Virus genome (UHGV): UHGV-0163620
Length of the DNA stretch: 20,711 nt
Reading direction: 5' to 3' (one strand)
Source: a virus
In this document: positions 1 through 20,711 of the stretch, in pieces
Layout of the letters: each line of letters starts with the position of its first letter
Numbering within the stretch: the stretch's first letter is position 1
Notes under the pieces: model-generated
The model's database searches: none
The model's input: only the letters and a program-made list of their open reading frames with translations
What the model was told of the DNA's origin: nothing
Program-made: the position numbers and the translations under genes

Positions 1-68
<68 letters not shown>

Positions 69-147
69 CTACGAGAGACAGAAAAAAATATCTCAGGCTC
101 TCTTTCTATAAGCTTTTAGTTGAGGATGTTCTGCAAAACAAAACTGG

Positions 148-1008
148 TTAGTTATGTAACTGCTTCCGGAATACAACAGCTGACGCACTGCAACGCAAAA
201 TGCGTTTGATTGTGTCAACTGAGGCAACAGATTTGCACTGTTCAATATCATCAACGATGACCACGTCCAGATCCGGTATTGAGCGGGTATGCAATGTTTT
301 TGCACTAATAACATCACAGCCATTCAGTGGTCGAATATCTGCATCTTCAGGCACTACCAGAAGCACACGTTTTCCCGGTGCAGAAAAGCCAGCAGCAAGA
401 GTGCGTGACAATAAAGTCATTCCGCTGCGTGGCTTCATACAAATTTCAGAAATATGATTCTTTTCGTCCAAATGATGCTGGACATCATTTTTATCATCAC
501 TCAACAACTCTGCTGTTAATACAATCCCTGCTGTCTCAGATTTCCAGGAAATGCTGATATCCTGATCATCTGCATCAACATCATATTCCATCGAGTAAGG
601 ACTAAAGCTACGTCCAACGAACGCATCATTTACCAGTACACGCCCACCCTGTCTGACCTGAAAGTCAACGCGCCCTGAAAGCTGATTTGCTGTTACAAGC
701 AATGCCTTTTTTCTTTTTGTTTTATTGCTCATTGCCACCAACTGTTCAGCCATCTCTCTTGTCACACTACCAGAAACTCTTTCTTGAATTTTCACAGAAA
801 ATTTTCTGGATGTAGTAGCATCGACATTAAAAAATCTGGATGTCATCAGGCAGTTATTAACAATTGGCATCAGCTCACTTACGATTGTAAAAAATTCCCG
901 GTAAAGCTCATTTTGCTTTTCAACACACAGCTTTCCACAATCGTCCAGCTTACGCTCAAGAGCACTTAACCTTTCCATTATTGAATTAATTTTTTGCAAC
1001 TCTTTCAT
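148..1008 (-). CDS. hypothetical protein, 287 aa, distal gene of the late transcription unit
   Basis: Long ORF; ATG at 1008 preceded by AGGAGG (rc of 1014-1019); ORF-track start at 1041 is a GTG inside the palindrome at 1033-1048; N-terminal coiled-coil-like segment; no family recognised. Confidence 0.6.
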   Translation of the reverse strand: MKELQKINSIMERLSALERKLDDCGKLCVEKQNELYREFFTIVSELMPIVNNCLMTSRFFNVDATTSRKFSVKIQERVSGSVTREMAEQLVAMSNKTKRKKALLVTANQLSGRVDFQVRQGGRVLVNDAFVGRSFSPYSMEYDVDADDQDISISWKSETAGIVLTAELLSDDKNDVQHHLDEKNHISEICMKPRSGMTLLSRTLAAGFSAPGKRVLLVVPEDADIRPLNGCDVISAKTLHTRSIPDLDVVIVDDIEQCKSVASVDTIKRILRCSASAVVFRKQLHN

Positions 1009-1032
1009 CAAAACCTCCTGACAAAGATACCG

Positions 1033-1048
1033 TGCGACCACGGTCGCA
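1033..1048. other. sopC-like 16-bp inverted repeat TGCGACCACGGTCGCA (candidate SopB/ParB centromere site), copy 1
   Basis: 7-bp inverted arms around a 2-bp centre; same 16-mer or its reverse complement at 4043, 9238 and 11681; differs from the F-plasmid sopC core TGGGACCACGGTCCCA (quoted from memory) at one position per arm. Confidence 0.6.
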
Positions 1049-1068
1049 AACGAGAAACAAAGAGATTT

Positions 1069-1380
1069 TTATGCTACAGAGGAACAAGCTGGCGGGTAAT
1101 TCAGCGTAGTGAATACCGGCATCTCCATCTTGTATGCGTAATGATACTCAGCAGTTGCTCCAGCAGACGCTTTCCAGCCAGGAAGCATCAAAATAGCATC
1201 AGCACAACGAAGCATTGCAAAGCAAATATCCATGTATTCACGTTGTGTCAGACCATTAGGCAAAGTGGCTGGATTCAAGACAGAGTGACCATGTCGTGAC
1301 AAACGATCTGCCTCTTTATTAAAGGCGTCACGATTAAAGTTCTCATATCCCGTCATTGGCCCGGCAATATAAATTTTCAT
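1069..1380 (-). CDS. DUF4406 / nucleoside 2-deoxyribosyltransferase-like protein
   Basis: N-terminal MKIYIAGPMTG motif typical of the family; 103 aa; directly downstream of the spanin genes. Confidence 0.7.
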   Translation of the reverse strand: MKIYIAGPMTGYENFNRDAFNKEADRLSRHGHSVLNPATLPNGLTQREYMDICFAMLRCADAILMLPGWKASAGATAEYHYAYKMEMPVFTTLNYPPACSSVA

Positions 1381-1421
1381 TCACTATCCAACAAATTGAG
1401 CTCGTTTTTGATACAGAGGGA

Positions 1422-1859
1422 TTAATTCAGGCATTGCGTCTTGATGTATTCCTGCAAGTAGTTAACCTGCGCAGTTATCCTGTCGATCCCACTTCGGAGA
1501 CGGTAATAATTGAGTTCAGCATCTGCTGTAAGTCTTGGGCTTTCTCCATTGCCCATGCCGCTGGCTCCGGTCGTTGACTTTGCACAGGTGGCGGCGACTT
1601 GCAGGCGCTTACGCCCAGCAGAAACATCAGCACGGAGGCTTTCGATAGTCGCGTTAGCATCAGCAAGCTCCTTTGTATATCTGGCATCGAGTTCCGCTAC
1701 GTCACGTTGACGCTTCTGCATATCAGCGATTGTGGATGTGGCTTTATCGCGCTGCTCTTTGTAGGCGATGGCGTTATCACGGTAATGATTAACAGCCCAC
1801 GACAGGCAGACGATGATGCAAATAACCAGAGCGGAGATAATCGCGGTTACCCTGCTCAT
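1422..1859 (-). CDS. Rz: i-spanin Rz (lysis)
   Basis: Begins [26 protein letters not shown], near-identical to lambda Rz N-terminus; ATG at 1859 overlaps endolysin stop (ATGA); ORF-track start at 1871 is a GTG. Confidence 0.85.
1475..1660 (-). CDS. Rz1: o-spanin Rz1 lipoprotein, embedded in +1 frame within Rz
   Basis: Embedded ORF with signal peptide [20 protein letters not shown] (lipobox VSAC) and proline-rich mature part; start taken at internal Met. Confidence 0.7.
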
Positions 1860-2356
1860 TGTTGACCCCACAAACAGACTTCACGCTCAATCTCACGACG
1901 AGTCATCAGGCCTTTCCATTGCTTACCGCCAGCAGATATCCAGCGACGTAGCTGATCACATGCGCCTTTGATATCGCCCTGGTTTATTTTGCGAAGAAGC
2001 GTCGATGTTCTGAAATTACCAGCACCCACGTTGTAAACGAACGAGTAAAGAGCGCCGCGCGTTGTTTCCGGTATATCGACTTTGATGTACGGGTTAATTT
2101 GTCTGGCGACAGTGGCAAGGTCTTTATTCAGGAGAGCTTTGCATTCTGCTTCGGTATACGTTTTACCTAGCATGATGTCTTTTCCAGTGTGTCCATAACA
2201 TACAGTCCATACGCCAACAATATCTTTGTATGGTATGTAACTGACACCTTCCAGACCATCGTTACCACTTGGGCCAGTGATGAGCATAGACGCTATGGCA
2301 ATAGCCCCGCCACCAATAGCAGCTGTGACAGCTTTGCGTAATGATGACTGCATCAT
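1856..2356 (-). CDS. R: SAR endolysin (T4-lysozyme-like, glycoside hydrolase family 24), phage 21 R type
   Basis: N-terminal signal-anchor-release segment [16 protein letters not shown]; catalytic triad spacing E-9-D-6-T in [18 protein letters not shown]; 166 aa. Confidence 0.9.
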
Positions 2357-2625
2357 ATTTCCTTCGGTGCTCTCTTCCCCAGCTCTCCAATAACCATCGC
2401 TGTAGCAGAAAGATTATTGGTATTAGTTTTATCCAATATGTCCTGCAATATCTTCGTGCGCTTCATCTGCTCGCGTTTATTGAGCCGGTATGTAAGCACA
2501 CCGAGGATAATGCTGAACGCGACACCGATAATGAAGCCCCAATCCTGCAATGACAGGCTGGCAAAGAACGCAGCAAGACCAGCGCTACCATAAGATGCAC
2601 TGCTGTATCGTTCATCCATCTTCAT
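2353..2625 (-). CDS. S: class II holin (pinholin-like) with dual-start motif MKM
   Basis: Two predicted TM helices; Met1-Lys-Met3 start as in holin/antiholin pairs; GAGG Shine-Dalgarno upstream; stop overlaps endolysin start. Confidence 0.75.
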
Positions 2626-2720
2626 ATCTCTTACCTCGCAATAGTTGCTGAGGTTTCGGCTTGGAAACTATATGGCGAAAATAACCCCTACCAAAAACGG
2701 CAGGGGAATATATTCTCCAG

Positions 2721-3797
2721 TTACTCAAATAACTTTTTCACTTCATCAACTGTCTGAAGATAACGTTCGCCCTCAATCTCAATACCTATTGCCTGACGTC
2801 CTAACTTCAGCGCAGCTTTAATAGTTGAGCCTGATCCCATAAAGAAATCGGCAACGATATCTCCGGGGCGTGAACTACTCTTTATAATATGTTCCATCAT
2901 CGCTGCAGGTTTTTCACATGGGTGCTTGCCAGGATAATATTGCACAGGAGGAAACTCCCATACATCGGTATAAGGTACATCAGCAGTAACATGAAATGGA
3001 CGGCGTAAATTTTCATACTGAGCCTTCAAATCATCATACTGCTTCTTTACTTCCTCATAATGCAATTTCAGATCGCTATAACGCTTTTCATGTTCTGAAT
3101 AATCAACATTAAAAGGATATGGACACGGGACACCGAGTGAATCTGCCTTCCTGCGAAATAATTCGCATAGTTTATTAAAATCAATTAATGATGGAAGCCG
3201 CCACTGCGAATAAGAAAACCAGTGTGAACACATCTGCTTTCCTGTCGCTGAATTAATGTCTGCGGCTGATATATCTAACTGACGGCGAGCCAGCGAAAAA
3301 GCATCAATTAGTGGAGAAAAAATATTTTTTCTTAAATCTGCACATTTTGAAGCATAACCTGACTGACCTTTAGCATAACCTGACGCGCCGTAATGCTCTG
3401 CAAATAATATTCTTTCAGTAGCAGGAAAATAAGCCCTTAAACTTTCTTTATGACAACCGCGCCACATACCACTGGGTTTAGCCCAAATGATATGGTTCAG
3501 AACATTGAAACGGTCGCGAGTTAATAATTCAATTTTTGACGCAAGGCGAGAGCCGGTAAACATATACAGGCTGCCATTAGGGGCCAATATCCGCCAAAAT
3601 TCTGCCAAAAATTCGTCAATCCACCCCAAAAAGTCAGCATCGCTATCCCACTGGTTATCCCATGCGTTAGCCTTTACGCCGAAGTATGGTGGGTCTGTTG
3701 CAATCAAATTGACCGAGTTATCAGGGATGGTTTTGATAAATTGCAGAGAATCTGCGCAAACGAGTTGTGCGCCATGAATATTAGTGGTTTTGAACAT
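2721..3797 (-). CDS. DNA methyltransferase, beta-class amino-methyltransferase (N6-adenine or N4-cytosine), orphan
   Basis: DPPY catalytic motif near N-terminus (LIATDPPYF) followed by C-terminal AdoMet motif FxGxG (DFFMGSGST); start set at second Met (3797) by family N-terminus pattern, alternative ATG at 3842. Confidence 0.8.
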   Translation of the reverse strand: MFKTTNIHGAQLVCADSLQFIKTIPDNSVNLIATDPPYFGVKANAWDNQWDSDADFLGWIDEFLAEFWRILAPNGSLYMFTGSRLASKIELLTRDRFNVLNHIIWAKPSGMWRGCHKESLRAYFPATERILFAEHYGASGYAKGQSGYASKCADLRKNIFSPLIDAFSLARRQLDISAADINSATGKQMCSHWFSYSQWRLPSLIDFNKLCELFRRKADSLGVPCPYPFNVDYSEHEKRYSDLKLHYEEVKKQYDDLKAQYENLRRPFHVTADVPYTDVWEFPPVQYYPGKHPCEKPAAMMEHIIKSSSRPGDIVADFFMGSGSTIKAALKLGRQAIGIEIEGERYLQTVDEVKKLFE

Positions 3798-3932
3798 AGC
3801 TATTATTTTTTTGCCTGGGTAAGCTAACCCGGCGATGCGCATCGCGGGTGGGCTTTAGGTTCAGCCTATAGCTCTGGCATGGGTTGACCGCAGGACAAGC
3901 TGCAACTTGTCCTGCGCCCACTTTTCAGGCAC

Positions 3933-3954
3933 AAAAAAACCGCCATAAAGGCGG
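3933..3954 (-). terminator. intrinsic terminator in late-operon leader (tR'-like)
   Basis: On minus strand: 5-bp GC stem CCGCC/GGCGG (3940-3954), 5-nt loop, followed by a run of seven U (plus-strand A run 3933-3939). Confidence 0.6.
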
Positions 3955-3993
3955 CTTGTTGGCTGTTGGGTACAAAAAACCCAACTTAACAAA

Positions 3994-4022
3994 ACAATAA
4001 CTAAAAACCGTCATTTTGCCAA
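3994..4022 (-). promoter_or_regulatory. candidate late promoter (PR'-like)
   Basis: Minus-strand -35 TTGGCA (4022-4017), 16-17 nt spacer, -10 TTATTG/TATTGT; sits about 35-50 nt upstream of the leader terminator; judged by eye only. Confidence 0.3.
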
Positions 4023-4042
4023 GCTTTTTCGTTTTTGTGCTG

Positions 4043-4058
4043 TGCGACCGTGGTCGCA
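4043..4058. other. sopC-like 16-bp inverted repeat TGCGACCGTGGTCGCA, copy 2 (extends to a 24-bp palindrome 4039-4062)
   Basis: Exact reverse complement of copy 1; lies about 21 bp upstream of the candidate late promoter -35. Confidence 0.6.
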
Positions 4059-4064
4059 CAGCTT

Positions 4065-4292
4065 TTAGAAAGTTGCCTGCTTATATTCATCGGTCAAAGA
4101 ATATCGACCAGATCCGCTACGCTTTGCAACCCCAAAACAGATCATCTGTTCGATGATAAATTCAACGGCAGCTTGACTCAAAAAACAGGCTTCGCTTAAC
4201 TCTTTCAGGGAAATGCGTGGGTATCCACGCATAACACATTCCACACTCAGGGCCGCTTCAGTCATATTTCCACGAATTTCATTAATATTCAT
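4065..4292 (-). CDS. small hypothetical protein, 75 aa, possible winged-helix DNA-binding fold
   Basis: ORF with GAGAGG Shine-Dalgarno before the ATG at 4292; helix-turn-helix-like segment; function not recognised. Confidence 0.5.
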   Translation of the reverse strand: MNINEIRGNMTEAALSVECVMRGYPRISLKELSEACFLSQAAVEFIIEQMICFGVAKRSGSGRYSLTDEYKQATF

Positions 4293-4305
4293 AACGCCTC
4301 TCTAA

Positions 4306-4527
4306 TCAATCTTGAAACTGGAAATCAACATCAGCCATAAAGCGGTTCAACTCAGCCAGTTTTGGCCCCATAGTCCCAACTAAGCGACCAGCCAGTCGGT
4401 CTGTTAGGTTGGTACTGTTGAAACCATATTCCTTTTCGAAACGTTCAACCTTCTGCCACAACTCATACAGTTCGTTAGCTATCTCCGCAACGTCGTCGCG
4501 CATTTTTTCGTTACCTTGATAATTCAT
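4306..4527 (-). CDS. small hypothetical protein, 73 aa
   Basis: Start moved to the ATG at 4527, which has a GGAGG Shine-Dalgarno (rc of 4533-4537) 5 nt upstream. Confidence 0.5.
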   Translation of the reverse strand: MNYQGNEKMRDDVAEIANELYELWQKVERFEKEYGFNSTNLTDRLAGRLVGTMGPKLAELNRFMADVDFQFQD

Positions 4528-4692
4528 AATATCCTCCAAATTCATATAGTTAGTGGGTTATTACCCCTCAATGACACGAACTGTAACTCTGCCAAACGAA
4601 CACATCCAGTGTTATTTTTCGCTTTTTAGTGAAATTTTTAATTTGCGTTGTTTTCTTGTTTTGGTGTATTTTATGGATATGGAGGCTATAAT

Positions 4693-5004
4693 ATGTTTAA
4701 CGTGATAACCCACCCTGCAGCACTGGATGAACTGCTTGAACTACCAGATGATTTGCGAGGTCGCATGACCAGATTAATTGAGCGACTGGAGAAAGAAGGC
4801 AACAAACTGAAGATGCCCCATAGCCGTGTAATAGGTGGAGGGCTTTTTGAACTACGAGTAGGGGATAAAAACATCGCAAGAACGCTGTACGCCTACGCGA
4901 CTGGTAACGAAATTTATCTATTGCATGCATTTGTAAAAAAGACACAGAAAACACCGGTGAAGGCTATCGAAATCGCCAGAACTCGCCTGAAGGAGATGAA
5001 CTGA
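4693..5004 (+). CDS. RelE/ParE-superfamily toxin, HigB-2 / Gp49-like (DUF891)
   Basis: About 103 aa with family-typical fold signature; toxin-first order; GGAGG 7 nt upstream of the ATG at 4693; stop overlaps the next start (TGATG). Confidence 0.7.
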   Translation: MFNVITHPAALDELLELPDDLRGRMTRLIERLEKEGNKLKMPHSRVIGGGLFELRVGDKNIARTLYAYATGNEIYLLHAFVKKTQKTPVKAIEIARTRLKEMN

Positions 5005-5291
5005 TGAAAGCGAAAGGCATCCCGTTTAACGAAGTAAAAGAAAAACTCCTCAACACTCCAGAAGCCGTCAAAGGATATGAAGAGGCCGACAAAGAGCTGG
5101 AGATGGTCGAAATGTTATACGAAATGAGGGAAAGAGCAGGTTTAACGAAATCAGCTCTGGCTGAACGAATGGGGTTGCGACCGTCAGCCATCAGCCGCCT
5201 GGAAAGCAATCCTTTAGGGGCAAGTATGAAAACTTTGGCTAAATATGCTCATGCCTGCGGCGCAACCATCGATATTCGCGCTGTTTATTAA
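5004..5291 (+). CDS. HTH XRE-family antitoxin (HigA-2-like)
   Basis: 95 aa with C-terminal helix-turn-helix; translationally coupled to the upstream toxin. Confidence 0.7.
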   Translation: MKAKGIPFNEVKEKLLNTPEAVKGYEEADKELEMVEMLYEMRERAGLTKSALAERMGLRPSAISRLESNPLGASMKTLAKYAHACGATIDIRAVY

Positions 5292-5333
5292 TTAGACTCT
5301 TTTACTACCCCGTCTAGAAGGGCGGGGTGTGCA

Positions 5334-5537
5334 TCAATGATGTGAACGCTCAACAGCGATAGTTTGCTGACAATGCTGGGCAATCTCTCGCGACATGTTG
5401 ATGAGTCGTGAAACCTCACCAATATGTAGGCTGGCTTCTGGAGAAGCCAGGGTGACGCTAACCAGATCCAGAACGGCGTCAATATCTCTTAAATTTGAAT
5501 CGAGTTGTTCAAGAGTTGATACGGCTGCTTCAGACAT
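5334..5537 (-). CDS. LexA-controlled small protein, 67 aa, candidate SOS-inducible antirepressor (AntC-like)
   Basis: ORF begins 39 bp downstream (minus strand) of a near-consensus LexA box; identity as an antirepressor is inferred from N15 biology recalled from memory. Confidence 0.5.
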   Translation of the reverse strand: MSEAAVSTLEQLDSNLRDIDAVLDLVSVTLASPEASLHIGEVSRLINMSREIAQHCQQTIAVERSHH

Positions 5538-5575
5538 TAAATCTCATACCATTTAACTAAAAAAGGTTATTTATA

Positions 5576-5591
5576 CTGTATAAAATTACAG
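5576..5591. promoter_or_regulatory. LexA (SOS) box CTGT-N8-ACAG
   Basis: TACTGTATAAAATTACAGGG at 5574-5593 matches CTGT(N8)ACAG with an AT-rich spacer; overlaps the candidate -10 region for the 5334..5537 gene. Confidence 0.7.
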
Positions 5592-5619
5592 GGTAAAACT
5601 CAAACTTTACGGTCAATTT

Positions 5620-5862
5620 TCAATGAATTAACTGCGTAAACTGCTGTGTGACCCGATACTTATGCTCTCTCCCTATGCCACGATCAACTTTCTCAAGAAG
5701 TCCAGTACGGACAGCAGAATCAAGCATCCTTTTAACAATTCTGCTATTTAACCCAACATCAAAAGAAAGCATCGAAGCGAAAACAAAACCATCACCACCA
5801 TCAGAAAAGCTCTTTTCGCTCCGTTTTCGTATCATTTCAAAAAGCAATGCCTTTTTATCCAT
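5620..5862 (-). CDS. hypothetical protein, 80 aa
   Basis: ORF with GGAGGG Shine-Dalgarno 4 nt upstream of the ATG at 5862; no family recognised. Confidence 0.5.
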   Translation of the reverse strand: MDKKALLFEMIRKRSEKSFSDGGDGFVFASMLSFDVGLNSRIVKRMLDSAVRTGLLEKVDRGIGREHKYRVTQQFTQLIH

Positions 5863-5871
5863 TTATCCCTC

Positions 5872-5885
5872 CGTGACCAGTCACG
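5872..5885. other. 14-bp palindrome CGTGACCAGTCACG (second dyad-site class), copy 1
   Basis: Identical 14-mer at 11927-11940 and its reverse complement at 16951-16964; abuts the Shine-Dalgarno of 5620..5862 and spans the stop of 5881..6207. Confidence 0.55.
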
Positions 5886-6207
5886 CTTTGAGCGCAAGTT
5901 TCAGCCTCGTGGTTGTAAGGTGGCATGACCCTTCGCCATCAAAAATGCATTCTGAAACAGGCATTTTTTGACCACATCGCGGGCAAGTAGTAGATAGCTG
6001 CTTCTGCAGCTCCTTATAGTTTTTCCTGATCAGCAAACCAATGACTTCGTTCTCCGAATATGGAACTCGCCCTGGTCTACGCAATACACAAATTTCCCCC
6101 AACATACGTAACTCGTCAGGTTCTAGAATCCAGTCCCGTCTTGATGTGCCTTCCTTCTTCAACCGTTCCCTGCGTCTCCTTTGCCGTTCTGCCGGTGTCA
6201 GCGCCAT
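5881..6207 (-). CDS. hypothetical protein, 108 aa, possible zinc-ribbon (CPRCG...C...C)
   Basis: ORF with GGAGG Shine-Dalgarno before the ATG at 6207; basic N-terminus and cysteine cluster. Confidence 0.5.
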   Translation of the reverse strand: MALTPAERQRRRRERLKKEGTSRRDWILEPDELRMLGEICVLRRPGRVPYSENEVIGLLIRKNYKELQKQLSTTCPRCGQKMPVSECIFDGEGSCHLTTTRLKLALKA

Positions 6208-6222
6208 AAATCCTCCTGAAAA

Positions 6223-6753
6223 TTACTTAACCCAATTAACTACACCGCCAGCGGCCACAACCGCCCTTTCACAGTCACGCTCATATCTCAAAGGTTGAAA
6301 TACACCATCAATAAAATATTTATCTCCACCAAACGCTGCAGGAAGTGAAACAGAAAACTGAATATGACCATCCGGAGTTACCGGAGAGTTGCCAGCCAGT
6401 CTACGCAACACAGCCTTAACGGCCTCAATACGGTCATCATCAACTTTTTCTACAATATTGGAATTTAAATACTTCGAAGCCTTGCTATGCCAATCGCTGG
6501 TTTTAGGGTCTTGTCCATCCATCAAACGCCAAGCTTCAGCGATTAACTCATAGCCAGTGACAGTGGCTTCCTGCGCATCACCAATAAGTCGTGTAATCTC
6601 TCTTTCAAGCCGACCGCCTAGCTCTGTTTTAGTGCAATGTTCTGACCAATCGCCAGCCTCAAGCAGCGCGAGAATGCTTAAAATATCGTCCAATAGAACG
6701 GTAGTATTATCGACTTCCTTCTGAAACTCACCGGCTACTGATTTATGCATCAT
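6223..6753 (-). CDS. hypothetical protein, 176 aa, with C-terminal PVTPDGHI motif
   Basis: ORF with tandem ATG start (MMH); shares a PVTPDG[HW]I motif with 6964..7698. Confidence 0.55.
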   Translation of the reverse strand: MMHKSVAGEFQKEVDNTTVLLDDILSILALLEAGDWSEHCTKTELGGRLEREITRLIGDAQEATVTGYELIAEAWRLMDGQDPKTSDWHSKASKYLNSNIVEKVDDDRIEAVKAVLRRLAGNSPVTPDGHIQFSVSLPAAFGGDKYFIDGVFQPLRYERDCERAVVAAGGVVNWVK

Positions 6754-7052
6754 TCGTCATCCTCATCTGAGTCATCCTCATCACAGGATGAGAGTAGTGG
6801 GTTAGTCATTCGCCCTACTTGAGTGGCGTAGCCACGCCGACAGAGATTGCGCAGCACACTGTATATTTCGAACATCTCGGTTCGTTCATCACCAACATCA
6901 AGCTCAGATGCTATAGCGTGGCATTCAGTCGCGAGAGCCGATATTTTCTGAAATAACTCTGCTTTATTCACTCTTCGACTCCTGCGGCGGTTCTGGTAGT
7001 GGCATCCAGTGAGTTGCTTGCTCAATACCATTACCCGGCTTAATCGTTGCAT
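6750..7052 (-). CDS. hypothetical acidic-tail protein, 100 aa (start uncertain)
   Basis: ORF whose stop overlaps the start of 6223..6753; its 5' part overlaps 6964..7698 in another frame, so one of the two is mis-started or spurious. Confidence 0.35.
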   Translation of the reverse strand: MQRLSRVMVLSKQLTGCHYQNRRRSRRVNKAELFQKISALATECHAIASELDVGDERTEMFEIYSVLRNLCRRGYATQVGRMTNPLLSSCDEDDSDEDDE

Positions 7053-7698
7053 CTCCGCGCCGAAAGGTGCTTCCGGTATAGCGTGCGGAGCATATTAGCG
7101 GTTCAACCAGAGAGCTATCGAAATTCACCGAAATAAGCACGTTCTGGCCCTTTTCAGGCATTCGCTCACTACAGCTTATCCAACCATCCGGAGTTACCGG
7201 ATAGTTGCCAGCCTCATACGCGACCCTTATCCAGTGCATAAGCATTTCAGTACTTACACATCCACAATCAACATCAATTTTGTCATGCTGCTGTTCCAGC
7301 CATTGCTCAAAAGTTAACTTGTAAGTTTGGCTTACAGGTTTGGCTTCCAGTTCTGCTATGTGATTTTTGGCTGATTCCAACTCAATCGACAATTTTTCCA
7401 ACTGCTCTTTATGATTTTTATATTCCTGATATGCGTGCCAGGACTGACCTTTGCGCACACTATCAGTGATATCAGTAATCTGTTCTGGTGTTAGCGTGGT
7501 CAGTGGCTGTGATGGGAAAATAAGCACTTTCCCGGAATCCCAATCAAAACCAGTGTGAATTGACTGAACCTCAACTGAAGGTGTTGAACCAATGCTGCCA
7601 GGCGAATGAACAACGATTGTTACATCCATATCGCGACGATGGCTGTGGTTGTTGGACAAAATACGATTCACCAACTCAGAAAATTTAGAAAATTTCAT
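6964..7698 (-). CDS. hypothetical protein with DUF551-like C-terminal domain
   Basis: 244 aa; C-terminal NYPVTPDGWISCSERMPEKGQNVLISV...THWMPLPEPP resembles the prophage DUF551 pattern (from memory). Confidence 0.55.
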   Translation of the reverse strand: MKFSKFSELVNRILSNNHSHRRDMDVTIVVHSPGSIGSTPSVEVQSIHTGFDWDSGKVLIFPSQPLTTLTPEQITDITDSVRKGQSWHAYQEYKNHKEQLEKLSIELESAKNHIAELEAKPVSQTYKLTFEQWLEQQHDKIDVDCGCVSTEMLMHWIRVAYEAGNYPVTPDGWISCSERMPEKGQNVLISVNFDSSLVEPLICSARYTGSTFRRGDATIKPGNGIEQATHWMPLPEPPQESKSE

Positions 7699-8063
7699 GC
7701 TGATTCACCTTTCTTTGCTCTCTCCTGTCGGAACATCACTATCATCAGGTCGCCTTTTGTCGCTATCTTGGCTGTTGTGCCTGGCTCAATGCGGCTAAGT
7801 TCAAATGCGTCATAGAACGCCTCCAACGCTTTCTGGCGTTTTTCCTGTTTGCGGCGCTTTCCCCACTGCTTTAGAAAAACAGAGGCCGCCCACTTCCCCG
7901 CACTGAACATGATGTAAAACCAACCGAGAAGTGCCAGACCGGTATTTAGGGCCGTATCGATCGTTATCGTGGTGTCGATATTCACTACGCCACCTCCTGA
8001 AAATTTCCCTGATAAAACGCCAACACACGCTGCATAACTTCGCTCTTCCGACAATCGTGACAA
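7695..8063 (-). CDS. hypothetical protein, 122 aa, one hydrophobic segment (start uncertain)
   Basis: ORF; its 5' end overlaps 7985..8404 in another frame, so the true start may be an internal Met (around 7910). Confidence 0.35.
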   Translation of the reverse strand: MSRLSEERSYAACVGVLSGKFSGGGVVNIDTTITIDTALNTGLALLGWFYIMFSAGKWAASVFLKQWGKRRKQEKRQKALEAFYDAFELSRIEPGTTAKIATKGDLMIVMFRQERAKKGESA

Positions 8064-8404
8064 ATCATGTTCAAGCGCCTGTCGTAACGACGTATTTCTC
8101 CGTCAGGTAATGACCAGATAAGGTCTGGATCAACCACTACCGATTTCTTCGGCTTTACTCTTGATAGTTTTTTACGGGCGTTTTGCCAGTCCTTGCGTGC
8201 TTGTGCAGACAGAAATATCCCGGAGCCAGAGATATACAAATCACCACTGGCAGCAAGCTCTCTTGATAAACGACTAACAGCACACCGGCTAATACCAGTT
8301 TCATCCGCAAGTTGCCTAACCGTTCCTCGTCCATTCAGGCGCACGAGTTCCACAATTTGTTTATTCAGTTCTTCCCTCTGTTCTGGTGTAAAAGCCTTTG
8401 CCAT
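7985..8404 (-). CDS. putative HTH DNA-binding protein, 139 aa
   Basis: Helix-turn-helix-like segment RQLADETGISRCAVSRL; C-terminal cysteines; family not recognised. Confidence 0.5.
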   Translation of the reverse strand: MAKAFTPEQREELNKQIVELVRLNGRGTVRQLADETGISRCAVSRLSRELAASGDLYISGSGIFLSAQARKDWQNARKKLSRVKPKKSVVVDPDLIWSLPDGEIRRYDRRLNMICHDCRKSEVMQRVLAFYQGNFQEVA

Positions 8405-9003
8405 TACGATTCTCCTTGCCCTTTTACAAGACGGGAGAAAATTGCGGATACATATTTAGCCTGATGAATAGCATCAGCCAGGGCATTGTGTCGTTCGCCA
8501 TCAAATGGCATATCTTTTTTAGGATTAAAACCAATAAACTGACCAAGATTAACGATTGTTCGAACATCCTGATCATTAAAATATTCCCACGGACAGGCTA
8601 AGCCAACGCGCTCATAAGCACCGCGTAAAATTACATTATCGAACGTTGCTCCATTTCCCCATACTTTCAATTTTTTTAAATTACATGCATGGCAAGTAAT
8701 AAAGTGTGATAATTCAAAAAGTGCATCCTTAATATCAAGGGCATCATTAGTACAAATAGCGGCTCTGGCTTCCTTGCTCTGTTTCAACCACCATAAAATG
8801 GTATCACCATCGGCGATACCACCATTCAACATCGAGCTTCTGAGATTCACTGGCACATAAAAAGTAGGACCTAATTCCTCACTTTCTGGAGAAAAAAACA
8901 CTGCCCCGATAGAAACAATTGGAGCACATGTGTTAGTACCCATTGTTTCAAGGTCAATCATTACATCAGACCGTTTCCTGTCGTAAATAATCTGATTAGT
9001 CAC
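8404..9003 (-). CDS. DnaQ-like 3'-5' exonuclease (DEDDh)
   Basis: Exo I motif MIDLETMGT, Exo II WGNGATFD, Exo III HNALADA; ORF-track start is a GTG, true start may be the Met in MIDLETMG. Confidence 0.65.
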   Translation of the reverse strand: MTNQIIYDRKRSDVMIDLETMGTNTCAPIVSIGAVFFSPESEELGPTFYVPVNLRSSMLNGGIADGDTILWWLKQSKEARAAICTNDALDIKDALFELSHFITCHACNLKKLKVWGNGATFDNVILRGAYERVGLACPWEYFNDQDVRTIVNLGQFIGFNPKKDMPFDGERHNALADAIHQAKYVSAIFSRLVKGQGES

Positions 9004-9026
9004 GAATAATTCTCCTCAACGTTTAT

Positions 9027-9230
9027 CTATACCCAAATTTTCTGTTGATATGTTCTGGATGGTTTTGGCGTTCTTTCTGATTCAGGTAAATGAACATAAA
9101 CGCAATATCCATCACCTAAAAAATCAGAACGAACAACCAGAACTTTCTTACCACGCCGCCGATAAGTATCTGAAAGACGCTCTGCTTCATCATGCGTCAT
9201 CGGCCCCTGCTTAAATGGCGTTATTTTCAT
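9027..9230 (-). CDS. small hypothetical protein, 67 aa
   Basis: ATG at 9230; ORF-track start at 9254 is a GTG lying inside the palindrome at 9238-9253. Confidence 0.4.
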   Translation of the reverse strand: MKITPFKQGPMTHDEAERLSDTYRRRGKKVLVVRSDFLGDGYCVYVHLPESERTPKPSRTYQQKIWV

Positions 9231-9531
9231 TTTCTTGTGCGACCACGGTCGCACCCTCTCTGATTTCCAAGTAACGCTTAATCCAAAGATTTTCTATATG
9301 CTTATTACCTGGCTGATTTGATAAATACCAATCGGCAATTACAGACTGCTTATTACTATCTGGTCGTGTCCTGTAACCACAAGTTGGACACCAGATAACA
9401 TATTCATTTCTTACCCCCGAATACCTTAATTCTGGCTTCGACGGTTTCCTGAACATAACTTGTTTACAAAGACAGAATGGCACTTCCTGCCCGATGGCGT
9501 TTGATGATTTCACTGCGCTTCTCCGCCGCAT
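9211..9531 (-). CDS. zinc-ribbon protein, possibly Lar-like restriction alleviation family (tentative)
   Basis: CxC ... CxxC pattern (VPFCLCK ... WCPTCGYRTRP ... ADWYLSN) loosely resembling Lar/RalR small proteins as recalled from memory. Confidence 0.4.
   Translation of the reverse strand: MRRRSAVKSSNAIGQEVPFCLCKQVMFRKPSKPELRYSGVRNEYVIWCPTCGYRTRPDSNKQSVIADWYLSNQPGNKHIENLWIKRYLEIREGATVVAQENENNAI
9238..9253. other. sopC-like 16-bp inverted repeat TGCGACCACGGTCGCA, copy 3
   Basis: Identical to copy 1; 8 bp upstream of the ATG at 9230 and inside the 3' end of ORF 9211..9531. Confidence 0.6.
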
Positions 9532-10174
9532 TTAATAATGCAGTTCGATTTAAGCTCAGACATCGCGACTTAATTAAAAGCCAGCGTTCTTTATAATCTT
9601 GTCTCCAGCTATCAATAGATATATTCAGTAGAAAACTCAGATGCCTGTCCTGTTCTCTCTCATCAACTGCCTCAGCACACGTAAGTTCTGATTTAACCTG
9701 TTGTGCCGCGTAATAAATCAATTTCCGCATGGCTTTTTTCGTGGAGGCCTTCATTTTTTTAAAGCCGCCCCCCGAATGAGCAACCAGAAAATCAAGCCAT
9801 AACCACTGACAAACAATCACATCATTGTTGTAATCAGGCTTGCATCCGTAGCAATAATAAAGCCAGGCTGATTCCTCGTTATTCAACTGACCAATAGCCC
9901 TGCGCCAGCTGGCGCTCTGAAAATCAATATCAGTGAGCAACATTGATGATTGTTTAAATGTTTTCCCCTGGTGGAATCTAACCGGCTCAGCAGGAACGGA
10001 CACTTCGTATGAGTTATCATCCCCCACACTGATTGACCGGACTGGTTTATTGTTAAACCGTCCTGATCTACCGAGACGCATCTGCTCAAGCTGGACCTCC
10101 AGAATGCCACGCTGGCGATAATGAACATCAGCCAATGCCGTAGAGACGCAGCTGCGTATATACTCAAGCTCCAC
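9464..10174 (-). CDS. hypothetical protein, 236 aa, in the position of a Q-like late regulator (function unproven)
   Basis: Long ORF immediately downstream of the cro-like gene; N15 immB is recalled as cB-cro-Q; no antiterminator motif recognised; GTG start overlaps the cro-like stop. Confidence 0.45.
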   Translation of the reverse strand: MELEYIRSCVSTALADVHYRQRGILEVQLEQMRLGRSGRFNNKPVRSISVGDDNSYEVSVPAEPVRFHQGKTFKQSSMLLTDIDFQSASWRRAIGQLNNEESAWLYYCYGCKPDYNNDVIVCQWLWLDFLVAHSGGGFKKMKASTKKAMRKLIYYAAQQVKSELTCAEAVDEREQDRHLSFLLNISIDSWRQDYKERWLLIKSRCLSLNRTALLNAAEKRSEIIKRHRAGSAILSL

Positions 10175-10385
10175 GCTTACGACTCTCCTTAATCGACTGC
10201 TTTACCCGCCGAGTTGTAAAGTCACTCTTCAGCTTATAAGCAGTACGAACTTCAATATCGCTTTGCCGCAATGAAGGAATCTCTCCAGCGGTTAACCATT
10301 GGTAAACAGCTCCGGGTGTTACACCTACCCCTGCCGCTGCTTTTTCTACACTGCCAAAATGGCGAATAAGTTCTTCTGGTTTCAT
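10164..10385 (-). CDS. cro: Cro-like HTH regulator (YdaS/Cro family)
   Basis: 73 aa from the ATG at 10385; HTH segment GVGVTPGAVYQWL; divergent from the repressor gene across a region with two dyad operators. Confidence 0.7.
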   Translation of the reverse strand: MKPEELIRHFGSVEKAAAGVGVTPGAVYQWLTAGEIPSLRQSDIEVRTAYKLKSDFTTRRVKQSIKESRKRGA

Positions 10386-10412
10386 GTTGTTATTATAAAC
10401 AATAAACAACAA

Positions 10413-10454
10413 TTAAAGCCAGCTATAATAAATAAATTTTATAGCCAGCTATAA
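10413..10454. promoter_or_regulatory. immunity-switch operators: two 16-bp dyad sites (TTAAAGCCAGCTATAA at 10413-10428; TTATAGCCAGCTATAA at 10439-10454)
   Basis: Two 7-2-7 inverted repeats with centres 26 bp apart in the AT-rich region between divergent cro-like and repressor genes. Confidence 0.55.
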
Positions 10455-10476
10455 GAAGATCATTTATGATTACAGT

Positions 10477-11073
10477 ATGAAAACACGAGGCGAACGACTG
10501 AAAGCACGCCGTTTAGAGATGAAGCTGACGTTGCGAGAAGTTGCTGAGGCTGTCGATATCTCTATAGCAGGCGTCCAAAACTTAGAACGTGGCGACGTAA
10601 TGCCGTCACTGGAGATAGGTATTGCCCTGGCTAAGTGCTTACGCAAGCCAGTGCATTGGGTGCTATATGGGACAGAATATGACCCTGATCGCATTCCTGT
10701 TATTGGCACAACTGAAAGTGGGCCGGATGAAGAGTGGAAGCCGGGACAGGTTCCAAATACTGAGCGATTCCTGCCATTCATCAGCCAGCGCAATACTGTG
10801 TATGCGTTAACTATCAGCAATCTTACGCAGGGAAACTATCAGCCAGGCGATTTTCTCCTGGTCGATTCTGCGCTGGAACTGGTCCCCGGCGAGGATGTTC
10901 TGGTTCGTGATACTGCAGGAAATATCACTATCCAGCGCCTGGCCCGTTTTGATGATGAAAATTACTATCTGGATGGAACAAACTCACAACGCGCCATCTT
11001 CAGGAAAAGCGATCTTGAATTTGTTCACCAAATAGTCGGAACGATCAAATCATTCATGGTTGAGGGTAGATGA
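10477..11073 (+). CDS. cB: prophage repressor, CI/CB-like (N-terminal XRE HTH, C-terminal S24-peptidase-like domain)
   Basis: N-terminal HTH MKLTLREVAEAVDISIAGVQNLERG; C-terminal beta-rich domain alignable by eye to lambda CI but without an obvious GxSM serine motif or catalytic lysine. Confidence 0.75.
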   Translation: MKTRGERLKARRLEMKLTLREVAEAVDISIAGVQNLERGDVMPSLEIGIALAKCLRKPVHWVLYGTEYDPDRIPVIGTTESGPDEEWKPGQVPNTERFLPFISQRNTVYALTISNLTQGNYQPGDFLLVDSALELVPGEDVLVRDTAGNITIQRLARFDDENYYLDGTNSQRAIFRKSDLEFVHQIVGTIKSFMVEGR

Positions 11074-11174
11074 CTTAATACGGGGTTTATTGTTTGCTGT
11101 AAATCTGGTTTAATGCAGGGCATATGTTCTGTGGGTTGACTCAGGTTACAGCAGCAGAAAAAAGACGAAAAAAA

Positions 11175-11203
11175 ACCCGAGTCGGCAAACTCGGGTCCTT
11201 TTC
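11175..11203. terminator. bidirectional intrinsic terminator between repressor gene and repA
   Basis: 8-bp stem ACCCGAGT/ACTCGGGT with 6-nt loop; plus strand followed by CCTTTTC, minus strand followed by a run of 8 U. Confidence 0.55.
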
Positions 11204-11318
11204 AGGAAGCAGCCACAACAACGCGACAGATTCCGTCAATTCAAGATGCGTTTATTGTGGCTGCTCCTGCGGATTTTTTCAACCCGAAAAAACATAATTC
11301 GCATGGAATGGCTAAAAA

Positions 11319-14300
11319 ATGACATTAAACGATTTCTATGCGGATCGCTTTGGCAGCGATCCGTTCTCGCTAATTGAAGCAGCACGGGATGAACTAACCG
11401 AGCTGGCACAGATGGCTGGTATCAACTGGCCTGCCTGTTCCGACAACATCCAACTCAACCCTCGCGGGGGGGTTGAGCGTTACTCTTCATACAATAAAAC
11501 ATCTCCAGAAGCTCTCGAAAAGAGCCTGAAAGGACGCGTAGAAATTTACTCCAGGCTGGAACACAGCAAAGGGATTGATTACCCGTTCATTAACTTCGTC
11601 CATAAAGGCAGCGATGCTGGCTCATGGAGCGGTTTCTCCTTCCTGTTTTCTGAATATCGCCGTGAGCAACAACGGAATAATGCGACCGTGGTCGCACAAC
11701 CGGAAGAAGAACGGGAAAGAATAGAACGTCAGGCCGAAGCACGTCGTCGCCGTGAAGAACAAAAACGAATTAATGACCTGAAAAACAACCAAATGGACCA
11801 TGAACGTTTGCTGGGATGGCTGGCATTCCACAGCGCGTGGGAACATGCTCCGGCTGAAGACGGCTCATGGCCATATGCGATTAAAAAAGGTATTCGTGAC
11901 GTTTTTAGTTCATGTGATGTGCGTCGCGTGACCAGTCACGACAGTGCGAAATGGAGCCGGGGGTCAACCACATATATGGCTATCCCTCTGGCTCACCTGG
12001 ACGGTCGTTATGATGGTCGTATTGTGGGTTGGCAGCGAATCGACAAACAAGGTGGGAAATACCAGACCAGCGCAGTAACCAGCGGCGATTTCGTCGGTGC
12101 CTGCTTTGTTATCGGTGAGCTGAAAGGGGCGCAAAACATCGCTGTTACAGAAGGTTTTGCTACTGGTGCATCCATCTGGCTTGCCACGAAAAAAGATAAA
12201 CGCTTTGACGCTGTGGTTGTCGCTGTATCCGCTAACAACATGGTTCATGTTGTGGAACAACTGGTAAACATGTACCCGGCGGCAAAAATCACCTGCGCAC
12301 TGGATAATGACCGGAAATCTGCCACAGAAGGAAAAGGGAATACCGGCCTGCGGACTGGCTATGAAATCTTATCGAAATTCAACGATGTCCGCTGCGTCTA
12401 CCCAACTTTTGAAGACGATCCGCAAATGGAGTGCAGTGACTTCAACGACCTGCACAAACTACGTGGACTTCGTGAAACAGCACGTCAACTATTTGCAACA
12501 GCAAACCGCCTGAAAACCGGCACTGATTTGCTATCTCTGACGCTCAACCGCCTGAAGACAATTAAGCGGGATAACCGTCGTACTTTTGCCAAAGAGCTGC
12601 TGAGAGCGGTGGATATTGGCATGCTAACCTGTCCGGTTCCTAACAGTCCGTCAGATTTATTTAACATGTTCTGCATCGTTCTGCGTGAAATGGGACTGGA
12701 AAATATCTATCGTGCTACGGTAAAAGACCACATTGCCCGTCGCCTGAATAAAAAGTGCCGTATTGCCCAGGCTCCGCGCTCTTTCAGCGAACGCATAACT
12801 GATCCCAATAAACGACCTCAACATATCACCTATAAGCGTTTTGAAACTTCGGTAATGACCGATGATGTCCTGAAGTACGTGCAATCACTACAGGGGATAG
12901 TCATCGTCCGTGCTGGTATGGGTTCCGGCAAATCTACTGGATTGTTACGACCGTTAATGCATAGCTCAGAACGTGGTATCTCTGTTGCTCACCGTGTCTC
13001 CCTTATTGGTGGCCTGTGGGAAATGATGACAGAAGGAAAAGGTGTAAAAGCCGATATCCTGCACTATCAGGATCCTGGCTATCAGGAAATGGCTCCATAC
13101 GCCAGTAAACTGACCATCTGCATAAACTCGATTGTTAAAAACTGCTGGCAACCGTTGATGCGCCAGCACGACTATTTTGGCTTTGACGAGGCCACACAAG
13201 GGCTACGTGCCGTTCTTTCCGGTCGGGCTATGGAAAACCCGGTGGCTGTATTCAATACGCTAATTGACGCGCTGGCCAGAACGGAACAACACCCAATCAT
13301 GGTGGATGCTGATGCGAACGATCTGCTGGTTGACCTGGCTGAACTGGCTATGAAACGCCGTGAAGAACTAGGTTTACCGGCATGGCTGCAGATCCACGTA
13401 ATTGAATTACCTGTTGATGTTCGCAACCGCGAAACAGGTGAGCCAATCCGGGTTTTTTATACAGAAAAAGATCGCATCATGACCGAGGTGGTGAAAGCTG
13501 TATCGGATGGCGAAAAAATTATGTTGGCCACCGACAGCTCCACCTTTGCAGAAGATGTGACCGCCACCCTGAGAATGCATTTCCCTGGCAAGAAATTTCT
13601 GTGCGTAAACCAGAAAAGCAAACAGGATGAAGAAGTCGATGCCTTTACCAGCCAGCCAAAAGTAATGGTGATGAAATACGATGGACTGATCTACAGCCCG
13701 TCGATTTCCTCCGGGGTGTCATTTGAGAAAAAACATTTTGACCGTCATTTCGGCATGTTCTGCGGTGAAGTTGTGCCCAGCGACGCAGTGCAAATGCTAC
13801 GCCGCGACCGTACAGCAAAAGAATTTATTATTGGCTTTGATAAAGCCCGTGCAAAACGCGAGACTGATCCGCAAAAAATAGAACGTGCATTCGCCCAGGC
13901 ATTACTTGCTACCGCAGGCATGAACGGTGAACTGACGGATGTCATTTTCGATGGCGACCGTATATCAATGGGGGTAGCCAATACCGACTTTACCAGGATG
14001 AAAATTAAAGCAGCCGCAATTGAAGCGTCTGCGCGTAACGACTACGCCAGCAACATGATCTGCATCATGCACAGCGACGGTTATAAGGTATCACCATTAG
14101 CTACCGATTATGCCGCGAACGATTTTGGTAAAGAGCTGCGCAAAGAAGCGCGGGATATTGTGTGGGAACAGACGCTGGATCTGCACCTCAATACAGAGAC
14201 ACCAGAAGAATCAGAGCGTGAAGAACTACTAAAAAAACGTGCGCTAACGCTTGAAGAACAGGCAAAACTGGTCCGCTGGGATATTGAGAACGAACTGAAA

Positions 14301-15302
14301 TTACCGGTTGAAGAAGGCACACTGAAATTCTATTTCGATGGCGCTCGAGACAAAATTCGCCGTTATGAAACGATGCTGCTTGATGAAGTCACAGCCCGTC
14401 GTTATGACCGTGAAGAAGCGGCTATCAATTTTACATACGCATATCGCCAGACCGGACAGTGGCAATATTTTGTGGTGACCGCGATGACACGCGAGCAGGC
14501 TGATGATGTATTCAAAGCGAAATTTCCGGGAATAATCGACTACAAGGTAAAAGCCACCCCAGCTGTTGAGGTCGGCATGCGCGGATTCTATGCGCTTAAA
14601 TCAGCAACTCTCCGGCAGTATTTTATCGACTGCGGTATCGACCCTGAAACTATGACTGGCGAAGCGACGCAGGAACGCCTTAAGTTCGCTCGAGATAATC
14701 TCATGACAGCAGAACGCCGTGACCTGTTGAATAACGTTCTGCGCATTGGTGGTTTTATGACACCAAAAGGGAAGCCTAAAGTGCCGGAAGCACTGTTTAA
14801 AAACATCTGCGACTCTCTCGGCCTAAAAACAGGAAAACGTCGCGGCAGAGATGGCGATAAGCGCCCGACATTGCGTTTTGTTGAGCCTGAGTCTGTAGCA
14901 TTTATGCTTGATATTCTTGCGCAACGTCAGGAGGACGGTATGACGTTGAAAGCTCGCAAGGCAGAAAAATCAACGACCGAAGTGGATCGCGATTTGTCAT
15001 TAAATATATATATGAATGGTGAAACGAGATCCACAAACACGGAGGAACAGGATCCCCCTCGTTCAGCTATATCACAGGCTTTGGCTGTATTGCCGGTGGC
15101 TGTTCCTGAGTCCTGGGCGATGAGTGCTCTGCCATCAGCCGAACTGGAATCTATCAGGGGGTGGTCAGTTGACAGCATCGCATACACGTTTGCAGCCCTT
15201 TATATGACTGAGTTTATGGATTTGCTGTCCGGTCATGAGATTAAGTTGCTGAAGGCTTTTATAGGCCCACGACATGCCAGCGATGAGTTTTGTGTAGTTT
15301 AG
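11319..15302 (+). CDS. repA: RepA-like multidomain replication protein (primase + helicase/origin-binding), 1327 aa
   Basis: Toprim-like segment (VTEGFATGAS ... ALDND); Walker A VRAGMGSGKST and Walker B FGFDEAT; size and architecture match N15 RepA as recalled. Confidence 0.85.
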   Translation: MTLNDFYADRFGSDPFSLIEAARDELTELAQMAGINWPACSDNIQLNPRGGVERYSSYNKTSPEALEKSLKGRVEIYSRLEHSKGIDYPFINFVHKGSDAGSWSGFSFLFSEYRREQQRNNATVVAQPEEERERIERQAEARRRREEQKRINDLKNNQMDHERLLGWLAFHSAWEHAPAEDGSWPYAIKKGIRDVFSSCDVRRVTSHDSAKWSRGSTTYMAIPLAHLDGRYDGRIVGWQRIDKQGGKYQTSAVTSGDFVGACFVIGELKGAQNIAVTEGFATGASIWLATKKDKRFDAVVVAVSANNMVHVVEQLVNMYPAAKITCALDNDRKSATEGKGNTGLRTGYEILSKFNDVRCVYPTFEDDPQMECSDFNDLHKLRGLRETARQLFATANRLKTGTDLLSLTLNRLKTIKRDNRRTFAKELLRAVDIGMLTCPVPNSPSDLFNMFCIVLREMGLENIYRATVKDHIARRLNKKCRIAQAPRSFSERITDPNKRPQHITYKRFETSVMTDDVLKYVQSLQGIVIVRAGMGSGKSTGLLRPLMHSSERGISVAHRVSLIGGLWEMMTEGKGVKADILHYQDPGYQEMAPYASKLTICINSIVKNCWQPLMRQHDYFGFDEATQGLRAVLSGRAMENPVAVFNTLIDALARTEQHPIMVDADANDLLVDLAELAMKRREELGLPAWLQIHVIELPVDVRNRETGEPIRVFYTEKDRIMTEVVKAVSDGEKIMLATDSSTFAEDVTATLRMHFPGKKFLCVNQKSKQDEEVDAFTSQPKVMVMKYDGLIYSPSISSGVSFEKKHFDRHFGMFCGEVVPSDAVQMLRRDRTAKEFIIGFDKARAKRETDPQKIERAFAQALLATAGMNGELTDVIFDGDRISMGVANTDFTRMKIKAAAIEASARNDYASNMICIMHSDGYKVSPLATDYAANDFGKELRKEARDIVWEQTLDLHLNTETPEESEREELLKKRALTLEEQAKLVRWDIENELKLPVEEGTLKFYFDGARDKIRRYETMLLDEVTARRYDREEAAINFTYAYRQTGQWQYFVVTAMTREQADDVFKAKFPGIIDYKVKATPAVEVGMRGFYALKSATLRQYFIDCGIDPETMTGEATQERLKFARDNLMTAERRDLLNNVLRIGGFMTPKGKPKVPEALFKNICDSLGLKTGKRRGRDGDKRPTLRFVEPESVAFMLDILAQRQEDGMTLKARKAEKSTTEVDRDLSLNIYMNGETRSTNTEEQDPPRSAISQALAVLPVAVPESWAMSALPSAELESIRGWSVDSIAYTFAALYMTEFMDLLSGHEIKLLKAFIGPRHASDEFCVV
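11681..11696. other. sopC-like 16-bp inverted repeat TGCGACCGTGGTCGCA, copy 4, inside repA coding sequence
   Basis: Exact 16-mer encoding residues A-T-V-V-A of RepA (codons 122-126). Confidence 0.6.
11927..11940. other. 14-bp palindrome CGTGACCAGTCACG, copy 2, inside repA coding sequence
   Basis: Exact copy of the 5872-5885 site; encodes R-V-T-S-H-D of RepA; 246 bp downstream of sopC-like copy 4. Confidence 0.55.
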
Positions 15303-15319
15303 AGGGTAGAAGCGTGGGA

Positions 15320-15586
15320 ATGATGCAAGAGTGCCTCGTTTTGATTGAAGGGTATGATCCGTATGTTGTTAACGTCAGCAGAATGGATACTGGCTATAGC
15401 GATTACAAAACTGGTCGAGAACTGCCGTTCACCATCATCAGGATGAATGGCTTTGGCGATGATGATGCTGTTTATTGCTGTATTGCCAGCGATAAAAACA
15501 TGGAAGACCGGACAGATGAAGCCCGTATGCTATTGAGGAAATATAAGGTAAAGCCGTTATCAGAGAATAACGCTGAGAGGGGTTAA
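15320..15586 (+). CDS. hypothetical protein, about 89 aa (start ambiguous)
   Basis: ORF immediately after repA; ORF-track start at 15290 overlaps the repA end, so the tandem ATGs at 15320/15323 are preferred. Confidence 0.45.
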   Translation: MMQECLVLIEGYDPYVVNVSRMDTGYSDYKTGRELPFTIIRMNGFGDDDAVYCCIASDKNMEDRTDEARMLLRKYKVKPLSENNAERG

Positions 15587-15588
15587 AA

Positions 15589-15984
15589 ATGGCAGTTCAA
15601 TCATACAAATACGAATCCCCTTTGGATAAGGGATACATTCGTATCAAGTTAAGTCGTTCTCAGCATAAGGCTATTTTTAAGGTAAGGAAAATTCGCATAT
15701 TGGATGCGTATGCGTATTACTACAACGGTGAAAATGTTGTTGTTGAACACTTTCTTGCACGATGGTTTGTAGCTCTGATTTTTGTCCCTCTCCTGTTAAT
15801 TGGTACTTTTGTGGATGGTTTTCCTAGTACATGGCGGGAGATAAAGAAAGGCTTATTCCCGCGTAAGTACGGCAGATTTTCGCAAGATAGCTGGCGAGTT
15901 ATACCTGGTAAACATTCTGTAGATGAGCAACCGATTGTTGATTACTGGTTGAAGCGTATGGCTGATGCTAAAAAAGTTGATTGA
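15589..15984 (+). CDS. hypothetical single-pass membrane protein, 131 aa
   Basis: Good Shine-Dalgarno (GAGAGGGG); hydrophobic helix WFVALIFVPLLLIGTFV; translationally adjacent to the previous ORF. Confidence 0.55.
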   Translation: MAVQSYKYESPLDKGYIRIKLSRSQHKAIFKVRKIRILDAYAYYYNGENVVVEHFLARWFVALIFVPLLLIGTFVDGFPSTWREIKKGLFPRKYGRFSQDSWRVIPGKHSVDEQPIVDYWLKRMADAKKVD

Positions 15985-16073
15985 ATAGTGATGACTGTTC
16001 AAGTTAAACCGTTCTCGGCATATTTTATTTAATGGAATAACATATTATTAATCAAATAGGTTAAGTTAATATT

Positions 16074-16886
16074 ATGCGTAACAAAAAAACAACAGCTTTA
16101 TTACTCTCTATCTTGTTATTATCTGGATGCACTTATCAATATGATAATAAGGCATCAACGGACGTTGAGTATAAATTCGAAAAAGAAAAAAGAGTACCTA
16201 TCAACTCTGTTGGTGATTTTAGCAGCAAAATACTCACAGGTAAGGAATTTAATAGAATTATTGCATCAAAGATAGATGATGGTTCATGGCGTGGATATGT
16301 CGTTCACTCATTAACATACGCGCCATACAACAACGTTTTAACATCTCAAGGTTTGTCTATCCCTAGAAGTATCACATACTCAGGAACATATCTTAACCGT
16401 GATTTTGCTGAGAATAGCGGTAGTGATAGCGTGATAACATCTCGAGATATGTCTGGATGGTATGGTTTTCATGTCGATTCCTCTGAAATAACAAAGCATG
16501 GAAGCTATGTTGGTGCTAATGCTTTTGGAATATCTGCTGATGTAGAAGTGTTAAATACTTTAGGTGCCGAAATTATCTTTGGTAGTACACAAATAAATGA
16601 AGGGAACCCTGAAACAATATGGGCAGATATTGATATAAAAGGACAAATGCCAAAAGATGTTAATGTAAAAGACCTTAGAATTGAATATTTAGCAAAGATA
16701 AATGGGTTAAGCAGCAATCATATTGATATAACATCACCTACTATTTTTAACCCGTCAGATATGAGCCATAAAACTCAGGTTTTTATGGGTGAGTTATTAG
16801 CCGCGCGCCTAATAAATATTAAAACGGGAGAAATTTATCCAGTACAGCTAGAGTGGGTGTTCCGTTCGCGTGAGGCTTTCTTATAA
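16074..16886 (+). CDS. lipoprotein, 270 aa, in a compositionally AT-rich insert
   Basis: Signal peptide with lipobox LLSGC; coding sequence visibly AT-rich relative to neighbours; no family recognised. Confidence 0.7.
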   Translation: MRNKKTTALLLSILLLSGCTYQYDNKASTDVEYKFEKEKRVPINSVGDFSSKILTGKEFNRIIASKIDDGSWRGYVVHSLTYAPYNNVLTSQGLSIPRSITYSGTYLNRDFAENSGSDSVITSRDMSGWYGFHVDSSEITKHGSYVGANAFGISADVEVLNTLGAEIIFGSTQINEGNPETIWADIDIKGQMPKDVNVKDLRIEYLAKINGLSSNHIDITSPTIFNPSDMSHKTQVFMGELLAARLINIKTGEIYPVQLEWVFRSREAFL

Positions 16887-16947
16887 CGGAACAATAACAT
16901 TGTTCATGTTCTGATCGTTTGTTCAAGCAAACTATAAAAACACCTGT

Positions 16948-16967
16948 CCCCGTGACTGGTCACGGGG
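16948..16967. other. 20-bp perfect palindrome CCCCGTGACTGGTCACGGGG containing copy 3 of the 14-bp dyad site (16951-16964)
   Basis: Reverse-complement orientation of the 5872 and 11927 sites; lies between the lipoprotein stop and the immA-like promoter, about 20 bp upstream of its -35. Confidence 0.55.
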
Positions 16968-16987
16968 TAAAATGTCTTTGCAAATTA

Positions 16988-17017
16988 TTGACGTGTGCGT
17001 CGTTTTGGAGGTAAAGT
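16988..17017 (+). promoter_or_regulatory. candidate promoter of the immA-like antirepressor operon
   Basis: TTGACG (16988-16993), 18-nt spacer, TAAAGT (17012-17017); judged by eye. Confidence 0.35.
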
Positions 17018-17078
17018 CACCTCGCTGCGGTAAATCCCGCAGTCGGGACTTCGCAATCCTGGCAAAACGAAGCGCACA

Positions 17079-17100
17079 ACACGCGCCAGCGTGTTTTTTT
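17079..17100 (+). terminator. intrinsic terminator/attenuator in the immA-like leader
   Basis: 6-bp stem ACACGC/GCGTGT with 4-nt loop followed by seven T (17094-17100); about 77 nt downstream of the candidate start site. Confidence 0.55.
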
Positions 17101-17131
17101 GTGTGTACAGACCTGCGCATATCCGAATTAT

Positions 17132-17211
17132 GGTGGCTCAGGTGGGGCTGACTTCGGTCGGGCCGGTTTCTTCGTTTACCGGTATTGCGAACCCCGCCTG
17201 GGCTACCACCA
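17132..17211 (+). ncRNA. tRNA-like structured RNA, candidate c4/CA-type antisense regulator (RNase P substrate-like)
   Basis: 5' GGUGGCU pairs with 3' GGCUACC (7 bp, two G-U) followed by ACCA; internal GAC-UUCG-GUC and CCGGU-N10-ACCGG stem-loops; two blocks complementary to 17221-17240 downstream. Confidence 0.4.
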
Positions 17212-17266
17212 ATAAAGAGATTCGCAACTCTGGTGGTAGCACGACCAATAAAACGGAGTGCATACC

Positions 17267-17431
17267 ATGTTCAAATTCAAATTTGCGGCAGTCGTTCGCA
17301 CAGACAAAAAGTCCCACATTCATCATCTTTCCACTATCGCGTCATCTGAACGGGAAGCTCGTCGCCAGTTCGCCAGCCGGTTTGTCCTGGTATTATCTGC
17401 CCGTATTCCGGTGCGCGAGGTGGCTGCATGA
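17267..17431 (+). CDS. small ORF, 54 aa (Icd-like position in an immI/immA-type operon), not in ORF track
   Basis: ATG at 17267 with GGAG 8 nt upstream; stop TGA overlaps the next ATG (ATGA); function unknown. Confidence 0.4.
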   Translation: MFKFKFAAVVRTDKKSHIHHLSTIASSEREARRQFASRFVLVLSARIPVREVAA

Positions 17432-17661
17432 ATCAGGTAAAAATGAACACTGTTGGCCTGCTGGAATCGTTGGATGAACGTCTGGCTCAGGTCTATGCGC
17501 TCGTATCATCAGCCCATCGGACAGTCTCCAGTTGTGAGGCGTCGATTTACCTCTCAGAGGCTGGAAAACTTCTGCAGATTGCGTGTGAGTTAACGCATGA
17601 AGCACAGGGATATTCTGCGTCTCTCTCGTCGCACTTGCTGCGCGATAAGGAGGCTGAATGA
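17428..17661 (+). CDS. hypothetical protein, 77 aa, antirepressor-operon gene
   Basis: Translationally coupled on both sides (ATGA overlaps at 17428 and 17658). Confidence 0.5.
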   Translation: MNQVKMNTVGLLESLDERLAQVYALVSSAHRTVSSCEASIYLSEAGKLLQIACELTHEAQGYSASLSSHLLRDKEAE

Positions 17662-18431
17662 GCGCGTTAGCAGTCTTTTCCTTTCAGGAAGAGCATCAGG
17701 TACGTGTAGTGATGATTAACGGCGATCCGTGGTTTGTGGCGAATGATATTTGCAATGCTTTAAGCATCCAGAATGTCACACAAGCTATCGCTAGATTAGA
17801 TGAAGATGAGCGATCTATGTTTAACATAGGCCGTCAAGGTCAAGCCAATATCATCAGCGAATCAGGTCTTTACACCCTCATTCTCCGCTGCCGTGACGCG
17901 GTGAAGCAAGGCACAACAGCTTGGCGGTTTCGCAAATGGGTAACGAACGAAGTCTTGCCCTCTATTCGCAAAAATGGAGAGTACGTTTACATCGAGCCTG
18001 AGCCAATGCGAGCAGCGGAGCCGTTGAACGGGAGGCAGAAAGCGTATCTGCGAGGGCTGATTAACGATATAGCACAAAGTTTTCGGTGCCGAAATGCCTG
18101 GATCAGTGGAATATGGTTGGCTTTGCGTCGGGCGTGTCGTAATCCATCCCCGAACCCCATAACGGTTGATGATTTGCCAGCAATTGCGGCAGAACTGCGC
18201 AGGATTTTGACGGCTGCTGAGTCGGCATTGAGGAACATGCGCACGTATGAACGGGAGTTGTTGCGTGATGTTGTTCGTGGGGGTAGGCGGAGTATGTCGT
18301 GTGGTGATTTGCCCATCATCGATATCAACTCTGATCTGGAAAAGGCGTTACCCGCACATTTTGAACTGGCAGTTCAAAAACTTGAGCAGCTATCCGCGCA
18401 GTTAAAGCCAGCAGAAATCACTAATAAATAG
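17658..18431 (+). CDS. antirepressor with Bro-N domain
   Basis: N-terminal Bro-N pattern: FSFQEEHQVRVVMINGDPWFVANDICNALSI ... GLYTLI ... FRKWVTNEVLPSIRKNG. Confidence 0.8.
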   Translation: MSALAVFSFQEEHQVRVVMINGDPWFVANDICNALSIQNVTQAIARLDEDERSMFNIGRQGQANIISESGLYTLILRCRDAVKQGTTAWRFRKWVTNEVLPSIRKNGEYVYIEPEPMRAAEPLNGRQKAYLRGLINDIAQSFRCRNAWISGIWLALRRACRNPSPNPITVDDLPAIAAELRRILTAAESALRNMRTYERELLRDVVRGGRRSMSCGDLPIIDINSDLEKALPAHFELAVQKLEQLSAQLKPAEITNK

Positions 18432-18569
18432 GGTTGGCCAGCCCGAATTTATGCCCTTCTTAGTGAGGGGAAGCTTCGCAGTCGGGGCGGTGATGTCTGT
18501 GGTTGCAGCCGCGTTTCCTCCGTTACTTCTGCCCTTTGCAGGGGGTGGGCGAGGCAGGCCACATAACAA

Positions 18570-18593
18570 GGCACCGATTAATTCGGTGCCTTT
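18570..18593. terminator. hairpin between convergent antirepressor and telN genes (possible bidirectional terminator)
   Basis: 7-bp stem GGCACCG/CGGTGCC with 7-nt loop followed by TTT on the plus strand; U-tract weak on both strands. Confidence 0.4.
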
Positions 18594-18603
18594 AACGTAT
18601 GCT

Positions 18604-20493
18604 TTAGCCGAAATATGTCAGCCATGCTAACTGCATTGCTGACATGGGGCTGTTTGCACTGCCTGACCACGCATAATTCTGGCCATTATAATGAAACTCG
18701 ACAACGTATGAGCCATCACCAATATTTCTCACTGGCTTAAATACCGGCTTAGATACAGGCGAAGAAGGTGCAGGCGGTTGCTGTTCTTCTACGCTCTCTT
18801 CCTCTTCCTCTATCTCAATTTCGTCGTCATCCAGATCGTCATCCTCTGATAATTCATCCGCCAGTTCAGGTATTGCTTCCAGTTCTTCTTCGTCAGGCAT
18901 AACGATTTCTGGAGTATCTATTTTCAGTTGCCATTGTCCGTTTTCGCCAACAAATTGCCCCAGAGCATCAGCAGCAAATTCCAGGTATCGACTAATCATT
19001 GTAGGGCTAAATTTGAATGCTCTTAGAGTGCTGTTCGTGATTTTTATAGAGGGGTCCTGCTCTACCAGCTGCTTAACTGTGTTATGCAGACGAACTCCGG
19101 CATCACCTCTGGCGAATCCTGGCATTTCTTCATCAAGCTGCTGCAATGCTTCCAGCCTGGTATTTTCGTTTCCAGTATTTGGCCTCCATGTCTTTGAGAA
19201 GTTGGCCAGCTTGAATTGCTTATAGTGTAATTGAGTGTTTTCATCGTCATGGCCTAAAATTTCCATAAAGAAAACATCCTCATCTACGTTTTTCCAACGA
19301 GGATCTACGCGGAAAAACATTTCATACGCAATACGGGCATAAATAGCACGACTATCTTTATAAACACGGCGGTCATCTTTGAAAAATGATTTAACCCACG
19401 GGTTAAAAGCCTTTGCTAATATGGCATTAATCCGTCCGTTTTCAGAGCGTGTGTCGTTATCTCCATAACCTTTAACGACATCATCAAAATCAGATGCTGC
19501 TGGGCATGAGCGAAGTACATTTATTAAATAAACAAATGTTTTTGCTTCGCATAATGTATATATTTTTCTGGTTATATCATCAGAAGTTCTTTTTTTTGCT
19601 TGGCCTAAAAAATCAACGGTATACTTACCAGAAACAGTAAATGTACCTTGATACATAATCTCAATCATTCGTCTTCCTGACAATGCAGCAAGTGCAAATG
19701 CCAAAGGAGCCATACCTGAACGAGTGTTTAGATTATTTAATGTAGCAGGGCTATTTATAATATCGTAAATAGCTTGCATATATTTAGGGTAATCAATGAC
19801 CACCACGTTACGTTTCTTATTGTGCAGAACGTCTGCCCATCGTTGCTGGATAGATGCGCGTTCGGCAGGGCTTAGTTGAAGATGATAGAGAATCTCATGG
19901 TTAACTTTTAGCTGATTCAACTCCTCAAGTAAGGCAGATCCTTGCTGTAGTAATTTATATAAATAATCGCGCTTATCTTTCCAGTTATCGCTAGTTAAAT
20001 CAGAAATGGCGAATTGCCACTCTTTATATTTATTTGATAATTTTAATAACTTATTATGACTTTTGTTATCGCCAATTCTGATATTAGATAAATCTTCTGA
20101 TAGAGGGAGAATTAATTTTAATTTTGCCTGTAAAGCTGACATTCTCTGGCGAATATCGGCAGCAGGTAGAGAAAGCCATGACAATAGCTCCTCATTATAT
20201 AAAGGATACTTTTCAGATAGGCGATGTATATTTTTTTCAAAGCTATGATGAAGTTTATCATCAAACCGTTTTCTGGCCCTGCTCATATAGGCATTGAATG
20301 TGTTGGCTGTAATTCTTTTTTCTAATCCTTTCCCCCTAAACTTTCGCTTGTCATTAAATAATGCATTTTTAAATTTTAATGCAACAGCCTTTATTTTTTT
20401 TGTTTTCTCCCCTTGAGGACGGTCAGAGTTATCTATTGACTCAACATCGCTAACAAGTGAGTTTATTAATTCACCGATTTTTACTTTGCTCAT
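18604..20493 (-). CDS. telN: protelomerase (telomere resolvase), TelN-like
   Basis: 629 aa; N-terminus MSKVKIGELIN and long stretches match phage N15 TelN as recalled; acidic C-terminal region; AGGAGAGG Shine-Dalgarno; adjacent palindromic target site. Confidence 0.95.
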   Translation of the reverse strand: MSKVKIGELINSLVSDVESIDNSDRPQGEKTKKIKAVALKFKNALFNDKRKFRGKGLEKRITANTFNAYMSRARKRFDDKLHHSFEKNIHRLSEKYPLYNEELLSWLSLPAADIRQRMSALQAKLKLILPLSEDLSNIRIGDNKSHNKLLKLSNKYKEWQFAISDLTSDNWKDKRDYLYKLLQQGSALLEELNQLKVNHEILYHLQLSPAERASIQQRWADVLHNKKRNVVVIDYPKYMQAIYDIINSPATLNNLNTRSGMAPLAFALAALSGRRMIEIMYQGTFTVSGKYTVDFLGQAKKRTSDDITRKIYTLCEAKTFVYLINVLRSCPAASDFDDVVKGYGDNDTRSENGRINAILAKAFNPWVKSFFKDDRRVYKDSRAIYARIAYEMFFRVDPRWKNVDEDVFFMEILGHDDENTQLHYKQFKLANFSKTWRPNTGNENTRLEALQQLDEEMPGFARGDAGVRLHNTVKQLVEQDPSIKITNSTLRAFKFSPTMISRYLEFAADALGQFVGENGQWQLKIDTPEIVMPDEEELEAIPELADELSEDDDLDDDEIEIEEEEESVEEQQPPAPSSPVSKPVFKPVRNIGDGSYVVEFHYNGQNYAWSGSANSPMSAMQLAWLTYFG

Positions 20494-20657
20494 CTTTCCT
20501 CTCCTGATTATCCGCTCGGATTATCGTAACACAATTTGAGAATAAGATAACTAATAACGCGTTAACTTAGGCACAAACTAACAGAACACAATAACGGGCA
20601 ATAAATAAAAACACAATATCAGAACGCTAAAATTTGTTCCTTGACTTTGTTCTGAAA

Positions 20658-20711
20658 ATTAGCACATAATTTCCCATTATACGCGCGTATAATGGGAAAT
20701 TATGTGCTAAT
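20658..20711. other. telomere resolution site (telRL-like), perfect palindrome of at least 54 bp truncated by the window end
   Basis: All 27 base pairs around the centre (between 20684 and 20685, core TATACGCGCGTATA) verified complementary; located 165 bp upstream of telN. Confidence 0.85.

Follow-up and report, generated by a model that had tools for sequence, protein, structure and literature searches.

Four copies of a 16-bp inverted repeat lie far apart in a 20,711-nt stretch of viral DNA (hereafter the window), and their placement raises the question of whether they are partition sites of a dispersed kind and whether proteins bound to them could also modulate expression. Ravin and Lane in 1999 and Grigoriev and Lobocka in 2001 reportedly described, for N15, Sop partition with dispersed centromere sites, IR1-IR4. 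A centromere of the N15 type is characterized by SopB binding at its sites and by the ability of each one to confer stability that depends on SopAB. The window represents one arm (telN, repA, Q, lysis genes) of a linear plasmid-prophage of the N15-like group (Ravinvirus) from E. coli, with a telomere palindrome at its end (Table 1), and its DNA is only about 75% identical to that of N15 where the two can be aligned. We regard the four palindromes, with a probability of about 0.9, as dispersed centromere (parS-type) sites of a SopABC type Ia partition system in this element; as such they are already-described, published N15-family partition sites, and their biology is ordinary.

Table 1. Coordinates of the sites and landmark features in the window.
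Feature	Position	Strand	Basis
SopB-type centromere site (putative) at the N15 IR4 position, between DUF4406 and gp59-like genes	1033..1048	.	exact match
N6/N4 methylase gene	2721-3842		
Terminator-like hairpin just downstream of the late-promoter-like site	3937..3957	-	terminator scan
Late-promoter-like site: -35 TTGGCA (4022-4017), 17-nt spacer, -10 TATTGT (3999-3994)	3994..4022	-	
SopB-type centromere site (putative), N15 IR3 orthologue	4043..4058	.	exact match, N15 comparison
SopB-type centromere site (putative), N15 IR2 orthologue	9238..9253	.	exact match, N15 comparison
Q antiterminator gene, lying between sites of the IR1 and IR2 types	9464..10174	-	Pfam PF06323, E=4e-84
repA, primase/helicase-type replication protein, holds the IR1-type site	11319..15302	+	includes annotation of relatives
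SopB-type centromere site (putative), N15 IR1 orthologue, in repA codons 121-126 (N-A-T-V-V-A)	11681..11696	.	exact match
Protelomerase telN, marks the telomere-proximal end of the arm	18604..20493	-	TelK/ResT Pfam domains
Telomere palindrome (telRL/telO-like), perfect, 54-bp, centre 20684/20685; the window ends here	20658..20711	.	sequence

A recurrent 16-mer

The first-pass annotation had listed four exact copies of TGCGACC-(GT/AC)-GGTCGCA, and the pattern TGCGACCNNGGTCGCA indeed has exactly four matches in the window, at the same coordinates; a mismatch scan of the window added no site when up to two mismatches were allowed. The central dinucleotide is AC at 1033-1048 and 9238-9253 and GT at 4043-4058 and 11681-11696 and, because AC and GT are reverse complements, all four are one 16-mer in alternating orientation. 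The copies stand 2.4-5.2 kb apart, are spread over 10.7 kb, and ranked top in a de novo scan of the window for repeated perfect inverted repeats. Chance recurrence, or a functionless relic of duplication, is a general possibility with nothing more in its favor, and its likelihood is negligible: shuffling predicts 0.00 exact matches (0.05 with two mismatches), an exact copy arose in 0 of 100 shuffles, and the arms have been kept in N15, phiKO2, and many relatives despite divergence of the flanks.

A 12-bp sequence at 4754-4765, previously called a relic, was rejected as such. The half-site GGTCGCA occurs twice outside the four sites against 2.1 occurrences expected, which is chance level, and the 12-mer is read in frame (D-L-R-G-R-M) as part of a RelE/ParE toxin ORF, whose frame would shift if 4 bp were lost; it was also looked for in N15 and is absent there. 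It is a chance half-site in the toxin gene. The window also carries a second conserved dispersed palindrome, CGTGACNNGTCACG.

Counterparts in N15 and phiKO2

The reading as N15-type dispersed partition sites is supported by comparison with N15 itself, whose IR1-IR4 sequences (PMC7205306, Table 4) have arms identical to those of the window 16-mers and have been used experimentally as a centromere array on which foci of N15 SopB form (PMC7205306). The N15 genome has its sites at 33480, 35931, 41125, and 45562, and it shares with the window both the number of sites (four) and all 14 arm bases (TGCGACC/GGTCGCA). The four positions are orthologous: in both elements one site is within repA, one follows Q, one precedes the late promoter, and one precedes gene 59, with the same neighboring genes and alignable flanks, and every site is on the telN-repA-lysis arm. 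The repA copy, for instance, corresponds to N15 33480-33495, with homologous flanks, and N15 IR3 (41125-41140) precedes the annotated -35 at 41162 by 21 nt, compared with 20 nt in the window. The two elements differ in that the central dinucleotides are AC or GT at all four window sites and AC, TC, AT, and AC in N15, while the repA copy is a perfect palindrome in the window and has one terminal mismatch in the N15 RefSeq record.

The prophage phiKO2 (NC_005857; Casjens et al., 2004) likewise carries TGCGACCACGGTCGCA as four perfect copies, whose relative positions match those in the window; one copy precedes the -35 of the annotated late promoter by 19 nt (20 nt in the window). Its GenBank record labels these four places "putative plasmid partitioning sites". 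Unlike the alternating copies of the window, those of phiKO2 all have one orientation, and phiKO2, a Klebsiella phage, also differs in host genus and structural genes.

Comparison with F sopC and chromosomal parS

The F-plasmid site TGGGACCACGGTCCCA, as given in the first-pass annotation, is correct (PMC3597684) and differs from the window sites by one base per arm (TGGGACC in F, TGCGACC in the window). The F site is also a 16-bp inverted repeat of 7-2-7 architecture, it is bound by a SopB dimer, and F SopB is homologous to the SopB of the window's relatives. In F, however, sopC consists of tandem 43-bp repeats, each with one site, beside sopB, whereas the window sites are single and dispersed; no tandem array of sites was found in the window, and a search for TGGGACC..GGTCCCA with N at position 3 of the pattern returned no copy. 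N15 sites are not functional with F SopB (PMC7205306). Chromosomal ParB-parS systems share with the window the use of several dispersed 16-bp palindromes, the parS sites around the origin nucleating ParB complexes (PMC3597684), but they differ in their consensus (TGTTNCACGTGAAACA), in their ParB subfamily, and in that parS is not known to be set in phage regulatory regions.

Position among genes

The placement described in the first-pass annotation (one copy near the late promoter, two 5' of gene starts, and one in repA) holds on the window map. The 4043 site is 20 nt upstream of the -35 of the late-promoter-like site, which, from flank alignment and the N15 and phiKO2 annotation, corresponds to the late promoters annotated in these phages; the 9238 site follows Q at a distance of 210 nt and precedes a minus-strand ORF of 57 aa (9027-9200) by 37 nt; and the 1033 site precedes a gp59-like ORF, 24 nt from its ATG (1008). 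Because a promoter or gene start closely follows three of the four copies, the palindromes could be imagined to be mainly operators of a phage regulator other than SopB (CB, Cro, or gp46-like) that controls late and replication genes. We consider this very unlikely, as the operators of N15 CB are annotated elsewhere (34056-34094 and 34729-34793), one copy lies deep in the repA coding sequence, and the 16-mer is both a close variant of the F SopB site and the sequence used in experiments as the SopB-binding centromere of N15 (PMC7205306).

Conservation of the palindromes

Across 5-19 distinct orthologous contexts per site, identity is 0.90-1.00 within the sites and 0.66-0.85 in the flanks. The 4043 site reaches 0.99 (flanks 0.66-0.78), and at the 9238 site the arms are invariant, variation being confined to the central dinucleotide, while flank identity is 0.73-0.83. 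Among 13 distinct relatives, five of six third codon positions in the repA site are invariant, as opposed to 5 of 40 in its flanks (Fisher p=0.001). On this comparative evidence, the palindromes are under purifying selection at the DNA level, synonymous positions in repA included. Of 120 IMG/VR stretches that bear the 16-mer, 108 are N15-like; the other 12 have no DNA similarity to the N15-like references, some being distant relatives and the rest compatible with chance.

Conservation also bears on the proposal that the palindromes bind no protein and instead form RNA hairpins that act as intrinsic terminators or attenuators. Three copies are intergenic, at gene ends, and the N15 record labels a stem-loop over IR4 a putative rho-independent terminator, yet a stem of 7 bp closed by a loop of 2 nt is sterically unfavorable, the window copies are not followed by a T-run, and one copy lies within an ORF. 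Moreover, the sequence itself is invariant, rather than the pairing alone, with no compensatory changes, and near the 4043 site the terminator scan selects a different hairpin (Table 1), at a place where N15 has an annotated stem-loop (41229-41250) and which is likely, by inference, the target of Q antitermination. The hairpin proposal is accordingly a very improbable general account, while the 1033 copy could double as a weak terminator hairpin, as N15 IR4 is annotated.

The presumed cognate partition genes

A sopAB operon had been expected beyond the telomere site. The window itself, which stops at the telomere palindrome, has none, and the expectation is borne out in its relatives: an E. 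coli contig (L127) that is 99.92% identical to window 8604-20705, and whose TelN protein is identical, has sopA and sopB directly on the far side of the telomere site, next to which N15 sopAB also lies, and two complete relatives (L003 and L004) carry ParA and ParB beside the other telomere. The presumed link of the window to sopAB is thus drawn from near-identical and related replicons. In the complete relatives, all 16-mer sites are on the telN-repA arm and none is elsewhere. Two further records, YDC107_1 (L001) and pG749_3 (L005), were dropped as whole-replicon references; in both, the telN arm is present as an inverted duplication with the protelomerase twice, which probably reflects reading through the hairpin, and no sopAB was found in the complete record of YDC107_1 or in the portion of pG749_3 examined.

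The SopB of L003 is 74% identical to N15 SopB and matches the structure of the F SopB DNA-binding domain (3MKY, E=6e-39), and the SopB fragment of L127 contains PF18090 SoPB_HTH. In an alignment of SopB from F, N15, phiKO2, L003, and L004, the equivalent of F SopB R219, in 'ELSAR', is invariant, and helix-turn-helix substitutions relative to F SopB are common to all four elements with TGCGACC sites (N15, phiKO2, L003, and L004).

Proposed function and variation in site number

Homology is the basis for predicting that the window sites bind SopB and act as a centromere, and likewise for any influence on expression. A dimer of SopB (ParB family), encoded beside the other telomere of the same replicon, would bind each palindrome via its helix-turn-helix domains and nucleate a larger SopB-DNA partition complex, which the SopA ATPase would use to place and partition the low-copy linear plasmid when the cell divides. 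Located among Q, the late promoter, and the lysis and late genes, the sites flank Q and abut the late promoter, and the same SopB complexes probably also influence late-gene expression in lytic growth. Such an effect is not a new idea, having already been published for N15: Ravin, Rech and Lane in 2008 (J Bacteriol 190:3538) are said to have found that the N15 Sop complex facilitates late gene expression.

The IR4 position is variable in copy number: the window has one site there, and 23 of 24 related plasmids have two, spaced by 220 bp. The fifth site of most E. coli relatives stems from a 220-bp module bounded by two direct copies, and the module may have been precisely lost from the window or never gained. 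No RNA family was found in the 204-bp module between the duplicated copies of the relatives, and its folding z-score (-3.2) is exaggerated because the two palindromes pair. The 220-bp difference resembles recombination between two copies and, together with the N6/N4 methylase gene of the window, could suggest that the palindromes are targets of an element-borne DNA methyltransferase, restriction system, or recombinase. This is extremely unlikely, as methylases and restriction systems normally recognize numerous targets of 4-8 bp rather than four 16-mers at conserved positions, and 16-bp direct repeats can lose the 220 bp between them without a dedicated recombinase.

Returning to SopB sites, it is doubtful that in this lineage they are more than centromeres, that is, regulatory and structural landmarks of variable number. 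If they were, lytic genes of the prophage could be silenced or primed by SopB nucleating 20-37 nt ahead of the late promoter and two gene starts, and gain or loss of sites would tune partition and late expression together.

Past annotation, the finding has little significance. A common E. coli lineage of telomere phage-plasmids has preserved the four-site SopB layout of N15 base for base, and the sites are unannotated in database records for this lineage, such as those of YDC107_1 and PhiR46_1. The sites give clean comparative evidence for selection at the DNA level, the interior of repA included, and can be used for annotating N15-like elements and for designing stability or incompatibility experiments, while the polymorphism between four and five sites is a small natural experiment in centromere copy number.

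The element and its hairpin end

A megablast search places the window among the N15-like (Ravinvirus) linear plasmid-prophages of Escherichia, with 97-98% identity over 82-98% of the window to many E. coli 'plasmids' (45-50 kb) and to the phages YDC107_1 and PhiR46_1, and with ~75% identity to N15 and phiKO2 across the replication and immunity region. Its gene order, compiled from its ORFs, Pfam matches and annotated relatives, runs from gp59-like, DUF4406, lysis, N6/N4 methylase, gp51/gp50-like, RelE/ParE toxin-antitoxin, small and exonuclease genes through Q, cro, the CB repressor, repA, small genes, the anti-immunity region and a Bro-N antirepressor to telN. The final 54 bases are perfectly palindromic and contain a telomere core of the N15 type, CCCATTATACGCGCGTATAATGGG. 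A 20.7-kb ENA metagenome scaffold, compared over 12.1 kb at its end, matches bases 8604-20711 at 100% identity and ends at the same palindrome; the contig therefore stops at a hairpin telomere. Relatives, gene order, terminal palindrome and scaffold match together identify the window as essentially one whole prophage arm.

At the opposite end, an A-rich low-complexity tract (TRF period 1, 68 copies) aligns to no relative, alignments beginning at about base 53-57, and is probably artefactual, from assembly or a read end. Two Rfam matches above gathering score, isrK (52.8 bits) and C4 antisense RNA (82.3 bits), lie 5' of the icd-like gene and the Bro-N antirepressor gene and mark an anti-immunity region of the N15/P1 type.

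Recurrence and conservation of the palindrome

A pattern scan of the whole window for TGCGACCNNGGTCGCA confirmed the four exact copies described in the first-pass annotation, and the mismatch scan proposed there, run on the window with up to two mismatches, found no others; shuffled sequence is expected to hold 0.00 exact matches and 0.05 with two mismatches. The central dinucleotide is AC or GT, which are mutually reverse complementary, so that the copies represent one 16-mer in alternating orientation, and it came first when the window was scanned de novo for perfect inverted repeats that recur. Its recurrence is real and highly non-random. The proposed 12-bp relic, TGCGAGGTCGCA, fared otherwise and was rejected as a degenerate site: the RelE/ParE toxin ORF runs through it in frame, isolated half-sites occur in the window at the chance rate (2 observed vs 2.1 expected), and N15 has no counterpart.

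Coordinates of the palindromes and associated features in the window and its relatives
Sequence	Feature	Coordinates	Strand	Setting
Window	A-rich tract	1-68		
Window	16-mer	1033-1048		20 nt past DUF4406 gene; 24 nt before ATG of gp59-like ORF
Window	terminator-like hairpin	3957-3937		3' of promoter-like site
Window	promoter-like site	-35 TTGGCA 4022-4017; -10 TATTGT 3999-3994	-	near 4043 copy
Window	16-mer	4043-4058		6 nt past stop of gp51-like ORF; 20 nt before promoter-like site
Window	TGCGAGGTCGCA	4754-4765		toxin ORF
Window	16-mer	9238-9253		210 nt past Q; 37 nt before 57-aa ORF
Window	16-mer	11681-11696		repA codons 121-126
Window	CGTGAC(CA/TG)GTCACG	5872-5885; 16951-16964		one overlaps gp46-like ORF stop, one just upstream of anti-immunity RNA region
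Window	CGTGAC(CA/TG)GTCACG	11927-11940		inside repA, ~245 bp from 16-mer
Window	isrK	17024-17099	+	
Window	C4 antisense RNA	17126-17213	+	
Window	telomere palindrome	20658-20711		
N15	16-mer	33480-33495		in repA; one terminal mismatch in RefSeq
N15	16-mer	35931		between Q and gene 41
N15	16-mer	41125		21 nt before annotated late-promoter -35
N15	16-mer	45562		between genes 58 and 59
N15	CGTGAC(CA/TG)GTCACG	28549; 33236; 39268		
phiKO2	CGTGAC(CA/TG)GTCACG	37662; 43539		
L004	paired 16-mers	18535-18770		IR4 position
YDC107_1	paired 16-mers	18301-18536		IR4 position

Conservation was assessed in 5-19 distinct orthologous contexts per site, drawn from fetched relatives, with flanks of 60 nt. The 16-mer scored 0.90-1.00 vs 0.66-0.85 for its flanks, the sole departures being in the central dinucleotide (IR1-IR3, numbered as in N15) and in the final base at IR1 (GCT for GCA in 3/13). 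Within repA, third-codon positions were invariant at 5/6 positions inside the site and at 5/40 in the flanks (13 distinct sequences; Fisher p=0.001). Given both the excess over the flanks and the frozen third positions, the constraint acts on the DNA and not on the ATVVA peptide alone; these two observations, with the shuffle expectation, exclude chance.

Correspondence with the N15 and F sites

The first-pass annotation gave the F sopC site, TGGGACCACGGTCCCA, correctly (PMC3597684), and likewise its difference from the 16-mer of one base per arm. TGCGACC-NN-GGTCGCA is present in every one of the oligonucleotides printed for IR1-IR4, the four centromere sites natural to N15; N15 SopB foci form on an array of IR sites, with which F SopB is nonfunctional (PMC7205306). 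Around 11681, 9238 and 4043 the window can be aligned with the N15 flanks of IR1, IR2 and IR3, respectively, and the fourth copy, at 1033, stands at the position of IR4. In phiKO2 all four copies are perfect, are labelled 'putative plasmid partitioning site' in the GenBank record, and lie at the same four relative positions as in the window and N15. With arms as in IR1-IR4 and orthologous placement, the reading of the 16-mer as a SopB site was right. In RefSeq NC_001901 the N15 repA site is AGCGACCACGGTCGCA, its terminal mismatch being a synonymous GCT for GCA, whereas the published IR1 oligonucleotide has a perfect TGCGACC arm.

The promoter-terminator layout beside the copy at 4043 is that of the N15 and phiKO2 late promoter, the target of Q. 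The copies themselves make poor terminator hairpins, having a loop of just 2 nt and no T-run behind them; their sequence is kept unchanged instead of covarying, and one of the four sits within an ORF. Nor are operators of another regulator favored, the CB operators of N15 being annotated elsewhere, and four 16-mers at conserved positions would be unlikely targets of a methylase, restriction enzyme or recombinase.

More distantly, a 41.5-kb IMG/VR contig carries three exact 16-mers and encodes a RepA-like protein (22% identity) and a methylase (58% identity), and in another IMG/VR stretch one exact copy lies ~550 bp past a Q-like gene of 23% identity; neither has DNA similarity to N15-like references. 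The comparison suggests that the 16-mer and its placement are conserved much deeper in the family.

The number of sites at the IR4 position varies. In 23/24 related PLSDB plasmids, the counterpart of window 880-1200 is broken by exactly 220 bp, so that two direct 16-mers stand 220 bp apart and the total comes to five; the single-copy form of the window recurs only in E. fergusonii NZ_CP055678.1. As the window copy has the left flank of the first repeat and the right flank of the second, its sequence is consistent with precise deletion between the repeats, or the converse insertion, of a 220-bp unit. The 204-bp module between the paired copies has no Rfam match.

A further palindrome, CGTGAC(CA/TG)GTCACG, is likewise dispersed, with three copies in the window (0.04 expected), and is kept at orthologous positions in N15 and phiKO2, with identity of 0.98-1.00 vs 0.74-0.87 for its flanks. 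It is without annotation in either record and without mention in the literature searched.

The partner proteins

No sopAB genes are present in the window, as expected since the operon lies across the telomere. An exact TelN protein look-up led to an E. coli assembly contig of 46.8 kb (99.92% identity to window 8604-20705), in which sopA (388 aa, CbiA/ParA) and sopB (SoPB_HTH) lie ~650 bp from telN, beyond the tel palindrome. In two complete relatives, L003 and L004, ParA and ParB adjoin the other telomere, and all 16-mers fall in the telN-repA-lysis arm, with none outside it. The partition operon, whose absence from the replicon the first-pass annotation would have counted against its reading, is found in a near-identical element and in both complete relatives. 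The tel site joining telN to sopAB in the E. coli contig differs slightly from that of the window in its outer half.

The L003 SopB is 74% identical to that of N15 and matches the solved DNA-binding domain of F SopB (3MKY, E=6e-39). In alignment, the SopBs of N15, phiKO2, L003 and L004, all accompanied by TGCGACC sites, depart from F by common HTH substitutions (S-R-K to D-R-N; TAK to TAG) and retain the arginine equivalent to R219.

Two other records, YDC107_1 (CP025712.1) and pG749_3 (NZ_CP014491.1), contain the telN-repA arm twice, inverted, with two protelomerase genes face to face; neither the complete former nor the fetched two-thirds of the latter includes sopAB. Both look like assemblies read through a hairpin telomere, not true structures.

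Concluding remarks

The four 16-mers are best explained as the dispersed centromere of a SopABC system of type Ia. Each palindrome would be bound by SopB dimers and would nucleate a partition complex, on which SopA would draw in segregating the linear plasmid. The comparison shows that the sites match those used experimentally in N15, that they lie at orthologous positions, that selection acts on their DNA, and that a near-identical replicon has the cognate genes; SopB binding and centromere activity of the element itself are inferred by homology. An effect of SopB binding on expression, as raised in the first-pass annotation, is reportedly the subject of work on N15 by Ravin, Rech and Lane (2008). 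The geometry that reportedly motivated it, sites to either side of Q and next to the late promoter, is kept in the window. Biologically, this is the Sop system of N15, already well described, in a new relative.

Follow-up and report, generated by a model that had tools for sequence, protein, structure and literature searches.

Gene content of the element

The window analysed here, the whole 20,711-nt stretch of the virus genome UHGV-0163620, carries a DNA methyltransferase gene on the minus strand, with lysis genes next to it on the same strand. The genes considered below are:

1422..1871, minus strand: Rz spanin (PF03245, E = 8e-37)
1856..2356, minus strand: endolysin, a phage lysozyme (PF00959, E = 4.5e-46)
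2353..2625, minus strand: holin (weak holin Pfam matches; annotated as holin in PhiR46_1)
2721..3797, minus strand: methyltransferase CDS of 358 aa, orthologue of N15 gp52 and member of the M.EcoGII clade
4065..4292, minus strand: gp51-like small winged-helix gene, a companion of M.EcoGII-type methyltransferases
9464..10174, minus strand: Q antiterminator, the presumed late-promoter activator (PF06323, E = 4e-84)
10164..10412, minus strand: cro
18604..20493: protelomerase with four TelK domains

A 1327-aa primase/replicase-like protein and, alongside Cro and Q, a cI-like repressor are also encoded in the window. The region of the locus shows ~98% DNA identity to Escherichia phages YDC107_1 (genus Ravinvirus) and PhiR46_1, and the same locus is present in 16 of 5,426 complete E. 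coli genomes, on a plasmid record every time (36-75 kb among the 12 records listed). The protelomerase, the plasmid records and the Ravinvirus-type identity together identify the element as an N15-like linear phage-plasmid. The first-pass annotation, made from the DNA letters without database searches, had already supposed a phage that also lives as a plasmid, and both the protelomerase domains and the 16 plasmid-borne E. coli copies bear this out.

An intact orphan methyltransferase of the beta class

The open reading frame called mechanically is longer than the coding sequence given above (2721..3842, 373 aa, minus strand). Because the alignments with homologues all begin at the methionine encoded by the ATG at 3797, and neither phiKO2 nor PY54 has kept the in-frame ATG at 3842, we take the product to be 358 aa long. 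This protein matches the Pfam family PF01555 (N6_N4_Mtase) with 159.8 bits, against a cut-off of 26.7 (E = 1.2e-46), and its motifs match those of M.RsrI residue for residue (E = 1e-22). Along with HPCEKP at aa 292-297, these include:

3684..3695, minus strand: motif IV, DPPY, catalytic, aa 35-38, aligned with the DPPY of M.RsrI and M.EcoGII
2829..2843, minus strand: motif I, FMGSG, SAM-binding, aa 319-323, aligned with M.RsrI and M.EcoGII

Motif IV precedes motif I, which is the order of the beta class, and the assignment to beta-class N6A/N4C enzymes made in the first-pass annotation therefore holds. The same annotation had raised the possibility that the catalytic motifs might prove degenerate on proper alignment; aligned with M.RsrI, DPPY, HPCEKP and FMGSG are all intact. 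Its further claim, that no restriction partner lies nearby, agrees with Pfam and PADLOC scans of the other ORFs of the 20.7-kb window, which detected no restriction endonuclease of a recognisable family. The immediate neighbours of the gene are gp51, encoding a small wHTH protein, and the holin gene, an arrangement other than that of a type II restriction-modification pair.

The protein is 99.4% identical to the annotated DNA methylases of YDC107_1 and PhiR46_1, and is 83.7%, 62% and 59% identical to N15 gp52, phiKO2 gp52 and PY54 gp60, respectively. Methylases with 55-60% full-length identity are encoded by SfV, phiP27, many Stx2 phages, and phages of Vibrio and Aeromonas, and the enzyme of 1720a-02 belongs to this set. 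The gene is confirmed as a real, intact orphan beta-class amino-methyltransferase gene with all its motifs in place; its product is predicted, from sequence comparison, to be an active N6-adenine DNA methyltransferase with the specificity discussed below.

Putative late promoter and terminators

Between gp51 and the methyltransferase gene, and again between the latter and the holin gene, the following features were found:

4041..4060, no strand: perfect palindrome tgtgcgaccacggtcgcaca, whose phiKO2 equivalent is annotated as a putative plasmid partition site
3994..4022, minus strand: putative late promoter, with -35 TTGGCA (4022-4017), a 17-nt spacer and -10 TATTGT (3999-3994)
3980..3988, minus strand: TAAGTT-GGG, a -10-like element and G run after the promoter, within the invariant block TAAGTTGG
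3931..3957, minus strand: intrinsic terminator, a GCCGCC/GGCGG stem followed by T7, the analogue of tR', which would set a short transcript of ~55 nt
2685..2706, minus strand: terminator-like hairpin between the methyltransferase stop codon and the holin gene, with equivalents annotated in N15, phiKO2 and SfV

Read along the minus strand after the gp51 stop (4065), the palindrome, the promoter, TAAGTT-GGG, a small hairpin and the GC-rich terminator hairpin follow one another in this order. All these blocks, from palindrome to terminator, are conserved in N15, phiKO2 and PY54, despite the divergence of the proteins to 60% identity, and the GenBank records of N15 and phiKO2 contain a promoter (-35/-10; 'putative late promoter' in phiKO2) and a terminator at the equivalent position. 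For comparison, lambda pR' consists of TTGACT-17-TAAATT, six bases and AACGAT-GGG, and TAAGTT-GGG may be analogous to this pause-inducing AACGAT-GGG element. The promoter and the terminators are consensus-level predictions, and a promoter scan returned no more sites in the real than in shuffled sequence.

Because this lambda-pR'-like anatomy is conserved, it supports, together with the Q gene, the late expression claimed in the first-pass annotation, with the predicted addition that expression would depend on Q. The upstream genes (gp50, gp51 and back to Q) are on the same strand, so that some early read-through is possible. At the other end of the gene, a promoter-like sequence (TTGGTA-16-TATAGT) overlaps the hairpin that precedes the holin gene, so that transcription of the lysis genes might also begin there.

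In SfV and 1720a-02, the homologous gene likewise lies behind Q, a late promoter and a terminator, and precedes S-R-Rz in SfV and stx2 in 1720a-02. Across 86 related loci, the methyltransferase gene is almost always located upstream of lysis genes on the same strand, and in most of these loci the order is methyltransferase, terminator, holin/lysozyme/Rz. The earlier description of the gene as the first of the lysis operon is accurate insofar as it is the first ORF behind the late-type promoter. The operon in question, however, would be the whole Q-dependent late operon, within which the methyltransferase gene is bracketed by terminator-like hairpins, with holin, lysozyme and Rz next on the same strand.

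A three-way-junction RNA in the late leader

The 130 nt from the terminator to the AUG are conserved well beyond the needs of a spacer, and contain:

3843..3930, minus strand: three-way-junction leader RNA of ~90 nt (covariance-model match of 28.4 bits, E = 1.7e-4)
3798..3848, minus strand: 3' part of the leader, with hairpin P4 (about 3848-3828)

In the window, P1 is formed by GUGGGC (3921-3916) and GCCCAC (3853-3848) and P2 by 3915-3906 and 3899-3890, and P3 is located between P2 and the 3' strand of P1. Across the group, P1 pairs (G/A)UGGGC with GCCCA(C/U), P2 is a hairpin of 10-12 bp and P3 an irregular hairpin; the conserved junction sequences are GAAA before P1, CCAU between P2 and P3, and AACC-AG before the 3' P1 strand. 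Two further hairpins, P4 and P5, follow the junction, and in the N15 group a second 3' pairing (UAGCU 3826-3822 with AGCUA 3801-3797) extends up to the A of the start codon. The distance from the start of the motif to the next start codon is nearly fixed (131-140 nt), and none of the groups of loci has a Shine-Dalgarno sequence before the AUG. The fold of the window leader has a z-score of -4.2 relative to shuffled sequences.

A covariance model built from 12 SfV-like sequences only yielded 78 matches in 82 motif-bearing sources, with at most one per source, and none in 12 control loci that match the raw pattern by chance. MAFFT alignments were dropped for pair counting because their helix registers were inconsistent, and the covariance-model alignment was used instead. 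In this model-fitted alignment of 71 distinct sequences, 85.8% of the cells are paired, compared with 71.4 ± 0.5% in shuffled alignments and 28-43% with slid partners; two-sided changes, counted on the same 71 sequences in an alignment that leans towards the model, affect 22 of the 26 pairs, compared with 14.6 in shuffles. At one position of P3, three different Watson-Crick pairs occur across the groups.

P1 and P2 were also returned by RNAalifold on the covariance-model alignment. From the MAFFT alignment, RNAalifold derived an alternative closing helix in which UGGG pairs with the proximal CCCAU. This helix was set aside as the native fold because it competes for the 5' strand of P3, the helix with the three different Watson-Crick pairs; it could represent a folding intermediate. 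A hammerhead or other ribozyme was likewise rejected, as the lengths and sequences of the junction strands do not fit on inspection and none of the Rfam ribozyme models was matched.

An Rfam scan of the whole window at gathering thresholds found no match to the leader, only C4 and isrK at 17.0-17.2 kb, and permissive searches of Rfam 15 (E<=5 for the window; E<=1 for phiKO2, SfV and two other loci) gave chance-level matches only. Literature searches found no published description of a late-leader RNA of this kind.

Distribution and possible function of the leader

The same leader pattern is found upstream of the homologous methyltransferases of SfV, Stx2, Vibrio and Aeromonas phages, and in a pattern scan of IMG/VR an M.EcoGII-type gene was located ~130 nt downstream in 79 of the 120 stretches returned. 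The first gene behind the junction varies. It can be a C5-cytosine methyltransferase (PF00145), as in Pectobacterium phage ZF40, where the junction lies downstream of a Q-like gene; a ParB_N protein with a TET-associated glycosyltransferase; a Com-like zinc ribbon with a methyltransferase, in Vibrio-type phages; or the holin-endolysin-spanin cassette itself, directly. In nearly all cases a GC-rich hairpin, often a full terminator, is found immediately 5' of the motif. A weaker relative, in which P2 and P3 are kept and P1 is absent, occurs in lambda (45016-45101), HK022 and HK620; lambda orf-64, considered as a relative of SfV orf47, shows no similarity to it and was discarded.

Among species-representative genomes, 17 of 100 pattern matches passed the covariance model; 14 of these come from Enterobacterales, and the other three from two records that look contaminated. 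Most of the 120 rows of this genome-wide pattern scan were chance matches in unrelated phyla.

Given that the leader precedes varied first genes and nearly always has a GC-rich hairpin on its 5' side, the element marks the start of the antiterminated late transcript. It is independent of the type of the first gene and is not specific to M.EcoGII-type methyltransferases; the DNA-modification genes appear to have been inserted between the leader element and the lysis genes.

Three functions were considered for the leader: it could control in cis how the first late gene is translated or how stable its transcript is, it could be connected with terminator-resistant transcription, or it could be processed into a small RNA. 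It may restrict toxic first late genes to Q-modified transcription, acting on translation, on stability or through folding that depends on kinetics. We tentatively suggest, as a possibility to be held with some reserve, that an uncatalogued cis-acting three-way-junction RNA, present at the head of late operons in many lambdoid and N15-like phages from Enterobacterales, Vibrio and Aeromonas, gates the non-specific methyltransferase.

Relation to characterised systems

The closest counterparts, N15 gp52, phiKO2 gp52 and PY54 gp60, have the same neighbours, namely gp51, palindrome, promoter, terminator, methylase, terminator and holin/lysozyme/Rz, and differ from the window protein by allelic divergence only. 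In the GenBank record of N15, the CDS starts at an internal methionine and omits DPPY, whereas the N15 ORF is intact for 362 aa. N15 also has a Dcm-type gene (gene 58) downstream, where the window has an unrelated 297-aa ORF. The accessible literature yielded no methylase activity data for PY54 or N15.

M.EcoGII and M.EcoGI, from prophages of E. coli O104:H4 (PMC5778455), are non-specific adenine methyltransferases, and are likewise prophage-borne orphan enzymes of the beta class, ~350 aa long and collinear with the window protein. M.EcoGII shares with it the split Rossmann domain, the helical target-recognition domain and the charged linker, and in phages 1720a-02 and SfV close relatives of M.EcoGII are encoded between Q and the late genes. 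By contrast with M.EcoGII, from which the window protein differs in 44% of its residues, the window element is a linear plasmid-prophage in which Q lies 5.6 kb away.

The window protein can be aligned with the site-specific beta-class enzymes of solved structure, M.RsrI, CcrM and M.MboIIA, in its catalytic and SAM-binding halves (E = 1e-22 to 3e-15), whereas its central ~135 aa, comprising the target-recognition domain and the linker, have no counterpart in these structures. NCBIfam scores are far under the YhdJ and CcrM cut-offs.

Mu Mom with its translational activator Com, and the Hia5/Hin1523 family, which replaces Mom (PMC3299994), resemble the proposed system in promiscuous adenine modification that is silent in the lysogen, late, and protective of progeny. 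Mom, however, has an acyltransferase fold, and Hia5/Hin1523 were rejected as homologues because they are Dam-related rather than of the beta class (PMC3299994). The Vibrio and Aeromonas relatives carry a Com-like zinc ribbon just upstream of the methyltransferase gene; there is no small Cys-rich ORF in 3798..4064 and no Com gene in the window.

The late control region resembles lambda pR'-6S RNA-tR' and StxS of Stx phages (PMC7547250) in its constitutive-type promoter, pause element with a G run, terminator, short RNA and predicted need for Q. It differs from lambda in that the short RNA would be ~55 nt long and is followed, after the terminator, by the three-way junction, which is degenerate and lacks P1 in lambda and HK022.

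Specificity, role and timing of the enzyme

M.EcoGII methylates adenines whatever the surrounding sequence. It stays silent in lysogens, its expression is deleterious or toxic, and it is presumed to be turned on by induction, which would let the progeny evade restriction (PMC5778455). The enzyme of phage 1720a-02 was named as a close relative by Murray et al. (PMC5778455), and a review treats M.EcoGII and Mu Mom together as protective modification of the 'Trojan Horse' kind (PMC12707154). A full-length comparison of the window protein with M.EcoGII, whose sequence is given in Table S1 of PMC11551740, shows 56% identity (358/349 residues, E = 1e-142), with 65% identity in the N-terminal catalytic half, 45% in the target-recognition domain, 45% in the charged linker and 68% in the C-terminal half. 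Identity to the reconstructed ancestors of the clade is higher than to M.EcoGII (61% to SUPREM/Anc284 and 69% to Anc250), which places the N15-type enzymes inside the M.EcoGII clade. AlphaFold models of the clade (PMC11551740) have a four-helix HTH target-recognition domain and form a homodimer, an architecture that would carry over to the window protein on the strength of the alignment.

We consider it probable that the gene encodes an M.EcoGII-like orphan methyltransferase that is expressed late in dependence on Q, is nearly non-specific, serves to evade restriction and is silent in the plasmid-prophage. Since an intrinsic terminator directly follows the late promoter, RNA polymerase would reach the gene only once Q has made it terminator-resistant. 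The methyltransferase would then be made late in lytic growth, from the same transcript as the holin, the endolysin, Rz and probably the head and tail genes, and would methylate adenines in the replicating phage DNA, most likely in a near-blanket manner with little or no sequence specificity. Packaged genomes would thus be protected from many m6A-sensitive restriction systems before they enter the next host. While the element persists as a plasmid-prophage, the terminator-like hairpins that flank the gene would keep it silent, and the structured leader, devoid of a Shine-Dalgarno sequence, probably adds to this silencing, which would be needed because blanket methylation is toxic.

Q dependence, timing, specificity and anti-restriction benefit are what we infer for this element. 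For the family, late methylation of progeny DNA for restriction evasion is already established, and N15 gene 52 and phiKO2 gp52 are so annotated in GenBank; the gene finding as such is therefore ordinary. The first-pass annotation had left the choice between anti-restriction and host mimicry. The former is the role proposed for M.EcoGII (PMC5778455; PMC12707154), and mimicry of one host motif is less likely because the protein falls inside the M.EcoGII clade.

The main alternative to near-blanket methylation is a conventional site-specific N6-adenine methyltransferase that guards against one restriction specificity or mimics one host motif. The target-recognition domain, only 45% identical to that of M.EcoGII and with an insertion of ~9 aa relative to it, leaves room for this reading, as do the generic 'Type II methyltransferase' model, which is the best PADLOC match, and the name 'site-specific DNA-methyltransferase' given to some RefSeq copies. 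Among characterised site-specific enzymes, M.PflMI is the closest to the clade and resembles it in predicted fold, but it is only ~27% identical to M.EcoGII (PMC11551740), compared with 56% for the window protein, and lacks the charged helical linker YDDLKAQYENLRRPF that the window protein possesses. Moreover, all expressed reconstructed ancestors were active on generic DNA and RNA, including Anc250, which lies on the M.EcoGII lineage and whose lack of site preference was not mapped directly (PMC11551740); the 69% identity to Anc250 argues in the same direction. Together these comparisons make site specificity unlikely, if still worth serious consideration.

Distinctly less probable is a main role other than restriction evasion, such as a packaging or replication mark, host shutdown or RNA methylation. 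M.EcoGII also methylates RNA and DNA:RNA hybrids (PMC5778455), Dmt of P1 is needed for packaging (PMC12707154), and the gene is kept at the head of the late operon in very different phages, all of which could accommodate such a role. In N15-like phages, however, there is no known dependence of cos or pac on methylation, and in related phages the same slot holds a C5 methyltransferase or the ParB_N protein with the TET-associated glycosyltransferase. The common denominator of the slot is modification of progeny DNA, which points to an anti-restriction logic.

With respect to timing, the methyltransferase gene could be the last delayed-early gene, reached by read-through from cro and Q, with the 'late promoter' driving a short RNA only. 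All genes from cro down to the methyltransferase are indeed on the minus strand, except for one toxin-antitoxin pair, and the promoter call is of consensus level. Yet such read-through would have to pass the strong intrinsic terminator with T7 between gp51 and the methyltransferase gene, the match to the lambda pR' architecture is kept in N15, phiKO2 and PY54, and Q, pR' and the terminator immediately precede the gene in SfV and 1720a-02, so that we regard delayed-early expression as very improbable. An N4-cytosine methyltransferase is scarcely credible: PF01555 spans both N4C and N6A enzymes, and N4C enzymes are among the weaker PDB matches, but the motif is DPPY rather than SPPY/SPPF and the best relatives (M.EcoGII at 56%, M.RsrI, CcrM and MboIIA) are all N6A enzymes.

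Implications

The methyltransferase itself adds little; it confirms that the late operon of N15-type phage-plasmids begins with an enzyme of the M.EcoGII clade. In practice, the virion DNA of these phages may be heavily m6A-modified, in which case many restriction enzymes would fail to cut it, m6A-dependent type IV systems would act on it, and base-calling in nanopore or SMRT sequencing might behave oddly. N15 gp52 would also supply chromatin-footprinting tools with a second natural enzyme of diverged sequence.

What could matter is the leader RNA, which shows strong covariation, is absent from Rfam and would start the late transcripts. It is conserved and apparently uncatalogued, and is the item worth following up, as opposed to the known methyltransferase. 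This RNA is found in such well-studied phages as SfV, the Stx2 phages, N15, phiKO2, PY54 and ZF40, and in degenerate form in lambda, HK022 and HK620. It may offer a directly testable handle on how lethal late genes, including non-specific methylases, holins and Shiga-toxin-linked regions, are kept silent despite a constitutive late promoter.

A conserved RNA in the late-operon leader

The leader upstream of the methyltransferase gene carries a three-way-junction RNA with strong covariation, and many phages of the lambdoid and N15-like kinds share this RNA in the leaders of their late operons. Rfam 15 contains no family for it.

3843-3930, minus strand: three-way-junction RNA of about 90 nt, directly 3' of the late terminator; counterparts at 3868-3955 in N15 (L003), 3363-3453 in SfV (L006), 2865-2952 in L004 and 2866-2952 in L005

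Lambda (L209 1217-1302, that is, lambda 45016-45101) and HK022 (L207 1527-1612) encompass degenerate relatives of this motif, located about 85 nt 5' of S, that retain helices P2 and P3 but lack P1; a U run after P2 gives this helix the appearance of a terminator in lambda. The covariance model built from SfV-like leaders also strongly matched sequences assigned to unrelated taxa, namely, L277 ('Chryseobacterium sp. 18061') and L259 and L300 ('Martelella alba', contigs of 1.5-2 kb), which are probably contaminating contigs.

The late promoter followed by the immediate terminator should yield an RNA of about 55 nt consisting of two hairpins and a U tail (about 3931-3987, minus strand), analogous to lambda 6S RNA and StxS of Stx phages. 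Comparison of this predicted RNA with Rfam produced only weak, sub-threshold similarities, to AgrB (27 bits) and isrK (14 bits).

The methyltransferase start

The remainder of the leader (3798-3848, minus strand) forms two further hairpins, and the methyltransferase AUG has no Shine-Dalgarno sequence 5' of it. Within the N15 group, the A of the start codon is part of AGCUA (3801-3797), a stretch able to pair with UAGCU (3826-3822). The annotated start of N15 gene 52 (L003 4001-5089, corresponding to N15 41387-42475) is an internal methionine, giving a 284-aa product without the DPPY motif, whereas the reading frame is actually open over 362 aa and begins with MLKTTQ, like the protein encoded in the window.

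Other features of the window

The following additional features were annotated:

4065-4292, minus strand: small winged-helix gene gp51/orf47 (phrog_331); SfV counterpart, L006 3157-3351
4041-4060 and 1033-1048: GC-rich palindrome present twice, as tgtgcgaccacggtcgcaca and TGCGACCGTGGTCGCA
148-1041, minus strand: 297-aa ORF (phrog_2571), after the DUF4406 ORF
1069-1380, minus strand: DUF4406/nucleoside 2-deoxyribosyltransferase-like ORF, downstream of the lysis genes
4648-5291, plus strand: Gp49/RelE-like toxin and HTH antitoxin pair
9211-9531, minus strand: 106-aa ORF, directly downstream of the antiterminator gene Q
17024-17099, plus strand: isrK, Rfam gathering-level match
17126-17213, plus strand: C4 antisense RNA, Rfam gathering-level match

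The palindrome copy at 4041-4060 lies directly 5' of the late promoter, and that at 1033-1048 directly 5' of the phrog_2571 ORF; the equivalents in phiKO2 are annotated as putative partition sites. In the position of the phrog_2571 ORF, N15 encodes a Dcm-type C5 methyltransferase (gene 58). The toxin-antitoxin pair breaks the run of minus-strand genes that extends from Q to the methyltransferase. The 106-aa ORF shows weak, sub-threshold similarity to the Pfam family Lar, a restriction alleviation protein (21 bits, with a cut-off of 28.6), and could represent a second, early anti-restriction function. The isrK and C4 matches adjoin ORFs of the Ash and Bro-N families, and this is an antirepressor-type immunity region.

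Genes around the leader

The winged-helix gene gp51/orf47 is present in 132 of the 210 loci fetched. All 19 loci checked in which a C5 methyltransferase, ParB_N/glycosyltransferase genes, Com or a holin follows the leader lack it. Its product may cooperate with the methyltransferase or regulate it.

In Vibrio/Aeromonas-type phages (seen in L038, at about 2831-2941, L072, L080 and the phiARM81ld record), an ORF for a Mu Com-like zinc ribbon protein (PF10122) separates the leader RNA from the methyltransferase gene, and in these relatives, GGAGG lies within a hairpin 5' of the methyltransferase start. Together, these two features echo the com-mom arrangement of Mu. In one phage (L175 6243-7905), DNA-hypermodification genes fill the position of the methyltransferase: the leader RNA is followed there by genes for a protein with a ParB_N domain and for a TET-associated glycosyltransferase.

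Follow-up and report, generated by a model that had tools for sequence, protein, structure and literature searches.

A probable N15-type late control region in a phage genome and a conserved RNA element ahead of its methylase gene

Late genes of phage N15 are reportedly transcribed from the promoter p52, the late promoter, under antitermination by a Q analogue, and terminator sequences are said to separate p52 from the first open reading frame; two intrinsic terminator-like sequences are reported downstream of p52. Mutating either of two inverted repeats, IR2 near Q or IR3 near p52, reportedly delays lysis, and both repeats are said to aid late expression, probably through SopB bridging the Q gene to the late promoter.

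The published definition of Q-dependent cassettes includes a Q gene that lies next to the transcription unit it regulates, and the Q82 family (PF06323) is one of three Q families (PMC9388147). In the sigma-dependent pause element of such systems, a hexamer resembling the -10 is joined to a G/C-rich discriminator, after which an A/T-rich stretch leads up to the pause; at pR' of phage 82 the -10-like element occupies +9 to +14 and the pause lies at +25 (PMC5001585). Early termination at tR' in lambdoid prophages gives rise to StxS and other short RNAs (PMC7547250). For N15 itself, the oligonucleotide sequences of IR1-4, including the SopB site IR3, are available from work on a synthetic N15 centromere (PMC7205306, Table 4).

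Here we describe the corresponding region in a 20,711-nucleotide stretch of a viral genome (UHGV-0163620), hereafter the window. The initial annotation had read the region as a late promoter controlled by Q-type antitermination at a promoter-proximal terminator, beside a centromere-like site and arranged on the minus strand in the order palindrome, promoter, terminator, hairpin, methylase and lysis genes. All of these elements are present close to where they had been placed and are conserved in relatives, and the regulatory reading is supported by orthology with N15 and phiKO2 and by a Pfam match of the proposed Q protein. We consider it very likely, on the comparative evidence below, that the region controls the late operon of an N15-like linear plasmid-phage and that it works as in N15.

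Orthology with the late control region of N15

The 801 bases around the control region share 99.4% identity with the Escherichia phages YDC107_1 (genus Ravinvirus) and PhiR46_1, 77% with an Enterobacter Ravinvirus and 75% with phage N15. The window encodes a protelomerase, a 1327-aa RepA-like primase, a cI-like repressor and a P22-Cro-like protein, a gene content which together with the Ravinvirus identity indicates an N15-like linear plasmid-prophage. The intergenic region aligns collinearly, end to end, with those of N15, phiKO2, KpLi5, PY54 and other phages. In the GenBank record of N15 the homologous hexamers are marked as -35 and -10 signals and the homologous hairpin (T1; Table 1) as a 'putative rho-independent terminator'. 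The phiKO2 record shows a 'putative late promoter' and a rho-independent terminator in the corresponding places, and a 'putative plasmid partitioning site' at the counterpart of the palindrome. By this alignment the region is an ortholog of the N15 late control region, and the late-gene switch itself is an already known system, from N15.

Table 1. Positions of features in and around the proposed late control region (window coordinates)
Feature	Position (strand)	Details
Q antiterminator gene, Q82 family	9464..10174 (-)	236 aa; Pfam PF06323, E=4e-84, 282 bits
SopB-type palindrome, N15 IR2 position	9237..9254 (.)	exact pattern match; ~210 bp downstream of Q
gp51 homolog, small winged-helix protein	4065..4292 (-)	75 aa; weak HTH_24 and PCI matches; upstream neighbour of control region
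Centromere-type palindrome, N15 IR3 ortholog (putative SopB site)	4039..4062 (.)	GCTGTGCGACC-AC-GGTCGCACAGC; perfect 11-nt arms 4039-4049 and 4052-4062, 2-nt spacer; core 4042-4059; centre 28 nt before -35
Late promoter (predicted)	3994..4022 (-)	-35 TTGGCA 4022-4017, 17-nt spacer, -10 TATTGT 3999-3994
Sigma-dependent pause element (function inferred)	3972..3988 (-)	-10-like TAAGTT 3988-3983, GGG 3982-3980, T-rich 3979-3972
5'-terminal transcript hairpin (predicted)	3965..3985 (-)	GUUGGGU...ACCCAAC; -10.4 kcal/mol, z = -3.6
Intrinsic terminator T1, tR'-like	3933..3957 (-)	AAGCCGCC-UUUAU-GGCGGUUU and U7 run; stem 3957-3937 with 8 pairs (5 G-C), 5-nt loop, T7 at 3939-3933; -12.9 kcal/mol, z = -3.3
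Conserved structured RNA, ~135 nt	3795..3930 (-)	ends at methylase ATG (3797-3795); covariance model R1
RNA element, 5' helices	(-)	P2 3917-3921 with 3879-3883; HP2 3889-3916; small hairpin ~3862-3878
RNA element, 3' helices	(-)	P3' 3852-3855 with 3821-3824; HP3 3828-3848
'11-bp-stem hairpin' (helix HP2)	3889..3916 (-)	10/11 pairs with changes on both sides (covariance-model alignment)
DNA N6-adenine methylase, gp52 homolog	2721..3797 (-)	PF01555, E=1e-46; first late-operon gene
Second intrinsic terminator T2	2676..2706 (-)	methylase/holin gap; 9-pair stem (2706-2685), -16.3 kcal/mol, z = -5.1
Lysis genes	1422..2625 (-)	holin 2353-2625, lysozyme 1856-2356, Rz 1422-1871; Pfam matches

The genes on either side of the region support the same correspondence. 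The methylase most likely starts at ATG 3797, which aligns with the start in all relatives, rather than at the in-frame ATG 3842 of the initial annotation, which is not conserved; the N15 record likewise places the start of gene 52 234 nt too late relative to the conserved ATG. Upstream, the gp51 homolog occupies the same position in N15-like relatives at 32-75% identity, and lambdoid phages carry a small ORF of like size, with weak winged-helix matches, just before the methylase leader. This gene had been put forward as a candidate regulator of readthrough; it is a conserved small winged-helix protein, and nothing links it to that role.

The 236-aa protein encoded next to cro had been singled out by position as the Q candidate, and no motif had been recognised in it without database searches. 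The PF06323 match spans residues 2-229 and identifies the protein over its full length as a Q82-family antiterminator. A search for a solved structure of a relative of this Q returned none. Its stop codon at 9464 lies 5.4 kb from the -35 hexamer at 4022, so that Q is not adjacent to the unit it would regulate; a distant Q is a known peculiarity of N15. By tblastn, each of the 11 relatives whose flanking sequence is long enough has a Q82-type Q upstream of this leader, at 28-99% identity and a distance of 2.3-6.9 kb. Of the parts named in the published definition of a Q cassette (PMC9388147), the window holds a Q-family gene, a predicted sigma-70 promoter with a pause-element sequence, and an intrinsic terminator before the late genes.

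Structured RNA ahead of the methylase gene

The initial annotation had included an 11-bp-stem hairpin in the late leader. The hairpin is present and very stable, with 12-14 pairs, -23 kcal/mol and z = -5.3 (none of 200 shuffles was as stable), and its arms diverge widely among relatives with complementarity retained, as evidenced by compensatory changes at 9 of 11 stem levels among 16 distinct relatives and by 91% of positions paired versus 61% in shuffles. Its assignment to the antitermination cassette does not hold, however: the hairpin is part of a separate methylase-leader RNA, in which it forms helix HP2. It is unlikely to act as another terminator, or as a pause signal, in the leader under Q control, a role suggested by its stability, by its location 17 nt past T1 and by the two intrinsic terminator-like sequences reported for the N15 late region. 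No U-tract follows the hairpin, the next sequence being GGUCAACCC (GGUCAACCCAUGCC), and we conclude from this that it is not a terminator; moreover, the canonical T2 after the methylase could be the second terminator meant in the N15 work. The hairpin also co-occurs with four other covarying helices, and it accompanies the methylase in lambdoid and Morganella/Providencia phages, where it is preceded by a small ORF and not by a promoter or terminator.

The methylase-leader RNA came to light when relatives of the methylase were searched and their upstream DNA was inspected. A conserved block of 134-142 nt, which begins some 10 nt ahead of UGGGC and extends as far as the ATG, is shared by N15-like and other phages. 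In phages that are not N15-like, neither a promoter nor a terminator separates the block from the stop of the small gp51-like ORF that it follows; in lambdoid phages no terminator directly precedes the element, the nearest lying upstream of the small ORF. The covariance model R1, built from eight phiKO2-type sequences, picks out 42 distinct full-length sequences of the element, each of which ends at the methylase ATG. Two lambdoid phages, SfV and mEp460, and Morganella phage IME1369_02 also carry the element according to R1. BLAST matches suggest a wider range that takes in cdt-I and Stx2-converting phages. The element is missing from some methylase homologs, which are preceded by a terminator and ribosome site only.

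Covariation supports the predicted fold. In the R1 alignment 90.9% of cells are paired versus 71.9% (sd 0.8) in shuffles, figures that are somewhat inflated as the alignment is fitted to the model; 20 of the 30 pairs show compensatory changes, and sliding the partners lowers pairing to 28-44%. The many G-U pairs indicate a structure specific to the sense strand. The covariance-model alignment was used because MAFFT alignments misplace the hairpin arms between clades, with the result that RNAalifold under-calls the structure. Invariant unpaired blocks comprise AAAUGGGC, ACCCAUG, AAGGCCCA and AGCCUA, and alternative pairings are possible between UGGGC and ACCCA or GCCCA, and between GCCU and an upstream or downstream AGGC. 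The distal pairing UGGGC:GCCCA can form in 100% of sequences but is invariant and hence uninformative.

A loose pattern scan for the 3' half gave hits that were mostly due to chance. Twelve of them had the 5' block as well; 11 of these were real elements with the methylase directly after each, and the twelfth was again a chance match. A further scan, for GGCGGTTTTTTTRTGCCT-N(4-12)-TGGGCGC, matched Pseudomonas prophages more than 130 times at a gap of 11 nt; these matches are unrelated to the leader and consist of a terminator and a ribosome site in front of the start codon (ATG) of a J-like tail gene. RNAalifold had pointed to a boxB-like reading of GCCUGAAAAGUGGGC, which was discarded because the 5' GCC is absent from the SfV version and from those of two further relatives (L319 and L292). 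Also discarded were two long-range pairings from single-sequence folds, GCCUG/CAGGC in the N15 type and GCCUUG/CAAGGC in the phiKO2 type, as neither is conserved across the family.

Rfam 15 covariance models gave no relevant match at E up to 10 over window positions 3500-4400, and no match at E up to 0.1 for the N15, phiKO2 and PY54 loci. The element therefore appears to be an undescribed motif, widespread in enterobacterial temperate phages. With about even confidence we propose that it is a cis-regulatory motif dedicated to the phage N6-adenine DNA methylase gene family, and our guess is that it tunes translation or stability of the methylase message. With its five covarying helices, unpaired blocks that do not vary and pairings that may alternate, it could act as a translational switch on the methylase in response to a protein or ligand, the most exciting version of which would be a sensor of the methyl-donor pool. 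The RNA is located in the late operons of many temperate enterobacterial phages and possibly, on BLAST matches only, of toxin-converting ones. If it controls methylase synthesis, it would offer a new handle on the timing of DNA modification by these phages. This well-supported, strand-specific and covarying RNA, absent from Rfam, is the unexpected part of the result.

Predicted promoter and pause element, terminators and palindromes

The candidate promoter of the initial annotation is borne out by comparison. A consensus promoter scan found 4 sites versus 4.1 expected and thus performed no better than chance, so that the credibility of the promoter rests on conservation: its hexamers and spacing are kept in 21 distinct relatives, and it is annotated in N15 and phiKO2. 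The full geometry, running from -35 through 17 nt, -10 and 5 nt to TA(A/T)GTT and GG(G/C), is invariant among 21 distinct variants from GenBank phages and IMG/VR contigs, apart from one contig with a 1-nt deletion in the 5-nt gap, and hexamer and spacer sequences vary within it. Directly after the promoter, 5 nt past the -10, stands a -10-like TAAGTT-GGG that the initial annotation had not recorded and that strengthens the Q reading. With a predicted start at ~3987 this element spans about -1 to +5, and the predicted pause falls at ~3974-3972, approximately +14 to +16, a lambda-like position. The same layout is seen in lambda pR' (TAAATT-6 nt-AACGAT-GGG-TTAATTCG) and in SfV pR' (TAAGAT-6 nt-AACGAT-GGG). 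A Morganella phage with a Q82-type Q has its -10-like TATGTT ~15 nt after the -10, as in the phage 82 layout. The family alignments yielded no Q-binding element by the pause element; the -35/-10 spacer is not conserved across the family, in which Q identity falls to 28%.

The conserved promoter and pause geometry makes it very improbable that the promoter is a chance match, with T1 a mere terminator of the gp50-gp51 operon and the late genes driven from elsewhere. Such an arrangement would fit the consensus scan, which yields no more sites than shuffles, and the placement of T1 108 nt past the gp51 stop on the same strand. It would leave unexplained why the spacing from -35 to GGG is kept in 21 distinct variants, why the PY54 class is closer to consensus (TTGCAA-17-TATCAT), and why the layout copies lambda and SfV pR' at a promoter annotated in N15 and phiKO2. 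T1 may nevertheless double as the terminator of the upstream gp50-gp51 operon.

Transcripts from the late promoter would begin with the 5'-terminal hairpin, which overlaps the pause element and is predicted in 19 of 19 distinct relatives with wobble and compensatory changes (GGG/CCC versus GGC/GCC; AAGCU/AGCUU in one relative, L014), followed by a linker that varies among relatives. T1, recognised initially as a strong terminator at 3933-3954 about 35-50 nt into the transcript, lies ~31-58 nt in by the present analysis, and termination there would leave a leader RNA of ~55 nt. Its hairpin and its tail, TTTTTTTGTGCCT, are similar in SfV tR'. Weak Rfam matches over T1 (AgrB, ctRNA, isrK, RNAI) all fell below threshold and are driven by the terminator. 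At the homologous place of T2 a terminator is annotated in N15, phiKO2 and SfV, and with both T1 and T2 present a Q-modified polymerase must pass two terminators to reach the lysis genes.

The palindrome before the promoter is a putative SopB (ParB) centromere site. The sopC-like palindrome first noted at 4043-4058 is confirmed with a slightly longer core, which matches the N15 IR consensus GTGCGACCnnGGTCGCAC without mismatch, and the N15 sequence aligned to the complete palindrome is that of the N15 IR3 oligonucleotide. The window holds four copies where 0.00-0.04 are expected by chance, and they stand at N15-like positions, within repA (11680-11697), after Q inside an ORF, before the late promoter, and after the lysis genes (1032). 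The complete genome of PhiR46_1 (46 kb, 99.4% identical) has five palindromes only, all at N15-like positions, and encodes at its right end ParA and ParB, whose genes are absent from the window. For comparison with sopC the 43-bp F repeat was used, after BLAST had shown it to be 100% identical to F plasmid NC_002483.

An RNA hairpin or terminator ending the gp51 message is a highly improbable alternative for this palindrome. It begins 2 nt past the gp51 stop and folds at -20 kcal/mol as RNA, but no U-tract stands behind it, the same palindrome occurs within coding regions (repA and the ORF after Q), it matches N15 SopB sites in experimental use, and a whole related genome has just five copies, none away from an N15-like position; the identical copies inside genes and the match to known SopB sites weigh most in this judgement.

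Within each palindrome class the centre of the palindrome stands at a fixed distance from the -35, 28 nt in the N15 class (29 in N15) and 17 nt in the F/PY54 class, a difference of one helical turn. Two palindromes, one 200-300 bp after Q and the other just ahead of the late promoter, occur in each of the 11 relatives whose flanks are long enough, and this holds in both classes. This comparative pattern supports a functional link of partition sites with late expression.

The idea that the leader encodes a small protein, namely the 53-aa CDS of the PhiR46_1 record that corresponds to window positions 4022-3861, has next to nothing in its favour beyond an open frame from TTG 4022 to TAG 3861 (a hypothetical protein in PV340565), and we reject it because its start codon is the -35 hexamer, relatives have indels inside the frame that are not multiples of three, and substitutions follow base pairing (compensatory) and not codons; the frame is annotated in no other record checked.

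Taken with N15 and lambda, the sequence suggests the following course of events. Sigma-70 RNA polymerase would start at ~3987 from TTGGCA-17-TATTGT, and sigma would then re-bind the -10-like TAAGTT-GGG and hold the polymerase ~15 nt downstream. Without Q, transcription would stop at T1 and release the ~55-nt leader RNA. After induction, the Q82-family protein would be made and would load onto the paused polymerase, which could then read through T1 and T2 into the methylase, the lysis genes and roughly 29 kb of virion genes.

Comparison with described systems

The proposed switch shares with lambda Q/pR'/tR' a constitutive-looking sigma-70 promoter, a -10-like element with GGG 5-6 nt after the -10, and a promoter-proximal intrinsic terminator followed by a lysis and morphogenesis operon. 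It differs from lambda in that its Q belongs to another family (Q82, PF06323, structurally unsolved) and is encoded 5.4 kb off instead of adjacent, in that the terminator lies at ~+31 to +58 compared with +194 in lambda, and in that a ParB-type site flanks the promoter. Phage 82 has a Q of the same family, whereas the pause element of its pR', like that of the Morganella phage, lies ~9-15 nt farther downstream than that in the window. As the pause element here has a lambda-like position, the loading geometry may differ from the studied Q82 case, and the pairing of a Q82-family protein with this position is relevant since a loading complex has been solved for every Q family except Q82.

StxS-type RNAs resemble the predicted ~55-nt leader RNA, composed of 5' hairpin, terminator and U-run, as a short, constitutively terminated by-product; Hfq binding or a conserved seed is not indicated for the window leader RNA. 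The palindrome shares its core with F plasmid sopC save one base per arm (GCGACCnnGGTCGC in the N15 type, GGGACCnnGGTCCC in the F/PY54 type), and relatives of the PY54 class carry the F-type core at the same place as the window palindrome. In F, however, the sites are tandem 43-bp repeats, whereas here they are single and dispersed, with one at a fixed distance from a promoter.

The closest system is N15 itself, with which the window shares orthologous DNA in the order gp51, palindrome, -35/-10, terminator, methylase and holin, a Q gene ~5-6 kb upstream with a palindrome beside it, and four dispersed palindromes. The two differ in sequence details only, such as -10 TATTGT here versus TATCTT in N15 and hairpin arms that differ with compensation. 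As a late switch the region is thus ordinary, a phage-plasmid using the N15 scheme. The present comparison adds to that known system the assignment of Q to a family, the pause element and its lambda-like position, and support for the coupling of Q, ParB site and promoter. The paired ParB sites, the first after Q and the second at a set spacing ahead of the late promoter, persist although Q diverges to 28% identity and the palindrome class switches, and these comparative data lend independent support to partition sites being wired into late-gene control.

An RNA element in the methylase leader

The leader of the gp52-type DNA adenine methylase contains a covarying RNA of about 135 nt whose 3' end coincides with the methylase start codon, and which is absent from Rfam. 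N15-like phages carry this element, as do SfV, mEp460 and Morganella IME1369_02, as confirmed by a covariance model, and BLAST matches that cover both the element and the 5' end of the methylase gene reach further, to Providencia, Hafnia, cdt-I and Stx2-converting phages. Downstream, a strong second intrinsic terminator (T2) separates the methylase from the holin, so that the methylase is bracketed by T2 and the promoter-proximal terminator T1. Leakage through T1 could thereby yield low-level methylase without expression of the lysis genes.

Coordinates of features in the window and at homologous loci (L349, SfV)
Feature	Position	Strand	Remark
Methylase-leader RNA element	window 3795-3930	-	covariation
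Methylase-leader RNA element, other loci	L349:1806-1946; L350:1800-1940; L351:2613-2754
T2	window 2676-2706	-	intrinsic terminator
gp51, small winged-helix protein	window 4065-4292	-	upstream of methylase leader
Small ORFs before methylase leader	L349:1600-1794; L351:2419-2613
118-aa ORF	window 4648-5004	+	upstream of gp50
HTH_3 protein gene	window 5004-5291	+	upstream of gp50
isrK match	window 17024-17099	+	Rfam gathering-level, 52.8 bits
C4 antisense RNA match	window 17126-17213	+	Rfam gathering-level, 82.3 bits
Late promoter module, N15-type	window 3930-4022
pR'-tR' module, SfV (lambda-type Q)	L349:1380-1500

Other window features and records of relatives

The isrK and C4 matches (17024-17213, plus strand) presumably mark an immA anti-immunity region of the N15 type, including the small processed RNA that belongs to it. 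The small gene pair at 4648-5291 (plus strand) is divergently oriented upstream of gp50, and its counterpart in relatives (gp48, gp49) is annotated as a RelE/ParE-type toxin-antitoxin pair.

Gene 52 is annotated in N15 as starting at 41621 (AF064539; 1987-2221 of locus L002), while the conserved ATG and a tblastn alignment place the start 234 nt further upstream, near 41387. The protein would then be about 360 aa long, the length seen in relatives. The YDC107_1 record (CP025712.1, 30000-46701; L268) is mirrored around the telomere, with protelomerase, repA and other genes occurring twice in inverted order, probably through assembly read-through of the hairpin end. In PhiR46_1 (PV340565.1; L269), the antiterminator gene Q is labelled 'hypothetical protein' and a spurious 53-aa CDS covers the promoter, T1 and the hairpin.

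Geometry and possible origin of the late promoter

Comparison of window 4017-4062 with homologous loci L006, L068, L084, L182, L192 and L202 revealed a fixed distance from the centre of the centromere-type palindrome to the -35 hexamer, of 28 nt in N15-type phages (29 in N15 itself) and 17 nt in PY54-type phages. These distances differ by one helical turn, and the spacing suggests that ParB/SopB, when bound, occupies a set side of the DNA helix with respect to the promoter.

The N15-type late promoter module has its layout and the terminator tail TTTTTTTGTGCCT in common with the SfV pR'-tR' module. These similarities suggest that the N15-like arrangement arose when a lambdoid pR'-tR' module left its place directly behind Q and came to lie directly in front of the methylase leader.

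A small regulator-like gene beside the methylase

Upstream of the methylase leader, all N15-like relatives that were compared carry gp51 (32-75% identity). The same position in lambdoid phages is occupied by an ORF of 64-67 aa with only weak winged-helix matches, whose relation to gp51 is putative. Although the nuclease gene of restriction-modification systems is not present here, the association of a gp51-type gene with a methylase resembles their pairing of controller protein and methylase.

Follow-up and report, generated by a model that had tools for sequence, protein, structure and literature searches.

A Gp49-type toxin-antitoxin pair orthologous to N15 gp49-gp48 in an N15-like linear phage-plasmid

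The gp49-gp48 genes of phage N15 are described, in the passages of PMC2701414, PMC5906591, PMC3581621 and PMC12977533 that deal with them, as a toxin-antitoxin (TA) system of the Tad-Ata, or HigBA-like, type, in which the toxin gene lies upstream of the gene for an Xre-HTH antitoxin. For the pair as a stabilising system, the same passages refer to Dziewit et al. 2007 (J Bacteriol 189:1983). [quoted passage not shown] Deletion of s044/s045 does not raise the loss of SXT (PMC2654960), so that a pair which stabilises a test plasmid need not do the same for the element it comes from. Toxins with a Gp49 domain have little similarity to classical HigB toxins (PMC5906591), and a long C-terminal helix is typical of HigB toxins of the Gp49 type (PMC9098466). 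Residues K58, E66, R68, N73, R77, F93, K95, Q98 and K99 are important for the activity of Mycobacterium tuberculosis HigB(TAC); HigB2 and HigB3 of the same species, both members of the Gp49 family, are non-toxic, and several catalytic residues are absent from them (PMC9098466).

The pair analyzed here resides in the viral genome UHGV-0163620, in a stretch of 20,711 nucleotides, hereafter the window. Both genes are on the plus strand. The toxin gene (4693–5004) encodes 103 aa, from an ATG at 4693 to a TGA at 5002–5004, and is the orthologue of N15 gp49; the antitoxin gene (5004–5291) encodes 95 aa, from an ATG at 5004 to a TAA at 5289–5291, and is the orthologue of N15 gp48. Toxin stop and antitoxin start overlap by one base (TGATG at 5002–5006, in the context cTGATGa), an arrangement compatible with translational coupling. 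The Shine-Dalgarno sequence of the toxin gene, GGAGG (4681–4685, plus strand), is found 7 bases 5' of the ATG and is invariant in N15 and phiKO2; that of the antitoxin gene, AAGGAG (4990–4995, plus strand), lies within the 3' end of the toxin gene. All flanking genes (4065–4292, 4306–4545, 5334–5537, 5620–5862 and 5881–6207) are on the minus strand, and the pair is therefore an opposite-strand unit, convergent with 5334–5537. A toxin gene in first position, overlapped by a small gene for an Xre-HTH antitoxin, is the reverse type II TA architecture of HigBA and Tad-Ata. The toxin-first order, the coupling and the opposite-strand location had all been put forward in the original prediction, and the coordinates, the one-base overlap and the minus-strand neighbours bear them out. 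These are not chance open reading frames, given the Pfam matches of both proteins and 840 database homologues. A longer toxin reading frame of 118 aa, starting with TTG at 4648, was rejected, since MFNVITHP is the beginning of every orthologue and the GGAGG is placed ahead of the ATG at 4693.

The surroundings of the pair are those of an N15-like element. A segment of 1.4 kb around it is 99% identical to the Escherichia phages PhiR46_1 and YDC107_1, of the genus Ravinvirus; with Klebsiella phage phiKO2 it shares about 77% identity. The whole window aligns to a region of PhiR46_1 and YDC107_1 which includes lysis genes, a methylase, Q-cro-cB, repA and the protelomerase, and was on this ground assigned to an N15-like linear phage-plasmid. 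This is confirmed as an element with the usual maintenance toolkit, made by a TA module, a nearby centromere-like palindrome and an SOS-controlled antirepressor. The pair is very probably the gp49-gp48 type II TA addiction module of this phage-plasmid, a member of the Tad-Ata, or Gp49-type HigBA, family.

The locus resembles N15 gp49-gp48 in position (between gene 50 and antC/gene 47), orientation, length of the products (103 and 95 aa), one-base overlap, and conservation of the upstream palindrome and of the Shine-Dalgarno sequence. At the protein level, the toxin is 100% identical to the product of PhiR46_1 and YDC107_1, 92% to N15 gp49 and 91% to the product of phiKO2 gene 49 (all by tblastn); for the antitoxin, identity amounts to 85% with N15 gp48 and 80% with phiKO2 gp48. 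In contrast to N15, 8 of the 103 toxin residues and 14 of the 95 antitoxin residues are substituted, one base of the palindrome is changed, and the 3' hairpin is unrelated and devoid of the T-run of its N15 counterpart. The module is already known, as the N15 gp49/gp48 system characterised in a close relative and published since 2007, according to the papers citing that work, and the significance of the locus is small beyond its correct annotation.

The toxin matches Pfam PF05973 ("Phage derived protein Gp49-like") over the full length of the profile (positions 1–90 of 90), with an E-value of 2.5e-29 and 101.6 bits, the curated cut-off being 23.9 bits. It belongs by this full-length match above threshold to the Gp49/Tad type (PF05973, COG4679; RelE/ParE superfamily), and all the database homologues listed carry PF05973. 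The Pfam family takes its name from N15 gp49, its archetype. PF05973 was the sole Pfam match, none being found to the classical HigB family (Rts1 / E. coli type), and no NCBIfam model matched the toxin. The label HigB/HigA-like used in the original prediction holds in a broad sense, in view of the RelE fold and the Xre-HTH partner, but not for the classical Rts1/E. coli HigB family, as the toxin belongs to the Gp49/Tad branch; since PF05973 is itself a family of the RelE/ParE superfamily, the protein stays among the RelE/ParE-type toxins, as had been proposed. Database records label it 'RelE/ParE family toxin'.

Compared with pAMI2 Tad-Ata and SXT s044-s045, the locus has the same order, a COG4679/DUF891/Gp49 toxin first and an Xre-HTH antitoxin next, but those are distant homologues in other kinds of replicons, likened here by family description. 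Classical HigBA systems (Rts1, P. vulgaris, E. coli, V. cholerae) share the reverse gene order, a RelE-superfamily toxin and an Xre-HTH antitoxin, but belong to another Pfam family, and in fold the match to E. coli and Shigella HigB is weak.

Among solved structures, those nearest to the toxin in sequence belong to S. pneumoniae HigB (6af3, E 5.5e-5) and to M. tuberculosis HigB1/HigB(TAC) (7nbu, 7awk). A confident model of the toxin was built with AlphaFold from a family alignment of 49 sequences (pLDDT 89.6, pTM 0.83). It features a beta-sheet with flanking helices and a long C-terminal helix, the predicted elements being E3-6, H8-15, H19-35, E44-48, E51-57, E62-70, E73-82 and H89-102. The predicted structure is thus a RelE-like fold carrying the long C-terminal helix of the Gp49 type. 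When compared to the PDB with Foldseek, the model has 7nbu_Y, 7awk and 6af4 as top matches. The best is the ribosome-bound HigB(TAC) of M. tuberculosis (7nbu_Y, TM 0.78), and S. pneumoniae HigB (6af4, TM 0.71–0.75) ranks after it. YoeB and RelE come next (E about 1e-3 to 7e-3), ParE chains score far lower (E 0.035–0.11, TM 0.39–0.53), and the match to HigB structures of E. coli and Shigella is weak (E 0.06–0.12).

The systems of M. tuberculosis (HigB(TAC), Rv1955; 7nbu, 7awk) and S. pneumoniae (HigBA; 6af3, 6af4) are hence the closest known in structure (TM 0.78 and 0.75, respectively). They have in common with the locus the Gp49-like RelE fold, the long C-terminal helix, the toxin-first order, the HTH antitoxin and the catalytic residues E, R, N, F, K, Q and K, but sequence identity is only about 25%. 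Moreover, the M. tuberculosis system is chromosomal and depends on a SecB-like chaperone (TAC), the locus of the N15 type being in contrast 'chaperone-less' (PMC3581621). In the sequence alignment, HigB(TAC) K58, E66, R68, N73, F93, K95, Q98 and K99 correspond to toxin R45, E53, R55, N60, F80, K82, Q85 and K86, and HigB(TAC) R77 aligns adjacent to toxin R63. Residues were mapped by hand from the alignment, with an offset of 6 in the chain numbering that was checked on nine of nine residues. E53, R55, R63, K82 and K83 are invariant in the 49 sequences of the family alignment, and the toxin keeps catalytic residues which the non-toxic M. tuberculosis HigB2 and HigB3 lack. From the predicted fold and the conservation of these residues we infer that the toxin is an active ribosome-dependent mRNA endonuclease, which would be neutralised by the HTH antitoxin.

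The second protein of the pair is of the Xre-HTH type, as had been anticipated. It matches Pfam HTH_3 at residues 38–90 (E 2.8e-12); the Xre-type HTH spans approximately residues 36–92 and is preceded by an N-terminal extension. Its sequence relatives in the PDB are HigA2 (7ewc), HipB and S. pneumoniae HigA (6af3_B). Matches to NCBIfam models are to generic HTH families, all below threshold. The N15 and phiKO2 records annotate the antitoxin just as 'transcriptional regulator'.

The 150 bp located 5' of the toxin gene are strongly conserved in N15 and phiKO2. The best-conserved block includes the palindrome TTCGCT-TTTT-AGTGAA (4618–4633), a candidate operator identified from the sequence and from the alignment with the two phages. 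The palindrome is perfect in both N15 and phiKO2 (TTCACT-N4-AGTGAA), and differs by one base here. A search for inverted repeats with a 6-base seed missed it, the copy in the window being mismatched, and the candidate was revealed by the alignment. A candidate sigma-70 promoter, TTGCGT-N18-TATTTT, follows on the plus strand (4643–4672), with a weak -35 hexamer at 4643–4648 and a -10 hexamer at 4667–4672; N15 has TTGTGT-N17-TATATT at the aligned position. Since a conserved palindrome, promoter-like hexamers and a Shine-Dalgarno sequence succeed each other in this order, 4618–4633 and 4643–4672 would represent an operator and a promoter, arranged in the usual layout of autoregulated TA operons. 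A consensus promoter scan found none directly 5' of the toxin gene. The promoter of its own with which the pair had been credited is consequently backed in part, by the conserved upstream region and its weak candidate, but not by the scan. The promoter TTCATA-16-TATAGT that the scan did propose (4523–4550) is unconvincing, as it extends over the beginning of the divergent gp50 gene, some 140 nt 5' of the toxin gene; a terminator-like site proposed within the antitoxin gene is equally unconvincing, being on the wrong strand. Neither strand of the 150-nt leader folded into a significant structure (z +0.6 and +0.5). In the N15 record, the equivalent palindrome appears as a stem-loop labelled 'putative terminator'.

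At the 3' end of the TA operon, a 10-bp hairpin without a U-tract (5306–5329, plus strand) occupies the space between the convergent genes. It folds with -19.8 kcal/mol on the plus strand (z -3.6), and with -11.7 kcal/mol on the minus strand (z -1.0), so that its stability is significant just in the plus-strand RNA. N15 and phiKO2 have hairpins in the equivalent place, but these are unrelated in sequence, and have a T-run after them, a long one in N15 (CCCTTTTTTATT) and a short one in phiKO2.

Stabilisation of the plasmid state, one of the two roles put forward in the original prediction, is probable, being supported by the 92% and 85% orthology to N15 gp49 and gp48, which the citing papers describe as a stabilising TA system. 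Toxicity neutralised by the cognate antitoxin is reported for the N15 pair, going by the title of Dziewit et al. 2007 and by papers citing it, and by analogy would hold for the present proteins. The two genes would be expressed as one operon, against the direction of the surrounding phage genes, with coupled translation and the toxin made first. The Xre-HTH antitoxin would bind and neutralise the toxin and, alone or in the complex, probably repress the operon at TTCRCT-N4-AGTGAA, just 5' of the putative promoter. In a daughter cell that fails to inherit the linear plasmid prophage, the labile antitoxin would decay. The freed RelE-fold toxin would then enter the ribosomal A site and cleave mRNA, growth would stop, and plasmid-free segregants would be eliminated by post-segregational killing.

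The gene on which the operon converges (5334–5537, minus strand, 67 aa) is outside the TA module and encodes an antC-like antirepressor. The product shares 56% identity (E 5e-25) with that of an unannotated N15 ORF lying between genes 47 and 48, and 57% with phiKO2 gp47, and matches the PHROG 'anti-repressor' family phrog_10889 (E 6.9e-8). By sequence comparison, this SOS gene is a homologue of N15 AntC, which PMC3121763 refers to as the LexA-controlled antirepressor of N15, citing Mardanov & Ravin 2007. A LexA box, CTGTATAAAATTACAG, is located at 5576–5591, upstream of antC and 39 bases from the ATG of the minus-strand gene. It is the sole match to CTGT-N8-ACAG in the window, where 0.16 are expected. 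The same motif is found in the equivalent place in N15, YDC107_1, Enterobacter phage MStein-2023a, and the Citrobacter and Enterobacter plasmids; the phiKO2 box has one mismatch. The stop codons of the TA operon and of antC are 42 bp apart (5292–5333). The vicinity of a LexA-controlled gene, to which attention had been drawn, is therefore real, but is no special feature, being the normal gene order of the N15 family.

The distribution of the pair was analyzed in plasmids and complete genomes. Among complete E. coli genomes it was found in 16 of 5,426, always in a plasmid and never in the chromosome, and most of these plasmids measure about 46 kb. The 28 Escherichia/Shigella plasmids which carry the antC-gp47-gp46 backbone all carry the pair: the set defined by the backbone (at least 87% identity) and that defined by the TA genes (at least 91%) consist of the same 28 plasmids, and the TA module is on this basis fixed in the Escherichia/Shigella N15-like lineage. 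Outside this lineage, an Enterobacter cloacae relative retains the Gp49/HTH pair, and other relatives carry HicAB in its place. HicA/HicB genes fill the same slot, in the same orientation, in two Citrobacter N15-like plasmids. HicAB is in the same slot also in MStein-2023a, where a truncated gp48 remnant of 63 aa lies beside HicB. The Citrobacter and Enterobacter HicA-HicB pairs thus resemble Gp49/HTH in slot, opposite-strand orientation and toxin-first order, but HicA belongs to an unrelated toxin family (dsRBD-like mRNA interferase), HicB being the antitoxin.

The pair had been regarded as an inserted moron. The opposite orientation and the exchange of the slot with HicAB agree with this notion, the 3' hairpin is devoid of a U-tract, and the promoter is a candidate. 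A sporadic or recent insertion is in contrast at odds with the fixation in 28 of 28 plasmids. The GC content of the cassette is similar to that of the surroundings (0.42–0.48), and recent insertion, as judged from foreign base composition, was rejected because the cassette is not distinct in this respect. The pair is a cassette-like exchangeable unit, neither a recent nor a sporadic insertion. Because the relatives which lack it carry a toxin-first HicAB in the same place, it can be argued that an addiction function is selected at the slot. The replacement of Gp49/HTH by HicAB provides a small example of cassette turnover under such selection, and the behaviour of the slot beside antC as a site of TA exchange is mildly new.

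Alternatives concern either the nature of the toxin or the role of the module. That the toxin is a ParE-like gyrase poison rather than an mRNA interferase appears extremely unlikely: ParE and RelE have a common fold, and the database label mentions both, but HigB, YoeB and RelE all outrank the ParE structures by far (TM 0.39–0.53 for ParE versus 0.78 for HigB(TAC)), the basic and acidic residues required for the RNase activity of M. tuberculosis HigB(TAC) are conserved, and the long C-terminal helix predicted is typical of Gp49-type HigB toxins (PMC9098466). It is very improbable, too, that the pair is a decayed, non-toxic TA system comparable to M. tuberculosis HigB2 and HigB3, in which the HTH protein now serves just as a transcription regulator of the phage-plasmid. 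Both reading frames are intact and have the length of the N15 genes, the toxin has the catalytic residues, which do not vary in the family, conservation is higher in the toxin than in the antitoxin (92% versus 85%), and the papers citing the 2007 work report that the N15 orthologue functions as a stabilising system. These data outweigh the existence of non-toxic toxins in the Gp49 family (PMC9098466) and the bare label 'transcriptional regulator' which the antitoxin bears in the records of N15 and phiKO2.

Roles beyond addiction may be envisaged for the slot beside antC, either abortive-infection defence of the lysogen or coupling of the TA operon to antC by transcriptional interference or antisense read-through, but they are decidedly unlikely. 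As to defence, an invading phage would shut off host transcription, the antitoxin would decay, and the toxin would halt translation before the phage cycle ends, abortive infection or superinfection exclusion being then the chief role of the module and plasmid addiction a secondary one. We regard both this role and this route as unlikely. A related cassette is found in 608 PLSDB plasmids, 359 of which are predicted to be conjugative and are not phage-plasmids, and an 84%-identical copy resides on an IncI conjugative plasmid, among IS elements, beside genes for an Abi-family protein and a HEPN nuclease. Furthermore, the module would be an independent expression unit of the prophage, a layout typical of prophage-borne defence genes. 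The toxin matches in part the PADLOC model NsnC (E 2.6e-7, 54 of 293 profile positions); this match is domain-sized and limited to positions 229–282 of 293, and no PADLOC model was matched in full length, the other matches being to generic HTH models. In the literature searched, no published defence phenotype was found for N15 gp49/gp48, stabilisation being the only function that the citing papers report for the orthologue, and a defence role is compatible with addiction rather than a replacement for it. Coupling to antC is suggested by the slot, which always holds a toxin-first TA pair, either Gp49/HTH or HicAB, converging on antC. Transcription of the TA genes into antC would damp a leaky antirepressor in the lysogen or, conversely, SOS-induced antC transcription, entering the antitoxin gene in antisense, would free the toxin upon induction; toxin release or antirepressor leakiness would in either case be linked to the SOS-driven lysis-lysogeny switch. 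The convergent layout and the LexA box are found in N15, phiKO2, YDC107_1, MStein-2023a and the Citrobacter and Enterobacter plasmids, and the layout persists where HicAB has replaced Gp49/HTH. Just 42 bp separate the stop codons, and the hairpin in between, without a U-tract, is weak on the antC strand. This evidence is positional, however, and synteny among close relatives is expected by descent; in addition, the hairpins of N15, with a clear T-run, and of phiKO2, with a short one, should terminate TA transcription. A functional meaning of the convergent layout is accordingly quite improbable. An addiction module of the gp49-gp48 type is the reading that we retain for the pair. In dozens of public records of phage-plasmids, identical or nearly identical copies carry the annotation of a RelE/ParE-family toxin and an HTH regulator.

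The toxin-antitoxin (TA) module lies on the plus strand in the slot between the gp50-like gene and the antC homologue. HicA/HicB toxin-antitoxin pairs replace gp49/gp48 in the same slot of Enterobacter phage MStein-2023a (L004 4519-5387) and of two Citrobacter N15-like plasmids (L006 1729-2388 and L008 1702-2361). In these relatives the HicA/HicB genes are encoded on the opposite strand, toxin first, in the same orientation as gp49/gp48. A remnant of the gp48 antitoxin gene, truncated to 63 aa, adjoins HicB in MStein-2023a. Because of the replacement and of the gp48 remnant, the gp50-antC slot looks like a site of TA exchange.

Related records give the antC homologue flanking the slot (window 5334-5537) no label more specific than 'hypothetical protein' or 'putative gp47'. 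In N15, an antC-like ORF is found between genes 48 and 47 (L003 3664-3903, minus strand in the locus; about 39592-39831 in NC_001901), with a LexA box at L003 3916-3931, and the N15 RefSeq record carries no CDS feature for this ORF between the two genes.

The conjugative IncI plasmid NZ_CP056952.1 of E. fergusonii also carries the gp49/gp48 cassette, at 84% identity (L005 4078-7824, with its surroundings). The cassette is flanked by IS66/IS256 elements on one side and by an Abi-family protein and a HEPN nuclease on the other, and these surroundings resemble a defence island.

The sole consensus sigma-70-like site near the TA module on the plus strand, TTCATA-16-TATAGT (window 4523-4550), overlaps the area around the start codon of the gp50-like gene, which is divergent; as a promoter, the site would give the toxin gene a leader of ~135 nt. 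Conservation of this stretch in N15 and phiKO2 may reflect no more than gp50 coding and ribosome-binding sequences.

The palindrome GCTGTGCGACC-GT-GGTCGCACAGC (window 4039-4062), just 3' of the gp51-like gene (minus strand), matches the phiKO2 'putative plasmid partitioning site' (L001 3726-3743, TGTGCGACCGTGGTCGCACG), a match that places a centromere-like site about 630 bp away from the TA module. Between the gp51-like and methylase genes lies a GC-rich hairpin with an A-run and T-rich sequence at its flanks (aaaaaaaccgccataaaggcggcttgtt, window 3925-3956), which looks like a bidirectional terminator; the annotations of phiKO2 and N15 place a terminator and a late promoter in this same region.

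What the first reader, a model, noticed from the sequence alone, without database searches (positions are those of the whole stretch)
5334..5591. Near-consensus LexA box in front of a 67-aa gene, paired with a repressor that seems to lack autocleavage residues
TACTGTATAAAATTACAGGG (5574-5593) sits in the promoter region of a small minus-strand ORF. The CB-like repressor (10477..11073) has an S24-like C-terminal domain in which I cannot find the usual GxSM serine or the catalytic lysine. That would make induction depend on an SOS-induced antirepressor, as reported for N15 AntC (from memory), rather than on RecA-stimulated repressor cleavage.
Basis: partly seen in the sequence, partly recalled or inferred. 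Interest (0 to 1): 0.65.

Follow-up and report, generated by a model that had tools for sequence, protein, structure and literature searches.

The report
N15-type SOS antirepressor AntC orthologue
This is the known phage N15 induction switch, found in a close relative: a small antirepressor gene kept silent by the host LexA protein until DNA damage, paired with a prophage repressor that cannot cut itself. It is correctly spotted but ordinary.

Summary
The window is a Ravinvirus (N15-like linear plasmid prophage), 99% identical to Escherichia phages PhiR46_1 and YDC107_1. TACTGTATAAAATTACAGGG (5574-5593) holds the only perfect CTGT-N8-ACAG in the window. It sits 37-56 nt upstream of the 67-aa ORF 5334-5537(-) and overlaps its likely -10 element. 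That ORF is 55.6% identical to an unannotated N15 ORF in the same position (between gp47 and the gp48/gp49 toxin-antitoxin pair), which has its own LexA box; this matches the published antC. All 54 related loci I fetched carry a perfect box at -54 to -58. The repressor (10477-11073) is 77.8% identical to N15 CB. Its model keeps the LexA/lambda-CI S24 fold. It has Gln153 in place of the catalytic Lys and no conserved Ser. Published work reports the same residues missing from N15 and phiKO2 CB and shows N15 repressor is not proteolysed under SOS. Extras: a C4-RNA-controlled paralogue (AntA, immA locus) at 17428-17661, and a homologous antA in PY54 behind a LexA-boxed dinI. Novelty: already known. 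Interest is low; the main value is annotation.

The parts
5574..5593 (-). LexA (SOS) box, 20-mer TACTGTATAAAATTACAGGG. The palindromic core CTGT-N8-ACAG is at 5576-5591.
   Evidence: Only perfect core in the window. 15/20 match to consensus, equal to lexA operator 1. Conserved at -54 to -58 in 54 of 54 related loci.
5575..5603 (-). Putative sigma-70 promoter of the antC-like gene: -35 TTGAGT (5603-5598), 17-bp spacer, -10 TACAGT (5580-5575). The LexA box covers the spacer and the -10.
   Evidence: Read from the sequence. The TTTG(A/C)N element and its 17-bp spacing to TACAGT are conserved across diverged relatives. It scores only 8/12, below the scan tool's 9/12 threshold, so the tool did not report it. 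An alternative is -35 TTTACC / 16 bp / -10 TATAAA (5575-5570). The transcription start is not determined here.
5334..5537 (-). antC orthologue: 67-aa antirepressor predicted to be a two-helix hairpin (coordinates include the stop codon).
   Evidence: 55.6% identity to the unannotated N15 ORF at 39619-39807. Same gene order as N15 and phiKO2. PHROG 6301 at E=1.8e-35 and PHROG 10889 'anti-repressor' at E=6.9e-8. AlphaFold2 pLDDT 94, helices 3-31 and 33-66.
10477..11073 (+). cB prophage repressor: HTH_3 DNA-binding domain plus an S24-like C-terminal domain without the Ser/Lys catalytic dyad (Gln153 at the Lys position). Presumed target of AntC.
   Evidence: 77.8% identity to N15 CB gp38. Pfam domains. 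Alignments to LexA, lambda CI and UmuD. Model pLDDT 87.9 with top PDB matches lambda CI, LexA and UmuD.
10413..10454 (.). CB operators (OR) in the cB-cro intergenic region: TTAAAGCCAGCTATAA (10413-10428) and TTATAGCCAGCTATAA (10439-10454).
   Evidence: The repeat is significant: 5 matches counting both strands (4 at these two sites, 1 at 15480-15495, 3 mismatches), with 0.20 expected. The second site is identical to a site inside N15's annotated CB operator region. N15/phiKO2 operators are described in PMC4997575.
10164..10412 (-). cro (P22_Cro family), first gene of the lytic operon that CB represses.
   Evidence: Pfam P22_Cro at E=2.5e-22. Gene order matches N15 gene 39.
9464..10174 (-). Q-like late antiterminator, downstream of cro in the derepressed operon.
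   Evidence: Pfam Phage_antiter_Q at E=4e-84.
17428..17661 (+). antA paralogue (77 aa) in the immA anti-immunity operon. It is a second, LexA-independent copy of the same antirepressor family.
   Evidence: 31% identity to the 67-aa protein, E=1e-7. Same PHROGs 6301 and 10889. 62.9% identity to N15 gene 31. No LexA box nearby.
17126..17213 (+). C4-type antisense RNA (the N15 CA RNA equivalent) that controls the immA operon.
   Evidence: Rfam RF01695, 82.3 bits against a gathering score of 45, E=3.9e-15.

Best explanation
The region encodes the antC arm of the N15-type lysis-lysogeny switch.

In a lysogen, host LexA dimers bind the SOS box at 5574-5593. The box overlaps the -10 and spacer of the promoter of the 67-aa gene, so the gene is kept silent. 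The prophage repressor CB (10477-11073) holds the cro-Q lytic operon off at the OR operators (10413-10454). By analogy with N15, it also limits repA.

CB keeps the LexA/CI-type C-terminal fold but has lost the catalytic Ser-Lys dyad (Gln153 replaces the Lys), so activated RecA cannot make it cut itself. Instead, DNA damage leads to cleavage of LexA. The antC promoter is then derepressed, and the two-helix hairpin protein AntC accumulates and binds CB without cutting it. CB leaves its operators, and Cro, Q and the late genes are expressed.

Shown here: the box, its position, its conservation, the orthology, the retained fold and the loss of the dyad. Taken from N15 literature: LexA control, AntC acting on the repressor, and the repressor not being cleaved. 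Inferred: that the same steps operate in this phage, and that AntC contacts CB directly.
For: - **Identity of the phage:** 99% identical to Ravinvirus phages PhiR46_1 and YDC107_1.
- **Orthology:** 55.6% identity to an N15 ORF at 39619-39807, in the same gene order gp46-gp47-[ORF]-gp48/gp49.
- **N15 assignment:** N15 has only two LexA palindromes with AT-rich spacers. One is in front of the umuD-like gene 26 and one is in front of this ORF, which identifies it as the SOS-regulon antirepressor antC.
- **Box:** unique in the window and present in 54 of 54 related loci at a fixed distance, while flanking bases vary.
- **Family function:** PHROG 10889 'anti-repressor'. It is a paralogue of the immA antA gene and a homologue of PY54 antA, which is annotated anti-repressor.
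- **Repressor:** 77.8% identical to N15 CB. S24 fold retained. LexA Lys156 column across 46 family members: Gln 29, Tyr 5, Leu 4, Gly 4, Phe 2, Met 1, Lys 1. Only one distant member (P0067) keeps GDSM...VKRL.
- **No constraint at the 'nucleophile' column:** Thr117 is Ala in a 99%-identical CB.
- **Literature:** PMC4488713, PMC3121763, PMC4997575, PMC10432266, PMC11652158.
Against: - Nothing was measured for this phage: no LexA binding, no transcription start site, no AntC-CB interaction.
- The primary AntC paper (Mardanov & Ravin 2007, PMC1951935) is not in the library. The coordinates of N15 antC were therefore deduced from the LexA box, the paralogy and secondary citations, not read from the paper.
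- The promoter hexamers are weak (8/12) and the scan tool reported no promoter.
- The gene follows gp47 on the same strand after only 82 bp, so read-through from the early-right operon could also express it after induction has begun.
- AntC is only 55.6% identical to N15 AntC, so changed specificity cannot be ruled out.
Confidence: 0.9

Rival explanations
1. The LexA-like palindrome is a chance AT-rich match with no regulatory role. The small gene would then be expressed only by read-through from the upstream early operon (Q...gp46-gp47).
For: 14 of 100 shuffles of the window give at least one CTGT-N8-ACAG. The promoter scan finds no sigma-70 promoter at its threshold. The gene lies 82 bp downstream of gp47 on the same strand.
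Against: 54 of 54 related loci, with 26 distinct upstream sequences and proteins down to 49% identity, keep a perfect core at -54 to -58 while neighbouring bases vary. The same arrangement is found in N15, whose antirepressor is reported to belong to the SOS regulon (PMC3121763, PMC11652158). The box matches the consensus as well as lexA's own operator does.
Confidence: 0.03
2. The 67-aa protein is SOS-induced but is not an antirepressor of CB. It could be a DinI/PsiB-like modulator of RecA or LexA, a cell-division inhibitor, or a toxin-like small protein linked to the neighbouring gp49/HTH toxin-antitoxin pair.
For: No Pfam or NCBIfam family matches it and its fold has no PDB match. It lies next to a convergent Gp49 (HigB-like)/HTH module. 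In PY54 the homologue follows a dinI gene.
Against: It is homologous to three genes named as antirepressors: N15 antC by position and LexA box, N15/window antA in immA, and PY54 antA. It also matches PHROG 10889 'anti-repressor'. It is a separate gene from dinI in PY54 and has no DinI domain. [quoted passage not shown]
Confidence: 0.05
3. CB is still inactivated by RecA-stimulated self-cleavage using non-canonical residues (for example Thr117 or Ser114 as nucleophile). AntC would then be only an accessory.
For: The S24 fold is retained. Thr117 or Ser114 lies near the nucleophile position, and a Ser81-Gly82 pair aligns with LexA Ala84-Gly85.
Against: The general-base Lys is Gln153 here and a non-Lys residue in 45 of 46 family members. 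Ser114 and Thr117 are not conserved: N15 has Gly and Ile, and a 99%-identical CB has Ala117. N15 repressor showed no proteolysis under ciprofloxacin, whereas VP882 cI was cleaved (PMC10432266, Fig. 1b). LexA S119A and K156A are the classic non-cleavable mutants (cited in PMC4997575).
Confidence: 0.02

Closest known systems
Phage N15 AntC (Mardanov & Ravin 2007, J Bacteriol 189:6333) acting on N15 CB
   Same: Same genus (Ravinvirus). Same position between gp47 and the gp48/gp49 toxin-antitoxin pair. LexA box at the same distance upstream. Small protein of about 70 aa with the conserved DxDAVLDxVS...SPEASLH core. Partner repressor is 77.8% identical and has the same Lys-to-Gln loss.
   Different: The protein is only 55.6% identical. 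The box spacer differs (ATAAAATT vs, in the same orientation, ATATAAAC in N15). This copy has never been tested, and it is annotated 'hypothetical protein' or mislabelled 'putative gp47'.
N15 AntA (gene 31) of the immA anti-immunity operon, controlled by the CA (C4-type) RNA (Ravin et al. 1999)
   Same: Same protein family: 31% identity within this window, the same PHROGs, and the same hairpin-turn motif S-x-EAS. Presumably the same target, CB.
   Different: The input differs: a C4 antisense RNA in an icd-antA-antB operon between repA and telN, with no LexA box. The window has its own antA at 17428-17661, so the 67-aa gene is the antC copy and not the antA copy.
Yersinia phage PY54 antA (annotated anti-repressor, 87 aa)
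   Same: Homologous (41.7% identity, E=2e-11). It lies just before a convergent toxin-antitoxin gene. It is SOS-linked through a LexA box, and PY54 CI has Ala at the LexA Ser119 column.
   Different: The LexA box is in front of a dinI homologue that precedes antA, so it is probably a dinI-antA operon. There is no box directly upstream of antA. PY54 CI keeps the Lys.
Coliphage 186 Tum and Salmonella Gifsy GfoA/GftA (LexA-controlled antirepressors)
   Same: Same logic: the repressor is not cleaved, a small antirepressor gene outside the immunity region is under direct LexA control, and the antirepressor binds the repressor without cutting it (PMC3121763).
   Different: No sequence relationship was detected. 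AntC has no Pfam hit, including no DinI domain. Tum is 146 aa with a DinI-like half (PMC3121763). The repressor families also differ.
Lambda CI / LexA / UmuD (S24 self-cleaving family)
   Same: CB has an N-terminal HTH plus a C-terminal beta-domain with the S24 fold, and a sub-threshold Pfam S24 match.
   Different: The catalytic Ser and Lys are absent. CB is inactivated by an antirepressor and not by RecA-stimulated self-cleavage.
Qtip / smORF small-protein antirepressors of Vibrio telomere phages (Silpe et al. 2023, PMC10432266)
   Same: Small proteins of linear plasmid-like phages that inactivate cI without proteolysis.
   Different: Those are driven by phage transcription factors or quorum-sensing inputs, are SOS-independent, and act on repressors that can still self-cleave. 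Here the input is LexA and the repressor cannot self-cleave. Homology was not tested.

Membership tests
N15 AntC-type LexA-controlled antirepressor | Sequence homology to N15 AntC | tested here: met
   tblastn gives 55.6% identity over 94% of the query, E=7e-16, to N15 39619-39807. The alignment has 26 invariant columns across six phages.
N15 AntC-type LexA-controlled antirepressor | A separate locus outside immB and immA, between gp47 and the gp48/gp49 toxin-antitoxin pair | tested here: met
   Same gene order in the window, YDC107_1, N15, phiKO2 and KpLi5. PMC4488713 describes antC as a separate gene outside immA and immB.
N15 AntC-type LexA-controlled antirepressor | LexA box overlapping the gene's promoter | tested here: met
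   Box at 5574-5593 overlaps the candidate -10 at 5575-5580. Conserved in 54 of 54 loci. The promoter itself is inferred and not mapped.
N15 AntC-type LexA-controlled antirepressor | LexA binds the site, and transcription is derepressed by DNA damage | not testable with these tools
   Needs EMSA or reporter assays. Reported for N15 only (PMC3121763, PMC11652158, citing Mardanov & Ravin 2007).
N15 AntC-type LexA-controlled antirepressor | The protein binds and inactivates the CB repressor | not testable with these tools
   No complex modelling or binding assay is available here. [quoted passage not shown]
E. coli-type SOS (LexA) box | CTGT-N8-ACAG palindrome with an AT-rich spacer | tested here: met
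   CTGTATAAAATTACAG, spacer 8/8 A/T. 15/20 to the consensus, against 15/20 and 14/20 for lexA's own operators. The heterology index was not computed because no site table was available.
S24 (LexA / lambda CI / UmuD) self-cleaving repressors, applied to CB | S24 beta-fold in the C-terminal domain | tested here: met
   AlphaFold2 model pLDDT 87.9. Top Foldseek PDB hits are lambda repressor, LexA and UmuD at probability 1.00. Pfam S24 scores 21.3 bits, just under the 23.3 cutoff.
S24 (LexA / lambda CI / UmuD) self-cleaving repressors, applied to CB | Catalytic Ser (LexA S119) in a G-x-S-M motif | tested here: not met
   The column holds Thr117 (L-INS-i), Asn115 (phmmer) or a gap. The motif reads I-S-N-L-T-Q. 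Nearby Ser/Thr residues are not conserved (N15 has G-N-Q-I; Ala117 in a 99%-identical CB).
S24 (LexA / lambda CI / UmuD) self-cleaving repressors, applied to CB | General-base Lys (LexA K156) | tested here: not met
   Gln153 in ITIQRL, against VTVKRL, FTFKKL and FTVKKL, in all alignments. 45 of 46 family members lack Lys.
S24 (LexA / lambda CI / UmuD) self-cleaving repressors, applied to CB | Ala-Gly (or Cys-Gly) cleavage site | tested here: inconclusive
   Ser81-Gly82 aligns with LexA Ala84-Gly85 in one alignment but not in another. PMC4997575 reports that no RecA cleavage site was detected in N15 and phiKO2 CB.
S24 (LexA / lambda CI / UmuD) self-cleaving repressors, applied to CB | RecA-stimulated self-cleavage | not testable with these tools
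   For the 77.8%-identical N15 repressor, no proteolysis was seen under ciprofloxacin (PMC10432266, Fig. 1b).
186 Tum-type antirepressor | Sequence homology, including the DinI-like C-terminal half | tested here: not met
   No Pfam family, DinI included, matches the 67-aa protein at E<=0.1. At 67 aa it is much shorter than Tum (146 aa). The resemblance is functional only.

The most novel reading that the evidence does not exclude
AntC, AntA and PY54 'AntA' may form one unrecognised family of two-helix hairpin antirepressors (PHROGs 6301 and 10889; no Pfam or NCBIfam model; 'hypothetical protein' in every database). Telomere phages would have wired this family repeatedly to different inputs: a LexA box directly on the promoter, a LexA-boxed dinI operon, or a C4 antisense RNA. 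One non-cleavable repressor would then have two independent off-switches. In addition, AntC can differ by 24% between phages whose CB proteins are 99% identical, and by 45% from N15 AntC. That rapid divergence could set whether co-resident N15-like plasmid prophages induce each other, as seen for Gifsy phages. Whether the AntA/AntC paralogy was already noted in the 2007 paper could not be checked.
Probability: 0.2. Interest if true: 0.35.

Novelty: already known. Interest (0 to 1): 0.12.

Why it matters
The scientific value is small, because this is a textbook-style example of SOS induction through an antirepressor that was published for N15 in 2007.

The practical value is in annotation. The gene is unannotated in the N15 reference genome. 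It is mislabelled 'putative gp47' in YDC107_1 and called 'hypothetical protein' in RefSeq E. coli plasmids and in every protein database hit. Its repressor is sometimes auto-named 'LexA family' or 'S24 family peptidase', which wrongly implies self-cleavage. Tools that classify prophages as SOS-dependent from repressor chemistry alone would misread these elements. The LexA box in front of antC is the feature that makes N15-like plasmid prophages SOS-inducible.

Tried and rejected
- **Primary paper:** Mardanov & Ravin 2007 could not be read by PMC id or PubMed id. N15 antC coordinates were therefore deduced from a whole-genome LexA-box scan of N15 plus paralogy.
- **Promoter and terminator scan of 5150-5950:** nothing found at the tool's thresholds. 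The promoter was assigned by eye and by conservation (8/12 match).
- **Hairpin at about 5306-5329:** it lies between the convergent antC and antitoxin genes. It folds no better than shuffled sequence (z=-1.32) and lacks a T-run, so it is not claimed as a terminator.
- **Heterology index:** I looked for a published table of LexA sites and found none with sequences. I used simple consensus counts benchmarked against lexA's own operators instead.
- **Fold search on the AntC hairpin:** Foldseek against PDB returned zero matches, which is uninformative for a short helical hairpin.
- **Sequence search of CB against PDB:** only HTH domains were significant, with a weak UmuD hit (E about 0.5). The fold search was needed to establish the S24 fold.
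- **First word-based protein search with the single AntC sequence:** found only close relatives. A profile search was needed.
- **One-mismatch LexA cores elsewhere in the window:** 8 found against 6.07 expected, so they are dismissed as chance.
- **Thr117 or Ser114 as an alternative nucleophile:** considered and rejected on conservation.

Full report
**What the window is.** Megablast of 4900-6300 finds Escherichia phages PhiR46_1 and YDC107_1 (genus Ravinvirus) at 99% identity. Their annotation and the window's ORFs show the N15 layout: repA (1327 aa), cB, cro, Q, an early-right operon, a gp49/gp48 toxin-antitoxin pair, methylase, lysis genes and protelomerase. The same 351-bp locus occurs in 16 of 5,426 complete E. 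coli genomes. It is always on plasmid records of about 46-75 kb, which is the linear plasmid-prophage state.

**Checking the observation.** The 20-mer TACTGTATAAAATTACAGGG is at 5574-5593. Its core CTGTATAAAATTACAG (5576-5591) is the only perfect CTGT-N8-ACAG in the window, with 0.16 expected by chance. Cores with one mismatch are at chance level, 8 found against 6.07 expected. The box matches the LexA consensus at 15 of 20 positions, the same as E. coli lexA operator 1 and better than operator 2 at 14/20. On the minus strand the box lies 37-56 nt upstream of the ATG at 5537 of a 67-aa ORF. A single match would not be compelling, since 14% of shuffles give one, but conservation settles it. In N15, MStein-2023a, KpLi5 and a metagenomic relative the box sits at -54 to -58, and phiKO2 has one core mismatch. 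In a wider set of 54 loci (2 bacterial genomes and 52 IMG/VR contigs; 26 distinct upstream sequences; encoded proteins 49-100% identical) every locus has a perfect core at -54 to -58 while flanking bases vary.

**Promoter.** A TTTG(A/C)N element is conserved 17 bp upstream of TACAGT. That gives a plausible promoter with -35 TTGAGT (5603-5598) and -10 TACAGT (5580-5575), and the LexA box lies over the spacer and the -10. The match is weak (8/12), so the scan tool did not report it. The transcription start is not known.

**What the 67-aa gene is.** tblastn finds a 55.6%-identical ORF in N15 at 39619-39807. It is unannotated and lies between gene 47 and gene 48. Directly upstream of it is CCCTGTGTTTATATACAGTA. 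A scan of the whole N15 genome finds three perfect cores. One has a GC-rich spacer and lies inside the tape-measure gene, so it is chance. One is in front of the umuD-like gene 26. The third is in front of this ORF. [quoted passage not shown] The N15 ORF is therefore antC, and the window ORF is its orthologue.

The primary paper (Mardanov & Ravin 2007) is not held, so this assignment is deduced and not read from the source. Independent support comes from PHROGs, where the protein matches PHROG 6301 (E=1.8e-35) and PHROG 10889, annotated 'anti-repressor' (E=6.9e-8). It has no Pfam or NCBIfam family. All 41 database relatives found with a profile are unnamed or called 'hypothetical protein'. AlphaFold2 predicts a two-helix hairpin (helices 3-31 and 33-66, pLDDT 94), with the invariant SPEASLH motif at the turn. 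Foldseek finds no PDB match.

**The repressor.** ORF 10477-11073 is 77.8% identical to N15 CB, gp38. Pfam gives HTH_3 (E=3.3e-11) and a Peptidase_S24 match just below threshold (21.3 vs 23.3 bits). The AlphaFold2 model (pLDDT 87.9) has lambda repressor, a lambda-186 hybrid, LexA and UmuD as its best PDB matches at probability 1.00, so the S24-type fold is retained. In alignments with E. coli LexA and lambda CI (sequences taken from the records) and with UmuD, LexA Lys156 always aligns with Gln153: ITIQRL against VTVKRL, FTFKKL and FTVKKL. The Ser119 column holds Thr117, Asn115 or a gap depending on the aligner, and never Ser. The G-x-S-M motif reads I-S-N-L-T-Q.

Across 46 full-length family members the Lys column is Gln 29, Tyr 5, Leu 4, Gly 4, Phe 2, Met 1 and Lys 1. 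Only P0067, at 42% identity, keeps GDSM...VKRL. The dyad was therefore lost in the ancestor of this clade. Thr117 is not constrained: a CB that is 197/198 identical differs only by T117A, and the cluster P0014, with 156 member sequences, also has Ala there.

Both points are already published. Hammerl et al. 2016 state that the RecA cleavage site and the essential Ser and Lys 'were not detected in CB of phiKO2 and N15' (PMC4997575). Silpe et al. 2023 showed by in-gel labelling that the N15 repressor is non-proteolytic under ciprofloxacin, and noted that 210 of 271 telomere-phage loci are N15-like (PMC10432266).

**The rest of the circuit.** The cB-cro intergenic region has TTAAAGCCAGCTATAA (10413-10428) and TTATAGCCAGCTATAA (10439-10454). 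The pattern search gives 5 matches counting both strands (4 at these two sites, plus a 3-mismatch one at 15480-15495), with 0.20 expected. The second site is identical to a site inside N15's annotated CB operator region. Cro (P22_Cro family) and Q follow on the minus strand.

**Most likely mechanism.** LexA occupies the box and blocks the antC promoter. DNA damage activates RecA and LexA cleaves itself. AntC is then made and neutralises CB without cutting it, and cro, Q and the late genes are expressed. The sequence features, orthology, fold and dyad loss are shown here. LexA control, AntC acting on CB, and CB not being cleaved are shown in the literature for N15 only. Transfer to this phage, and direct AntC-CB contact, are inferred. 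Confidence is 0.9.

**Rivals.**
- A chance palindrome is excluded by the 54-of-54 conservation.
- A different function for the small protein is unlikely, because it is homologous to three genes named as antirepressors.
- Residual self-cleavage by CB is contradicted by the Lys-to-Gln change, the unconstrained Thr117, and the N15 experiment.

**Seen in passing.** The window carries a paralogue of the 67-aa protein at 17428-17661 (77 aa, 31% identity, E=1e-7, same PHROGs). It is the orthologue of N15 gene 31 in the immA operon. It is flanked by an icd-position ORF and a Bro-N 'Ant' protein. A C4 antisense RNA (Rfam, 82.3 bits) and an isrK-like RNA lie upstream. PY54, which is said to have antA but no antB (PMC4488713), annotates an 87-aa 'antA anti-repressor'. 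That protein is 41.7% identical to the window's AntC-like protein and about 35% identical to the AntA-like one. This supports calling the small protein AntA and shows that all three belong to one family.

PY54 antA lies behind a dinI homologue with the LexA box GACTGTATACATATACAGTA and before a convergent HicB gene. PY54 CI has Ala in the Ser119 column. Separately, a phage with a 99%-identical CB has an AntC only 76% identical to the window's, so AntC evolves much faster than its presumed target.

**Comparison and novelty.** The feature passes every computable membership test for the N15 AntC system and fails the catalytic tests for self-cleaving S24 repressors, exactly as N15 CB does. It works like 186 Tum and Gifsy GfoA/GftA but shows no sequence relationship to them. 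This is the known system in a congeneric phage, so novelty is 'already known' and interest is low (0.12). The remaining value is in annotation: antC is missing from the N15 reference annotation and is 'hypothetical' everywhere else. The AntA/AntC/PY54-AntA family also has no Pfam or NCBIfam model.

Noticed in passing
window 17428-17661 (+), with 17658-18431 (+) and 17268-17477 (+): There is a second copy of the same small-antirepressor family: 77 aa, 31% identical to the 67-aa protein, with the same PHROGs 6301 and 10889. It is the orthologue of N15 gene 31 (AntA) and lies in an immA-type operon, between an icd-position ORF and a Bro-N 'Ant' protein (AntB). The phage therefore has two paralogous antirepressors with different inputs.
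   Followed up: yes
window 17024-17099 and 17126-17213 (+): Rfam finds a C4 antisense RNA (RF01695, 82.3 bits) and, just upstream, an isrK-like RNA (RF01394, 52.8 bits), ahead of the immA operon. The Pfam Phage_ASH match on ORF 17091-17477 (residues 6-61, about 17106-17273) coincides with the C4 RNA gene. That protein-family hit is therefore probably a translated RNA gene, as with N15 'cA', which was first annotated as a protein.
   Followed up: partly
L070 (Yersinia phage PY54, NC_005069) 15276-15295, 15316-15552, 15602-15865: PY54's annotated antA (87 aa) is homologous to the window's AntC-like protein (41.7% identity). It follows a dinI homologue whose promoter region carries a near-perfect LexA box, GACTGTATACATATACAGTA. 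This looks like a dinI-antA SOS operon and recalls the antirepressor-DinI fusion in 186 Tum. PY54 CI has Ala at the LexA Ser119 column but keeps the Lys.
   Followed up: partly
L071 4859-5452 and 10016-10216 (Logan SRR8448318 contig): A related phage has a CB that is 197/198 identical to the window's. The only change is T117A, at the 'nucleophile' column. Its AntC is only 76% identical. AntC therefore diverges much faster than CB, which may bear on cross-induction specificity.
   Followed up: partly
window 4648-5004 (+) and 5004-5291 (+): A Gp49 (HigB/RelE-like) toxin and an HTH_3 antitoxin pair converge on the antC-like gene, as in N15 (genes 49 and 48), phiKO2 and KpLi5. PY54 has a HicB-type gene at the same place. 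The hairpin between the convergent genes (about 5306-5329) folds no better than shuffled sequence (z=-1.32).
   Followed up: partly
L015 (N15, NC_001901) 21658-21677 and 39619-39807: N15's umuD-like gene 26 has its own strong LexA box, TACTGTATAAAAAAACAGTT, so N15 carries two SOS-regulon promoters. The antC ORF is not annotated in the N15 reference record.
   Followed up: partly
window 9211-9531 (-): An ORF for a Lar-like restriction-alleviation protein (PHROG 6795, E=1.5e-45) lies just downstream of Q in the early-right operon. The annotated N15 stretch from Q to gene 47 lists no Lar-like product there; its first gene after Q is an exonuclease-subunit gene. The early-right operon content therefore differs between the two phages.
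   Followed up: no
protein database hits P0042, P0063, P0073; N15 gene 38 RefSeq name: CB-family proteins that lack the dyad are auto-named 'S24 family peptidase' or 'LexA family transcriptional regulator' in public records. These names wrongly suggest that the proteins can self-cleave.
   Followed up: no

Follow-up and report, generated by a model that had tools for sequence, protein, structure and literature searches.

The question raised by this locus is what reads a short palindrome that occurs three times in a phage-plasmid genome, and to what end. The window, which is the whole stretch of DNA that was analysed (20,711 nucleotides), is an N15-like linear phage-plasmid, and it contains the exact sequence CGTGACCAGTCACG at 5872-5885 (+), 11927-11940 (+) and 16951-16964 (-). 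A preliminary description of this DNA held that three exact 14-mers are more than chance would produce, and none of 100 dinucleotide shuffles equalled the observed match count. It also held that the sites point to an additional site-specific DNA-binding factor with no assigned protein; a separate, non-random family of sites does point to such a factor, but a candidate for the protein can now be proposed. The three palindromes, whose consensus is GTGAC-N2-GTCAC, are probably recognition sites for the phage's own small, predicted ribbon-helix-helix (RHH)/zinc-ribbon protein, the uncharacterised homologue of N15 gp46 encoded at 5881-6207(-). What rests on computation is that the sites are conserved, that selection acts on them as DNA, that they are inherited together with the gene, and that the predicted fold of the gene product is RHH-like. 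The sites and the genes that contain or adjoin them are as follows.

5872..5885, no strand assigned: site B1, CGTGAC-CA-GTCACG, which overlaps the gp46-family TGA stop and lies directly 5' of the ribosome-binding site (RBS) of the gp47-like ORF
11927..11940, no strand assigned: site B2, within repA at codons ~204-207 (RVTSH)
16951..16964, no strand assigned: site B3, centred near -66 of the anti-immunity (Pa-like) promoter, with 23 bp between its end and the downstream -35
5881..6207, minus strand: gp46-family gene, 108 aa, homologue of N15 gp46 (AAC19085.1) and proposed binder of the sites
5620..5862, minus strand: gp47-like ORF, 80 aa, whose RBS abuts site B1; a possible regulated target
11319..15302, plus strand: repA, 1327 aa, which contains site B2

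The RBS of ORF 5620-5862 is GGAGGG (5866-5871 on the minus strand) and is abutted by B1, within which the TGA stop of ORF 5881-6207(-) also falls. The positions given in the preliminary description (B1 at an RBS, B2 in repA near a sopC-like copy, B3 upstream of a -35) are right, the distance from B2 to the sopC-like site at 11682 being 245 bp, start to start. The separateness of the B sites from the sopC-like sites likewise stands, the latter forming a centromere-like family, GCGACC-NN-GGTCGC, with members at 1034, 4044, 9239 and 11682. The B site is not, however, the exact 14-bp dyad that it was taken for, since its 6-bp arms (CGTGAC/GTCACG) enclose an asymmetric 2-bp spacer, CA/TG. In comparisons across relatives only GTGAC-N2-GTCAC is invariant, and the functional core of the B sites is a pair of fixed 5-bp arms separated by a variable 2-bp spacer.

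A genome-wide motif search in related phage-plasmids, which the preliminary description had proposed, recovers the three sites at orthologous positions. All three are orthologous and exact in N15 and phiKO2, despite a nucleotide identity of about 75%, and the conserved positions are the gp46 stop codon/gp47 RBS, repA codons ~204-207, and a point 23 bp 5' of the anti-immunity -35 element. The sites are also found in about 50 metagenomic N15-like genomes in IMG/VR and in Enterobacter relatives, and they are retained in two divergent loci, L117 and L126, despite RepA identities of 61-63%, with AT or TT/AA as spacers. The site at the gp46/gp47 junction in particular is present in N15 (at 39268), phiKO2, about 50 IMG/VR loci, L117 and L126. 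The preliminary description had missed the presence of exactly orthologous sites in N15 and phiKO2 themselves. The site is absent from the annotations of both phages, and a search of the literature for the motif strings found no published description of it.

The copy inside repA lies in coding sequence. Across 14 diverse repA genes, B2 coincides with a 17-nt invariant run, CGCGTGACCAGTCACGA, and no longer one exists in 4 kb. At this place five third codon positions in a row do not vary, against a background of 13.9%, and five-codon windows in which all third positions are invariant number only 4 of 1268 in repA. One B2-encoded residue varies among S, C and R while the nGT bases of the arm stay, and the repA of PY54 has an indel at the exact place of B2. 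The repA site is under selection at the DNA level.

Site and gene are also found together in unrelated backgrounds. Prophage loci were collected using peptide patterns from the middle of the gp46 protein, so that the sample was not selected on the site. In 62 such loci from 62 species and unrelated prophages, GTGAC-NN-GTCAC occurs 83 times in 1.12 Mb, compared to about 1.1 expected, an enrichment near gp46-family genes of about 80-fold. A site lies within -40..+60 of the end of the gp46-family gene in 40 of the 62 loci; the other 22 have no gene-end site, and in four the nearest 10 kb hold no site at all. Among integrated prophages, those of lambdoid, P2-like, podovirus-like and Pantoea types carry GTGAC-AT-GTCAC on or next to the stop codon of gp46 homologues that are 31-40% identical. 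The only gene of the window common to these loci is gp46 (69 of 70).

The converse pattern is seen in 20 PY54-like loci, which have neither the sites nor gp46 but keep homologues of gp47, gp50 and gp51. These loci bear on the helix-turn-helix (HTH) candidates that had been put forward as binders, at 7985-8404, 4065-4292 and 5620-5862, none of which co-occurs with the site outside the telomere phages. The gp47 protein (5620-5862) is not the binder because its homologues occur in site-less PY54-like phages, as do those of the winged-HTH protein gp51 (4065-4292), while the DUF977/Ren-like product of 7985-8404 was set aside for its lack of co-occurrence.

In a single-chain AlphaFold model gp46 has an Arg-rich N-terminal helix, a putative RHH (beta-alpha-alpha) core and a C-terminal four-Cys zinc ribbon, and the model resembles RHH DNA binders; an RHH-like fold is predicted for gp46. 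Sequence comparison gave no Pfam or NCBIfam RHH match, no PDB match to any solved RHH protein and no HTH match, and Foldseek against viral models gave nothing useful. ArdK of IncN/IncW plasmids, considered as a gp46 homologue, was rejected: it is described as an HTH factor, and gp46 has no HTH match. Neighbouring genes are heterogeneous and not conserved among the prophage loci, so gene context gives no clue to a pathway, and the idea of a conserved partner gene (methyltransferase, terminase or gpA) was rejected.

A second association is provided by the plasmid homologues. In the IncN "OrfD"/IncW-like plasmid subfamily all six sites seen have the form CGTGAC-N1-GTCACG, and this protein subfamily has a one-residue deletion ahead of the predicted strand. 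On these sequences, protein subfamily and site geometry co-vary, the 1-bp spacer accompanying the one-residue deletion. The IncN homologues are located near stbABC, on plasmids with carbapenemase genes.

Co-occurrence of gene and site cannot in itself prove that gp46 contacts the DNA, since it would be compatible also with contact by a partner or a host factor. The host candidates are MatP and SlmA, nucleoid or division proteins of Enterobacterales; if either bound the sites, the phage-plasmid would be linked with Ter/divisome positioning or nucleoid occlusion, and gp46 would be only a neighbour or modulator. The B half-sites are identical to those of matS (13 bp, GTGAC-RNY-GTCAC), and the SlmA-binding sequence (SBS, GTGAG-TA-CTCAC) resembles the B site in being a 12-bp palindrome with 5-bp arms and a 2-bp spacer and in sharing GTGAx..xTCAC. 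The spacing of matS is nevertheless 3 bp, whereas that of the B sites is 2 bp and that of the plasmid sites 1 bp; among 88 related sites, 83 have a 2-bp spacer and essentially none a 3-bp one, and GTGACNNNGTCAC (matS) does not occur in the window even when one mismatch is allowed. One site-bearing locus, L211, is in Pseudomonas lundensis, whose genus is not known to have MatP. An hhalign comparison of the gp46 family with a manually entered E. coli MatP sequence gave a probability of 0.09%; any likeness is at the level of the RHH fold only. The gp46 protein lacks the four-helix bundle and coiled coil and is encoded by mobile elements. The SBS, GTGAGTACTCAC, needs G, T, A and G at positions 1, 2, 4 and 5, and mutating these positions is reported to impair SlmA binding significantly; both B half-sites have C at position 5, where SlmA strongly requires G. 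SlmA is moreover a TetR-family HTH protein, of which kind none is encoded in the window. Yersinia has both MatP and SlmA, yet its PY54-like phages have no sites. A host factor would also leave two things unexplained: why, in many backbones, the site falls on the stop codon of one particular mobile gene, and why the plasmid homologues have a 1-bp spacer. We regard host binding as very unlikely.

A further reading, which we consider very unlikely, is that the B sites serve plasmid positioning or site pairing rather than transcription, as another group of scattered, centromere-like anchors. They would then be auxiliary SopB sites, or gp46 would be a centromere-binding RHH protein like ParG, omega or ParR. 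A comparable system in the same replicon is that of N15 SopB and the four sopC-like sites, with 6-2-6 dyads (GCGACC-NN-GGTCGC) in regulatory or replication genes and one copy, like the B family, in repA; the B sites are few, dispersed and in the same half of the genome as the SopB sites, one lying 245 bp from a sopC-like site. Partition modules typically have a cis site adjoining the gene for the binder. A sopC-type centromere would be expected to have the word TG(C/G)GACC-NN-GGTC(G/C)CA, co-varying with the resident SopB, but the B word, CGTGAC, is a different one. In L117 and L126 the centromere word becomes GGGACC.. and GTGGCC.. while the B arms are kept, the two families evolving independently there; SopB is therefore not the reader. 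The B sites, unlike the sopC-like sites, are also found in integrated prophages that have no sop genes, need no partition and have no adjacent ParA, and each is a single 12-bp palindrome rather than an array.

Of the three sites, only B3 has a promoter-like sequence nearby.

16988..17017, plus strand: Pa-like sigma-70 promoter, TTGACG-18-TAAAGT, of the CA-RNA/icd/antA/antB operon
17078..17101, plus strand: intrinsic terminator ending a short CA-like leader RNA, 3' of the Pa-like promoter

The terminator lies about 60 nt past the promoter, at a position matching the N15 stem-loop annotated at 28413-28435, and the layout of site, promoter and terminator matches the Pa/CA-RNA arrangement of N15. 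The distance from the GTCAC arm of B3 to the -35 is 24-25 nt and is kept in N15, phiKO2, L126 and others. None of the sites overlaps a promoter: B3 lies near -66, and B1 and B2 are away from promoters. Promoter-like sequence was not found at B1 or B2, which makes a classical operator function unlikely there, and no consensus promoter was found at the sites of the plasmid subfamily. On plasmids that lack gp46, Pa is reportedly still active, in which case basal Pa activity would not depend on the site. A link between B2 and the replication origin was rejected, there being neither an AT-rich dip nor an iteron cluster near the repA site. A LexA box overlapping B3 (CTGT-N8-CTGG) was judged by eye to be a poor match.

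The palindromes might instead act in the transcript, as small hairpins near RBSs or within mRNAs that control translation or stability and are possibly bound by gp46, as a zinc-ribbon protein, after the fashion of Mu Com. The gp46 protein carries such a ribbon, and the palindrome lies 1-2 nt from a Shine-Dalgarno sequence in N15-likes, in the prophage locus L144 and in IncN plasmids. A spacer of 2 nt (or 1 nt) cannot form a loop, however, and the most stable hairpin has 5 bp, an energy of about -5 kcal/mol and no pairing to the Shine-Dalgarno sequence, which stays free. The repA copy is unused in the minimum-energy fold, two of the three z-scores are insignificant, and no B site forms a stable covarying hairpin or a hairpin with a U-run. 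The three sites are in mixed orientation relative to transcription, and the Pa-proximal one is upstream of its promoter. The arms are invariant, with compensatory changes never seen, across elements with 31-80% protein identity. Invariant arms together with weak or unused folds fit base-specific recognition by a protein over an RNA structure, and we consider an RNA element extremely unlikely.

The site could also be a passive mark with no regulatory role: a scar left where a small mobile gene cassette inserted or found its target, or a boundary of recombination, with the additional copies being empty targets. The gene does behave as a stand-alone moron with variable neighbours, and many genomes have the site where the gene ends at its 3' side. 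However, gp46 shows no motif recognisable as that of a nuclease or recombinase, the copies in frame within repA and next to Pa are held at fixed positions across deep divergence, and the plasmid homologues have sites upstream of and inside the gene rather than at its end. We consider a scar a highly improbable explanation.

Under the preferred reading, recognition by gp46, gene and site would form a portable module, with at least one site in or just after the stop codon and more copies elsewhere on the element; the position of the site at the stop codon would keep the two linked during mosaic recombination. We infer the binding of gp46, its stoichiometry and the direction of any regulation. 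A gp46 dimer would insert a two-stranded beta-ribbon into the major groove at the centre of the dyad, while its Arg-rich N-terminal helices would contact the invariant GTGAC arms. In N15-like elements gp46 would be produced from the rightward early operon and occupy three control points. At about -66 of Pa, with its conserved spacing to the -35, it may modulate CA-RNA/icd/ant expression; about 600 bp into repA it may act as a roadblock or loop anchor; and at its own 3' end, beside the gp47 RBS, it could influence the operon genes that lie distal to it. The net effect would be a coupling between the early programme of lytic growth and both plasmid replication and the control of the anti-repressor.

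Such a module would differ from known systems that use related folds. The RHH repressors with short palindromic operators (P22 Arc/Mnt, MetJ, CopG and the antitoxins ParD/MazE/TacA) have no detectable sequence homology to gp46, which has in addition the Arg-rich N-terminal helix and the four-Cys zinc ribbon; in phages the gp46 sites do not cover the promoter of the gp46 gene but fall on its stop codon and within other genes, and gp46, unlike the antitoxins, has no toxin partner. The RHH relaxosome proteins (TraM, TraY, TrwA) have sites at oriT, whereas the gp46 family is found mostly in phages, without transfer functions, and its sites occur as lone palindromes instead of the arrays seen at oriT.

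As the model for linear phage-plasmids, N15 has also supplied parts for cloning vectors. The circuits that govern its immunity, anti-immunity, replication and partition are regarded as mapped, yet a conserved three-site element touches both repA and the anti-immunity promoter, and the assignment of the sites to gp46 supplies a testable candidate regulator that would connect the early lytic operon with plasmid replication and with control of the anti-repressor. As the same protein-site pair is found in many Enterobacterales prophages and IncN plasmids, a whole family of "hypothetical proteins" could gain an annotation. Because the half-sites are identical to those of matS, one may ask whether the element communicates with the Ter-organising system of the host or deliberately avoids it. 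A bolder proposal, which we think unlikely, is that GTGAC-N(1-2)-GTCAC and gp46/OrfD constitute a widespread unrecognised mobile-element system, spread over telomere phage-plasmids, prophages of lambdoid, P2-like and podovirus-like types and conjugative plasmids of IncN/IncW type, the last numbering more than 1000. It would be MatP-like and architectural or bridging rather than an ordinary repressor, pairing a few dispersed sites or interfacing with MukBEF/MatP/the divisome through the matS-identical half-sites; if true, it would control the element's replication, segregation or lysis-lysogeny timing.

A minor observation concerns the terminase genes of the prophages, which were assigned by Pfam in L145 and L146 only and elsewhere by ORF sizes and a homologous downstream ORF of 190-236 aa: sites flanking the probable terS-terL recur in only one prophage type.

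The palindrome CGTGACCAGTCACG (the B site) is present in three copies in the window:

Site 1: CGTGACCAGTCACG, start 5872, plus strand, exact match
Site 2 (in repA): CGTGACCAGTCACG, start 11927, plus strand, exact match
Site 3 (proximal to Pa, the anti-immunity promoter of N15-type phages): CGTGACCAGTCACG, start 16951, minus strand, exact match

The preliminary description judged three exact copies to be beyond chance, and the observed count was indeed approached by no dinucleotide shuffle. Its term "exact 14-bp dyad" must be corrected, because two 6-bp arms flank an asymmetric CA/TG spacer and CGTGACCAGTCACG is thus not a perfect 14-bp dyad. The placements that it gave are upheld. The TGA stop of ORF 5881-6207(-), the homologue of the N15 gene product gp46, falls within site 1, and the palindrome directly abuts a ribosome-binding site, GGAGGG, which precedes the ATG of ORF 5620-5862(-). 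Site 2, which codes for R-V-T-S-H in repA, lies 245 bp from the sopC-like site, and the end of site 3 is 23 bp upstream of the -35 element of the anti-immunity promoter (TTGACG-18-TAAAGT), where a short leader and a terminator come next, in agreement with the order of Pa and its leader, CA-RNA, in N15. A near-match with two mismatches, CGTTACCAGTCGCG, at 4896-4909 within a RelE/ParE-like toxin gene, is kept in the closest relatives; since it is absent from N15 and has one broken arm, it is probably a chance occurrence.

The window represents the right arm of a linear phage-plasmid of the N15 type, genus Ravinvirus; its identity is 97-98% with the Escherichia phages YDC107_1 and PhiR46_1, and approximately 75% with N15 and phiKO2 across repA and neighbouring regions. 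Its gene content parallels that of N15:

Lysis genes and a methylase
gp51/gp50, a RelE/HigA-type toxin-antitoxin pair, gp47 and gp46
A variable block, then Q, cro, cB and repA (repA at 11319-15302)
Small ORFs, the anti-immunity operon and telN

The three-copy feature is genuine and strongly conserved, and had no prior assignment. Neither the N15 nor the phiKO2 record annotates it, and the motif strings occur in none of the papers searchable by sequence; an earlier mention in the older N15 and phiKO2 literature is possible. N15 has three exact copies at orthologous places (28549, 33236 and 39268) and no further exact copy in the rest of its 46 kb. All three sites recur in phiKO2 and PhiR46_1, and they are also carried by about 50 N15-like contigs from IMG/VR and six Enterobacter contigs, among which only the spacer (CA, CC or CG) and the outermost flank base vary. 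In more distant relatives, collected via RepA alignment, the arms and the three positions are kept and the spacers differ, as in L117 (RepA identity 63%; GTGAC-AT-GTCAC) and L126 (61%; spacers TT/AA). Because arms and positions are constant while the spacer and outermost flank base vary, the functional word is taken to be GTGAC-N2-GTCAC. A further relative, L119 (60%), has two such words in repA, at 6753 and 6785, 32 bp apart and in different reading frames.

The repA copy allows constraint on the DNA to be separated from constraint on the protein. Among 14 repA genes with nucleotide divergence of up to 30%, the longest stretch of invariant nucleotides over 4 kb is CGCGTGACCAGTCACGA, at this copy. 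Third codon positions are invariant in 13.9% of codons overall, and only 4 of 1268 five-codon windows have every third position invariant; at the codon spanning the spacer the residue varies (S/C/R), yet "GT" stays. In PY54 RepA a four-residue insertion falls exactly at the site. These comparisons show selection on the repA copy at the DNA rather than the protein level.

The distribution of the site across genomes points to a specific protein. In 20 PY54-like loci (RepA identity at most 51%) neither a GTGAC-N2-GTCAC site nor a gp46 homologue was found, and homologues of gp47, gp50 and gp51 are present. Profile searches recovered gp46 relatives with 31-58% identity outside the telomere phages, and four integrated prophages have GTGAC-AT-GTCAC overlapping the gp46-like stop codon or no more than 10 bp from it, with additional copies elsewhere in each prophage:

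Pantoea prophage: gp46 relative and stop-codon site
Pectobacterium lambdoid prophage: gp46 relative and stop-codon site
Enterobacter podovirus-like prophage: gp46 relative and stop-codon site
Phytobacter P2-like prophage: gp46 relative and stop-codon site

A scan based on mid-protein peptide patterns, restricted to one genome per species, yielded 62 loci in as many species, mostly Enterobacterales with one Pseudomonas. In these 1.12 Mb GTGAC-NN-GTCAC occurs 83 times against about 1.1 expected, and the 2-bp spacer accounts for 83 of the 88 matches to GTGAC-N(0-4)-GTCAC; a site lies between -40 and +60 of the gp46-like gene end in 40 of the 62 loci, and at least one lies within 10 kb in 58. The flanking genes vary (gpA-like replication proteins, C5 methylases, AlpA-like genes, probable small-terminase genes and others), and the gp46 gene and the site therefore behave as one self-contained module. 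The sole window gene common to the gp46-bearing loci is gp46 itself (69/70). The helix-turn-helix candidates put forward earlier as binders (ORFs 7985-8404, 4065-4292 and 5620-5862) must be set aside, none being present at gp46-bearing loci outside the telomere phages. It is well supported, and fairly probable, that a gp46 dimer recognises GTGAC-N2-GTCAC, and the B sites now have a specific candidate protein, a matter of interest for phage-plasmid and plasmid biology. In one prophage type (L145, L151-L154, L157, L162) the gp46-like gene is immediately upstream of terminase genes, assigned by Pfam in L145/L146 only and elsewhere deduced from the sizes of the ORFs and from a homologous ORF downstream; one site comes after the gp46-like gene and a second lies about 28 bp past the end of the large-terminase ORF (10336 and 13511 in L145), so that the two bracket terS-terL.

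Known palindrome-reading proteins were also considered. The sopC-like sites are a separate family, as was claimed, with the word GCGACC-NN-GGTCGC, extended to TGCGACC..GGTCGCA, and four copies of their own (1034-1047, 4044-4057, 9239-9252 and 11682-11695); these correspond to the dispersed centromere sites of N15, also four in number, and to the "putative plasmid partitioning site" features of phiKO2. SopB was rejected as the reader, because L117 and L126 have a different centromere word (GGGACC.., GTGGCC..) with unchanged B arms; the changed words imply putative switches of SopB specificity. The site could instead be read by host MatP, whose matS (GTGAC-RNY-GTCAC) has the same arms, or by SlmA, whose site GTGAGTACTCAC has the same spacing. 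However, matS has a 3-bp spacer, which the phage sites essentially never have, SlmA requires G at position 5, where the B sites have C, and neither protein explains the linkage of the site to one mobile gene or the plasmid variant with a 1-bp spacer. Each set of defining features was tested for and found lacking, and the B site is accordingly not matS, SBS or sopC. The palindrome might also act as an RNA hairpin, but the possible hairpin has 5 bp (about -5 kcal/mol) and leaves the Shine-Dalgarno sequence free, the repA RNA fold does not use it, folding z-scores are insignificant at two of the three sites, and the arms contain no compensatory substitutions.

The gp46 family comprises about 220 clusters at 50% identity, named in databases solely "hypothetical", "Gp46" or "OrfD"; it matched no Pfam or NCBIfam family and belongs to PHROG 536 ("transcriptional regulator"). 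Its alignment contains a basic N-terminal helix with invariant Arg residues, a core of the form RRPG..PY...E and four Cys that are likewise invariant. An AlphaFold model (27 sequences, pLDDT 80) predicts a helix at 5-19, an extended segment at 20-29, helices at 30-42 and 52-71, and then a zinc-ribbon-like knuckle and a terminal helix. No sequence-level relation to solved structures was found, and against E. coli MatP hhalign gave a probability of 0.09%. The predicted binding resembles that of ribbon-helix-helix (RHH) regulators, whose operators are short palindromes, but gp46 adds a zinc ribbon, its sites lie on the stop codon of its own gene as well as within other genes, and the half-sites are identical to those of matS.

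A plasmid subfamily, comprising IncN OrfD and an IncW-like backbone, is encoded right after stbABC; the IncN gene occurs in more than 1100 PLSDB plasmids, 913 of them conjugative. All six sites examined (L213 4920, 5022; L214 2905; L215 3022; L147 9934, 10079) read CGTGAC-N1-GTCACG, with the arms unchanged and a 1-bp spacer, and are located upstream of the start codon, at a distance of 24-70 bp, and within the gene at +75. The protein has a one-residue deletion ahead of the predicted strand, and site geometry thus co-varies with protein subfamily. The copy inside the gene codes for S-V-T-V-T-L, which is the predicted DNA-reading strand itself.

The GTCAC arm is 24-25 nt from the Pa -35 element in N15, phiKO2, L126 and others (about -66), and in most N15-like phages a GGGGTAAAAT block directly downstream of the Pa-proximal site is conserved, with TGATC(A/G)-N-AAGCAAACTATAAAAAC upstream (conserved block 16911-16975). 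The constant distance and the conserved GGGGTAAAAT flank suggest that site 3 may be functionally coupled to Pa. Near site 3 there are also a TAAAAT -10-like element with the palindrome as spacer and, on the opposite strand, a TATAGT -10-like element with the palindrome near a -35 position, so that site 3 could possibly control extra promoters. Sites 1 and 2 have no promoter-like sequence nearby and might act as a roadblock or looping anchor, or affect the adjacent gp47 translation start region. Gene 46 is located in the rightward early operon, and in the simplest picture gp46 would be an early-lytic factor acting at repA and the anti-repressor locus.

N15, phiKO2 and PY54 all lack counterparts of several ORFs in 16074-16886 and 6223-8404, among them a 270-aa ORF directly upstream of site 3 and, in the second block, a DUF977/Ren-like protein; the 270-aa ORF and block 6223-8404 are accessory genes inserted beside conserved control regions. 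In the YDC107_1 record (CP025712.1), which is without the sop/left-arm end, the repA-to-telN arm is repeated inverted after the protelomerase gene (36.9-46.7 kb vs 27-36.5 kb), which resembles an assembly folded back across the hairpin telomere.

Follow-up and report, generated by a model that had tools for sequence, protein, structure and literature searches.

An N15-type immB switch predicted in a phage genome: two intergenic dyads as putative OR2 and OR3 among three OR and two OL operators

The closest described relatives of the locus considered here are the immunity regions of phages N15, phiKO2 and PY54, for which operators, binding proteins and regulatory logic have largely been worked out. 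For N15, GenBank record U45242 annotates five CB protein_bind sites in the immB region, namely OR1, OR2, OR3, OL2 and OL1, with OL2 mislabelled OR2 in the record itself. The experimentally best-described case is the immB region of phiKO2 (Hammerl et al. 2016, PMC4997575). There, all five sites, OR1, OR2, OR3, OL1 and OL2, are shifted by the prophage repressor CB, with the strongest shift at OR1; CB binds the N15 operators too, and phiKO2 Cro shifts OR3 only in electrophoretic mobility shift assays (EMSA) (PMC4997575). In phiKO2, CB silences three strong cro promoters that overlap the OR sites; Cro, acting at OR3, silences two cB promoters, which likewise overlap operators; one promoter, P2, "borders on OR3"; and CB at OL reduces repA transcription and lowers plasmid copy number (PMC4997575). 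For N15, footprints cited in the same paper place CB on OR3, and N15 Cro binds OR3 with a KD of 90 nM and leaves OR2 and OR1 unbound up to about 1 uM (PMC6649833). In the crystal structure 6ON0 (Hall et al. 2019), N15 Cro is bound to a symmetric form of OR3, and CB is reported to be devoid of RecA-cleavage and catalytic residues (PMC4997575, PMC6649833). Where the operators lie, which proteins bind them and how the switch operates are already known from N15 (U45242), from phiKO2 and PY54 (Hammerl 2015, 2016) and from the N15 Cro structure (Hall et al. 2019).

The new analysis concerns a single stretch of viral DNA of 20,711 nucleotides (UHGV-0163620), referred to as the window, which, judged from its sequence, belongs to an N15-like telomere phage with an N15-type immB switch. 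The region 10100-11400 matches Escherichia phage YDC107_1 (genus Ravinvirus) at 100% identity and the immB regions of N15 and phiKO2 at about 78%, and a distant BLAST search recovers 214 plasmid records that contain it, of which 29 reach an identity of at least 95%. Open reading frames and Pfam families agree on a gene order, Q-cro / cB-repA, that is collinear with both N15 and phiKO2. On the minus strand, the cro gene for the lytic repressor (10164-10385, ATG at 10385, 73 aa; Pfam P22_Cro, 1.7e-22) is followed downstream in the lytic operon by the Q antiterminator gene (9464-10174; Phage_antiter_Q, 4e-84), in the same order as cro-Q of N15. On the plus strand, the prophage repressor gene cB (10477-11073, 198 aa) precedes repA (11319-15302, 1327 aa), a replication gene under PL/OL control with Toprim_3 and Herpes_ori_bp matches that is homologous to N15 gene 37. 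A 91-bp gap (10386-10476) separates the divergent cro and cB genes.

Both regulators closely resemble their described counterparts. Cro aligns to N15 Cro from residue 1 with 53 of 61 aligned residues identical (87%), matches the N15 Cro structures PDB 2HIN and 6ON0 at 2e-32, and carries the invariant recognition helix TPGAVYQW, the same as in N15 Cro, whose DNA complex is 6ON0. CB is 78% identical to N15 CB and shows an N-terminal HTH_3 domain (3e-11) and a C-terminal Peptidase_S24-like part that stays below the Pfam threshold (21.3 bits, cut-off 23.3). Towards the end of the window, a 629-aa open reading frame on the minus strand (18604-20493) lies at the position of the protelomerase gene in the closest relative. 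Beyond about 16 kb (about 16000-20711), the window and YDC107_1 are not collinear: for example, a 270-aa open reading frame (16074-16886) is missing from YDC107_1, and the protelomerase gene lies at shifted coordinates. Hence, the window derives from a mosaic relative and not from exactly phage YDC107_1.

The original prediction read the gap as an immunity switch with two operators, that is, two 16-bp sites of 7-2-7 symmetry between divergent cro-like and CB-like genes, with centres 26 bp apart. These sites are placed exactly, at 10413-10428 (TTAAAGCCAGCTATAA, centre 10420.5) and 10439-10454 (TTATAGCCAGCTATAA, centre 10446.5), and the 26-bp distance is confirmed. The first aligns to N15 OR2 (TTAAAGCTAGGTATAA), matching it at 14 of 16 positions, and the second equals OR3 of N15 at every base and is identical to OR3 of phiKO2. 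OR3 is a perfect 7-2-7 dyad (TTATAGC-CA-GCTATAA), and OR2 has one arm mismatch. The sites do align to repressor operators of an immB switch, but the count of two fell short, since the OR array comprises three sites. The one that was missed, OR1 (10390-10405, TTATTATAAACAATAA), is a 6-of-7 dyad that aligns to the annotated N15 OR1 (TTATTATAATCAATAA) with 15 of 16 positions identical, and its centre lies 23 bp from that of OR2, a spacing that, like the 26 bp between OR2 and OR3, is as in N15. The earlier reading was therefore right in kind and incomplete: there are three OR and two OL operators, and CB and Cro would use them asymmetrically, as in N15 and phiKO2, where all five are bound by CB and essentially OR3 alone by Cro.

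Further operator copies, which the original prediction had suggested looking for upstream of repA, are located there. OL2 (11087-11102, TTATTGTTTGCTGTAA) aligns to the N15 CB site TTATTGCTGACTATAA and scores 13.8 with the weight matrix described below, and OL1 (11110-11125, TTAATGCAGGGCATAT) aligns to N15 OL1 (TTAATCCGATCTATAC), is a weak match with a matrix score of only 7.0 and was assigned by position alone. The two lie 23 bp apart, as in N15, and are the most diverged of the operators relative to that phage (12/16 and 9/16 positions identical, respectively). Given its poor conservation, OL1 may be non-functional in this phage. All five sites in the window, OR1 to OR3 and OL1 to OL2, retain the T-A-N10-T-A motif, which Hammerl et al. 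describe as a common feature of these operators (PMC4997575). Between OL and repA, a terminator scan identifies a bidirectional terminator in the repA leader (11168-11203) that aligns to the annotated terminators of N15 and phiKO2. Adjoining this conserved terminator is a promoter-like sequence on the minus strand (TTGAAA-17-CACAAT, 11254-11282) that matches N15 Pinc hexamer for hexamer; in the N15 annotation, Pinc is the promoter for an antisense RNA to the repA leader. With this Pinc-like promoter, repA would be subject to a further level of control in addition to OL.

The statistical case is strongest for OR2 and OR3. Across the 20.7 kb, matches to the dyad pattern with no more than one mismatch are OR2 and OR3 only, both within the 91-bp intergenic region. 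A weight matrix was built from other phages exclusively, using the GenBank-annotated sites of N15 and their positional homologues in phiKO2, and was compared with a null of 200 first-order Markov simulated sequences, the highest of which scored 17.5. OR3 (21.4 bits) and OR2 (19.7 bits) rank first and second in the window and exceed every null sequence. OL2 and OR1 rank fourth and fifth, and each alone falls within the chance range for 20 kb, so their assignment is made through positional homology. The third-best match, GTATTGCCAGCGATAA at 15480-15495, falls within a gp36-like open reading frame downstream of repA; scoring 15.3 bits, close to the 95th percentile of the null maximum, it was considered as a CB operator and set aside as a probable chance match. 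Counting the pattern TTATAGCNNGCTATAA with up to three mismatches yields six matches against 1.05 expected, which as a count alone is weak, with one of 100 shuffles reaching six; four of the six carry three mismatches, and among those only OL2 is positionally meaningful.

Conservation adds a second line of evidence. In 12 immB regions collected by BLAST from E. coli, E. albertii, Enterobacter, Citrobacter and several Klebsiella species (Kpn74, in which the region is rearranged, was left out of the alignments), OR3 is invariant at 16 of 16 positions, with variable spacers around it. The arms of OR1 (TTATTATA...ATAA) and of OR2 are likewise conserved in these 12 relatives, whereas the OR1 centre and the inter-operator spacers vary. 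A scan of IMG/VR (48 loci) was anchored on exact OR3, which makes it uninformative on OR3 conservation, and was used for variants of OR1 and OR2. Together with the other relatives, these loci give 63 matches and 27 distinct OR haplotypes, and OR1 fits TTATTATANNCNATAA in all 27. OR2 occurs in five variants, with that of the window accounting for 19 of the 63 matches.

The same data bear on whether the dyads could simply reflect the overlap of AT-rich promoter hexamers, or a tandem duplication of 26 bp, without themselves being bound by any protein. No site is free of an overlapping TATAAT-like hexamer, and positions 10401-10426 and 10427-10452 do form a 26-nt direct repeat with 81% identity. 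Against such an origin, the GC-rich core GCCAGC, which is no promoter element, is invariant in the 12 relatives amid variable spacers, and homologous oligonucleotides of 16-18 bp are by themselves bound by CB and Cro in EMSA (PMC4997575, PMC6649833). Published binding to the identical OR3 sequence contradicts this explanation directly, and its probability is negligible.

The promoters are arranged around these operators in a manner that suggests how the switch would work. A candidate cB promoter on the plus strand (TAGCCA-17-TATGAT, 10442-10470), found by the promoter scan, has its -35 hexamer inside OR3 and its -10 hexamer ending six bases before the cB ATG, and its elements are also annotated in N15 (U45242). 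On the opposite strand, a perfect TATAAT within OR1 (10397-10392) provides the cro -10 hexamer, again six bases before the cro ATG, and another TATAAT, at 10424-10429 on the plus strand, reaches into OR2 at its right end. In the consensus scan, one N15-annotated promoter exceeded the threshold, and the others were placed by their hexamers and by alignment, which makes their positions approximate.

Mapped onto these elements, the published findings lead to a model in which CB dimers would occupy OR1, OR2 and OR3 in the prophage and thereby cover the hexamers (-10 and -35) of the promoters that drive cro-Q leftward, keeping cro and Q off. CB on OL2 and OL1 (11087-11125), which overlap the repA promoter, would at the same time hold plasmid copy number down. 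Once CB is inactivated, Cro would be made and bind OR3 as a dimer; from there it would overlap the -35 hexamer of the cB promoter and shut off cB, resulting in lytic commitment. It is thus very probable that the two dyads represent OR2 and OR3 of a three-operator OR array, with CB holding OR1 to OR3 and OL in the lysogen and Cro blocking cB via OR3 after CB inactivation. Sequences, positions, conservation and protein homologies were computed here, and the assignment of proteins to sites and the promoter activities come from the experiments on N15, phiKO2 and PY54. From close homology, we infer that the binding and promoter behaviour of these phages holds for this phage too, and strong homology likewise predicts that the switch is functional.

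A more serious alternative is that the logic has been altered in the clade from E. coli, Shigella and E. albertii to which the window belongs. In this scenario, Cro would bind OR2 as well as OR3 and limit its own transcription, closer to the situation in lambda, and the specificity of CB may be shifted to give an immunity type unlike that of N15. Several features point in this direction. OR2 and OR3 of the window agree at 15 of 16 positions, with identical right half-sites and a sole difference at base pair 4 of the left half-site, compared with three differing positions in N15 and two in phiKO2, and the 26-bp units that contain the two sites form the direct repeat of 81% identity. Moreover, immediately ahead of the predicted recognition helix and at its start, CB of this clade reads D-I-S-I-A and that of every other lineage compared reads G-I-S-L-P; the OL sites have diverged as well. 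As the I-A for L-P replacement falls at the start of the predicted helix, CB affinities could differ.

The evidence on the other side weighs more heavily. The base pair 4 change is an A-T/T-A swap at a directly contacted position, which the structure paper deems disruptive, and Cro binding is very specific in this family, to the extent that one peripheral base change abolishes it (PMC4488713). No change is seen in OR3 or in the arms of OR1, and phiKO2 CB is permissive enough to accept N15 operators (PMC4997575). Altered logic of this kind across the clade is hence very unlikely. The broader proposition that homogenisation of OR2 toward OR3 and the CB helix changes make the switch of the Escherichia/Shigella lineage unlike those of N15 and phiKO2, either by Cro autoregulation via OR2 or by a separate immunity specificity, is judged unlikely. 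A separate specificity, if true, would allow co-residence with, or superinfection by, N15-type phages. The lineage, which is represented by no fewer than 29 plasmid records with an identity of 95% or above, offers a natural OR2 variant for probing the specificity of Cro for OR3.

The starts of cro and cB used here depart from some existing annotations. For cro, the open reading frame list and the YDC107_1 and PhiR46_1 records use a TTG at 10412 (82 aa), which would put OR1 in coding sequence; the ATG at 10385 (73 aa) is favoured by RefSeq and by the alignment to N15 Cro. For cB, the annotated start in N15 and phiKO2 (202 aa) is an ATG inside the TATGAT hexamer (window 10465-10479). In the window, the spacer is 1 bp shorter in this lineage, and the homologous ATG is out of frame as a result (ATG ATT ACA GTA TGA). 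CB must therefore start at 10477 (MKTRGE...), giving 198 instead of 202 aa, which suggests that the shorter cB start may be the real one across the whole N15-like family.

No Shine-Dalgarno sequence is evident upstream of cro or cB. In PY54, cI and cro mRNAs are leaderless, as determined by RACE (PMC4488713). Since the -10 hexamer ends six bases before each ATG, a Shine-Dalgarno sequence is not apparent upstream of either gene and PY54 sets this precedent, cro and cB are probably translated from leaderless mRNAs in this phage. The practical consequence of the analysis lies in annotation, as two fixes become possible: the cro TTG start that runs through OR1 in several public records of the lineage, and the N15-type cB ATG that is out of frame here. 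Beyond correct annotation, the findings are of little importance, given that public records already contain the sequence and that the mechanism has been described.

The window contains other dyads that merit separate description. Perfect 7-2-7 dyads number ten in total against 1.6 expected, and six of these are explained, namely four sopC-like sites, the centre of telO and OR3. The four perfect sopC-like dyads, TGCGACC-(AC/GT)-GGTCGCA, lie at 1033-1048, 4043-4058, 9238-9253 and 11681-11696 (0.05 expected), and the protein that binds such sites is SopB. A palindrome around TATACGCGCGTATA at 20677-20692, which we take to be the telomere-resolution site (telRL) and to match N15 telO, sits in a longer inverted repeat (about 20660-20711); together with the probable protelomerase gene, it fits a replicon that is a linear plasmid prophage. 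Its centre, TTATACGCGCGTATAA, has the outer TTATA/TATAA of OR3 and satisfies T-A-N10-T-A; as a CB site it was rejected, with a matrix score of 11.65 that is below the mean null maximum, and its likeness to OR3 is probably coincidence. A third dyad family, CGTGAC-NN-GTCACG, is present in three exact copies (5872-5885, 11927-11940 and 16951-16964) against 0.04 expected and is unlike either the operators or the sopC-like sites. The copy located some 608 nt into repA is shared with N15 (3223-3236), and the motif is found in 45 of 62 loci.

That the OR dyads might be SopB-type centromere-like sites of the partition system, sharing as they do the 16-bp 7-2-7 geometry of the four TGCGACC-NN-GGTCGCA sites, is scarcely credible, because their arm sequences are unrelated, the sopC-like sites are scattered over the window (1033, 4043, 9238, 11681), with the last of them lying as deep in repA (362 nt) as the annotated "putative plasmid partitioning site" of phiKO2 (about 364 nt into its repA), and the OR sites align to annotated CB operators. 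A window-wide search for TGCGACC-NN-GGTCGCA with up to two mismatches returned the four sopC-like sites only and did not match the operators.

Set beside the known systems, the locus is most like N15 immB (U45242, AF064539). Gene order and orientation are the same, the five 16-bp operators occupy homologous positions with the 23/26/23-bp spacing, and both the terminator in the repA leader and the Pinc-like promoter have been retained. The differences comprise a nucleotide divergence of about 22%, an OR2 that is closer to OR3, diverged OL2 and OL1 sites, and a CB of 198 instead of 202 aa with I-A in place of L-P at the start of the recognition helix. The immB region of phiKO2 has the same architecture and an identical OR3; it differs in the central bases of OR1 (TTATTATATTCGATAA), at one position of OR2 (GGTATAA against GCTATAA) and in its host, Klebsiella, which is another genus.

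In turn, the OR/OL system of lambda shares the divergent repressor and cro genes, the three OR operators over divergent promoters, the presence of OL and the location of Q downstream of cro. In contrast to the 17-bp sites of lambda, N15-type sites are 16 bp long and have their axis of symmetry between base pairs; in N15 and phiKO2, Cro binding is confined to OR3, and the literature describes no lambda-type sharing of all OR sites by Cro there; and OL controls a plasmid replication gene. Finally, the original prediction held that the layout of the operators mirrors that of the sopC-like sites with different arms. For the sopC sites of the F plasmid and their N15 counterparts, the 16-bp 7-2-7 inverted-repeat geometry is indeed common and the arms do differ, but the likeness goes no further: TGCGACC stands against TTATAGC in the arms, on which ground a relationship between the two was rejected, the sopC-like sites are dispersed and the operators clustered, and the binding protein is another one. 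The shared geometry is the usual footprint of a helix-turn-helix dimer and not a relationship, and nothing suggests a common binder or origin.

Follow-up and report, generated by a model that had tools for sequence, protein, structure and literature searches.

The repA gene of the N15-like element analyzed here seems to serve several DNA-level functions in addition to encoding its protein. In the window (the whole 20,711-nt stretch of virus genome UHGV-0163620), there are at least two and probably three of these functions, namely a centromere, a putative regulator site and a candidate replication origin. They are directly visible as islands of suppressed synonymous change. Taking all parts together, we consider it likely that the gene encodes an N15-like RepA, that it contains a centromere repeat (dyad class 1), that a second palindrome (dyad class 2) is an operator of a gp46-like protein, and that the origin is at 14982-15034 and not at the two dyads in the 5′ part of the gene.

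Table 1. Positions of the genes, protein regions and DNA sites discussed in the text
Feature	Position	Strand	Remarks
Class 1 copy	1033-1048		Exact copy
Class 1 copy	4043-4058		Exact copy; within an extended 24-bp palindrome (4039-4062)
Class 2 copy	5872-5885		Overlaps the TGA stop of the gp46-like gene; just 5′ of the gp47-like RBS
gp46-like gene	5881-6207	-	108 aa; candidate class 2 binder; predicted ribbon-helix-helix-like fold, then a Cys-rich knuckle
Class 1 copy	9238-9253		Downstream of a Q-like gene; corresponds to N15 IR2 and a site annotated in phiKO2
cB-like prophage repressor gene	10477-11073	+	Directly upstream of repA
repA ORF	11319-15302	+	1327 aa, ATG start; homologue of N15 gp37 RepA
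Primase-like region	11676-12518	+	aa 120-400; PHROG primase families
Class 1 in repA	11681-11696		TGCGACCRYGGTCGCA (TGCGACCGTGGTCGCA); ORF offset 363-378; encodes A-T-V-V-A, codons 122-126; equivalent to N15 IR1
Class 2 in repA	11927-11940		CGTGACYRGTCACG (CGTGACCAGTCACG); ORF offset 609-622; codons R-V-T-S-H (203-207); in invariant run 11925-11942
Toprim	12138-12467	+	aa 274-383; Pfam Toprim_3 below cut-off; invariant E278 and D329xD331
NTPase/helicase region	12891-14420	+	aa 525-1034; NCBIfam CyRepA1
Walker A	12912-12938	+	AGMGSGKST, aa 532-540
Walker B	13176-13199	+	FGFDEATQ, aa 620-627
Candidate origin	14982-15034		Inverted repeat GTGGATCGCGAT / (A)CGAGATCCAC around TAAATATATATATG; suppressed synonymous change
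Class 2 copy	16951-16964		Its centre is ~67 bp 5′ of the start of the isrK/C4 anti-repressor (immA-like) transcript

The RepA protein

The sequence-only reading had described a giant protein that combines Toprim-like primase motifs with a Walker A/B NTPase, and had likened it to N15 RepA. The ORF and its motifs exist as it stated, and the homology was confirmed. At the nucleotide level, repA is 99% identical to Escherichia phage YDC107_1 and also matches N15, phiKO2 and Klebsiella phages. The window as a whole shares 99% identity with N15-like phage-plasmids of E. coli that have been deposited. The family phrog_4913 ('replication') matched residues 1-1315 of the protein with an E value of 0. 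In length, in the order of its domains (Toprim primase-like before helicase) and in its position beside cB, the protein resembles N15 RepA (gp37), phiKO2 gp35 and PY54 RepA. It differs from N15 RepA in that its last ~100 codons are mosaic and the amino acid identity varies between 57% and 92% among 100-aa bins. Judged by homology, this ORF encodes the initiator RepA of a linear phage-plasmid of the N15 type.

Domain searches bore out both the primase (PHROG) and the helicase (CyRepA1 and Herpes_ori_bp) assignments, but they detected no separate 'primase C-terminal' domain in RepA. PHROG DNA-primase families matched residues 120-399 (E = 8e-36). The Pfam Toprim_3 match scored 22.5 bits, which is under its cut-off of 27.2. 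In the alignment, E278, which is the glutamate of the Toprim motif within EGFATG, and the DxD motif (D329-N-D331) were invariant from the window through PY54. The NCBIfam model CyRepA1 scored 254.3 bits (3e-75), exceeding its cut-off of 200, and Pfam Herpes_ori_bp matched residues 522-674 above its cut-off. Among PDB sequences, the top matches were herpesvirus origin-binding proteins, which were not significant (E = 0.09). A single RepA polypeptide is thus predicted to join the Toprim primase-like domain to a Walker A/B helicase domain, with a divergent part at its C-terminus. The control of repA by CB has been described (PMC4997575), and repA would be transcribed downstream of the CB repressor gene.

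Centromere repeat and candidate origin within repA

Class 1 occurs in four exact copies in the window, compared with 0.00 expected by chance. N15 also has four copies, and the closest complete plasmid (NZ_OY757103.1, 99.9% identical) has five. The copies fit (G)TGCGACC-NN-GGTCGCA(C), a consensus shared with the N15 IR1-4 oligonucleotides (PMC7205306, Table 4). The flanks of the IR1 oligonucleotide (PMC7205306) are identical to the N15 repA sequence, and the phiKO2 record has a 'putative plasmid partitioning site' at the same position as the repA copy of the window. In both N15 and phiKO2, the centromere palindrome lies at the same codon position as in the window, and the class 2 palindrome lies at the same offset (~610 nt); PY54, unlike the window, has neither dyad. 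The outer bases of the repA copy differ between N15 (GAGCGACC) and the window (ATGCGACC). The core GCGACC..GGTCGC, however, is invariant across 22 sequences, as are all four third-codon positions in it. Even at the centre, where a change from GT to AC costs a substitution of valine by threonine, the dyad is retained.

Since the sequence is identical to the N15 IR repeats, a centromere role can be assigned here as well: class 1 is the N15 SopB centromere repeat, and binding in this element is predicted. SopB binding and plasmid stabilization have been established for N15 (PMC2847241, PMC7205306). The sopAB genes are absent from the window. NZ_OY757103.1 encodes a SopA that is 93% identical and a SopB that is 75-79% identical to those of N15. 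Codons 122-126 of repA would thus hold one of the four scattered repeats of the SopB centromere (N15 'IR'), which the SopA/SopB partition ATPase/ParB pair would use to segregate the low-copy linear plasmid. Like F sopC and N15 IR1-4, the repeats are 16-18-bp palindromes with 7-bp arms and a 2-bp centre, and the SopB that binds the N15 palindrome is 49% identical to F SopB (PMC7205306). Unlike F sopC, they do not form a tandem array; single copies are scattered along the right arm, and one is in a gene. A centromere within repA is already known; 'the N15 centromere site ... lies within repA' (PMC2847241; see also PMC7205306), and it is annotated in phiKO2. The results on RepA and the centromere are ordinary and confirm textbook N15 biology in a close relative.

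Replication of N15 initiates within repA (PMC2847241). The sequence-only reading had referred to the in-gene origin reported for N15 RepA; no link between such an origin and the 5′ dyads is visible. Only one conserved element of the gene looks like an origin. It is found ~3.66 kb into the ORF (14982-15034), where comparative codon analysis of repA revealed suppressed synonymous change. Composition and repeat scans of repA alone had revealed no origin. Two GATC sites are inside the element (14985 and 15028) and a third is 17 nt downstream (15051). The same architecture was found ~3.7 kb into repA in the Xenorhabdus, Erwinia, LSJC7 and PY54 homologues, although the arm sequences differ. The experimentally mapped origins of N15 and PY54 are reportedly also in the 3′ part of repA. 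This conserved inverted repeat, rich in GATC and surrounding an AT core, is, from comparative sequence evidence, most likely the origin, which is probably not at the 5′ dyads.

A second palindrome and the gp46-like protein

Class 2 has three exact copies in the window and one further match with two mismatches, compared with 0.17 expected. The sequence-only reading had placed a copy of each dyad within the first 620 bp of the ORF; this holds for class 1, but class 2 ends 2 nt beyond. Exactly three syntenic copies per genome were found in N15, phiKO2, the window and ~25 further relatives. Across relatives, the arms of the copies are fixed and the centre is variable. Class 2 is without annotation in the N15 and phiKO2 records, and full-text literature searches for its sequence found nothing. 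It is apparently undescribed.

Conservation of the repA copy might merely reflect a protein need for R-V-T-S-H combined with favoured codons, with no DNA site involved. Indeed, R202, R203, V204 and H207 are invariant in the protein even in PY54, which has no palindrome. However, among 22 distinct sequences, no invariant run in the 3984 nt of the gene is longer than 11925-11942, and the third-codon positions of this run are invariant (6/6) where 85% are variable across repA, although such statistics overstate independence because the N15-like sequences represent only three or four deep lineages. Kpn_R1 and a 'Limoniibacter' contig were left out, as their repA is split into several frames and the class 2 region is deleted. 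In addition, the same 14-mer is present twice outside repA, at non-coding or junction positions whose synteny holds in every relative, and the motif also occurs in unrelated phages. No relative was seen that encodes R-V-T-S-H in scrambled synonymous codons while keeping gp46 and the other two copies. An explanation by protein need is highly improbable. The repA coding sequence conserves both dyads at the level of the DNA. The proposal that partition or regulatory binding is coupled to the replication gene thus stands in part: class 1 is a partition site and class 2 is predicted to be most likely a regulatory binding site, but a centromere in repA is not new. The binder of class 2 is probably a small phage regulator.

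That binder might be RepA itself and the palindrome an iteron, an auto-operator or a part of the origin, considering that the motif is inside repA and N15 replication starts there (PMC2847241). However, the motif is common in epsilon15-like phages, ZF40 and Vibrio phages, among which the phage collection contains no homologue of the RepA N-terminus. PY54 and other relatives of RepA lack it, and the conserved origin-like element is located elsewhere. We therefore give very little credence to a RepA site.

Among phages, the motif is associated with the gp46 family. In epsilon15, TL-2011b, ZF40, Omnitron and ST512-KPC3phi13.3, GTGAC-NN-GTCAC overlaps the gp46-family stop codon, as it does in 77 of 82 homologue-carrying epsilon15-like loci in IMG/VR. 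Another 62 motif copies were found in 758 kb (fewer than one expected). The RepA relatives without a gp46 ORF (PY54, L036 and L037) have no class 2 copy. There are two departures from this pattern. In Yersinia 42.18, a phage with a gp46-family gene, no motif was found within 3.2 kb, and in the RepA relative L035, the motif is at the edge of the locus and a gp46 ORF was not detected. Since its structure model is ribbon-helix-helix-like, we infer that the gp46-like protein is a candidate binder of class 2.

The overlap with a stop codon could also point to an RNA hairpin, acting in translational coupling at the end of gp46 or as a stability element of the repA mRNA. The TGA stop of the gp46 family lies inside the first arm, and the RBS of the following gene comes right after the site in N15-like elements. 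However, the stem would be just 5-6 bp with a loop of 2-4 nt, and fixed arms with a variable centre are typical of a dimeric protein site. Compensatory arm changes that preserve the pairing were not seen; the arms are invariant. Moreover, the site in epsilon15-like phages precedes a terminator and no gene, and the copy upstream of a Pa-like promoter and the copy after terL are in different transcriptional contexts. A role as RNA seems very unlikely.

MatP, the host Ter-macrodomain protein of E. coli, also has a ribbon-helix-helix DNA-binding core, as modeled for gp46. Its matS sites have half-sites identical to those of class 2 (GTGAC/GTCAC) and are likewise dispersed in several copies, so that MatP itself might bind class 2 with no phage protein involved. 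However, matS is 13 bp long (GTGACRNYGTCAC) with a 3-nt centre, whereas all class 2 copies are 12 bp with a 2-nt centre; the spacing was 2 nt, and never 3, in all of the more than 150 copies seen. The tie of the motif to the gp46-family stop codon across phage types argues for a phage-encoded partner. Binding by MatP is unlikely. A relationship between the two proteins was unsupported as well, since an hhalign comparison of MatP with the gp46 family gave a probability of 0.3%; the sequences show no detectable homology, and gp46 has a Cys-rich C-terminal knuckle where MatP has a coiled coil.

Like the ribbon-helix-helix repressors (Arc, Mnt, CopG and the antitoxins of TA systems), the gp46-like protein is small, its core is predicted to be strand-helix-helix, and its putative target is a short palindrome with a variable centre. 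Unlike in these repressors, the class 2 site lies across the 3′ end of the putative regulator's gene and not at its promoter, and extra copies are found in repA and, in epsilon15-like phages, after terL. A -10-like hexamer is present 2-5 nt downstream of several non-coding class 2 copies; a fixed promoter geometry beside the sites was looked for and was not consistent.

With the gp46-like protein as regulator, codons 203-207 of repA would be one of its three operators, all 12-14-bp GTGAC-NN-GTCAC palindromes. The gp46-like gene ends in the second copy, and the third is upstream of the anti-repressor/C4-RNA operon. From the placement of its sites at these loci, the regulator would connect repA with the gp47-antC region and with the immA-like locus. 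It is possible, though doubtful, that the motif and the gp46-family RHH/Cys-knuckle protein form an undescribed, widespread phage regulatory module, present in more than 500 IMG/VR stretches, with operators in repA and beside the anti-repressor operon of N15-like phage-plasmids. There it might tie the replication of the plasmid to the switch between lysis and lysogeny, perhaps through MatP-like looping or bridging of the three sites. We consider this module a modest new lead. The linear cloning vectors of the pJAZZ type have N15 repA as their replicon (PMC2847241). Because N15 repA has the class 2 site at the same offset as repA of the window, these vectors presumably carry an unrecognized, putative protein-binding site.

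The element and its RepA protein

The window (20.7 kb) represents the right arm of a linear, N15-like phage-plasmid in the genus Ravinvirus. Its repA region was 99.0% identical to that of Escherichia phage YDC107_1, 94.5% to that of PhiR46_1, and 74-78% to those of N15, phiKO2 and many Klebsiella phage-plasmids. For the opening 782 nt of repA, 214 plasmid records gave a match, among them E. coli plasmid pS159-3 at 99.9% identity. The genes are ordered as in N15: lysis and methylase genes, a toxin-antitoxin pair, early genes and Q, followed by cro, cB, repA, small ORFs, the anti-repressor locus and the protelomerase gene. In the toxin-antitoxin pair (4648-5291, + strand), the toxin is of the Gp49/RelE-ParE type (PF05973) and the antitoxin of the HTH_3 type, like N15 genes 49/48. 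At its end the window has a perfect palindrome of 54 bp (27+27 nt, 20658-20711), related to N15 telRL. Because this perfect dyad stops exactly at the window edge, whereas N15 telRL is imperfect, it looks as if the telR hairpin had been read through, its tip falling at 20684/20685. In the YDC107_1 GenBank record, the entire right arm is repeated in inverted orientation beyond the protelomerase gene, which is probably an assembly fold-back.

Features of the repA region, the gp46 homologue and the anti-repressor loci
Feature	Position	Strand	Sequence or size	Remark
repA ORF	11319-15302	+	1327 aa	
RepA Walker A	aa 532-540		AGMGSGKST	
RepA Walker B	aa 620-627		FGFDEATQ	
Dyad class 1 in repA	11681-11696		TGCGACCGTGGTCGCA	
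Dyad class 2, copy (i)				overlaps TGA stop of gp46 homologue, directly 5′ of gp47-homologue RBS
Dyad class 2, copy (ii), in repA	11927-11940		CGTGACCAGTCACG	codons 203-207
Dyad class 2, copy (iii)				between post-repA small ORFs and anti-repressor operon
gp46 homologue	5881-6207	-	108 aa	phrog_536 'transcriptional regulator'
Promoter-like site	16988-17017			drives isrK-like RNA
isrK-like Hfq-binding RNA	17024-17099			Rfam, above gathering score
Terminator	17078-17095			
C4 antisense RNA	17126-17213			Rfam, above gathering score; 3′ of isrK-like RNA

The sequence-only reading had placed both dyads in the 5′ coding region of repA, and these positions were confirmed. Its description of a Toprim-like primase joined to a Walker A/B NTPase was also borne out by domain searches. 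PHROG primase families matched aa 120-399 (E 8e-36), NCBIfam CyRepA1 matched aa 525-1034 with 254 bits (cut-off 200), and Pfam Herpes_ori_bp scored above its cut-off. Pfam Toprim_3 reached 22.5 bits at aa 274-383, under its cut-off of 27.2 bits; the Toprim residues E278 and DxD (D329, D331) are unchanged through to PY54 RepA. Searching PDB sequences with RepA gave no significant match.

We aligned 22 distinct full-length repA genes by codon (3984 nt), in which 85% of third positions were variable. In the first ~45 nt (11319-11365), synonymous change was suppressed, with only 33% of third positions variable. A hairpin with 9-bp arms, CGGATCGCTTTGGCAGCGATCCG, lies there at 11341-11363 and is imperfect in other lineages. 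This region may be a target for translation initiation or antisense RNA.

The centromere repeat and the candidate origin

Four exact copies of dyad class 1 were found in the window, against 0.00 expected by chance. The N15 centromere sites IR1-4 have the form GTGCGACC-NN-GGTCGCAC (PMC7205306, Table 4). The N15 centromere site is located inside repA, and plasmids carrying it are stabilised by sopAB supplied in trans (PMC2847241). The IR1 flanks (TTCTTCTTCCGGCT...CCATTCCGTTG) correspond, in reverse complement, to the N15 repA segment aligned to window 11660-11720, and the equivalent position in the phiKO2 record is annotated 'putative plasmid partitioning site'. Dyad class 1 is thus the known N15 centromere and is established biology; the novelty of a centromere in repA had been overrated, as both papers and the phiKO2 annotation already contain it. 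The site encodes the peptide A-T-V-V-A. All four third-codon positions in its core, GCGACC..GGTCGC, were invariant across the 22 sequences, and one lineage with a GT to AC change at the centre kept the dyad while replacing Val with Thr. The sopAB genes lie outside the window; in a near-identical complete plasmid, SopA and SopB were 93% and 75-79% identical to those of N15. PY54 RepA shared 52% identity across the 420 aligned N-terminal residues, and no class-1 site was found in the 22-kb PY54 stretch searched, repA included.

Two N15-like elements, Klebsiella phage Kpn_R1 (L007) and a 'Limoniibacter endophyticus' contig (L034), have 6-7 centromere repeats each. Their repA is split across several frames, with a deletion of residues ~191-229 that includes the class-2 site. 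An enterobacterial element on a Limoniibacter-labelled contig suggests contamination.

The N15 and PY54 origins are reported to map to the 3′ portion of repA. In N15, replication is bidirectional and initiates within repA (PMC2847241). In the codon alignment, synonymous change was also suppressed at 14966-15035, a second such island, where the RepA protein is most divergent. Within this island lie GTGGATCGCGAT, the AT core TAAATATATATATG and (A)CG(C/A)GATCCAC, with two GATC sites inside and a third 17 nt downstream. A GATC-rich inverted repeat with an AT-rich core also occurs equally far into the gene (~3.7 kb) in repA of Xenorhabdus (L035), Erwinia (L036), LSJC7 (L037) and PY54, with arm sequences differing among them. 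The element at 14966-15035 is the candidate origin and stands apart from the 5′ dyads. The earlier reading was right about the protein and about the coding sequence serving two purposes, but probably wrong in tying the in-gene origin to those dyads.

By eye only, the arms GTGGATCGC and GATCCACAA (14982-14993 and 15024-15034) resemble DnaA boxes (consensus TTATCCACA); they overlap the GATC Dam sites. Relatives that share 91-100% identity with the rest of the protein matched the final ~100 codons of repA (~14900-15302) at only 66-69%, which indicates a putative recombination breakpoint close to the candidate origin.

Dyad class 2 and the gp46-family protein

The window holds three exact copies of the class-2 dyad CGTGACCAGTCACG, against 0.17 expected by chance. 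The motif GTGAC-NN-GTCAC occurs exactly three times each in the window, N15, phiKO2 and the closest plasmid, always in the same syntenic places. In ~25 more relatives from IMG/VR and GTDB, copies were present in these places wherever the fetched sequence extends. The motif is unannotated in the N15 and phiKO2 records. Within repA, 11925-11942 (CGCGTGACCAGTCACGAC) was the longest invariant run of the codon alignment; in copies (i) and (iii), the arms were constant, the centre varied (TG, GG, CC) and the flanks were variable. Neither codon preference nor an RNA stem fits this pattern. The arms, the centre and the invariant run together indicate a real conserved DNA site, predicted for a dimeric protein. 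Of the two dyads in repA, one is the N15 partition site and the other probably a regulatory binding site. A class-2-like sequence with two mismatches at 4896-4909, within the toxin gene, is probably due to chance.

The gp46 homologue matched nothing in Pfam or NCBIfam. Homologues sharing 33-38% identity with it were found in epsilon15-like Salmonella and E. coli phages, Pectobacterium ZF40, a Citrobacter phage, a Klebsiella phage and many Vibrio phages. The stop codon of the gp46-family gene overlaps or adjoins GTGACATGTCAC in epsilon15, TL-2011b, ZF40, Omnitron and ST512-KPC3phi13.3, and in Vibrio K303 the gene is followed 226 nt downstream by GTGACACGTCAC. Among 82 complete epsilon15-type IMG/VR loci, the motif started 1 base 5′ of the stop codon in 73 and lay within 300 nt of it in 77, with AT, AG, GT, AC, CT and GG centres. 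These loci held 62 additional copies in 758 kb (<1 expected), most of those listed being 2.2-3.6 kb downstream of the copy at the stop. No copy was found in RepA relatives lacking a gp46-family ORF by profile search (the PY54 right arm, Erwinia L036 and LSJC7 L037). An AlphaFold2 model from 45 homologues (mean pLDDT 89) has, from N to C terminus, a basic helix, an extended segment, two helices, a Cys-rich knuckle with invariant C75, C78 and C95, and a last helix. From the motif at gp46-family stops, its absence where the ORF is absent, and this model, we infer that the protein would bind class 2 as a ribbon-helix-helix dimer. This putative module, drawn from comparative data, is the only new lead.

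Epsilon15-like loci have two copies of the motif. The first, at the gp46-family stop codon, lies ahead of the small terminase gene, and the second is a further 2.2-3.6 kb away. In L087, the sole locus inspected among L086-L165, copies are at 5336 and 7537; the second is directly 3′ of the large terminase gene, and the two flank terS-terL.

The E. coli MatP site matS, GTGACRNYGTCAC (PMC6907758), has half-sites identical to those of class 2 and a centre one base longer, and hhalign gave the gp46 family a probability of 0.3% against MatP. Membership of the MatP/matS system was rejected since both site spacing and protein homology failed. Host MatP, for which the half-sites agree and the centre length differs, is a minor alternative to the predicted gp46-like protein as binder of the 12-bp motif.

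Class 2 and the anti-repressor loci

Beyond copy (i) come gp47 and an antC-like ORF with a perfect LexA box. The box, CTGTAATTTTATACAG (5576-5591, - strand), lies upstream of ORF 5334-5537 (- strand; 67 aa; PHROG 'anti-repressor' family phrog_10889), which we take to fit the SOS-controlled AntC of N15. The centre of copy (iii) is ~67 bp upstream of the isrK-like RNA start, and this RNA, the C4 antisense RNA, the promoter-like site and the terminator form the immA-like anti-repressor control region. A -10-like hexamer follows the motif by 2-5 nt at several, not all, non-coding copies. Given the positions of the three copies, a gp46-like regulator would touch repA and both anti-repressor loci. 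It may act by activation, repression, a block to transcription through repA, or site bridging. The gp46 gene sits, on the N15 map, in the rightward early region beyond cro and Q, a position that makes it likely that gp46 is made once repression by CB, the cB product, is lifted.

What the first reader, a model, noticed from the sequence alone, without database searches (positions are those of the whole stretch)
15320..16886. Compositionally foreign accessory cluster between repA and the antirepressor operon
Three consecutive plus-strand genes with no recognisable family: a roughly 89-aa protein, a 131-aa single-pass membrane protein and a 270-aa lipoprotein. The lipoprotein gene is strikingly AT-rich (by eye about one-third G+C against roughly half in the flanks; not computed). 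This is the signature of a recently acquired moron, and membrane/lipoprotein morons in temperate phages are often superinfection-exclusion or defence functions. Best candidate here for an undescribed system.
Basis: partly seen in the sequence, partly recalled or inferred. Interest (0 to 1): 0.7.

Follow-up and report, generated by a model that had tools for sequence, protein, structure and literature searches.

The report
Orphan lipoprotein moron in N15-like phage-plasmid
Only the third of the three genes is a foreign insert: a single AT-rich gene for an exported lipoprotein of an uncharacterised family that hops between prophage tail operons, phage-plasmids and tiny plasmids, and most likely protects the carrier cell from infection by other phages, although that has not been tested.

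Summary
The window is an N15-like linear phage-plasmid: cB repressor, repA, three small genes, antirepressor operon, protelomerase. The three genes exist as described, but they are not one unit. ORF1 (15320-15586) is the conserved N15 gp36 homologue. ORF2 (15589-15984) is a single-pass membrane protein that recurs downstream of repA in telomere phages. Only ORF3 (16074-16886, 270 aa, lipobox LSGC) is a cassette. Homology to sister elements stops at about 15995 and resumes at about 16905. Its G+C is 35.7% (GC3 26.6%) against 49-50% in the flanks.

Three of about 17 E. coli N15-like plasmids carry ORF3. The one majority-type plasmid inspected and phage PhiR46_1 carry a 95-aa secreted protein in the same slot.

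ORF3 belongs to a rare lipoprotein family (phrog_13753; 21 representatives among 1.84 billion proteins). It has no Pfam, NCBIfam or PADLOC match. Its predicted fold is confident (pLDDT 85) and has no neighbour in PDB or BFVD.

Five divergent relatives lie directly upstream of the tape-measure gene, three of them after a recognised tail-chaperone gene, which is the HK97 gene-15 exclusion-moron site. Others follow a CI repressor or are the main or sole annotated cargo of 2.7-4.4 kb plasmids.

Best reading: a stand-alone, prophage-expressed envelope lipoprotein that blocks phage entry. The function is inferred, not shown.

The parts
15320..15586 (+). ORF1, 88 aa, acidic and soluble. It is the homologue of N15 gp36 and is conserved core of the repA operon, not part of the cassette.
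   Evidence: It is 77-78% identical to N15 gp36 and 99% identical to YDC107_1 'putative gp36'. It matches phrog_18790 at E 1e-54. G+C is 43.4% and GC3 is 48%.
15589..15984 (+). ORF2, 131 aa, basic, single-pass membrane protein of unknown function. It is a semi-conserved resident of the repA-telN interval and is not part of the cassette.
   Evidence: One hydrophobic span lies at about residues 55-78. It matches phrog_15458 at E 9e-92. It is 99% identical in PhiR46_1 and YDC107_1, and 44% identical in the Yersinia telomere phage P840, where it lies between repA and telN. It is absent from N15, which has gp35, gp34 and gp33 instead. It is found next to either alternative cassette.
16000..16900 (.). 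Single-gene AT-rich cassette (moron), replaced by other cargo in sister elements.
   Evidence: blastn homology to PhiR46_1 and YDC107_1 ends at 15990-15999 and resumes at 16901-16909. G+C is 34.6%. No flanking direct or inverted repeats were found.
16015..16043 (+). The only candidate sigma-70 promoter upstream of ORF3 (TCGGCA-17-TAACAT, 8 of 12 matches). It is weak.
   Evidence: It came from a relaxed custom scan. The stricter scan found no + strand promoter or terminator between ORF2 and ORF3.
16074..16886 (+). ORF3, a 270-aa prolipoprotein. The signal peptide is residues 1-18 and the lipidated Cys19 is encoded at 16128-16130. Residue +2 is Thr, which is the outer-membrane sorting type. A disordered tether of about 17 residues follows, then a mainly beta-strand body. 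The protein is a member of phrog_13753.
   Evidence: ORF and lipobox. Family. AlphaFold2 model: pLDDT 84.8, pTM 0.78. No fold neighbour was found. G+C is 35.7% and GC3 is 26.6%.
16936..16979 (+). Stem-loop (CCCCGTGAC..GTCACGGGG) just beyond the cassette, in DNA shared with other N15-like elements. It is a possible end of the repA-operon transcript.
   Evidence: Inverted repeat I1. It lies inside the segment that aligns with N15, PhiR46_1 and YDC107_1. The terminator scan did not call it.

Best explanation
**What it is.** ORF3 alone is a horizontally mobile, single-gene moron. It sits at the distal end of the prophage-expressed cB-repA-gp36-ORF2 gene series of an N15-like phage-plasmid, just upstream of the antirepressor promoter.

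**The product (shown by sequence).** It is made as a prolipoprotein. After lipidation at Cys19 it would be exported and, because residue +2 is not Asp, sorted to the outer membrane facing the periplasm or the cell surface.

**The function (inferred).** The lipoprotein acts on its own as a superinfection-exclusion factor. It binds either an envelope component that incoming siphoviruses need or the ejected tail-tip/tape-measure apparatus itself. DNA entry is then blocked without killing the cell.

**Fit to the family's distribution.** Blocking a particular entry machinery would explain why most distant relatives are wedged next to the tape-measure and tail-tip genes of lambdoid prophages, where the exclusion gene stays linked to the machinery it excludes. 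It would also explain why the gene is useful as the only recognisable cargo of very small plasmids.

**ORF1 and ORF2.** They are ordinary residents of the repA operon and are not partners of ORF3.
For: **Cassette**
- The boundaries are sharp and the composition is foreign.
- Among about 17 E. coli N15-like plasmids, 3 carry ORF3. PhiR46_1 and the one majority-type plasmid inspected carry a 95-aa signal-peptide protein in the same slot; the other 60%-coverage records were not opened. YDC107_1 has a 74-aa protein and N15 has gp35-33.
- A 59%-identical copy sits at the same slot of a divergent Enterobacter N15-like plasmid, behind a different neighbour.

**Export**
- 17 of 18 family members have a lipobox Cys and none has Asp at +2.
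- Two Cys columns, equivalent to I186 and V257, are both present in 10 of 18 members and both absent in 8 of 18. That is the pattern of a disulfide, and so of an extracytoplasmic protein.

**Binder rather than enzyme**
- Only Y145, N149, A150 and G152 are invariant. There is no conserved acidic, His, Ser or Cys catalytic set.

**Works alone**
- It is the sole annotated cargo of 2.7-kb ColE1 plasmids, and sits with only mobilisation or replication-type genes on 3.7-4.4 kb plasmids. It also lies on Rep3/MobA plasmids. These cluster members are seen on hundreds of contigs.

**Expressed in the prophage state (inferred)**
- It is co-directional with cB and repA, and no terminator was called before it.
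- The Xanthomonas relative lies directly behind a CI/S24 repressor gene.

**Link to the entry machinery**
- Five representatives, each below 50% identity to the others, lie immediately upstream of the tape-measure gene. Three of them follow a recognised tail-chaperone gene.
- One lies between the tape measure and tail M, one between M and L, and one between K and I next to a Lom-like protein.
- The chaperone/tape-measure junction is exactly where HK97 gene 15 sits. gp15 is a prophage-expressed envelope protein that blocks DNA injection (PMC3594210).
- All 15 homologues examined are AT-richer than their flanks.

**Precedents for lipoprotein exclusion**
- T5 Llp acts on FhuA (PMC9586334), Cor acts on FhuA (PMC3594210), and TP-J34 Ltp is a surface lipoprotein exclusion factor (PMC3952083).
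Against: - No experiment has been done, and there is no sequence or fold similarity to any known exclusion protein.
- At 251 mature residues the protein is three to four times larger than Llp or Cor.
- Tail-operon morons also include non-defence genes such as lom, so position is suggestive and not diagnostic.
- In this window the gene is not linked to tail genes.
- An own promoter is weak at best, so expression in the lysogen is assumed from operon layout and from what I recall of N15 repA regulation.
- The fold searches covered only PDB and BFVD. The AlphaFold database library was unavailable.
Confidence: 0.45

Rival explanations
1. It is a lysogenic-conversion envelope factor that benefits the host in ways unrelated to phage. 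Examples would be serum or complement resistance, adhesion or colonisation, or envelope stress tolerance, in the manner of lambda Bor, Lom or plasmid TraT.
For: - It is an outer-membrane-type lipoprotein of about the size of TraT.
- One relative sits beside a Lom/Ail-like gene.
- Carriers are mostly clinical or animal Enterobacteriaceae, and the small plasmids are widespread in Salmonella, E. coli and Klebsiella.
Against: - No member matches Pfam TraT, Bor or Ail/Lom models.
- The repeated placement directly against the tape-measure gene in five lineages, and behind a CI repressor in a plant pathogen (Xanthomonas), fits a phage-directed role better than an animal-host role.
Confidence: 0.2
2. 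It is an orphan immunity or resistance lipoprotein against an imported toxin such as a bacteriocin, a telocin, or a periplasm-acting contact-dependent or type VI effector. It would act either by neutralising the toxin or by occluding its receptor.
For: - The repA-telN interval is the telocin:immunity cargo locus of Klebsiella telomere phages (PMC12042878).
- Small ColE1-type plasmids classically carry colicin immunity genes.
- Receptor-blocking lipoproteins such as Cor also protect against colicin M (PMC3594210).
Against: - No toxin gene lies next to ORF3 here or in any of the roughly 20 contexts examined.
- The reported telocin immunity protein ImmA is a four-helix inner-membrane protein, not a lipoprotein.
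- A survey found no telocin homologues in Escherichia/Shigella N15-like elements.
- Tail-operon placement is not expected for an immunity gene.
Confidence: 0.12
3. It is a phage-cycle protein rather than a host-protecting one. Examples would be a periplasmic helper of tail or DNA delivery, of lysis, or of progeny protection that acts during lytic growth only.
For: Most distant relatives are co-oriented inside late tail operons, and no separate promoter or terminator was looked for there. T5 Llp also serves to protect progeny from receptor in cell debris (PMC9586334).
Against: - The same family is the only recognisable cargo on plasmids that have no phage genes.
- One member sits in a lysogeny module.
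- The gene is present in only 3 of about 17 otherwise similar E. coli N15-like elements, so it is dispensable for the phage cycle.
Confidence: 0.08
4. It is a non-functional or decaying passenger with no selected function.
For: No function is known, and the family is rare: 21 representatives among 1.84 billion.
Against: - The ORF is intact and at least 95% conserved across the seven Escherichia (E. coli, E. fergusonii, E. albertii) plasmids found, six of them at least 98.5%.
- The family shows conserved motifs, a co-varying Cys pair and a confident fold prediction.
- It is kept as the main cargo on tiny high-turnover plasmids seen on hundreds of contigs.
Confidence: 0.05

Closest known systems
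HK97 gp15 moron (superinfection exclusion, blocks DNA injection in a tail-dependent way)
   Same: Both are single-gene AT-rich morons and both encode envelope-located products. Five distant relatives of ORF3 lie directly upstream of the tape-measure gene, three of them after a recognised tail assembly chaperone gene, which is the site HK97 gene 15 occupies.
   Different: gp15 is a small YebO-like inner-membrane protein, not a lipoprotein. No homology is claimed: no direct comparison with gp15 was run, and the model has no fold neighbour in PDB or BFVD. In this window the gene is in the repA operon, not in the tail operon.
Receptor-blocking outer-membrane lipoproteins Llp (T5) and Cor (N15, phi80, HK022)
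   Same: All are lipoproteins encoded by siphoviruses, genetically associated with tail or receptor-binding genes, that act alone to exclude phages using the same entry route (PMC9586334, PMC3594210).
   Different: As I recall, Llp and Cor are about 60-80 residues, whereas ORF3 is 251 mature residues. There is no sequence match: one family member touched the Cor PHROG at E 0.0095, a hit I take to be signal peptide only. The target is unknown.
Ltp of Streptococcus thermophilus phage TP-J34
   Same: It is a prophage-expressed surface lipoprotein that blocks DNA injection (PMC3952083). As I recall from the literature, its target is the tape-measure protein.
   Different: It comes from a Gram-positive host, and as I recall it has a helical repeat fold and lies in the lysogeny module. 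No homology is claimed: neither its sequence nor its structure was compared directly here.
Telocin:immunity cassettes of Klebsiella telomere phages
   Same: They occupy the same genomic hot spot, the repA-protelomerase interval of N15-like telomere phages, with exchangeable cargo expressed in the carrier cell (PMC12042878).
   Different: Those cassettes hold a bacteriocin plus an inner-membrane immunity protein. Here there is one lipoprotein gene and no toxin.
TraT surface-exclusion lipoprotein of F-like plasmids
   Same: It is an outer-membrane lipoprotein of similar size, carried on mobile elements. As I recall, it has an exclusion or serum-resistance role.
   Different: No match to the Pfam TraT model appeared among the 18 members scanned. 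The gene contexts are different.

Membership tests
phrog_13753 / the lipoprotein family defined here (alignment A2) | Significant profile match over the conserved C-terminal half, including the Y-x-G-x-N-A-F-G and PT..P...LAARL.N.K motifs | tested here: met
   ORF3 alone matches phrog_13753 only weakly (E 0.0011), but 15 of 18 aligned relatives match it, the best at 4e-10. The exhaustive profile search recovered the relatives at E 1e-5 to 1e-119. The motifs are invariant or nearly so.
Bacterial lipoproteins (Lgt/LspA substrates) | N-terminal signal peptide ending in a lipobox [LVI][ASTVI][GAS]C | tested here: met
   The N-terminus reads MRNKKTTALLLSILLLSGC, with Cys19. 17 of 18 relatives have the equivalent Cys. 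Lipidation itself cannot be tested with these tools.
Moron (Hendrix/Juhala sense) | An extra gene between conserved neighbours, with deviant composition | tested here: met
   The boundaries are at about 15995 and 16905 against sister genomes. G+C is 35.7% against 49-50%.
Moron (Hendrix/Juhala sense) | Own promoter and terminator giving expression from the repressed prophage | tested here: inconclusive
   Only one weak promoter candidate was found (8 of 12 matches). No terminator was called inside the cassette. Expression may depend on read-through from the repA operon.
Cor / Llp receptor-blocking lipoproteins | Sequence membership in the Cor or Llp families | tested here: not met
   Neither Pfam nor PHROG gave a hit for ORF3. 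One relative touched the Cor PHROG at E 0.0095, a hit I take to be signal peptide only.
Cor / Llp receptor-blocking lipoproteins | Inactivation of a defined outer-membrane receptor and exclusion of the phages that use it | not testable with these tools
   This needs plating and adsorption assays.
Known anti-phage defence systems (PADLOC-DB 2.0) | A match to any defence-system protein model | tested here: not met
   None of the three proteins matched any family at E <= 1.
Telocin:immunity cassette | A bacteriocin gene adjacent to a cognate immunity gene in the repA-telN interval | tested here: not met
   No toxin-like ORF lies between 15303 and 17257. The only cargo is the lipoprotein.
TraT / Bor / Lom lysogenic-conversion envelope proteins | A match to Pfam TraT, Lambda_Bor or Ail_Lom | tested here: not met
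   None of these models appeared among the Pfam hits of the 18 family members at E <= 0.1.

The most novel reading that the evidence does not exclude
The lipoprotein would found a previously unrecognised, structurally novel family of stand-alone entry-blocking proteins. These would target the tape-measure or tail-tip DNA-delivery step of siphoviruses from the periplasmic side of the outer membrane. They would circulate as one-gene cassettes among prophage tail operons (at the HK97 gene-15 site), telomere phage-plasmids and very small ColE1-type plasmids. Many so-called cryptic 2.7-4.4 kb enterobacterial plasmids would then be phage-resistance plasmids.
Probability: 0.35. Interest if true: 0.65.

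Novelty: new variant of a known kind. Interest (0 to 1): 0.48.

Why it matters
If the lipoprotein excludes phages, three things follow.
- It would add a new, larger and structurally unrelated family to the short list of envelope lipoproteins that block phage entry (Llp, Cor, Ltp).
- It would give a function to a recurring unknown gene at the classic HK97 moron site.
- It would explain what widespread 'cryptic' small plasmids of Salmonella, E. coli and Klebsiella are selected for. That matters for predicting phage host range and for phage therapy.

The analysis also shows that the repA-protelomerase interval of Escherichia N15-like elements is an exchange slot for exported envelope proteins. 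This parallels the telocin slot of Klebsiella telomere phages.

If the lipoprotein has no phage phenotype, it remains an ordinary uncharacterised moron.

Tried and rejected
**Searches that gave nothing informative**
- Pfam, NCBIfam and PADLOC scans of all three proteins.
- PDB sequence searches with the 5-sequence and 18-sequence profiles. They returned only signal-peptide noise.
- The first AlphaFold run, with 5 close sequences, was unusable at pLDDT 46. The 18-sequence run was good.
- The afdb50 library was unavailable.
- tblastn of ORF3 against the phage collection found nothing.
- The genome-contig scan found no relatives.
- The broad alignment was too divergent for the search for related loci.
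- A second word-indexed protein search added only one relative.
- A literature search for five accession numbers of family members found no paper.
- Searches on small-plasmid lipoproteins found nothing specific.

**Ideas considered and rejected**
- *The three genes form one system.* Rejected on distribution.
- *ORF2 is a homologue of N15 gp33.* Both have one membrane span at a similar position, but BLASTP finds no similarity.
- *ORF3 belongs to a telocin/immunity pair.* There is no toxin gene.
- *The 95-aa alternative cassette is a Spackle homologue.* That is the depositor's label only. PHROG, Pfam and PDB sequence searches did not reproduce it.
- *Flanking repeats mark an insertion mechanism.* None were found.
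Full report
**1. Setting**

The window is an N15-like (Ravinvirus-type) linear phage-plasmid.
- On the + strand lie a CI/LexA-type repressor (10477-11073), the 1327-aa RepA (11319-15302) and the three ORFs of the finding.
- Next comes the antirepressor operon. Its leader holds a promoter-like site (16988-17017), an isrK-like RNA (17024-17099) and a C4 antisense RNA (17126-17213). It is followed by icd, a gp31-like gene and a BRO/Ant gene (17658-18431).
- The protelomerase is on the - strand (18604-20493).
- Cro, Q, an exonuclease, a methylase, lysozyme and Rz lie upstream on the - strand.
- The order matches N15 genes 38-37-36...30-29.

**2. The observation**

All three ORFs are real and have the stated sizes. 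ORF2 has one strong hydrophobic span at residues ~55-78. ORF3 starts MRNKKTTALLLSILLLSGC, a canonical lipobox with Cys19 and Thr at +2.

| Region | G+C | GC3 |
|---|---|---|
| repA | 48.8% | 47.9% |
| ORF1 | 43.4% | 48.3% |
| ORF2 | 39.9% | 35.6% |
| ORF2-ORF3 spacer | 24.7% | - |
| ORF3 | 35.7% | 26.6% |
| Next 370 bp | 50.1% | - |
| Whole window | 44.4% | - |

The lowest 813-bp window in the whole sequence starts at 15971. telN is also AT-rich at 38.9%.

**3. The three genes are not a unit**

- ORF1 is the N15 gp36 homologue. It is 77-78% identical to the N15, Enterobacter and Klebsiella versions and matches phrog_18790 at 1e-54, so it is conserved core.
- ORF2 (phrog_15458) is absent from N15 itself, which has gp35, gp34 and gp33 there. 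It is 99% identical in PhiR46_1 and YDC107_1. It is 44% identical in the Yersinia telomere phage P840, again between repA and telN. Weaker relatives occur in early regions of unrelated siphoviruses.
- blastn against sister elements shows homology running through ORF2 to 15990-15999. It then stops and resumes at 16901-16909. The cassette is therefore ~900 bp and holds ORF3 only.

The slot holds different cargo in related elements:

| Element | Content of the slot |
|---|---|
| PhiR46_1 and the one majority-type E. coli N15-like plasmid inspected (pZ1323HEC0355-3) | 95-aa protein with a signal peptide |
| YDC107_1 | 74-aa protein |
| N15 | gp35-gp33 |

Among 5426 complete E. coli genomes, about 17 carry such a plasmid and 3 carry ORF3. 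A 59%-identical ORF3 homologue sits at the same slot of a divergent Enterobacter cloacae N15-like plasmid, behind a gp33-like gene rather than ORF2. No repeats flank the cassette.

**4. What ORF3 is**

It has no match in Pfam, NCBIfam, PADLOC or the PDB sequences.
- A word-indexed search found only 4 close clusters, 53-63% identical.
- An exhaustive profile search of 1.84 billion representatives found only 21 proteins at E <= 1e-3. Most are 240-300 aa.

Aligned, the family shows these features:
- a lipobox Cys in 17 of 18 members, and no Asp at +2;
- a variable N-terminal half;
- a conserved C-terminal half with invariant Y145, N149, A150 and G152 (the motif Y-x-G-x-NAFG) and a near-invariant PT..P...LAARL.N.K..G..YP block;
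- two Cys columns (equivalent to I186 and V257) that are both present in 10 members and both absent in 8, never singly. This pattern indicates a disulfide and therefore an extracytoplasmic protein.

No conserved catalytic-type residues exist, which favours a binding role (inference). Fifteen of the 18 match phrog_13753, a phage family of unknown function.

**5. Where the family lives**

*Plasmids*
- Copies 62% identical to ORF3 sit on 3.7- and 4.4-kb MOBP plasmids of Klebsiella and Enterobacter, beside only mobilisation or replication-type genes.
- A 27%-identical member is the only gene besides rop on 2.7-kb ColE1 plasmids.
- Their 90%-identity clusters are seen on hundreds of contigs of Salmonella, E. 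coli and Klebsiella, always labelled hypothetical or lipoprotein.
- Others lie on a Rep3/MobA/ParE plasmid and on a relaxase/resolvase element.

*Prophages*

| Position | Representatives |
|---|---|
| Immediately upstream of the tape-measure gene (after a recognised tail-chaperone gene in P0012, P0014, P0018) | P0012, P0014, P0016, P0018, P0019 |
| Between tape measure and tail M | P0008 |
| Between tail M and L | P0010 |
| Between tail K and I, next to a Lom/Ail-like gene and two antirepressors | L014 |
| Directly behind a CI/S24 repressor, co-directional (Xanthomonas) | P0026 |

In all 15 loci examined the gene is 2-19 G+C points below its flanks.

**6. Mechanism**

*Shown*
- ORF3 is an AT-rich single-gene cassette.
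- It has the signals of an exported lipoprotein.
- It belongs to a rare conserved family with a co-varying Cys pair.
- It occurs alone on plasmids.
- It recurs next to tape-measure and tail-tip genes.

*Established knowledge*
- The chaperone/tape-measure junction is the site of HK97 gene 15, the first moron described. Its envelope product is expressed from the prophage and blocks DNA injection in a tail-dependent manner (PMC3594210).
- Cor and Llp are phage lipoproteins that block FhuA (PMC3594210, PMC9586334).
- Ltp is a lipoprotein that blocks DNA injection (PMC3952083).
- The repA-telN interval is a cargo slot in Klebsiella telomere phages (PMC12042878).

*Inferred*
- ORF3 is expressed in the lysogen. 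It lies at the end of the cB-repA-gp36-ORF2 series with no called terminator before it, and only a weak promoter of its own.
- It is tethered to the outer membrane.
- It blocks the entry of a class of siphoviruses, by binding either a host envelope component or the incoming tail-tip/tape-measure complex.

I put this at about 0.45. The rivals are:
- a Bor/TraT-like host-fitness factor (0.2);
- an orphan immunity or toxin-resistance lipoprotein (0.12);
- a lytic-cycle helper (0.08);
- a functionless passenger (0.05).

**7. Comparison and novelty**

By position and logic the closest systems are HK97 gp15, Cor/Llp and Ltp. ORF3 does not qualify as a member of any known exclusion family. Pfam, PHROG and PADLOC scans returned no such family, and the model has no fold neighbour in PDB or BFVD; gp15, Llp and Ltp were not compared one-to-one. 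ORF3 is also several times larger than Llp or Cor. A survey of clinical phage-plasmids reported no complete defence systems and no telocin in N15-like elements, and no paper mentions the accessions of family members.

I therefore rate it a new variant of a known kind: an envelope-protein moron that is probably an exclusion factor. It is of moderate interest because it yields a sharply testable hypothesis, and because it may give a function to common cryptic small plasmids.

Noticed in passing
window 17024-17099 and 17126-17213 (+): Rfam gathering-level matches to isrK (52.8 bits) and to C4 antisense RNA (82.3 bits) lie in the leader of the icd/antirepressor operon, preceded by a promoter-like site at 16988-17017. 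This is a P1/N15 immA-type RNA-controlled anti-immunity region.
   Followed up: partly
L002 4439-4726 (PhiR46_1); L026 2454-2741 (pZ1323HEC0355-3): The alternative content of the same slot, in phage PhiR46_1 and the one majority-type E. coli N15-like plasmid I opened, is a 95-aa protein with a signal peptide and four Cys (phrog_26765). One depositor labels it 'Spackle exclusion protein'. PHROG, Pfam and PDB sequence searches did not reproduce that label. Both alleles of the slot therefore encode exported proteins.
   Followed up: partly
window 19200-20700: There is a second AT-rich stretch (31-40% G+C). It covers the 5' half of the protelomerase gene and the DNA beyond it towards the telomere end. 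It is comparable in depth to the ORF3 cassette.
   Followed up: no
L008 8541-12738 (CP088738.1); also NZ_LT906558.1, NZ_CP014491.1, IMGVR_UViG_3300045988_113976 (L010/L011): Several public 'circular' records of 56-77 kb hold two copies of the ORF3 region. In CP088738.1 two head-to-head telomere resolvase genes are annotated. This looks like assembly through the hairpin telomere of a linear replicon, giving a palindromic duplication.
   Followed up: no
L014 2685-5891: In one lambdoid prophage the tail K-I junction holds a four-gene insert: a Lom/Ail-like outer-membrane protein, a P22-type antirepressor, a BRO protein and then the lipoprotein homologue.
   Followed up: no
alignment A2, columns equivalent to ORF3 residues 186 and 257: Two Cys columns co-occur perfectly: both are present in 10 members and both absent in 8. 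The ORF3 clade has replaced the pair with Ile and Val.
   Followed up: yes
L007 5902-6252 (N15 gp33) versus window 15589-15984: N15 gp33 (116 aa) and ORF2 (131 aa) occupy the same relative position. Each has a single hydrophobic span with a similar R-(L)-W-F-V start, yet BLASTP finds no similarity. They could be very distant homologues or analogues.
   Followed up: partly
L001 123-4103 (YDC107_1): In the YDC107_1 record the repA gene is annotated as three separate CDS, and the protelomerase is likewise split. This suggests frameshifts or sequencing errors in that record.
   Followed up: no

Follow-up and report, generated by a model that had tools for sequence, protein, structure and literature searches.

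The window analysed here, a stretch of 20,711 nt, is an E. coli N15-like telomere phage-plasmid (a linear plasmid prophage) with repA, immA, telN and the tel palindrome in this order. TelK domains were detected in it by a domain search. Judged by sequence, positions 16988-18431 are the ortholog of the N15 immA secondary-immunity ('anti-immunity') region. The best explanation overall is that this locus is the ortholog of N15 cA-icd-antA-antB and works in the manner of P1 immI (c4-icd-ant), a reading to which we assign a probability of about 0.88. The initial annotation had proposed an immA-type antirepressor operon with the logic of P1 c4 and N15 CA. This interpretation is correct, given the immA orthology and the placements of the Rfam C4 and isrK models, and it is backed by the orthologous proteins and the synteny described below; every feature that it listed was found in place by a base-by-base check and with tools. 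Control of the c4/CA type has long been known from P1 and N15, and the present copy is an ordinary further example. The N15 immA region (cA / CA RNA-icd-antA-antB) was reportedly described by Ravin, Svarchevsky and Deho in 1999, and P1/P7 immI, with its c4 antisense RNA, icd and ant1/2, reportedly by Citron and Schuster in 1990.

The immA locus and its genes

The N15 cA/immA region is 78.6-80.9% identical in nucleotide sequence to 16988-18431. The gene order repA-immA-telN is common to this stretch and N15, with icd-antA-antB downstream of the RNA gene. The likeness extends to the make-up of the locus, which occupies the interval from repA to telN of a telomere phage-plasmid and consists of a promoter, a leader terminator, a c4-type RNA and three coupled genes.

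The first gene, icd (17267..17431, + strand), encodes a 54-aa Icd-like inhibitor of host cell division. Its product is 94% identical to N15 Icd, has the identical RefSeq name and matches NCBIfam phage_ICD_like with 67 bits (cut-off 25); no similarity to P1 Icd was found by BLASTP. The second gene, antA (17428..17661, +), encodes a 77-aa protein that is 63% identical to N15 AntA (gp31) and is without a Pfam or NCBIfam family match. The third, antB (17658..18431, +), encodes 257 aa with 70% identity to N15 gp30 (AntB). Stop and start codons overlap as ATGA at both junctions (icd-antA, 17428-31; antA-antB, 17658-61), and the three open reading frames are translationally coupled, as had been proposed. 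The last of them had been called a Bro-N antirepressor. A Bro-N domain is indeed present (Pfam E = 1.2e-20), but the gene is antB, whereas the regulator of N15 named in the literature is AntA; the function of AntB is described as not elucidated (PMC4488713; PMC10612081). A passage in PMC10732415 states that CA RNA represses the N15 antirepressor. By analogy, AntA is the putative antirepressor here and would be repressed by CA RNA.

The leader RNA and the c4/CA antisense RNA

A candidate promoter had been placed at the head of the locus. A consensus scan finds it (Pa) at 16988..17017 (+), with a -35 hexamer TTGACG (16988-93), an 18-nt spacer and a -10 hexamer TAAAGT (17012-17). Both hexamers align in alignment A3 with the -35 and -10 of the annotated sigma-70 promoter P1c4 (positions 48195-200 and 48218-223 of P1), and the -35 of Pa is invariant across the N15-like phages and PY54. 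Transcription is predicted to start at ~17024, where the Rfam isrK model also begins.

The terminator scan recovered the previously noted leader terminator as Ta, a stem at 17078-95 followed by a U run; the N15 annotation has a 'putative rho-indep. terminator' at the aligned position. Ta is in fact part of an IsrK / c4-a1b1-type leader RNA at 17024..17100 (+), identified by Rfam isrK, folding and the terminator scan. This leader comprises hairpin 1 (17024-43), hairpin 2 (17044-61), a single-stranded spacer and Ta. The isrK model (RF01394) matched 17024-17099 with 52.8 bits against a gathering score of 50, and the c4-a1b1 model (RF03163) stayed below its gathering score of 46.7 with 24.8 bits (E = 2.6e-4), which counts against the overall reading. 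Matches to isrK and C4 stand in tandem in 11 of 11 non-P1 relatives.

Downstream of Ta, an 80-nt element (17132-17211) had been singled out as a structured RNA. It folds strongly (MFE -47.6 kcal/mol; z = -5.67), a value equalled by none of 200 shuffles, and it lies within a match to the Rfam C4 antisense RNA (RF01695; 17126-17213, model positions 1-87 of 87). The covariance-model search scored 82.3 bits, well over the gathering score of 45, with E = 3.9e-15. The predicted mature c4/CA antisense RNA has ~79 nt and covers 17132..17210 (+). Its ends were inferred from the annotated c4 of P1 (48343-48419) and from two motifs, TTATGG (UUAU|GG in the RNA) and CCACC, which show no variation among the 13 aligned loci. 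The RNA consists of a closing stem of 16-17 bp, hairpin 1 (17148-61) and hairpin 2 (17162-83), and the fold with the MFE closing stem accounts for 80% of the ensemble. On alignment A1, the 51 pairs of leader and c4 together were 90.4% paired with 16 two-sided changes, which was reached by 0 of 500 shuffles. The closing stem was 100% paired, with 8 of its 17 pairs changed on both sides, and four of the five pairs of hairpin 1 covaried.

The element had also been described as tRNA-like with an encoded ACCA. The 3' tail is indeed A-C-C, and the next A is encoded at 17211 (ACCA, 17208-11), but the 'acceptor-like 7 bp' are the outer part of the 16-17 bp closing stem; the final A, encoded here, is not conserved among relatives. 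ARAGORN found no tRNA or tmRNA in the stretch. A tRNA reading was rejected: no cloverleaf was recognised by ARAGORN, and the tRNA-likeness is confined to mimicry of an acceptor stem and ACCA. According to a passage in PMC11143913, which cites Hartmann (1995), c4 is an RNase P substrate. Sequence comparison supports an antisense RNA of the P1 c4 / N15 CA kind that is processed and resembles an RNase P substrate.

Specificity contacts and proposed control

Of the two complementary pairs reported initially, the first is the a'/a2 contact of the c4 family. The segment a' (UUGCGAA, 17185..17191, +) is located in the single-stranded junction that connects hairpin 2 to the closing stem and is unpaired in the MFE structure. 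It is exactly complementary over 7 bp to a2 (UUCGCAA, 17221-27), which is displayed in the loop of a predicted hairpin with an AGAG/CUCU stem (17216..17231, +; stem 93% paired on A1). Of 58 loci, nearly all have a2 3-11 nt beyond the 3' end of c4, and the a2 annotated in P1 occupies the equivalent place. On A1, a' and a2 were 89.9% paired with five of seven pairs changed on both sides, giving a covariation score of 0.65 against 0.15 for shuffled controls; 22 distinct a' sequences occur over the 58 loci. TTCGCAA is present 8 times in the stretch against 5 expected, which is not significant alone. Chance is rejected because of the Rfam C4 score and the covariation in relatives, and not because of the rarity of the 7-mer.

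The second contact is made by b' (CUUCGUUU, 17170..17177, +), the loop of c4 hairpin 2. It matches by position the b' of P1 (UCACUAAC, in the hairpin-2 loop), as deduced from the b1 and b2 annotated there. Its target b2 (AAACGGAG, 17251..17258, +) overlaps the icd Shine-Dalgarno sequence GGAG (17255-58), 8 nt upstream of the icd ATG, and the two pair over 8 bp including one G.U pair, a short duplex that counts against the overall reading. The a2 and b2 sites are separated by 23 nt here, as against 22 nt in P1. Over the 58 loci, most b2 sites have GGAG or GAG at their end and are found 33-43 nt after c4, and the 41 distinct b' loops covary with b1 and b2. Strict loops were used in computing b' pairing; segments that included stem bases gave a noisy RNAduplex matrix.

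Upstream copies of both targets, which had been overlooked, are present in the leader. The a1 site (UUCGCAA, 17050..17056, +) is in the loop of leader hairpin 2, at a position matching the a1 site annotated in P1, and forms a perfect 8-nt complement with a' (AUUGCGAA/UUCGCAAU). The b1 site (AAACGAAG, 17065..17072, +) is in the leader spacer and is a perfect 8-nt complement of b'; a1 and b1 are 8 nt apart, against 7 nt in P1. A column-based count of a'-a1 on A1 gave 42.9% paired at register 0 and 82.2% at slide -1. The shortfall at register 0 arises because the a1 loop of this stretch is one column off relative to most sequences, and the count was replaced by motif-based searches with non-cognate controls. 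In these, a'-a1 complements of at least 7 nt were found for cognate pairs in 93% of the 58 loci and for 3% of non-cognate pairs; the corresponding rates for b'-b1 were 93% and 9%. For all probe-target combinations, complements of at least 7 nt were found in 86-97% of cognate and 3-12% of non-cognate cases. Each probe covaries with both of its targets (a' with a1 and a2, b' with b1 and b2), and this three-way pattern was seen in 13 loci and again in 58 loci.

In the mechanism that we propose, transcription would start at Pa, near 17024. Many transcripts would stop at Ta to give a ~77-nt leader RNA of the IsrK / c4-a1b1 type carrying a1 and b1, and read-through transcripts would contain the c4/CA RNA precursor. 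Judged from the homologous P1 c4, RNase P would cleave the U17131-G17132 bond and trimming would shorten the 3' end to ...ACC near 17210, leaving an RNA of ~79 nt; the processing sites and the stability of this RNA are predicted on that homology. The RNA would then expose the junction segment a' (17185-91) and the hairpin-2 loop b' (17170-77). Pairing of a' with a2 in its hairpin loop and of b' with b2 over the Shine-Dalgarno sequence would block icd translation. Given the translational coupling of icd, antA and antB, and judging from the P1 mechanism, the antirepressor genes would probably be shut off too, and the prophage would stay repressed. Polarity on the downstream genes is expected; in P1 it is reportedly Rho-dependent, after work by Biere, Citron and Schuster in 1992. 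The leader sites a1 and b1 presumably take part as well. In P1, ant expression is blocked by c4 (PMC8198154; PMC12197685).

It is possible, if unlikely, that control is instead exerted mainly at the leader, in the manner of P4 or IsrK, rather than through the icd ribosome-binding site. In a P4-type version, pairing of CA RNA with a1 and b1 (and with a2 and b2) would promote premature transcription termination. This is how P4 CI RNA acts when it pairs with seqA and seqC. In an IsrK-type version, the terminated leader RNA would work in trans as a decoy or activator relieving repression, as in Gifsy-1, where IsrK in trans boosts anrP translation >100-fold and 'orf45', which is processed to the ~80-nt STnc1160, occupies the position of c4 (PMC4825925). 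The perfect a1 and b1 sites, an isrK score above the gathering threshold and the tandem arrangement of leader and c4 in all relatives are consistent with such a role, as is the published equation of IsrK with seqA and of C4 with CI (PMC3632133). However, b2 overlaps the Shine-Dalgarno sequence in most of the 58 loci and so looks like a translational target, and the terminator scan found no intrinsic terminator between c4 and icd. Control through the leader is also compatible with a translation block.

The block 2 helix and related systems

The second complementary pair of the initial annotation is of a different nature. The sequences TTGCGAA (17185-91), GCTACCACC (17202-10), TTCGCAA (17221-27) and GGTGGTAGC (17232-40) are all exact, and the 9-nt complement between 17202-10 and 17232-40 stands, but this pair is not the homolog of P1 b'/b2. 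Block 2 (GGUGGUAGC(AC), 17232..17242, +) has two possible partners by complementarity, the 3' strand and tail of c4 (17202-10) and, alternatively, the icd initiation region (GUGC-A-UACCAU, 17258-68). On A1 the helix with the c4 3' strand was 98.3% paired, four of its nine pairs having changed on both sides; a helix of at least 8 nt was found in 78% of the 58 loci (non-cognate pairs, 42%), lying directly 3' of a2 in 50 of the 58. Both the MFE fold and RNAalifold predict the alternative helix, formed with the icd initiation region; its covariation term is ~0, and it should be regarded as a modelled structure.

The perfection of the 9-nt complement, its compensatory changes and its family-wide occurrence just 3' of a2 would all be accounted for if the mature RNA made its trans contacts through UUGCGAA and the 3' segment GCUACCACC, the latter pairing with GGUGGUAGC (17232-40). 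We consider this improbable. The GCUACC of the segment is the 3' strand of the closing stem that dominates the ensemble, and for this reason GCUACCACC is not exposed in the mature RNA. The variable determinant of the family is the hairpin-2 loop, as judged from the P1 annotation and the 41 covarying variants. The c4 3' strand has few variants, and with 42% of non-cognate pairs matching, a structural cis helix fits better than a specificity contact. We conclude that block 2 is engaged in a conserved cis helix, by which a2 is presented in a hairpin loop, and that b', not GCUACCACC/GGUGGUAGC, is the second specificity determinant of the c4 family.

A reading of 17091-17213 as protein-coding is very improbable: a 128-aa ORF (17091-17477) covers this interval and the names 'cA secondary immunity repressor'/gp32 (N15), 'ash family protein' (RefSeq) and 'orf45' (Gifsy-1) favour it, but the substitutions are compensatory in the RNA helices, the spanning ORF has no NCBIfam match, the icd frame is closed upstream of 17258, so that the 96-aa gp32 extension of N15 is not conserved, and the Gifsy-1 authors found the nucleotide sequence conserved and the amino-acid sequence not (PMC4825925). 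The basis of the 'ash family' label was not reproduced in an NCBIfam search with the 128-aa ORF across c4.

P1/P7 immI shares with the present locus the RNA fold, the UUAU|GG context of 5' processing, the CCACC 3' end, the placing of a' in the junction and of b' in the hairpin-2 loop, the aligned promoter hexamers, the order and spacing of a1, b1, c4, a2 and b2, and the position of b2 over the icd ribosome-binding site. It differs downstream, where P1 has ant1/ant2 in place of antA and antB(Bro-N), and in that the pairing of block 2 with the initiation region predicted here was not seen in P1. No equivalent of the C1 operator, a P1 feature, was identified here. The Gifsy-1 isrK-orf45 (STnc1160)-anrP region resembles the locus in its intrinsically terminated leader, ~80-nt processed RNA and antirepressor gene (PMC4825925), and the leader found here reaches the gathering score of its isrK family (RF01394). 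The first AUG of Gifsy-1 orf45, at +107, corresponds to that of AAUUAUGG at the 5' end of c4 (17130-32). Neither Gifsy-1 nor the lambdoid relative mEp460 has an icd gene ahead of the antirepressor gene, which follows directly; in Gifsy-1, activation in trans by the leader was shown (PMC4825925). Satellite phage P4 (seqA-CI RNA/seqB-seqC) is similar by description, a processed RNA from the leader transcript pairing with flanking repeated targets; IsrK is regarded as a structural homolog of P4 seqA, and C4 as a homolog of CI (PMC3632133; PMC4825925).

Relative to N15, a' is UUGCGAA here and UUGAGAA there, and b' is CUUCGUUU here and CUUCUUGU there, with the targets matched accordingly. From these differences, one mismatch in a' and three in b', the specificity of the present element is predicted to differ from that of N15, and the two RNAs may not cross-repress fully or may do so weakly or not at all.

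We also considered, tentatively and as a rather unlikely extension, that the c4/CA repressor is supplemented by a leader decoy and a block 2 toggle to form a three-part RNA switch instead of a simple antisense pair. The terminated IsrK-like leader, with its perfect decoys a1 and b1, could titrate c4/CA RNA, in which case antirepressor expression would be set by how often transcripts end at Ta relative to reading through it. The conserved GGUGGUAGC block might switch partners, pairing with the c4 3' strand in the precursor and with the icd initiation region once the mRNA has been processed; if so, c4 processing would be coupled to closure of the ribosome-binding site.

The accepted view of c4/CA-type control is unchanged by these results. 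Their value is mainly for annotation, the RNA gene being absent from the annotation of a nearly identical RefSeq record. In that record an 'ash family protein' pseudogene spans the RNA gene, and the N15 records have protein CDSs there.

For the family, the 58-locus table of matched a'/a1/a2 and b'/b1/b2 maps the nucleotides that set immunity specificity. It also shows a2 to be regularly framed by a helix with the 3' end of c4. The a' of this stretch is common to Kpn74 and its b' to NAR688. As a further part of the tentative extension above, a' and b' seem to be exchanged independently of each other in telomere phages. If this is true, it would amount to a two-part combinatorial immunity code.

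Family membership and setting of the locus

The gene order of the window is identical to that of N15: first a replication protein of 1,327 aa (11319-15302), then small genes, the immA-type locus and a convergent 629-aa protelomerase with four of four TelK Pfam domains (18604-20493). A perfect 54-bp palindrome (ATTAGCACATAATTTCCCATTATACGC / GCGTATAATGGGAAATTATGTGCTAAT) occupies the extreme end of the window (20658-20711), ~165 nt upstream of telN; a core in agreement with N15 telRL (CCATTATACGCGCGTATAATGG) identifies it as the protelomerase target or telomere. On this gene order and the telRL-like core, the window is by its sequence an N15-like telomere phage-plasmid, with the locus in the immA position. 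A 1.6-kb region is 99.9% identical to the linear 61.5-kb Escherichia coli plasmid NZ_LT906558.1 and has matches in 67 of 5,426 complete E. coli genomes; among phages, N15 matches it with 78.6% identity across 700 nt, in the segment with 'cA: secondary immunity repressor' and genes 32 and 31. Past the palindrome, the near-identical RefSeq plasmid repeats the entire arm as an inverted copy, which looks like assembly read through a hairpin end. A hairpin between the converging antB and telN (AAGGCACCGA-TTAA-TTCGGTGCCTT, 18570-18597) is likely a bidirectional terminator; owing to its short T run, it was not called by the consensus terminator scan.

The initial annotation had recognised correctly an RNA of the P1 c4 / N15 CA kind, as the Rfam C4 antisense RNA matches 17126-17213 with 82.3 bits (gathering score 45) and the ORFs that follow encode homologs of N15 Icd, AntA and AntB. 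The isrK family matches the leader at 17024-17099 (52.8 bits; gathering score 50), where the c4-a1b1 model scores below its threshold. With the exception of that threshold, the locus has each testable membership feature of the C4 family and of N15 immA. The isrK + C4 tandem is present at Rfam gathering scores in all eleven GenBank relatives, namely nine telomere phages (seven from Escherichia/Klebsiella, Yersinia PY54 and Aeromonas phiARM81ld), the N15 record and the lambdoid phage mEp460.

The 80-nt element, described at first as tRNA-like, is indeed structured, folding at -47.6 kcal/mol (z = -5.67); no tRNA gene was called by ARAGORN. Because the cleavage context UUAU/GG (cut between UUAU and GG) and a CCACC motif are invariant, the mature RNA is predicted to span 17132-17210. 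Its 3' tail, ACC, is conserved among relatives; the A completing 'ACCA' is encoded in the window and absent from most relatives. On A1, an alignment of 13 sequences, the closing stem is 100% paired, and the 51 pairs of leader and c4 taken jointly are 90.4% paired with 16 changing on both sides, a result matched by none of 500 shuffles.

The coordinates assigned initially were all correct, and scans found both the promoter-like site (TTGACG-18-TAAAGT) and the leader terminator (17078-95 and a T run). The -35 and -10 hexamers align with the annotated P1 promoter P1c4, the former being invariant among N15-like relatives. The -35 of this promoter, Pa, is preceded at a distance of 20 nt by a perfect hairpin/palindrome (CCCCGTGACTGGTCACGGGG, 16949-16968). 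In A3, an alignment covering the promoter region, it is kept in N15-like relatives, in some with 1-2 substitutions, and is not conserved in PY54, mEp460 or P1. The palindrome, which has no T run after it, could be an upstream-operon terminator or an operator.

Icd is 94% identical to N15 Icd (NCBIfam phage_ICD_like), and AntA and AntB are 63% and 70% identical to their N15 counterparts. As proposed, the ORFs are coupled through ATGA overlaps and the third contains Bro-N. In NZ_LT906558.1 an 'ash family protein' pseudogene (5647-5769, equivalent to 17091-17213 of the window) spans the RNA gene, and in N15 records L001 (2738-3028) and L002 (413-715) CDSs for 'cA secondary immunity repressor' and a 96-aa gp32 lie over the c4/CA gene. 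Such protein CDSs look like mis-annotations of the RNA gene. The ORF spanning c4 had no family in the NCBIfam scan, and the icd reading frame is closed upstream of 17258 in the window.

Probe segments and their targets

Annotations of the P1 record (a1, b1, the 77-nt c4 RNA, a2, b2 and icd) were used as a guide to the probe segments of the RNA, a' and b', and to their targets in the leader (a1, b1) and before icd (a2, b2). Read from the P1 sequence, a' is CUGUCAA, in the single-stranded junction past hairpin 2, and b' is UCACUAAC, in the hairpin 2 loop. The homologous positions in the window hold UUGCGAA (a', 17185-91) and CUUCGUUU (b', 17170-77). Leader hairpin 2 carries target a1 (UUCGCAA, 17050-56) in its loop, b1 (AAACGAAG, 17065-72) and a2 (UUCGCAA, 17221-27) are at P1-homologous positions, and b2 (AAACGGAG, 17251-58) covers the icd GGAG. 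The a1-b1 and a2-b2 gaps are 7 and 22 nt in P1, compared with 8 and 23 nt here. The four blocks noted initially are exact matches in the sequence. One 7-mer match is not significant alone; significance rests on the family model and covariation.

On A1 the a'-a2 contact is 89.9% paired, with five of seven pairs changed on both sides, and its covariation score is 0.65, where shuffles give 0.15 and slid registers no more than 0.24. For a'-a1 the column test succeeds at register -1 alone, owing to an alignment offset, and motif searches were therefore used. These showed the junction to be perfectly complementary, over 7 nt or more, to both the leader and the downstream region at 13 of 13 loci; for non-matching-probe pairs the complement averaged 3.8-4.2 nt. 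A pattern scan of IMG/VR enlarged the set to 58 loci, with 22 distinct a', 41 distinct b' loops and 47 a'/b' combinations. Complements of at least 7 nt occurred in 93% of cognate versus 3% of non-cognate pairs for a1, 97% versus 3% for a2, 93% versus 9% for b1 and 86% versus 12% for b2, the 3' end of which is usually GGAG or GAG. There is strong comparative evidence that a1, a2, b1 and b2 alone act as specificity contacts.

The window has its a', UUGCGAA, in common with Kpn74 (L006) and its b' with NAR688 (L005), and N15 (L001) and YDC107_1 (L004) have the same a' with different b'. Judged by these sequences, telomere phages combine their a' and b' specificities independently of one another. 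In some IMG/VR contigs the complete isrK + C4 module occurs two or three times in a row, ~656 nt apart (L109 9709-11209, minus strand; L063 4574-5421; L028 6535-7379). All are at Rfam gathering thresholds, and a'/b' specificity differs from module to module.

The second complementary block

The initial annotation had also paired GCUACCACC (17202-10), which makes up the 3' side of the closing stem in c4 plus the tail, with GGUGGUAGC (17232-40), directly 3' of a2. This pairing is real and conserved, but it is unlikely to be a specificity contact. The helix is 98.3% paired with four of nine pairs changed on both sides, reaches at least 8 nt in 78% of the 58 loci and adjoins a2 on its 3' side in 50 of them. 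The c4 strand is buried inside a very stable stem, and since it varies little, 42% of non-cognate pairs match as well. We interpret the pairing as a helix that forms in cis in the precursor and, with an inner AGAG/CUCU stem, would display a2 in a hairpin loop, in parallel with the hairpin loop that holds a1 in the leader.

The predicted partner of 17232-40 in the processed mRNA is GUGC-A-UACCAU (17258-68), spanning the Shine-Dalgarno end and the AUG. RNAalifold recovers this helix across 11 relatives, without covariation support. Compared with upstream-shuffled controls, most N15-like loci have a less accessible initiation region, an effect not seen in P1, phiKO2 or mEp460. We infer that block 2 may have a second role at the icd initiation region.

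Proposed control and relation to known systems

Transcripts from Pa would follow one of two courses: termination at Ta, the leader terminator, would release an IsrK-like leader that carries a1 and b1, and read-through RNA would be converted by RNase P cleavage and 3' trimming to the c4/CA RNA. Pairing of the latter with a2 and b2 would block translation of icd, to which antA and antB would be tied by their overlaps. Biere et al., in 1992, reportedly found that translational repression of P1 icd leads to Rho-dependent termination before ant.

The c4 RNA is an RNase P substrate (PMC11143913); it blocks ant expression in P1 (PMC8198154, PMC12197685), and CA RNA represses the N15 antirepressor (PMC10732415). 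With respect to P4, P1, P7 and N15, IsrK is the counterpart of seqA / c4-a1b1, and C4 that of CI (PMC3632133, PMC2864571). In Gifsy-1 the leader activates the downstream antirepressor in trans, and the region past it is processed to an ~80-nt RNA conserved in nucleotide but not amino-acid sequence (PMC4825925). The leader here is a candidate decoy, termination target or both. The first AUG of Gifsy-1 'orf45', at +107 from the transcription start (PMC4825925), corresponds to the AUG in the invariant AAUUAUGG at the c4 RNase P site (window 17130-17132), and 'orf45'/STnc1160 therefore sits at the c4 RNA position. That paper treats P4 CI RNA and does not mention c4, P1 or N15 (PMC4825925).

The locus type is already known, being textbook P1/N15 biology covered by Rfam. 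Both a' and b' differ from those of N15, with targets changed to match, and from these sequences the immunity specificity of the window is therefore predicted to differ from that of N15.
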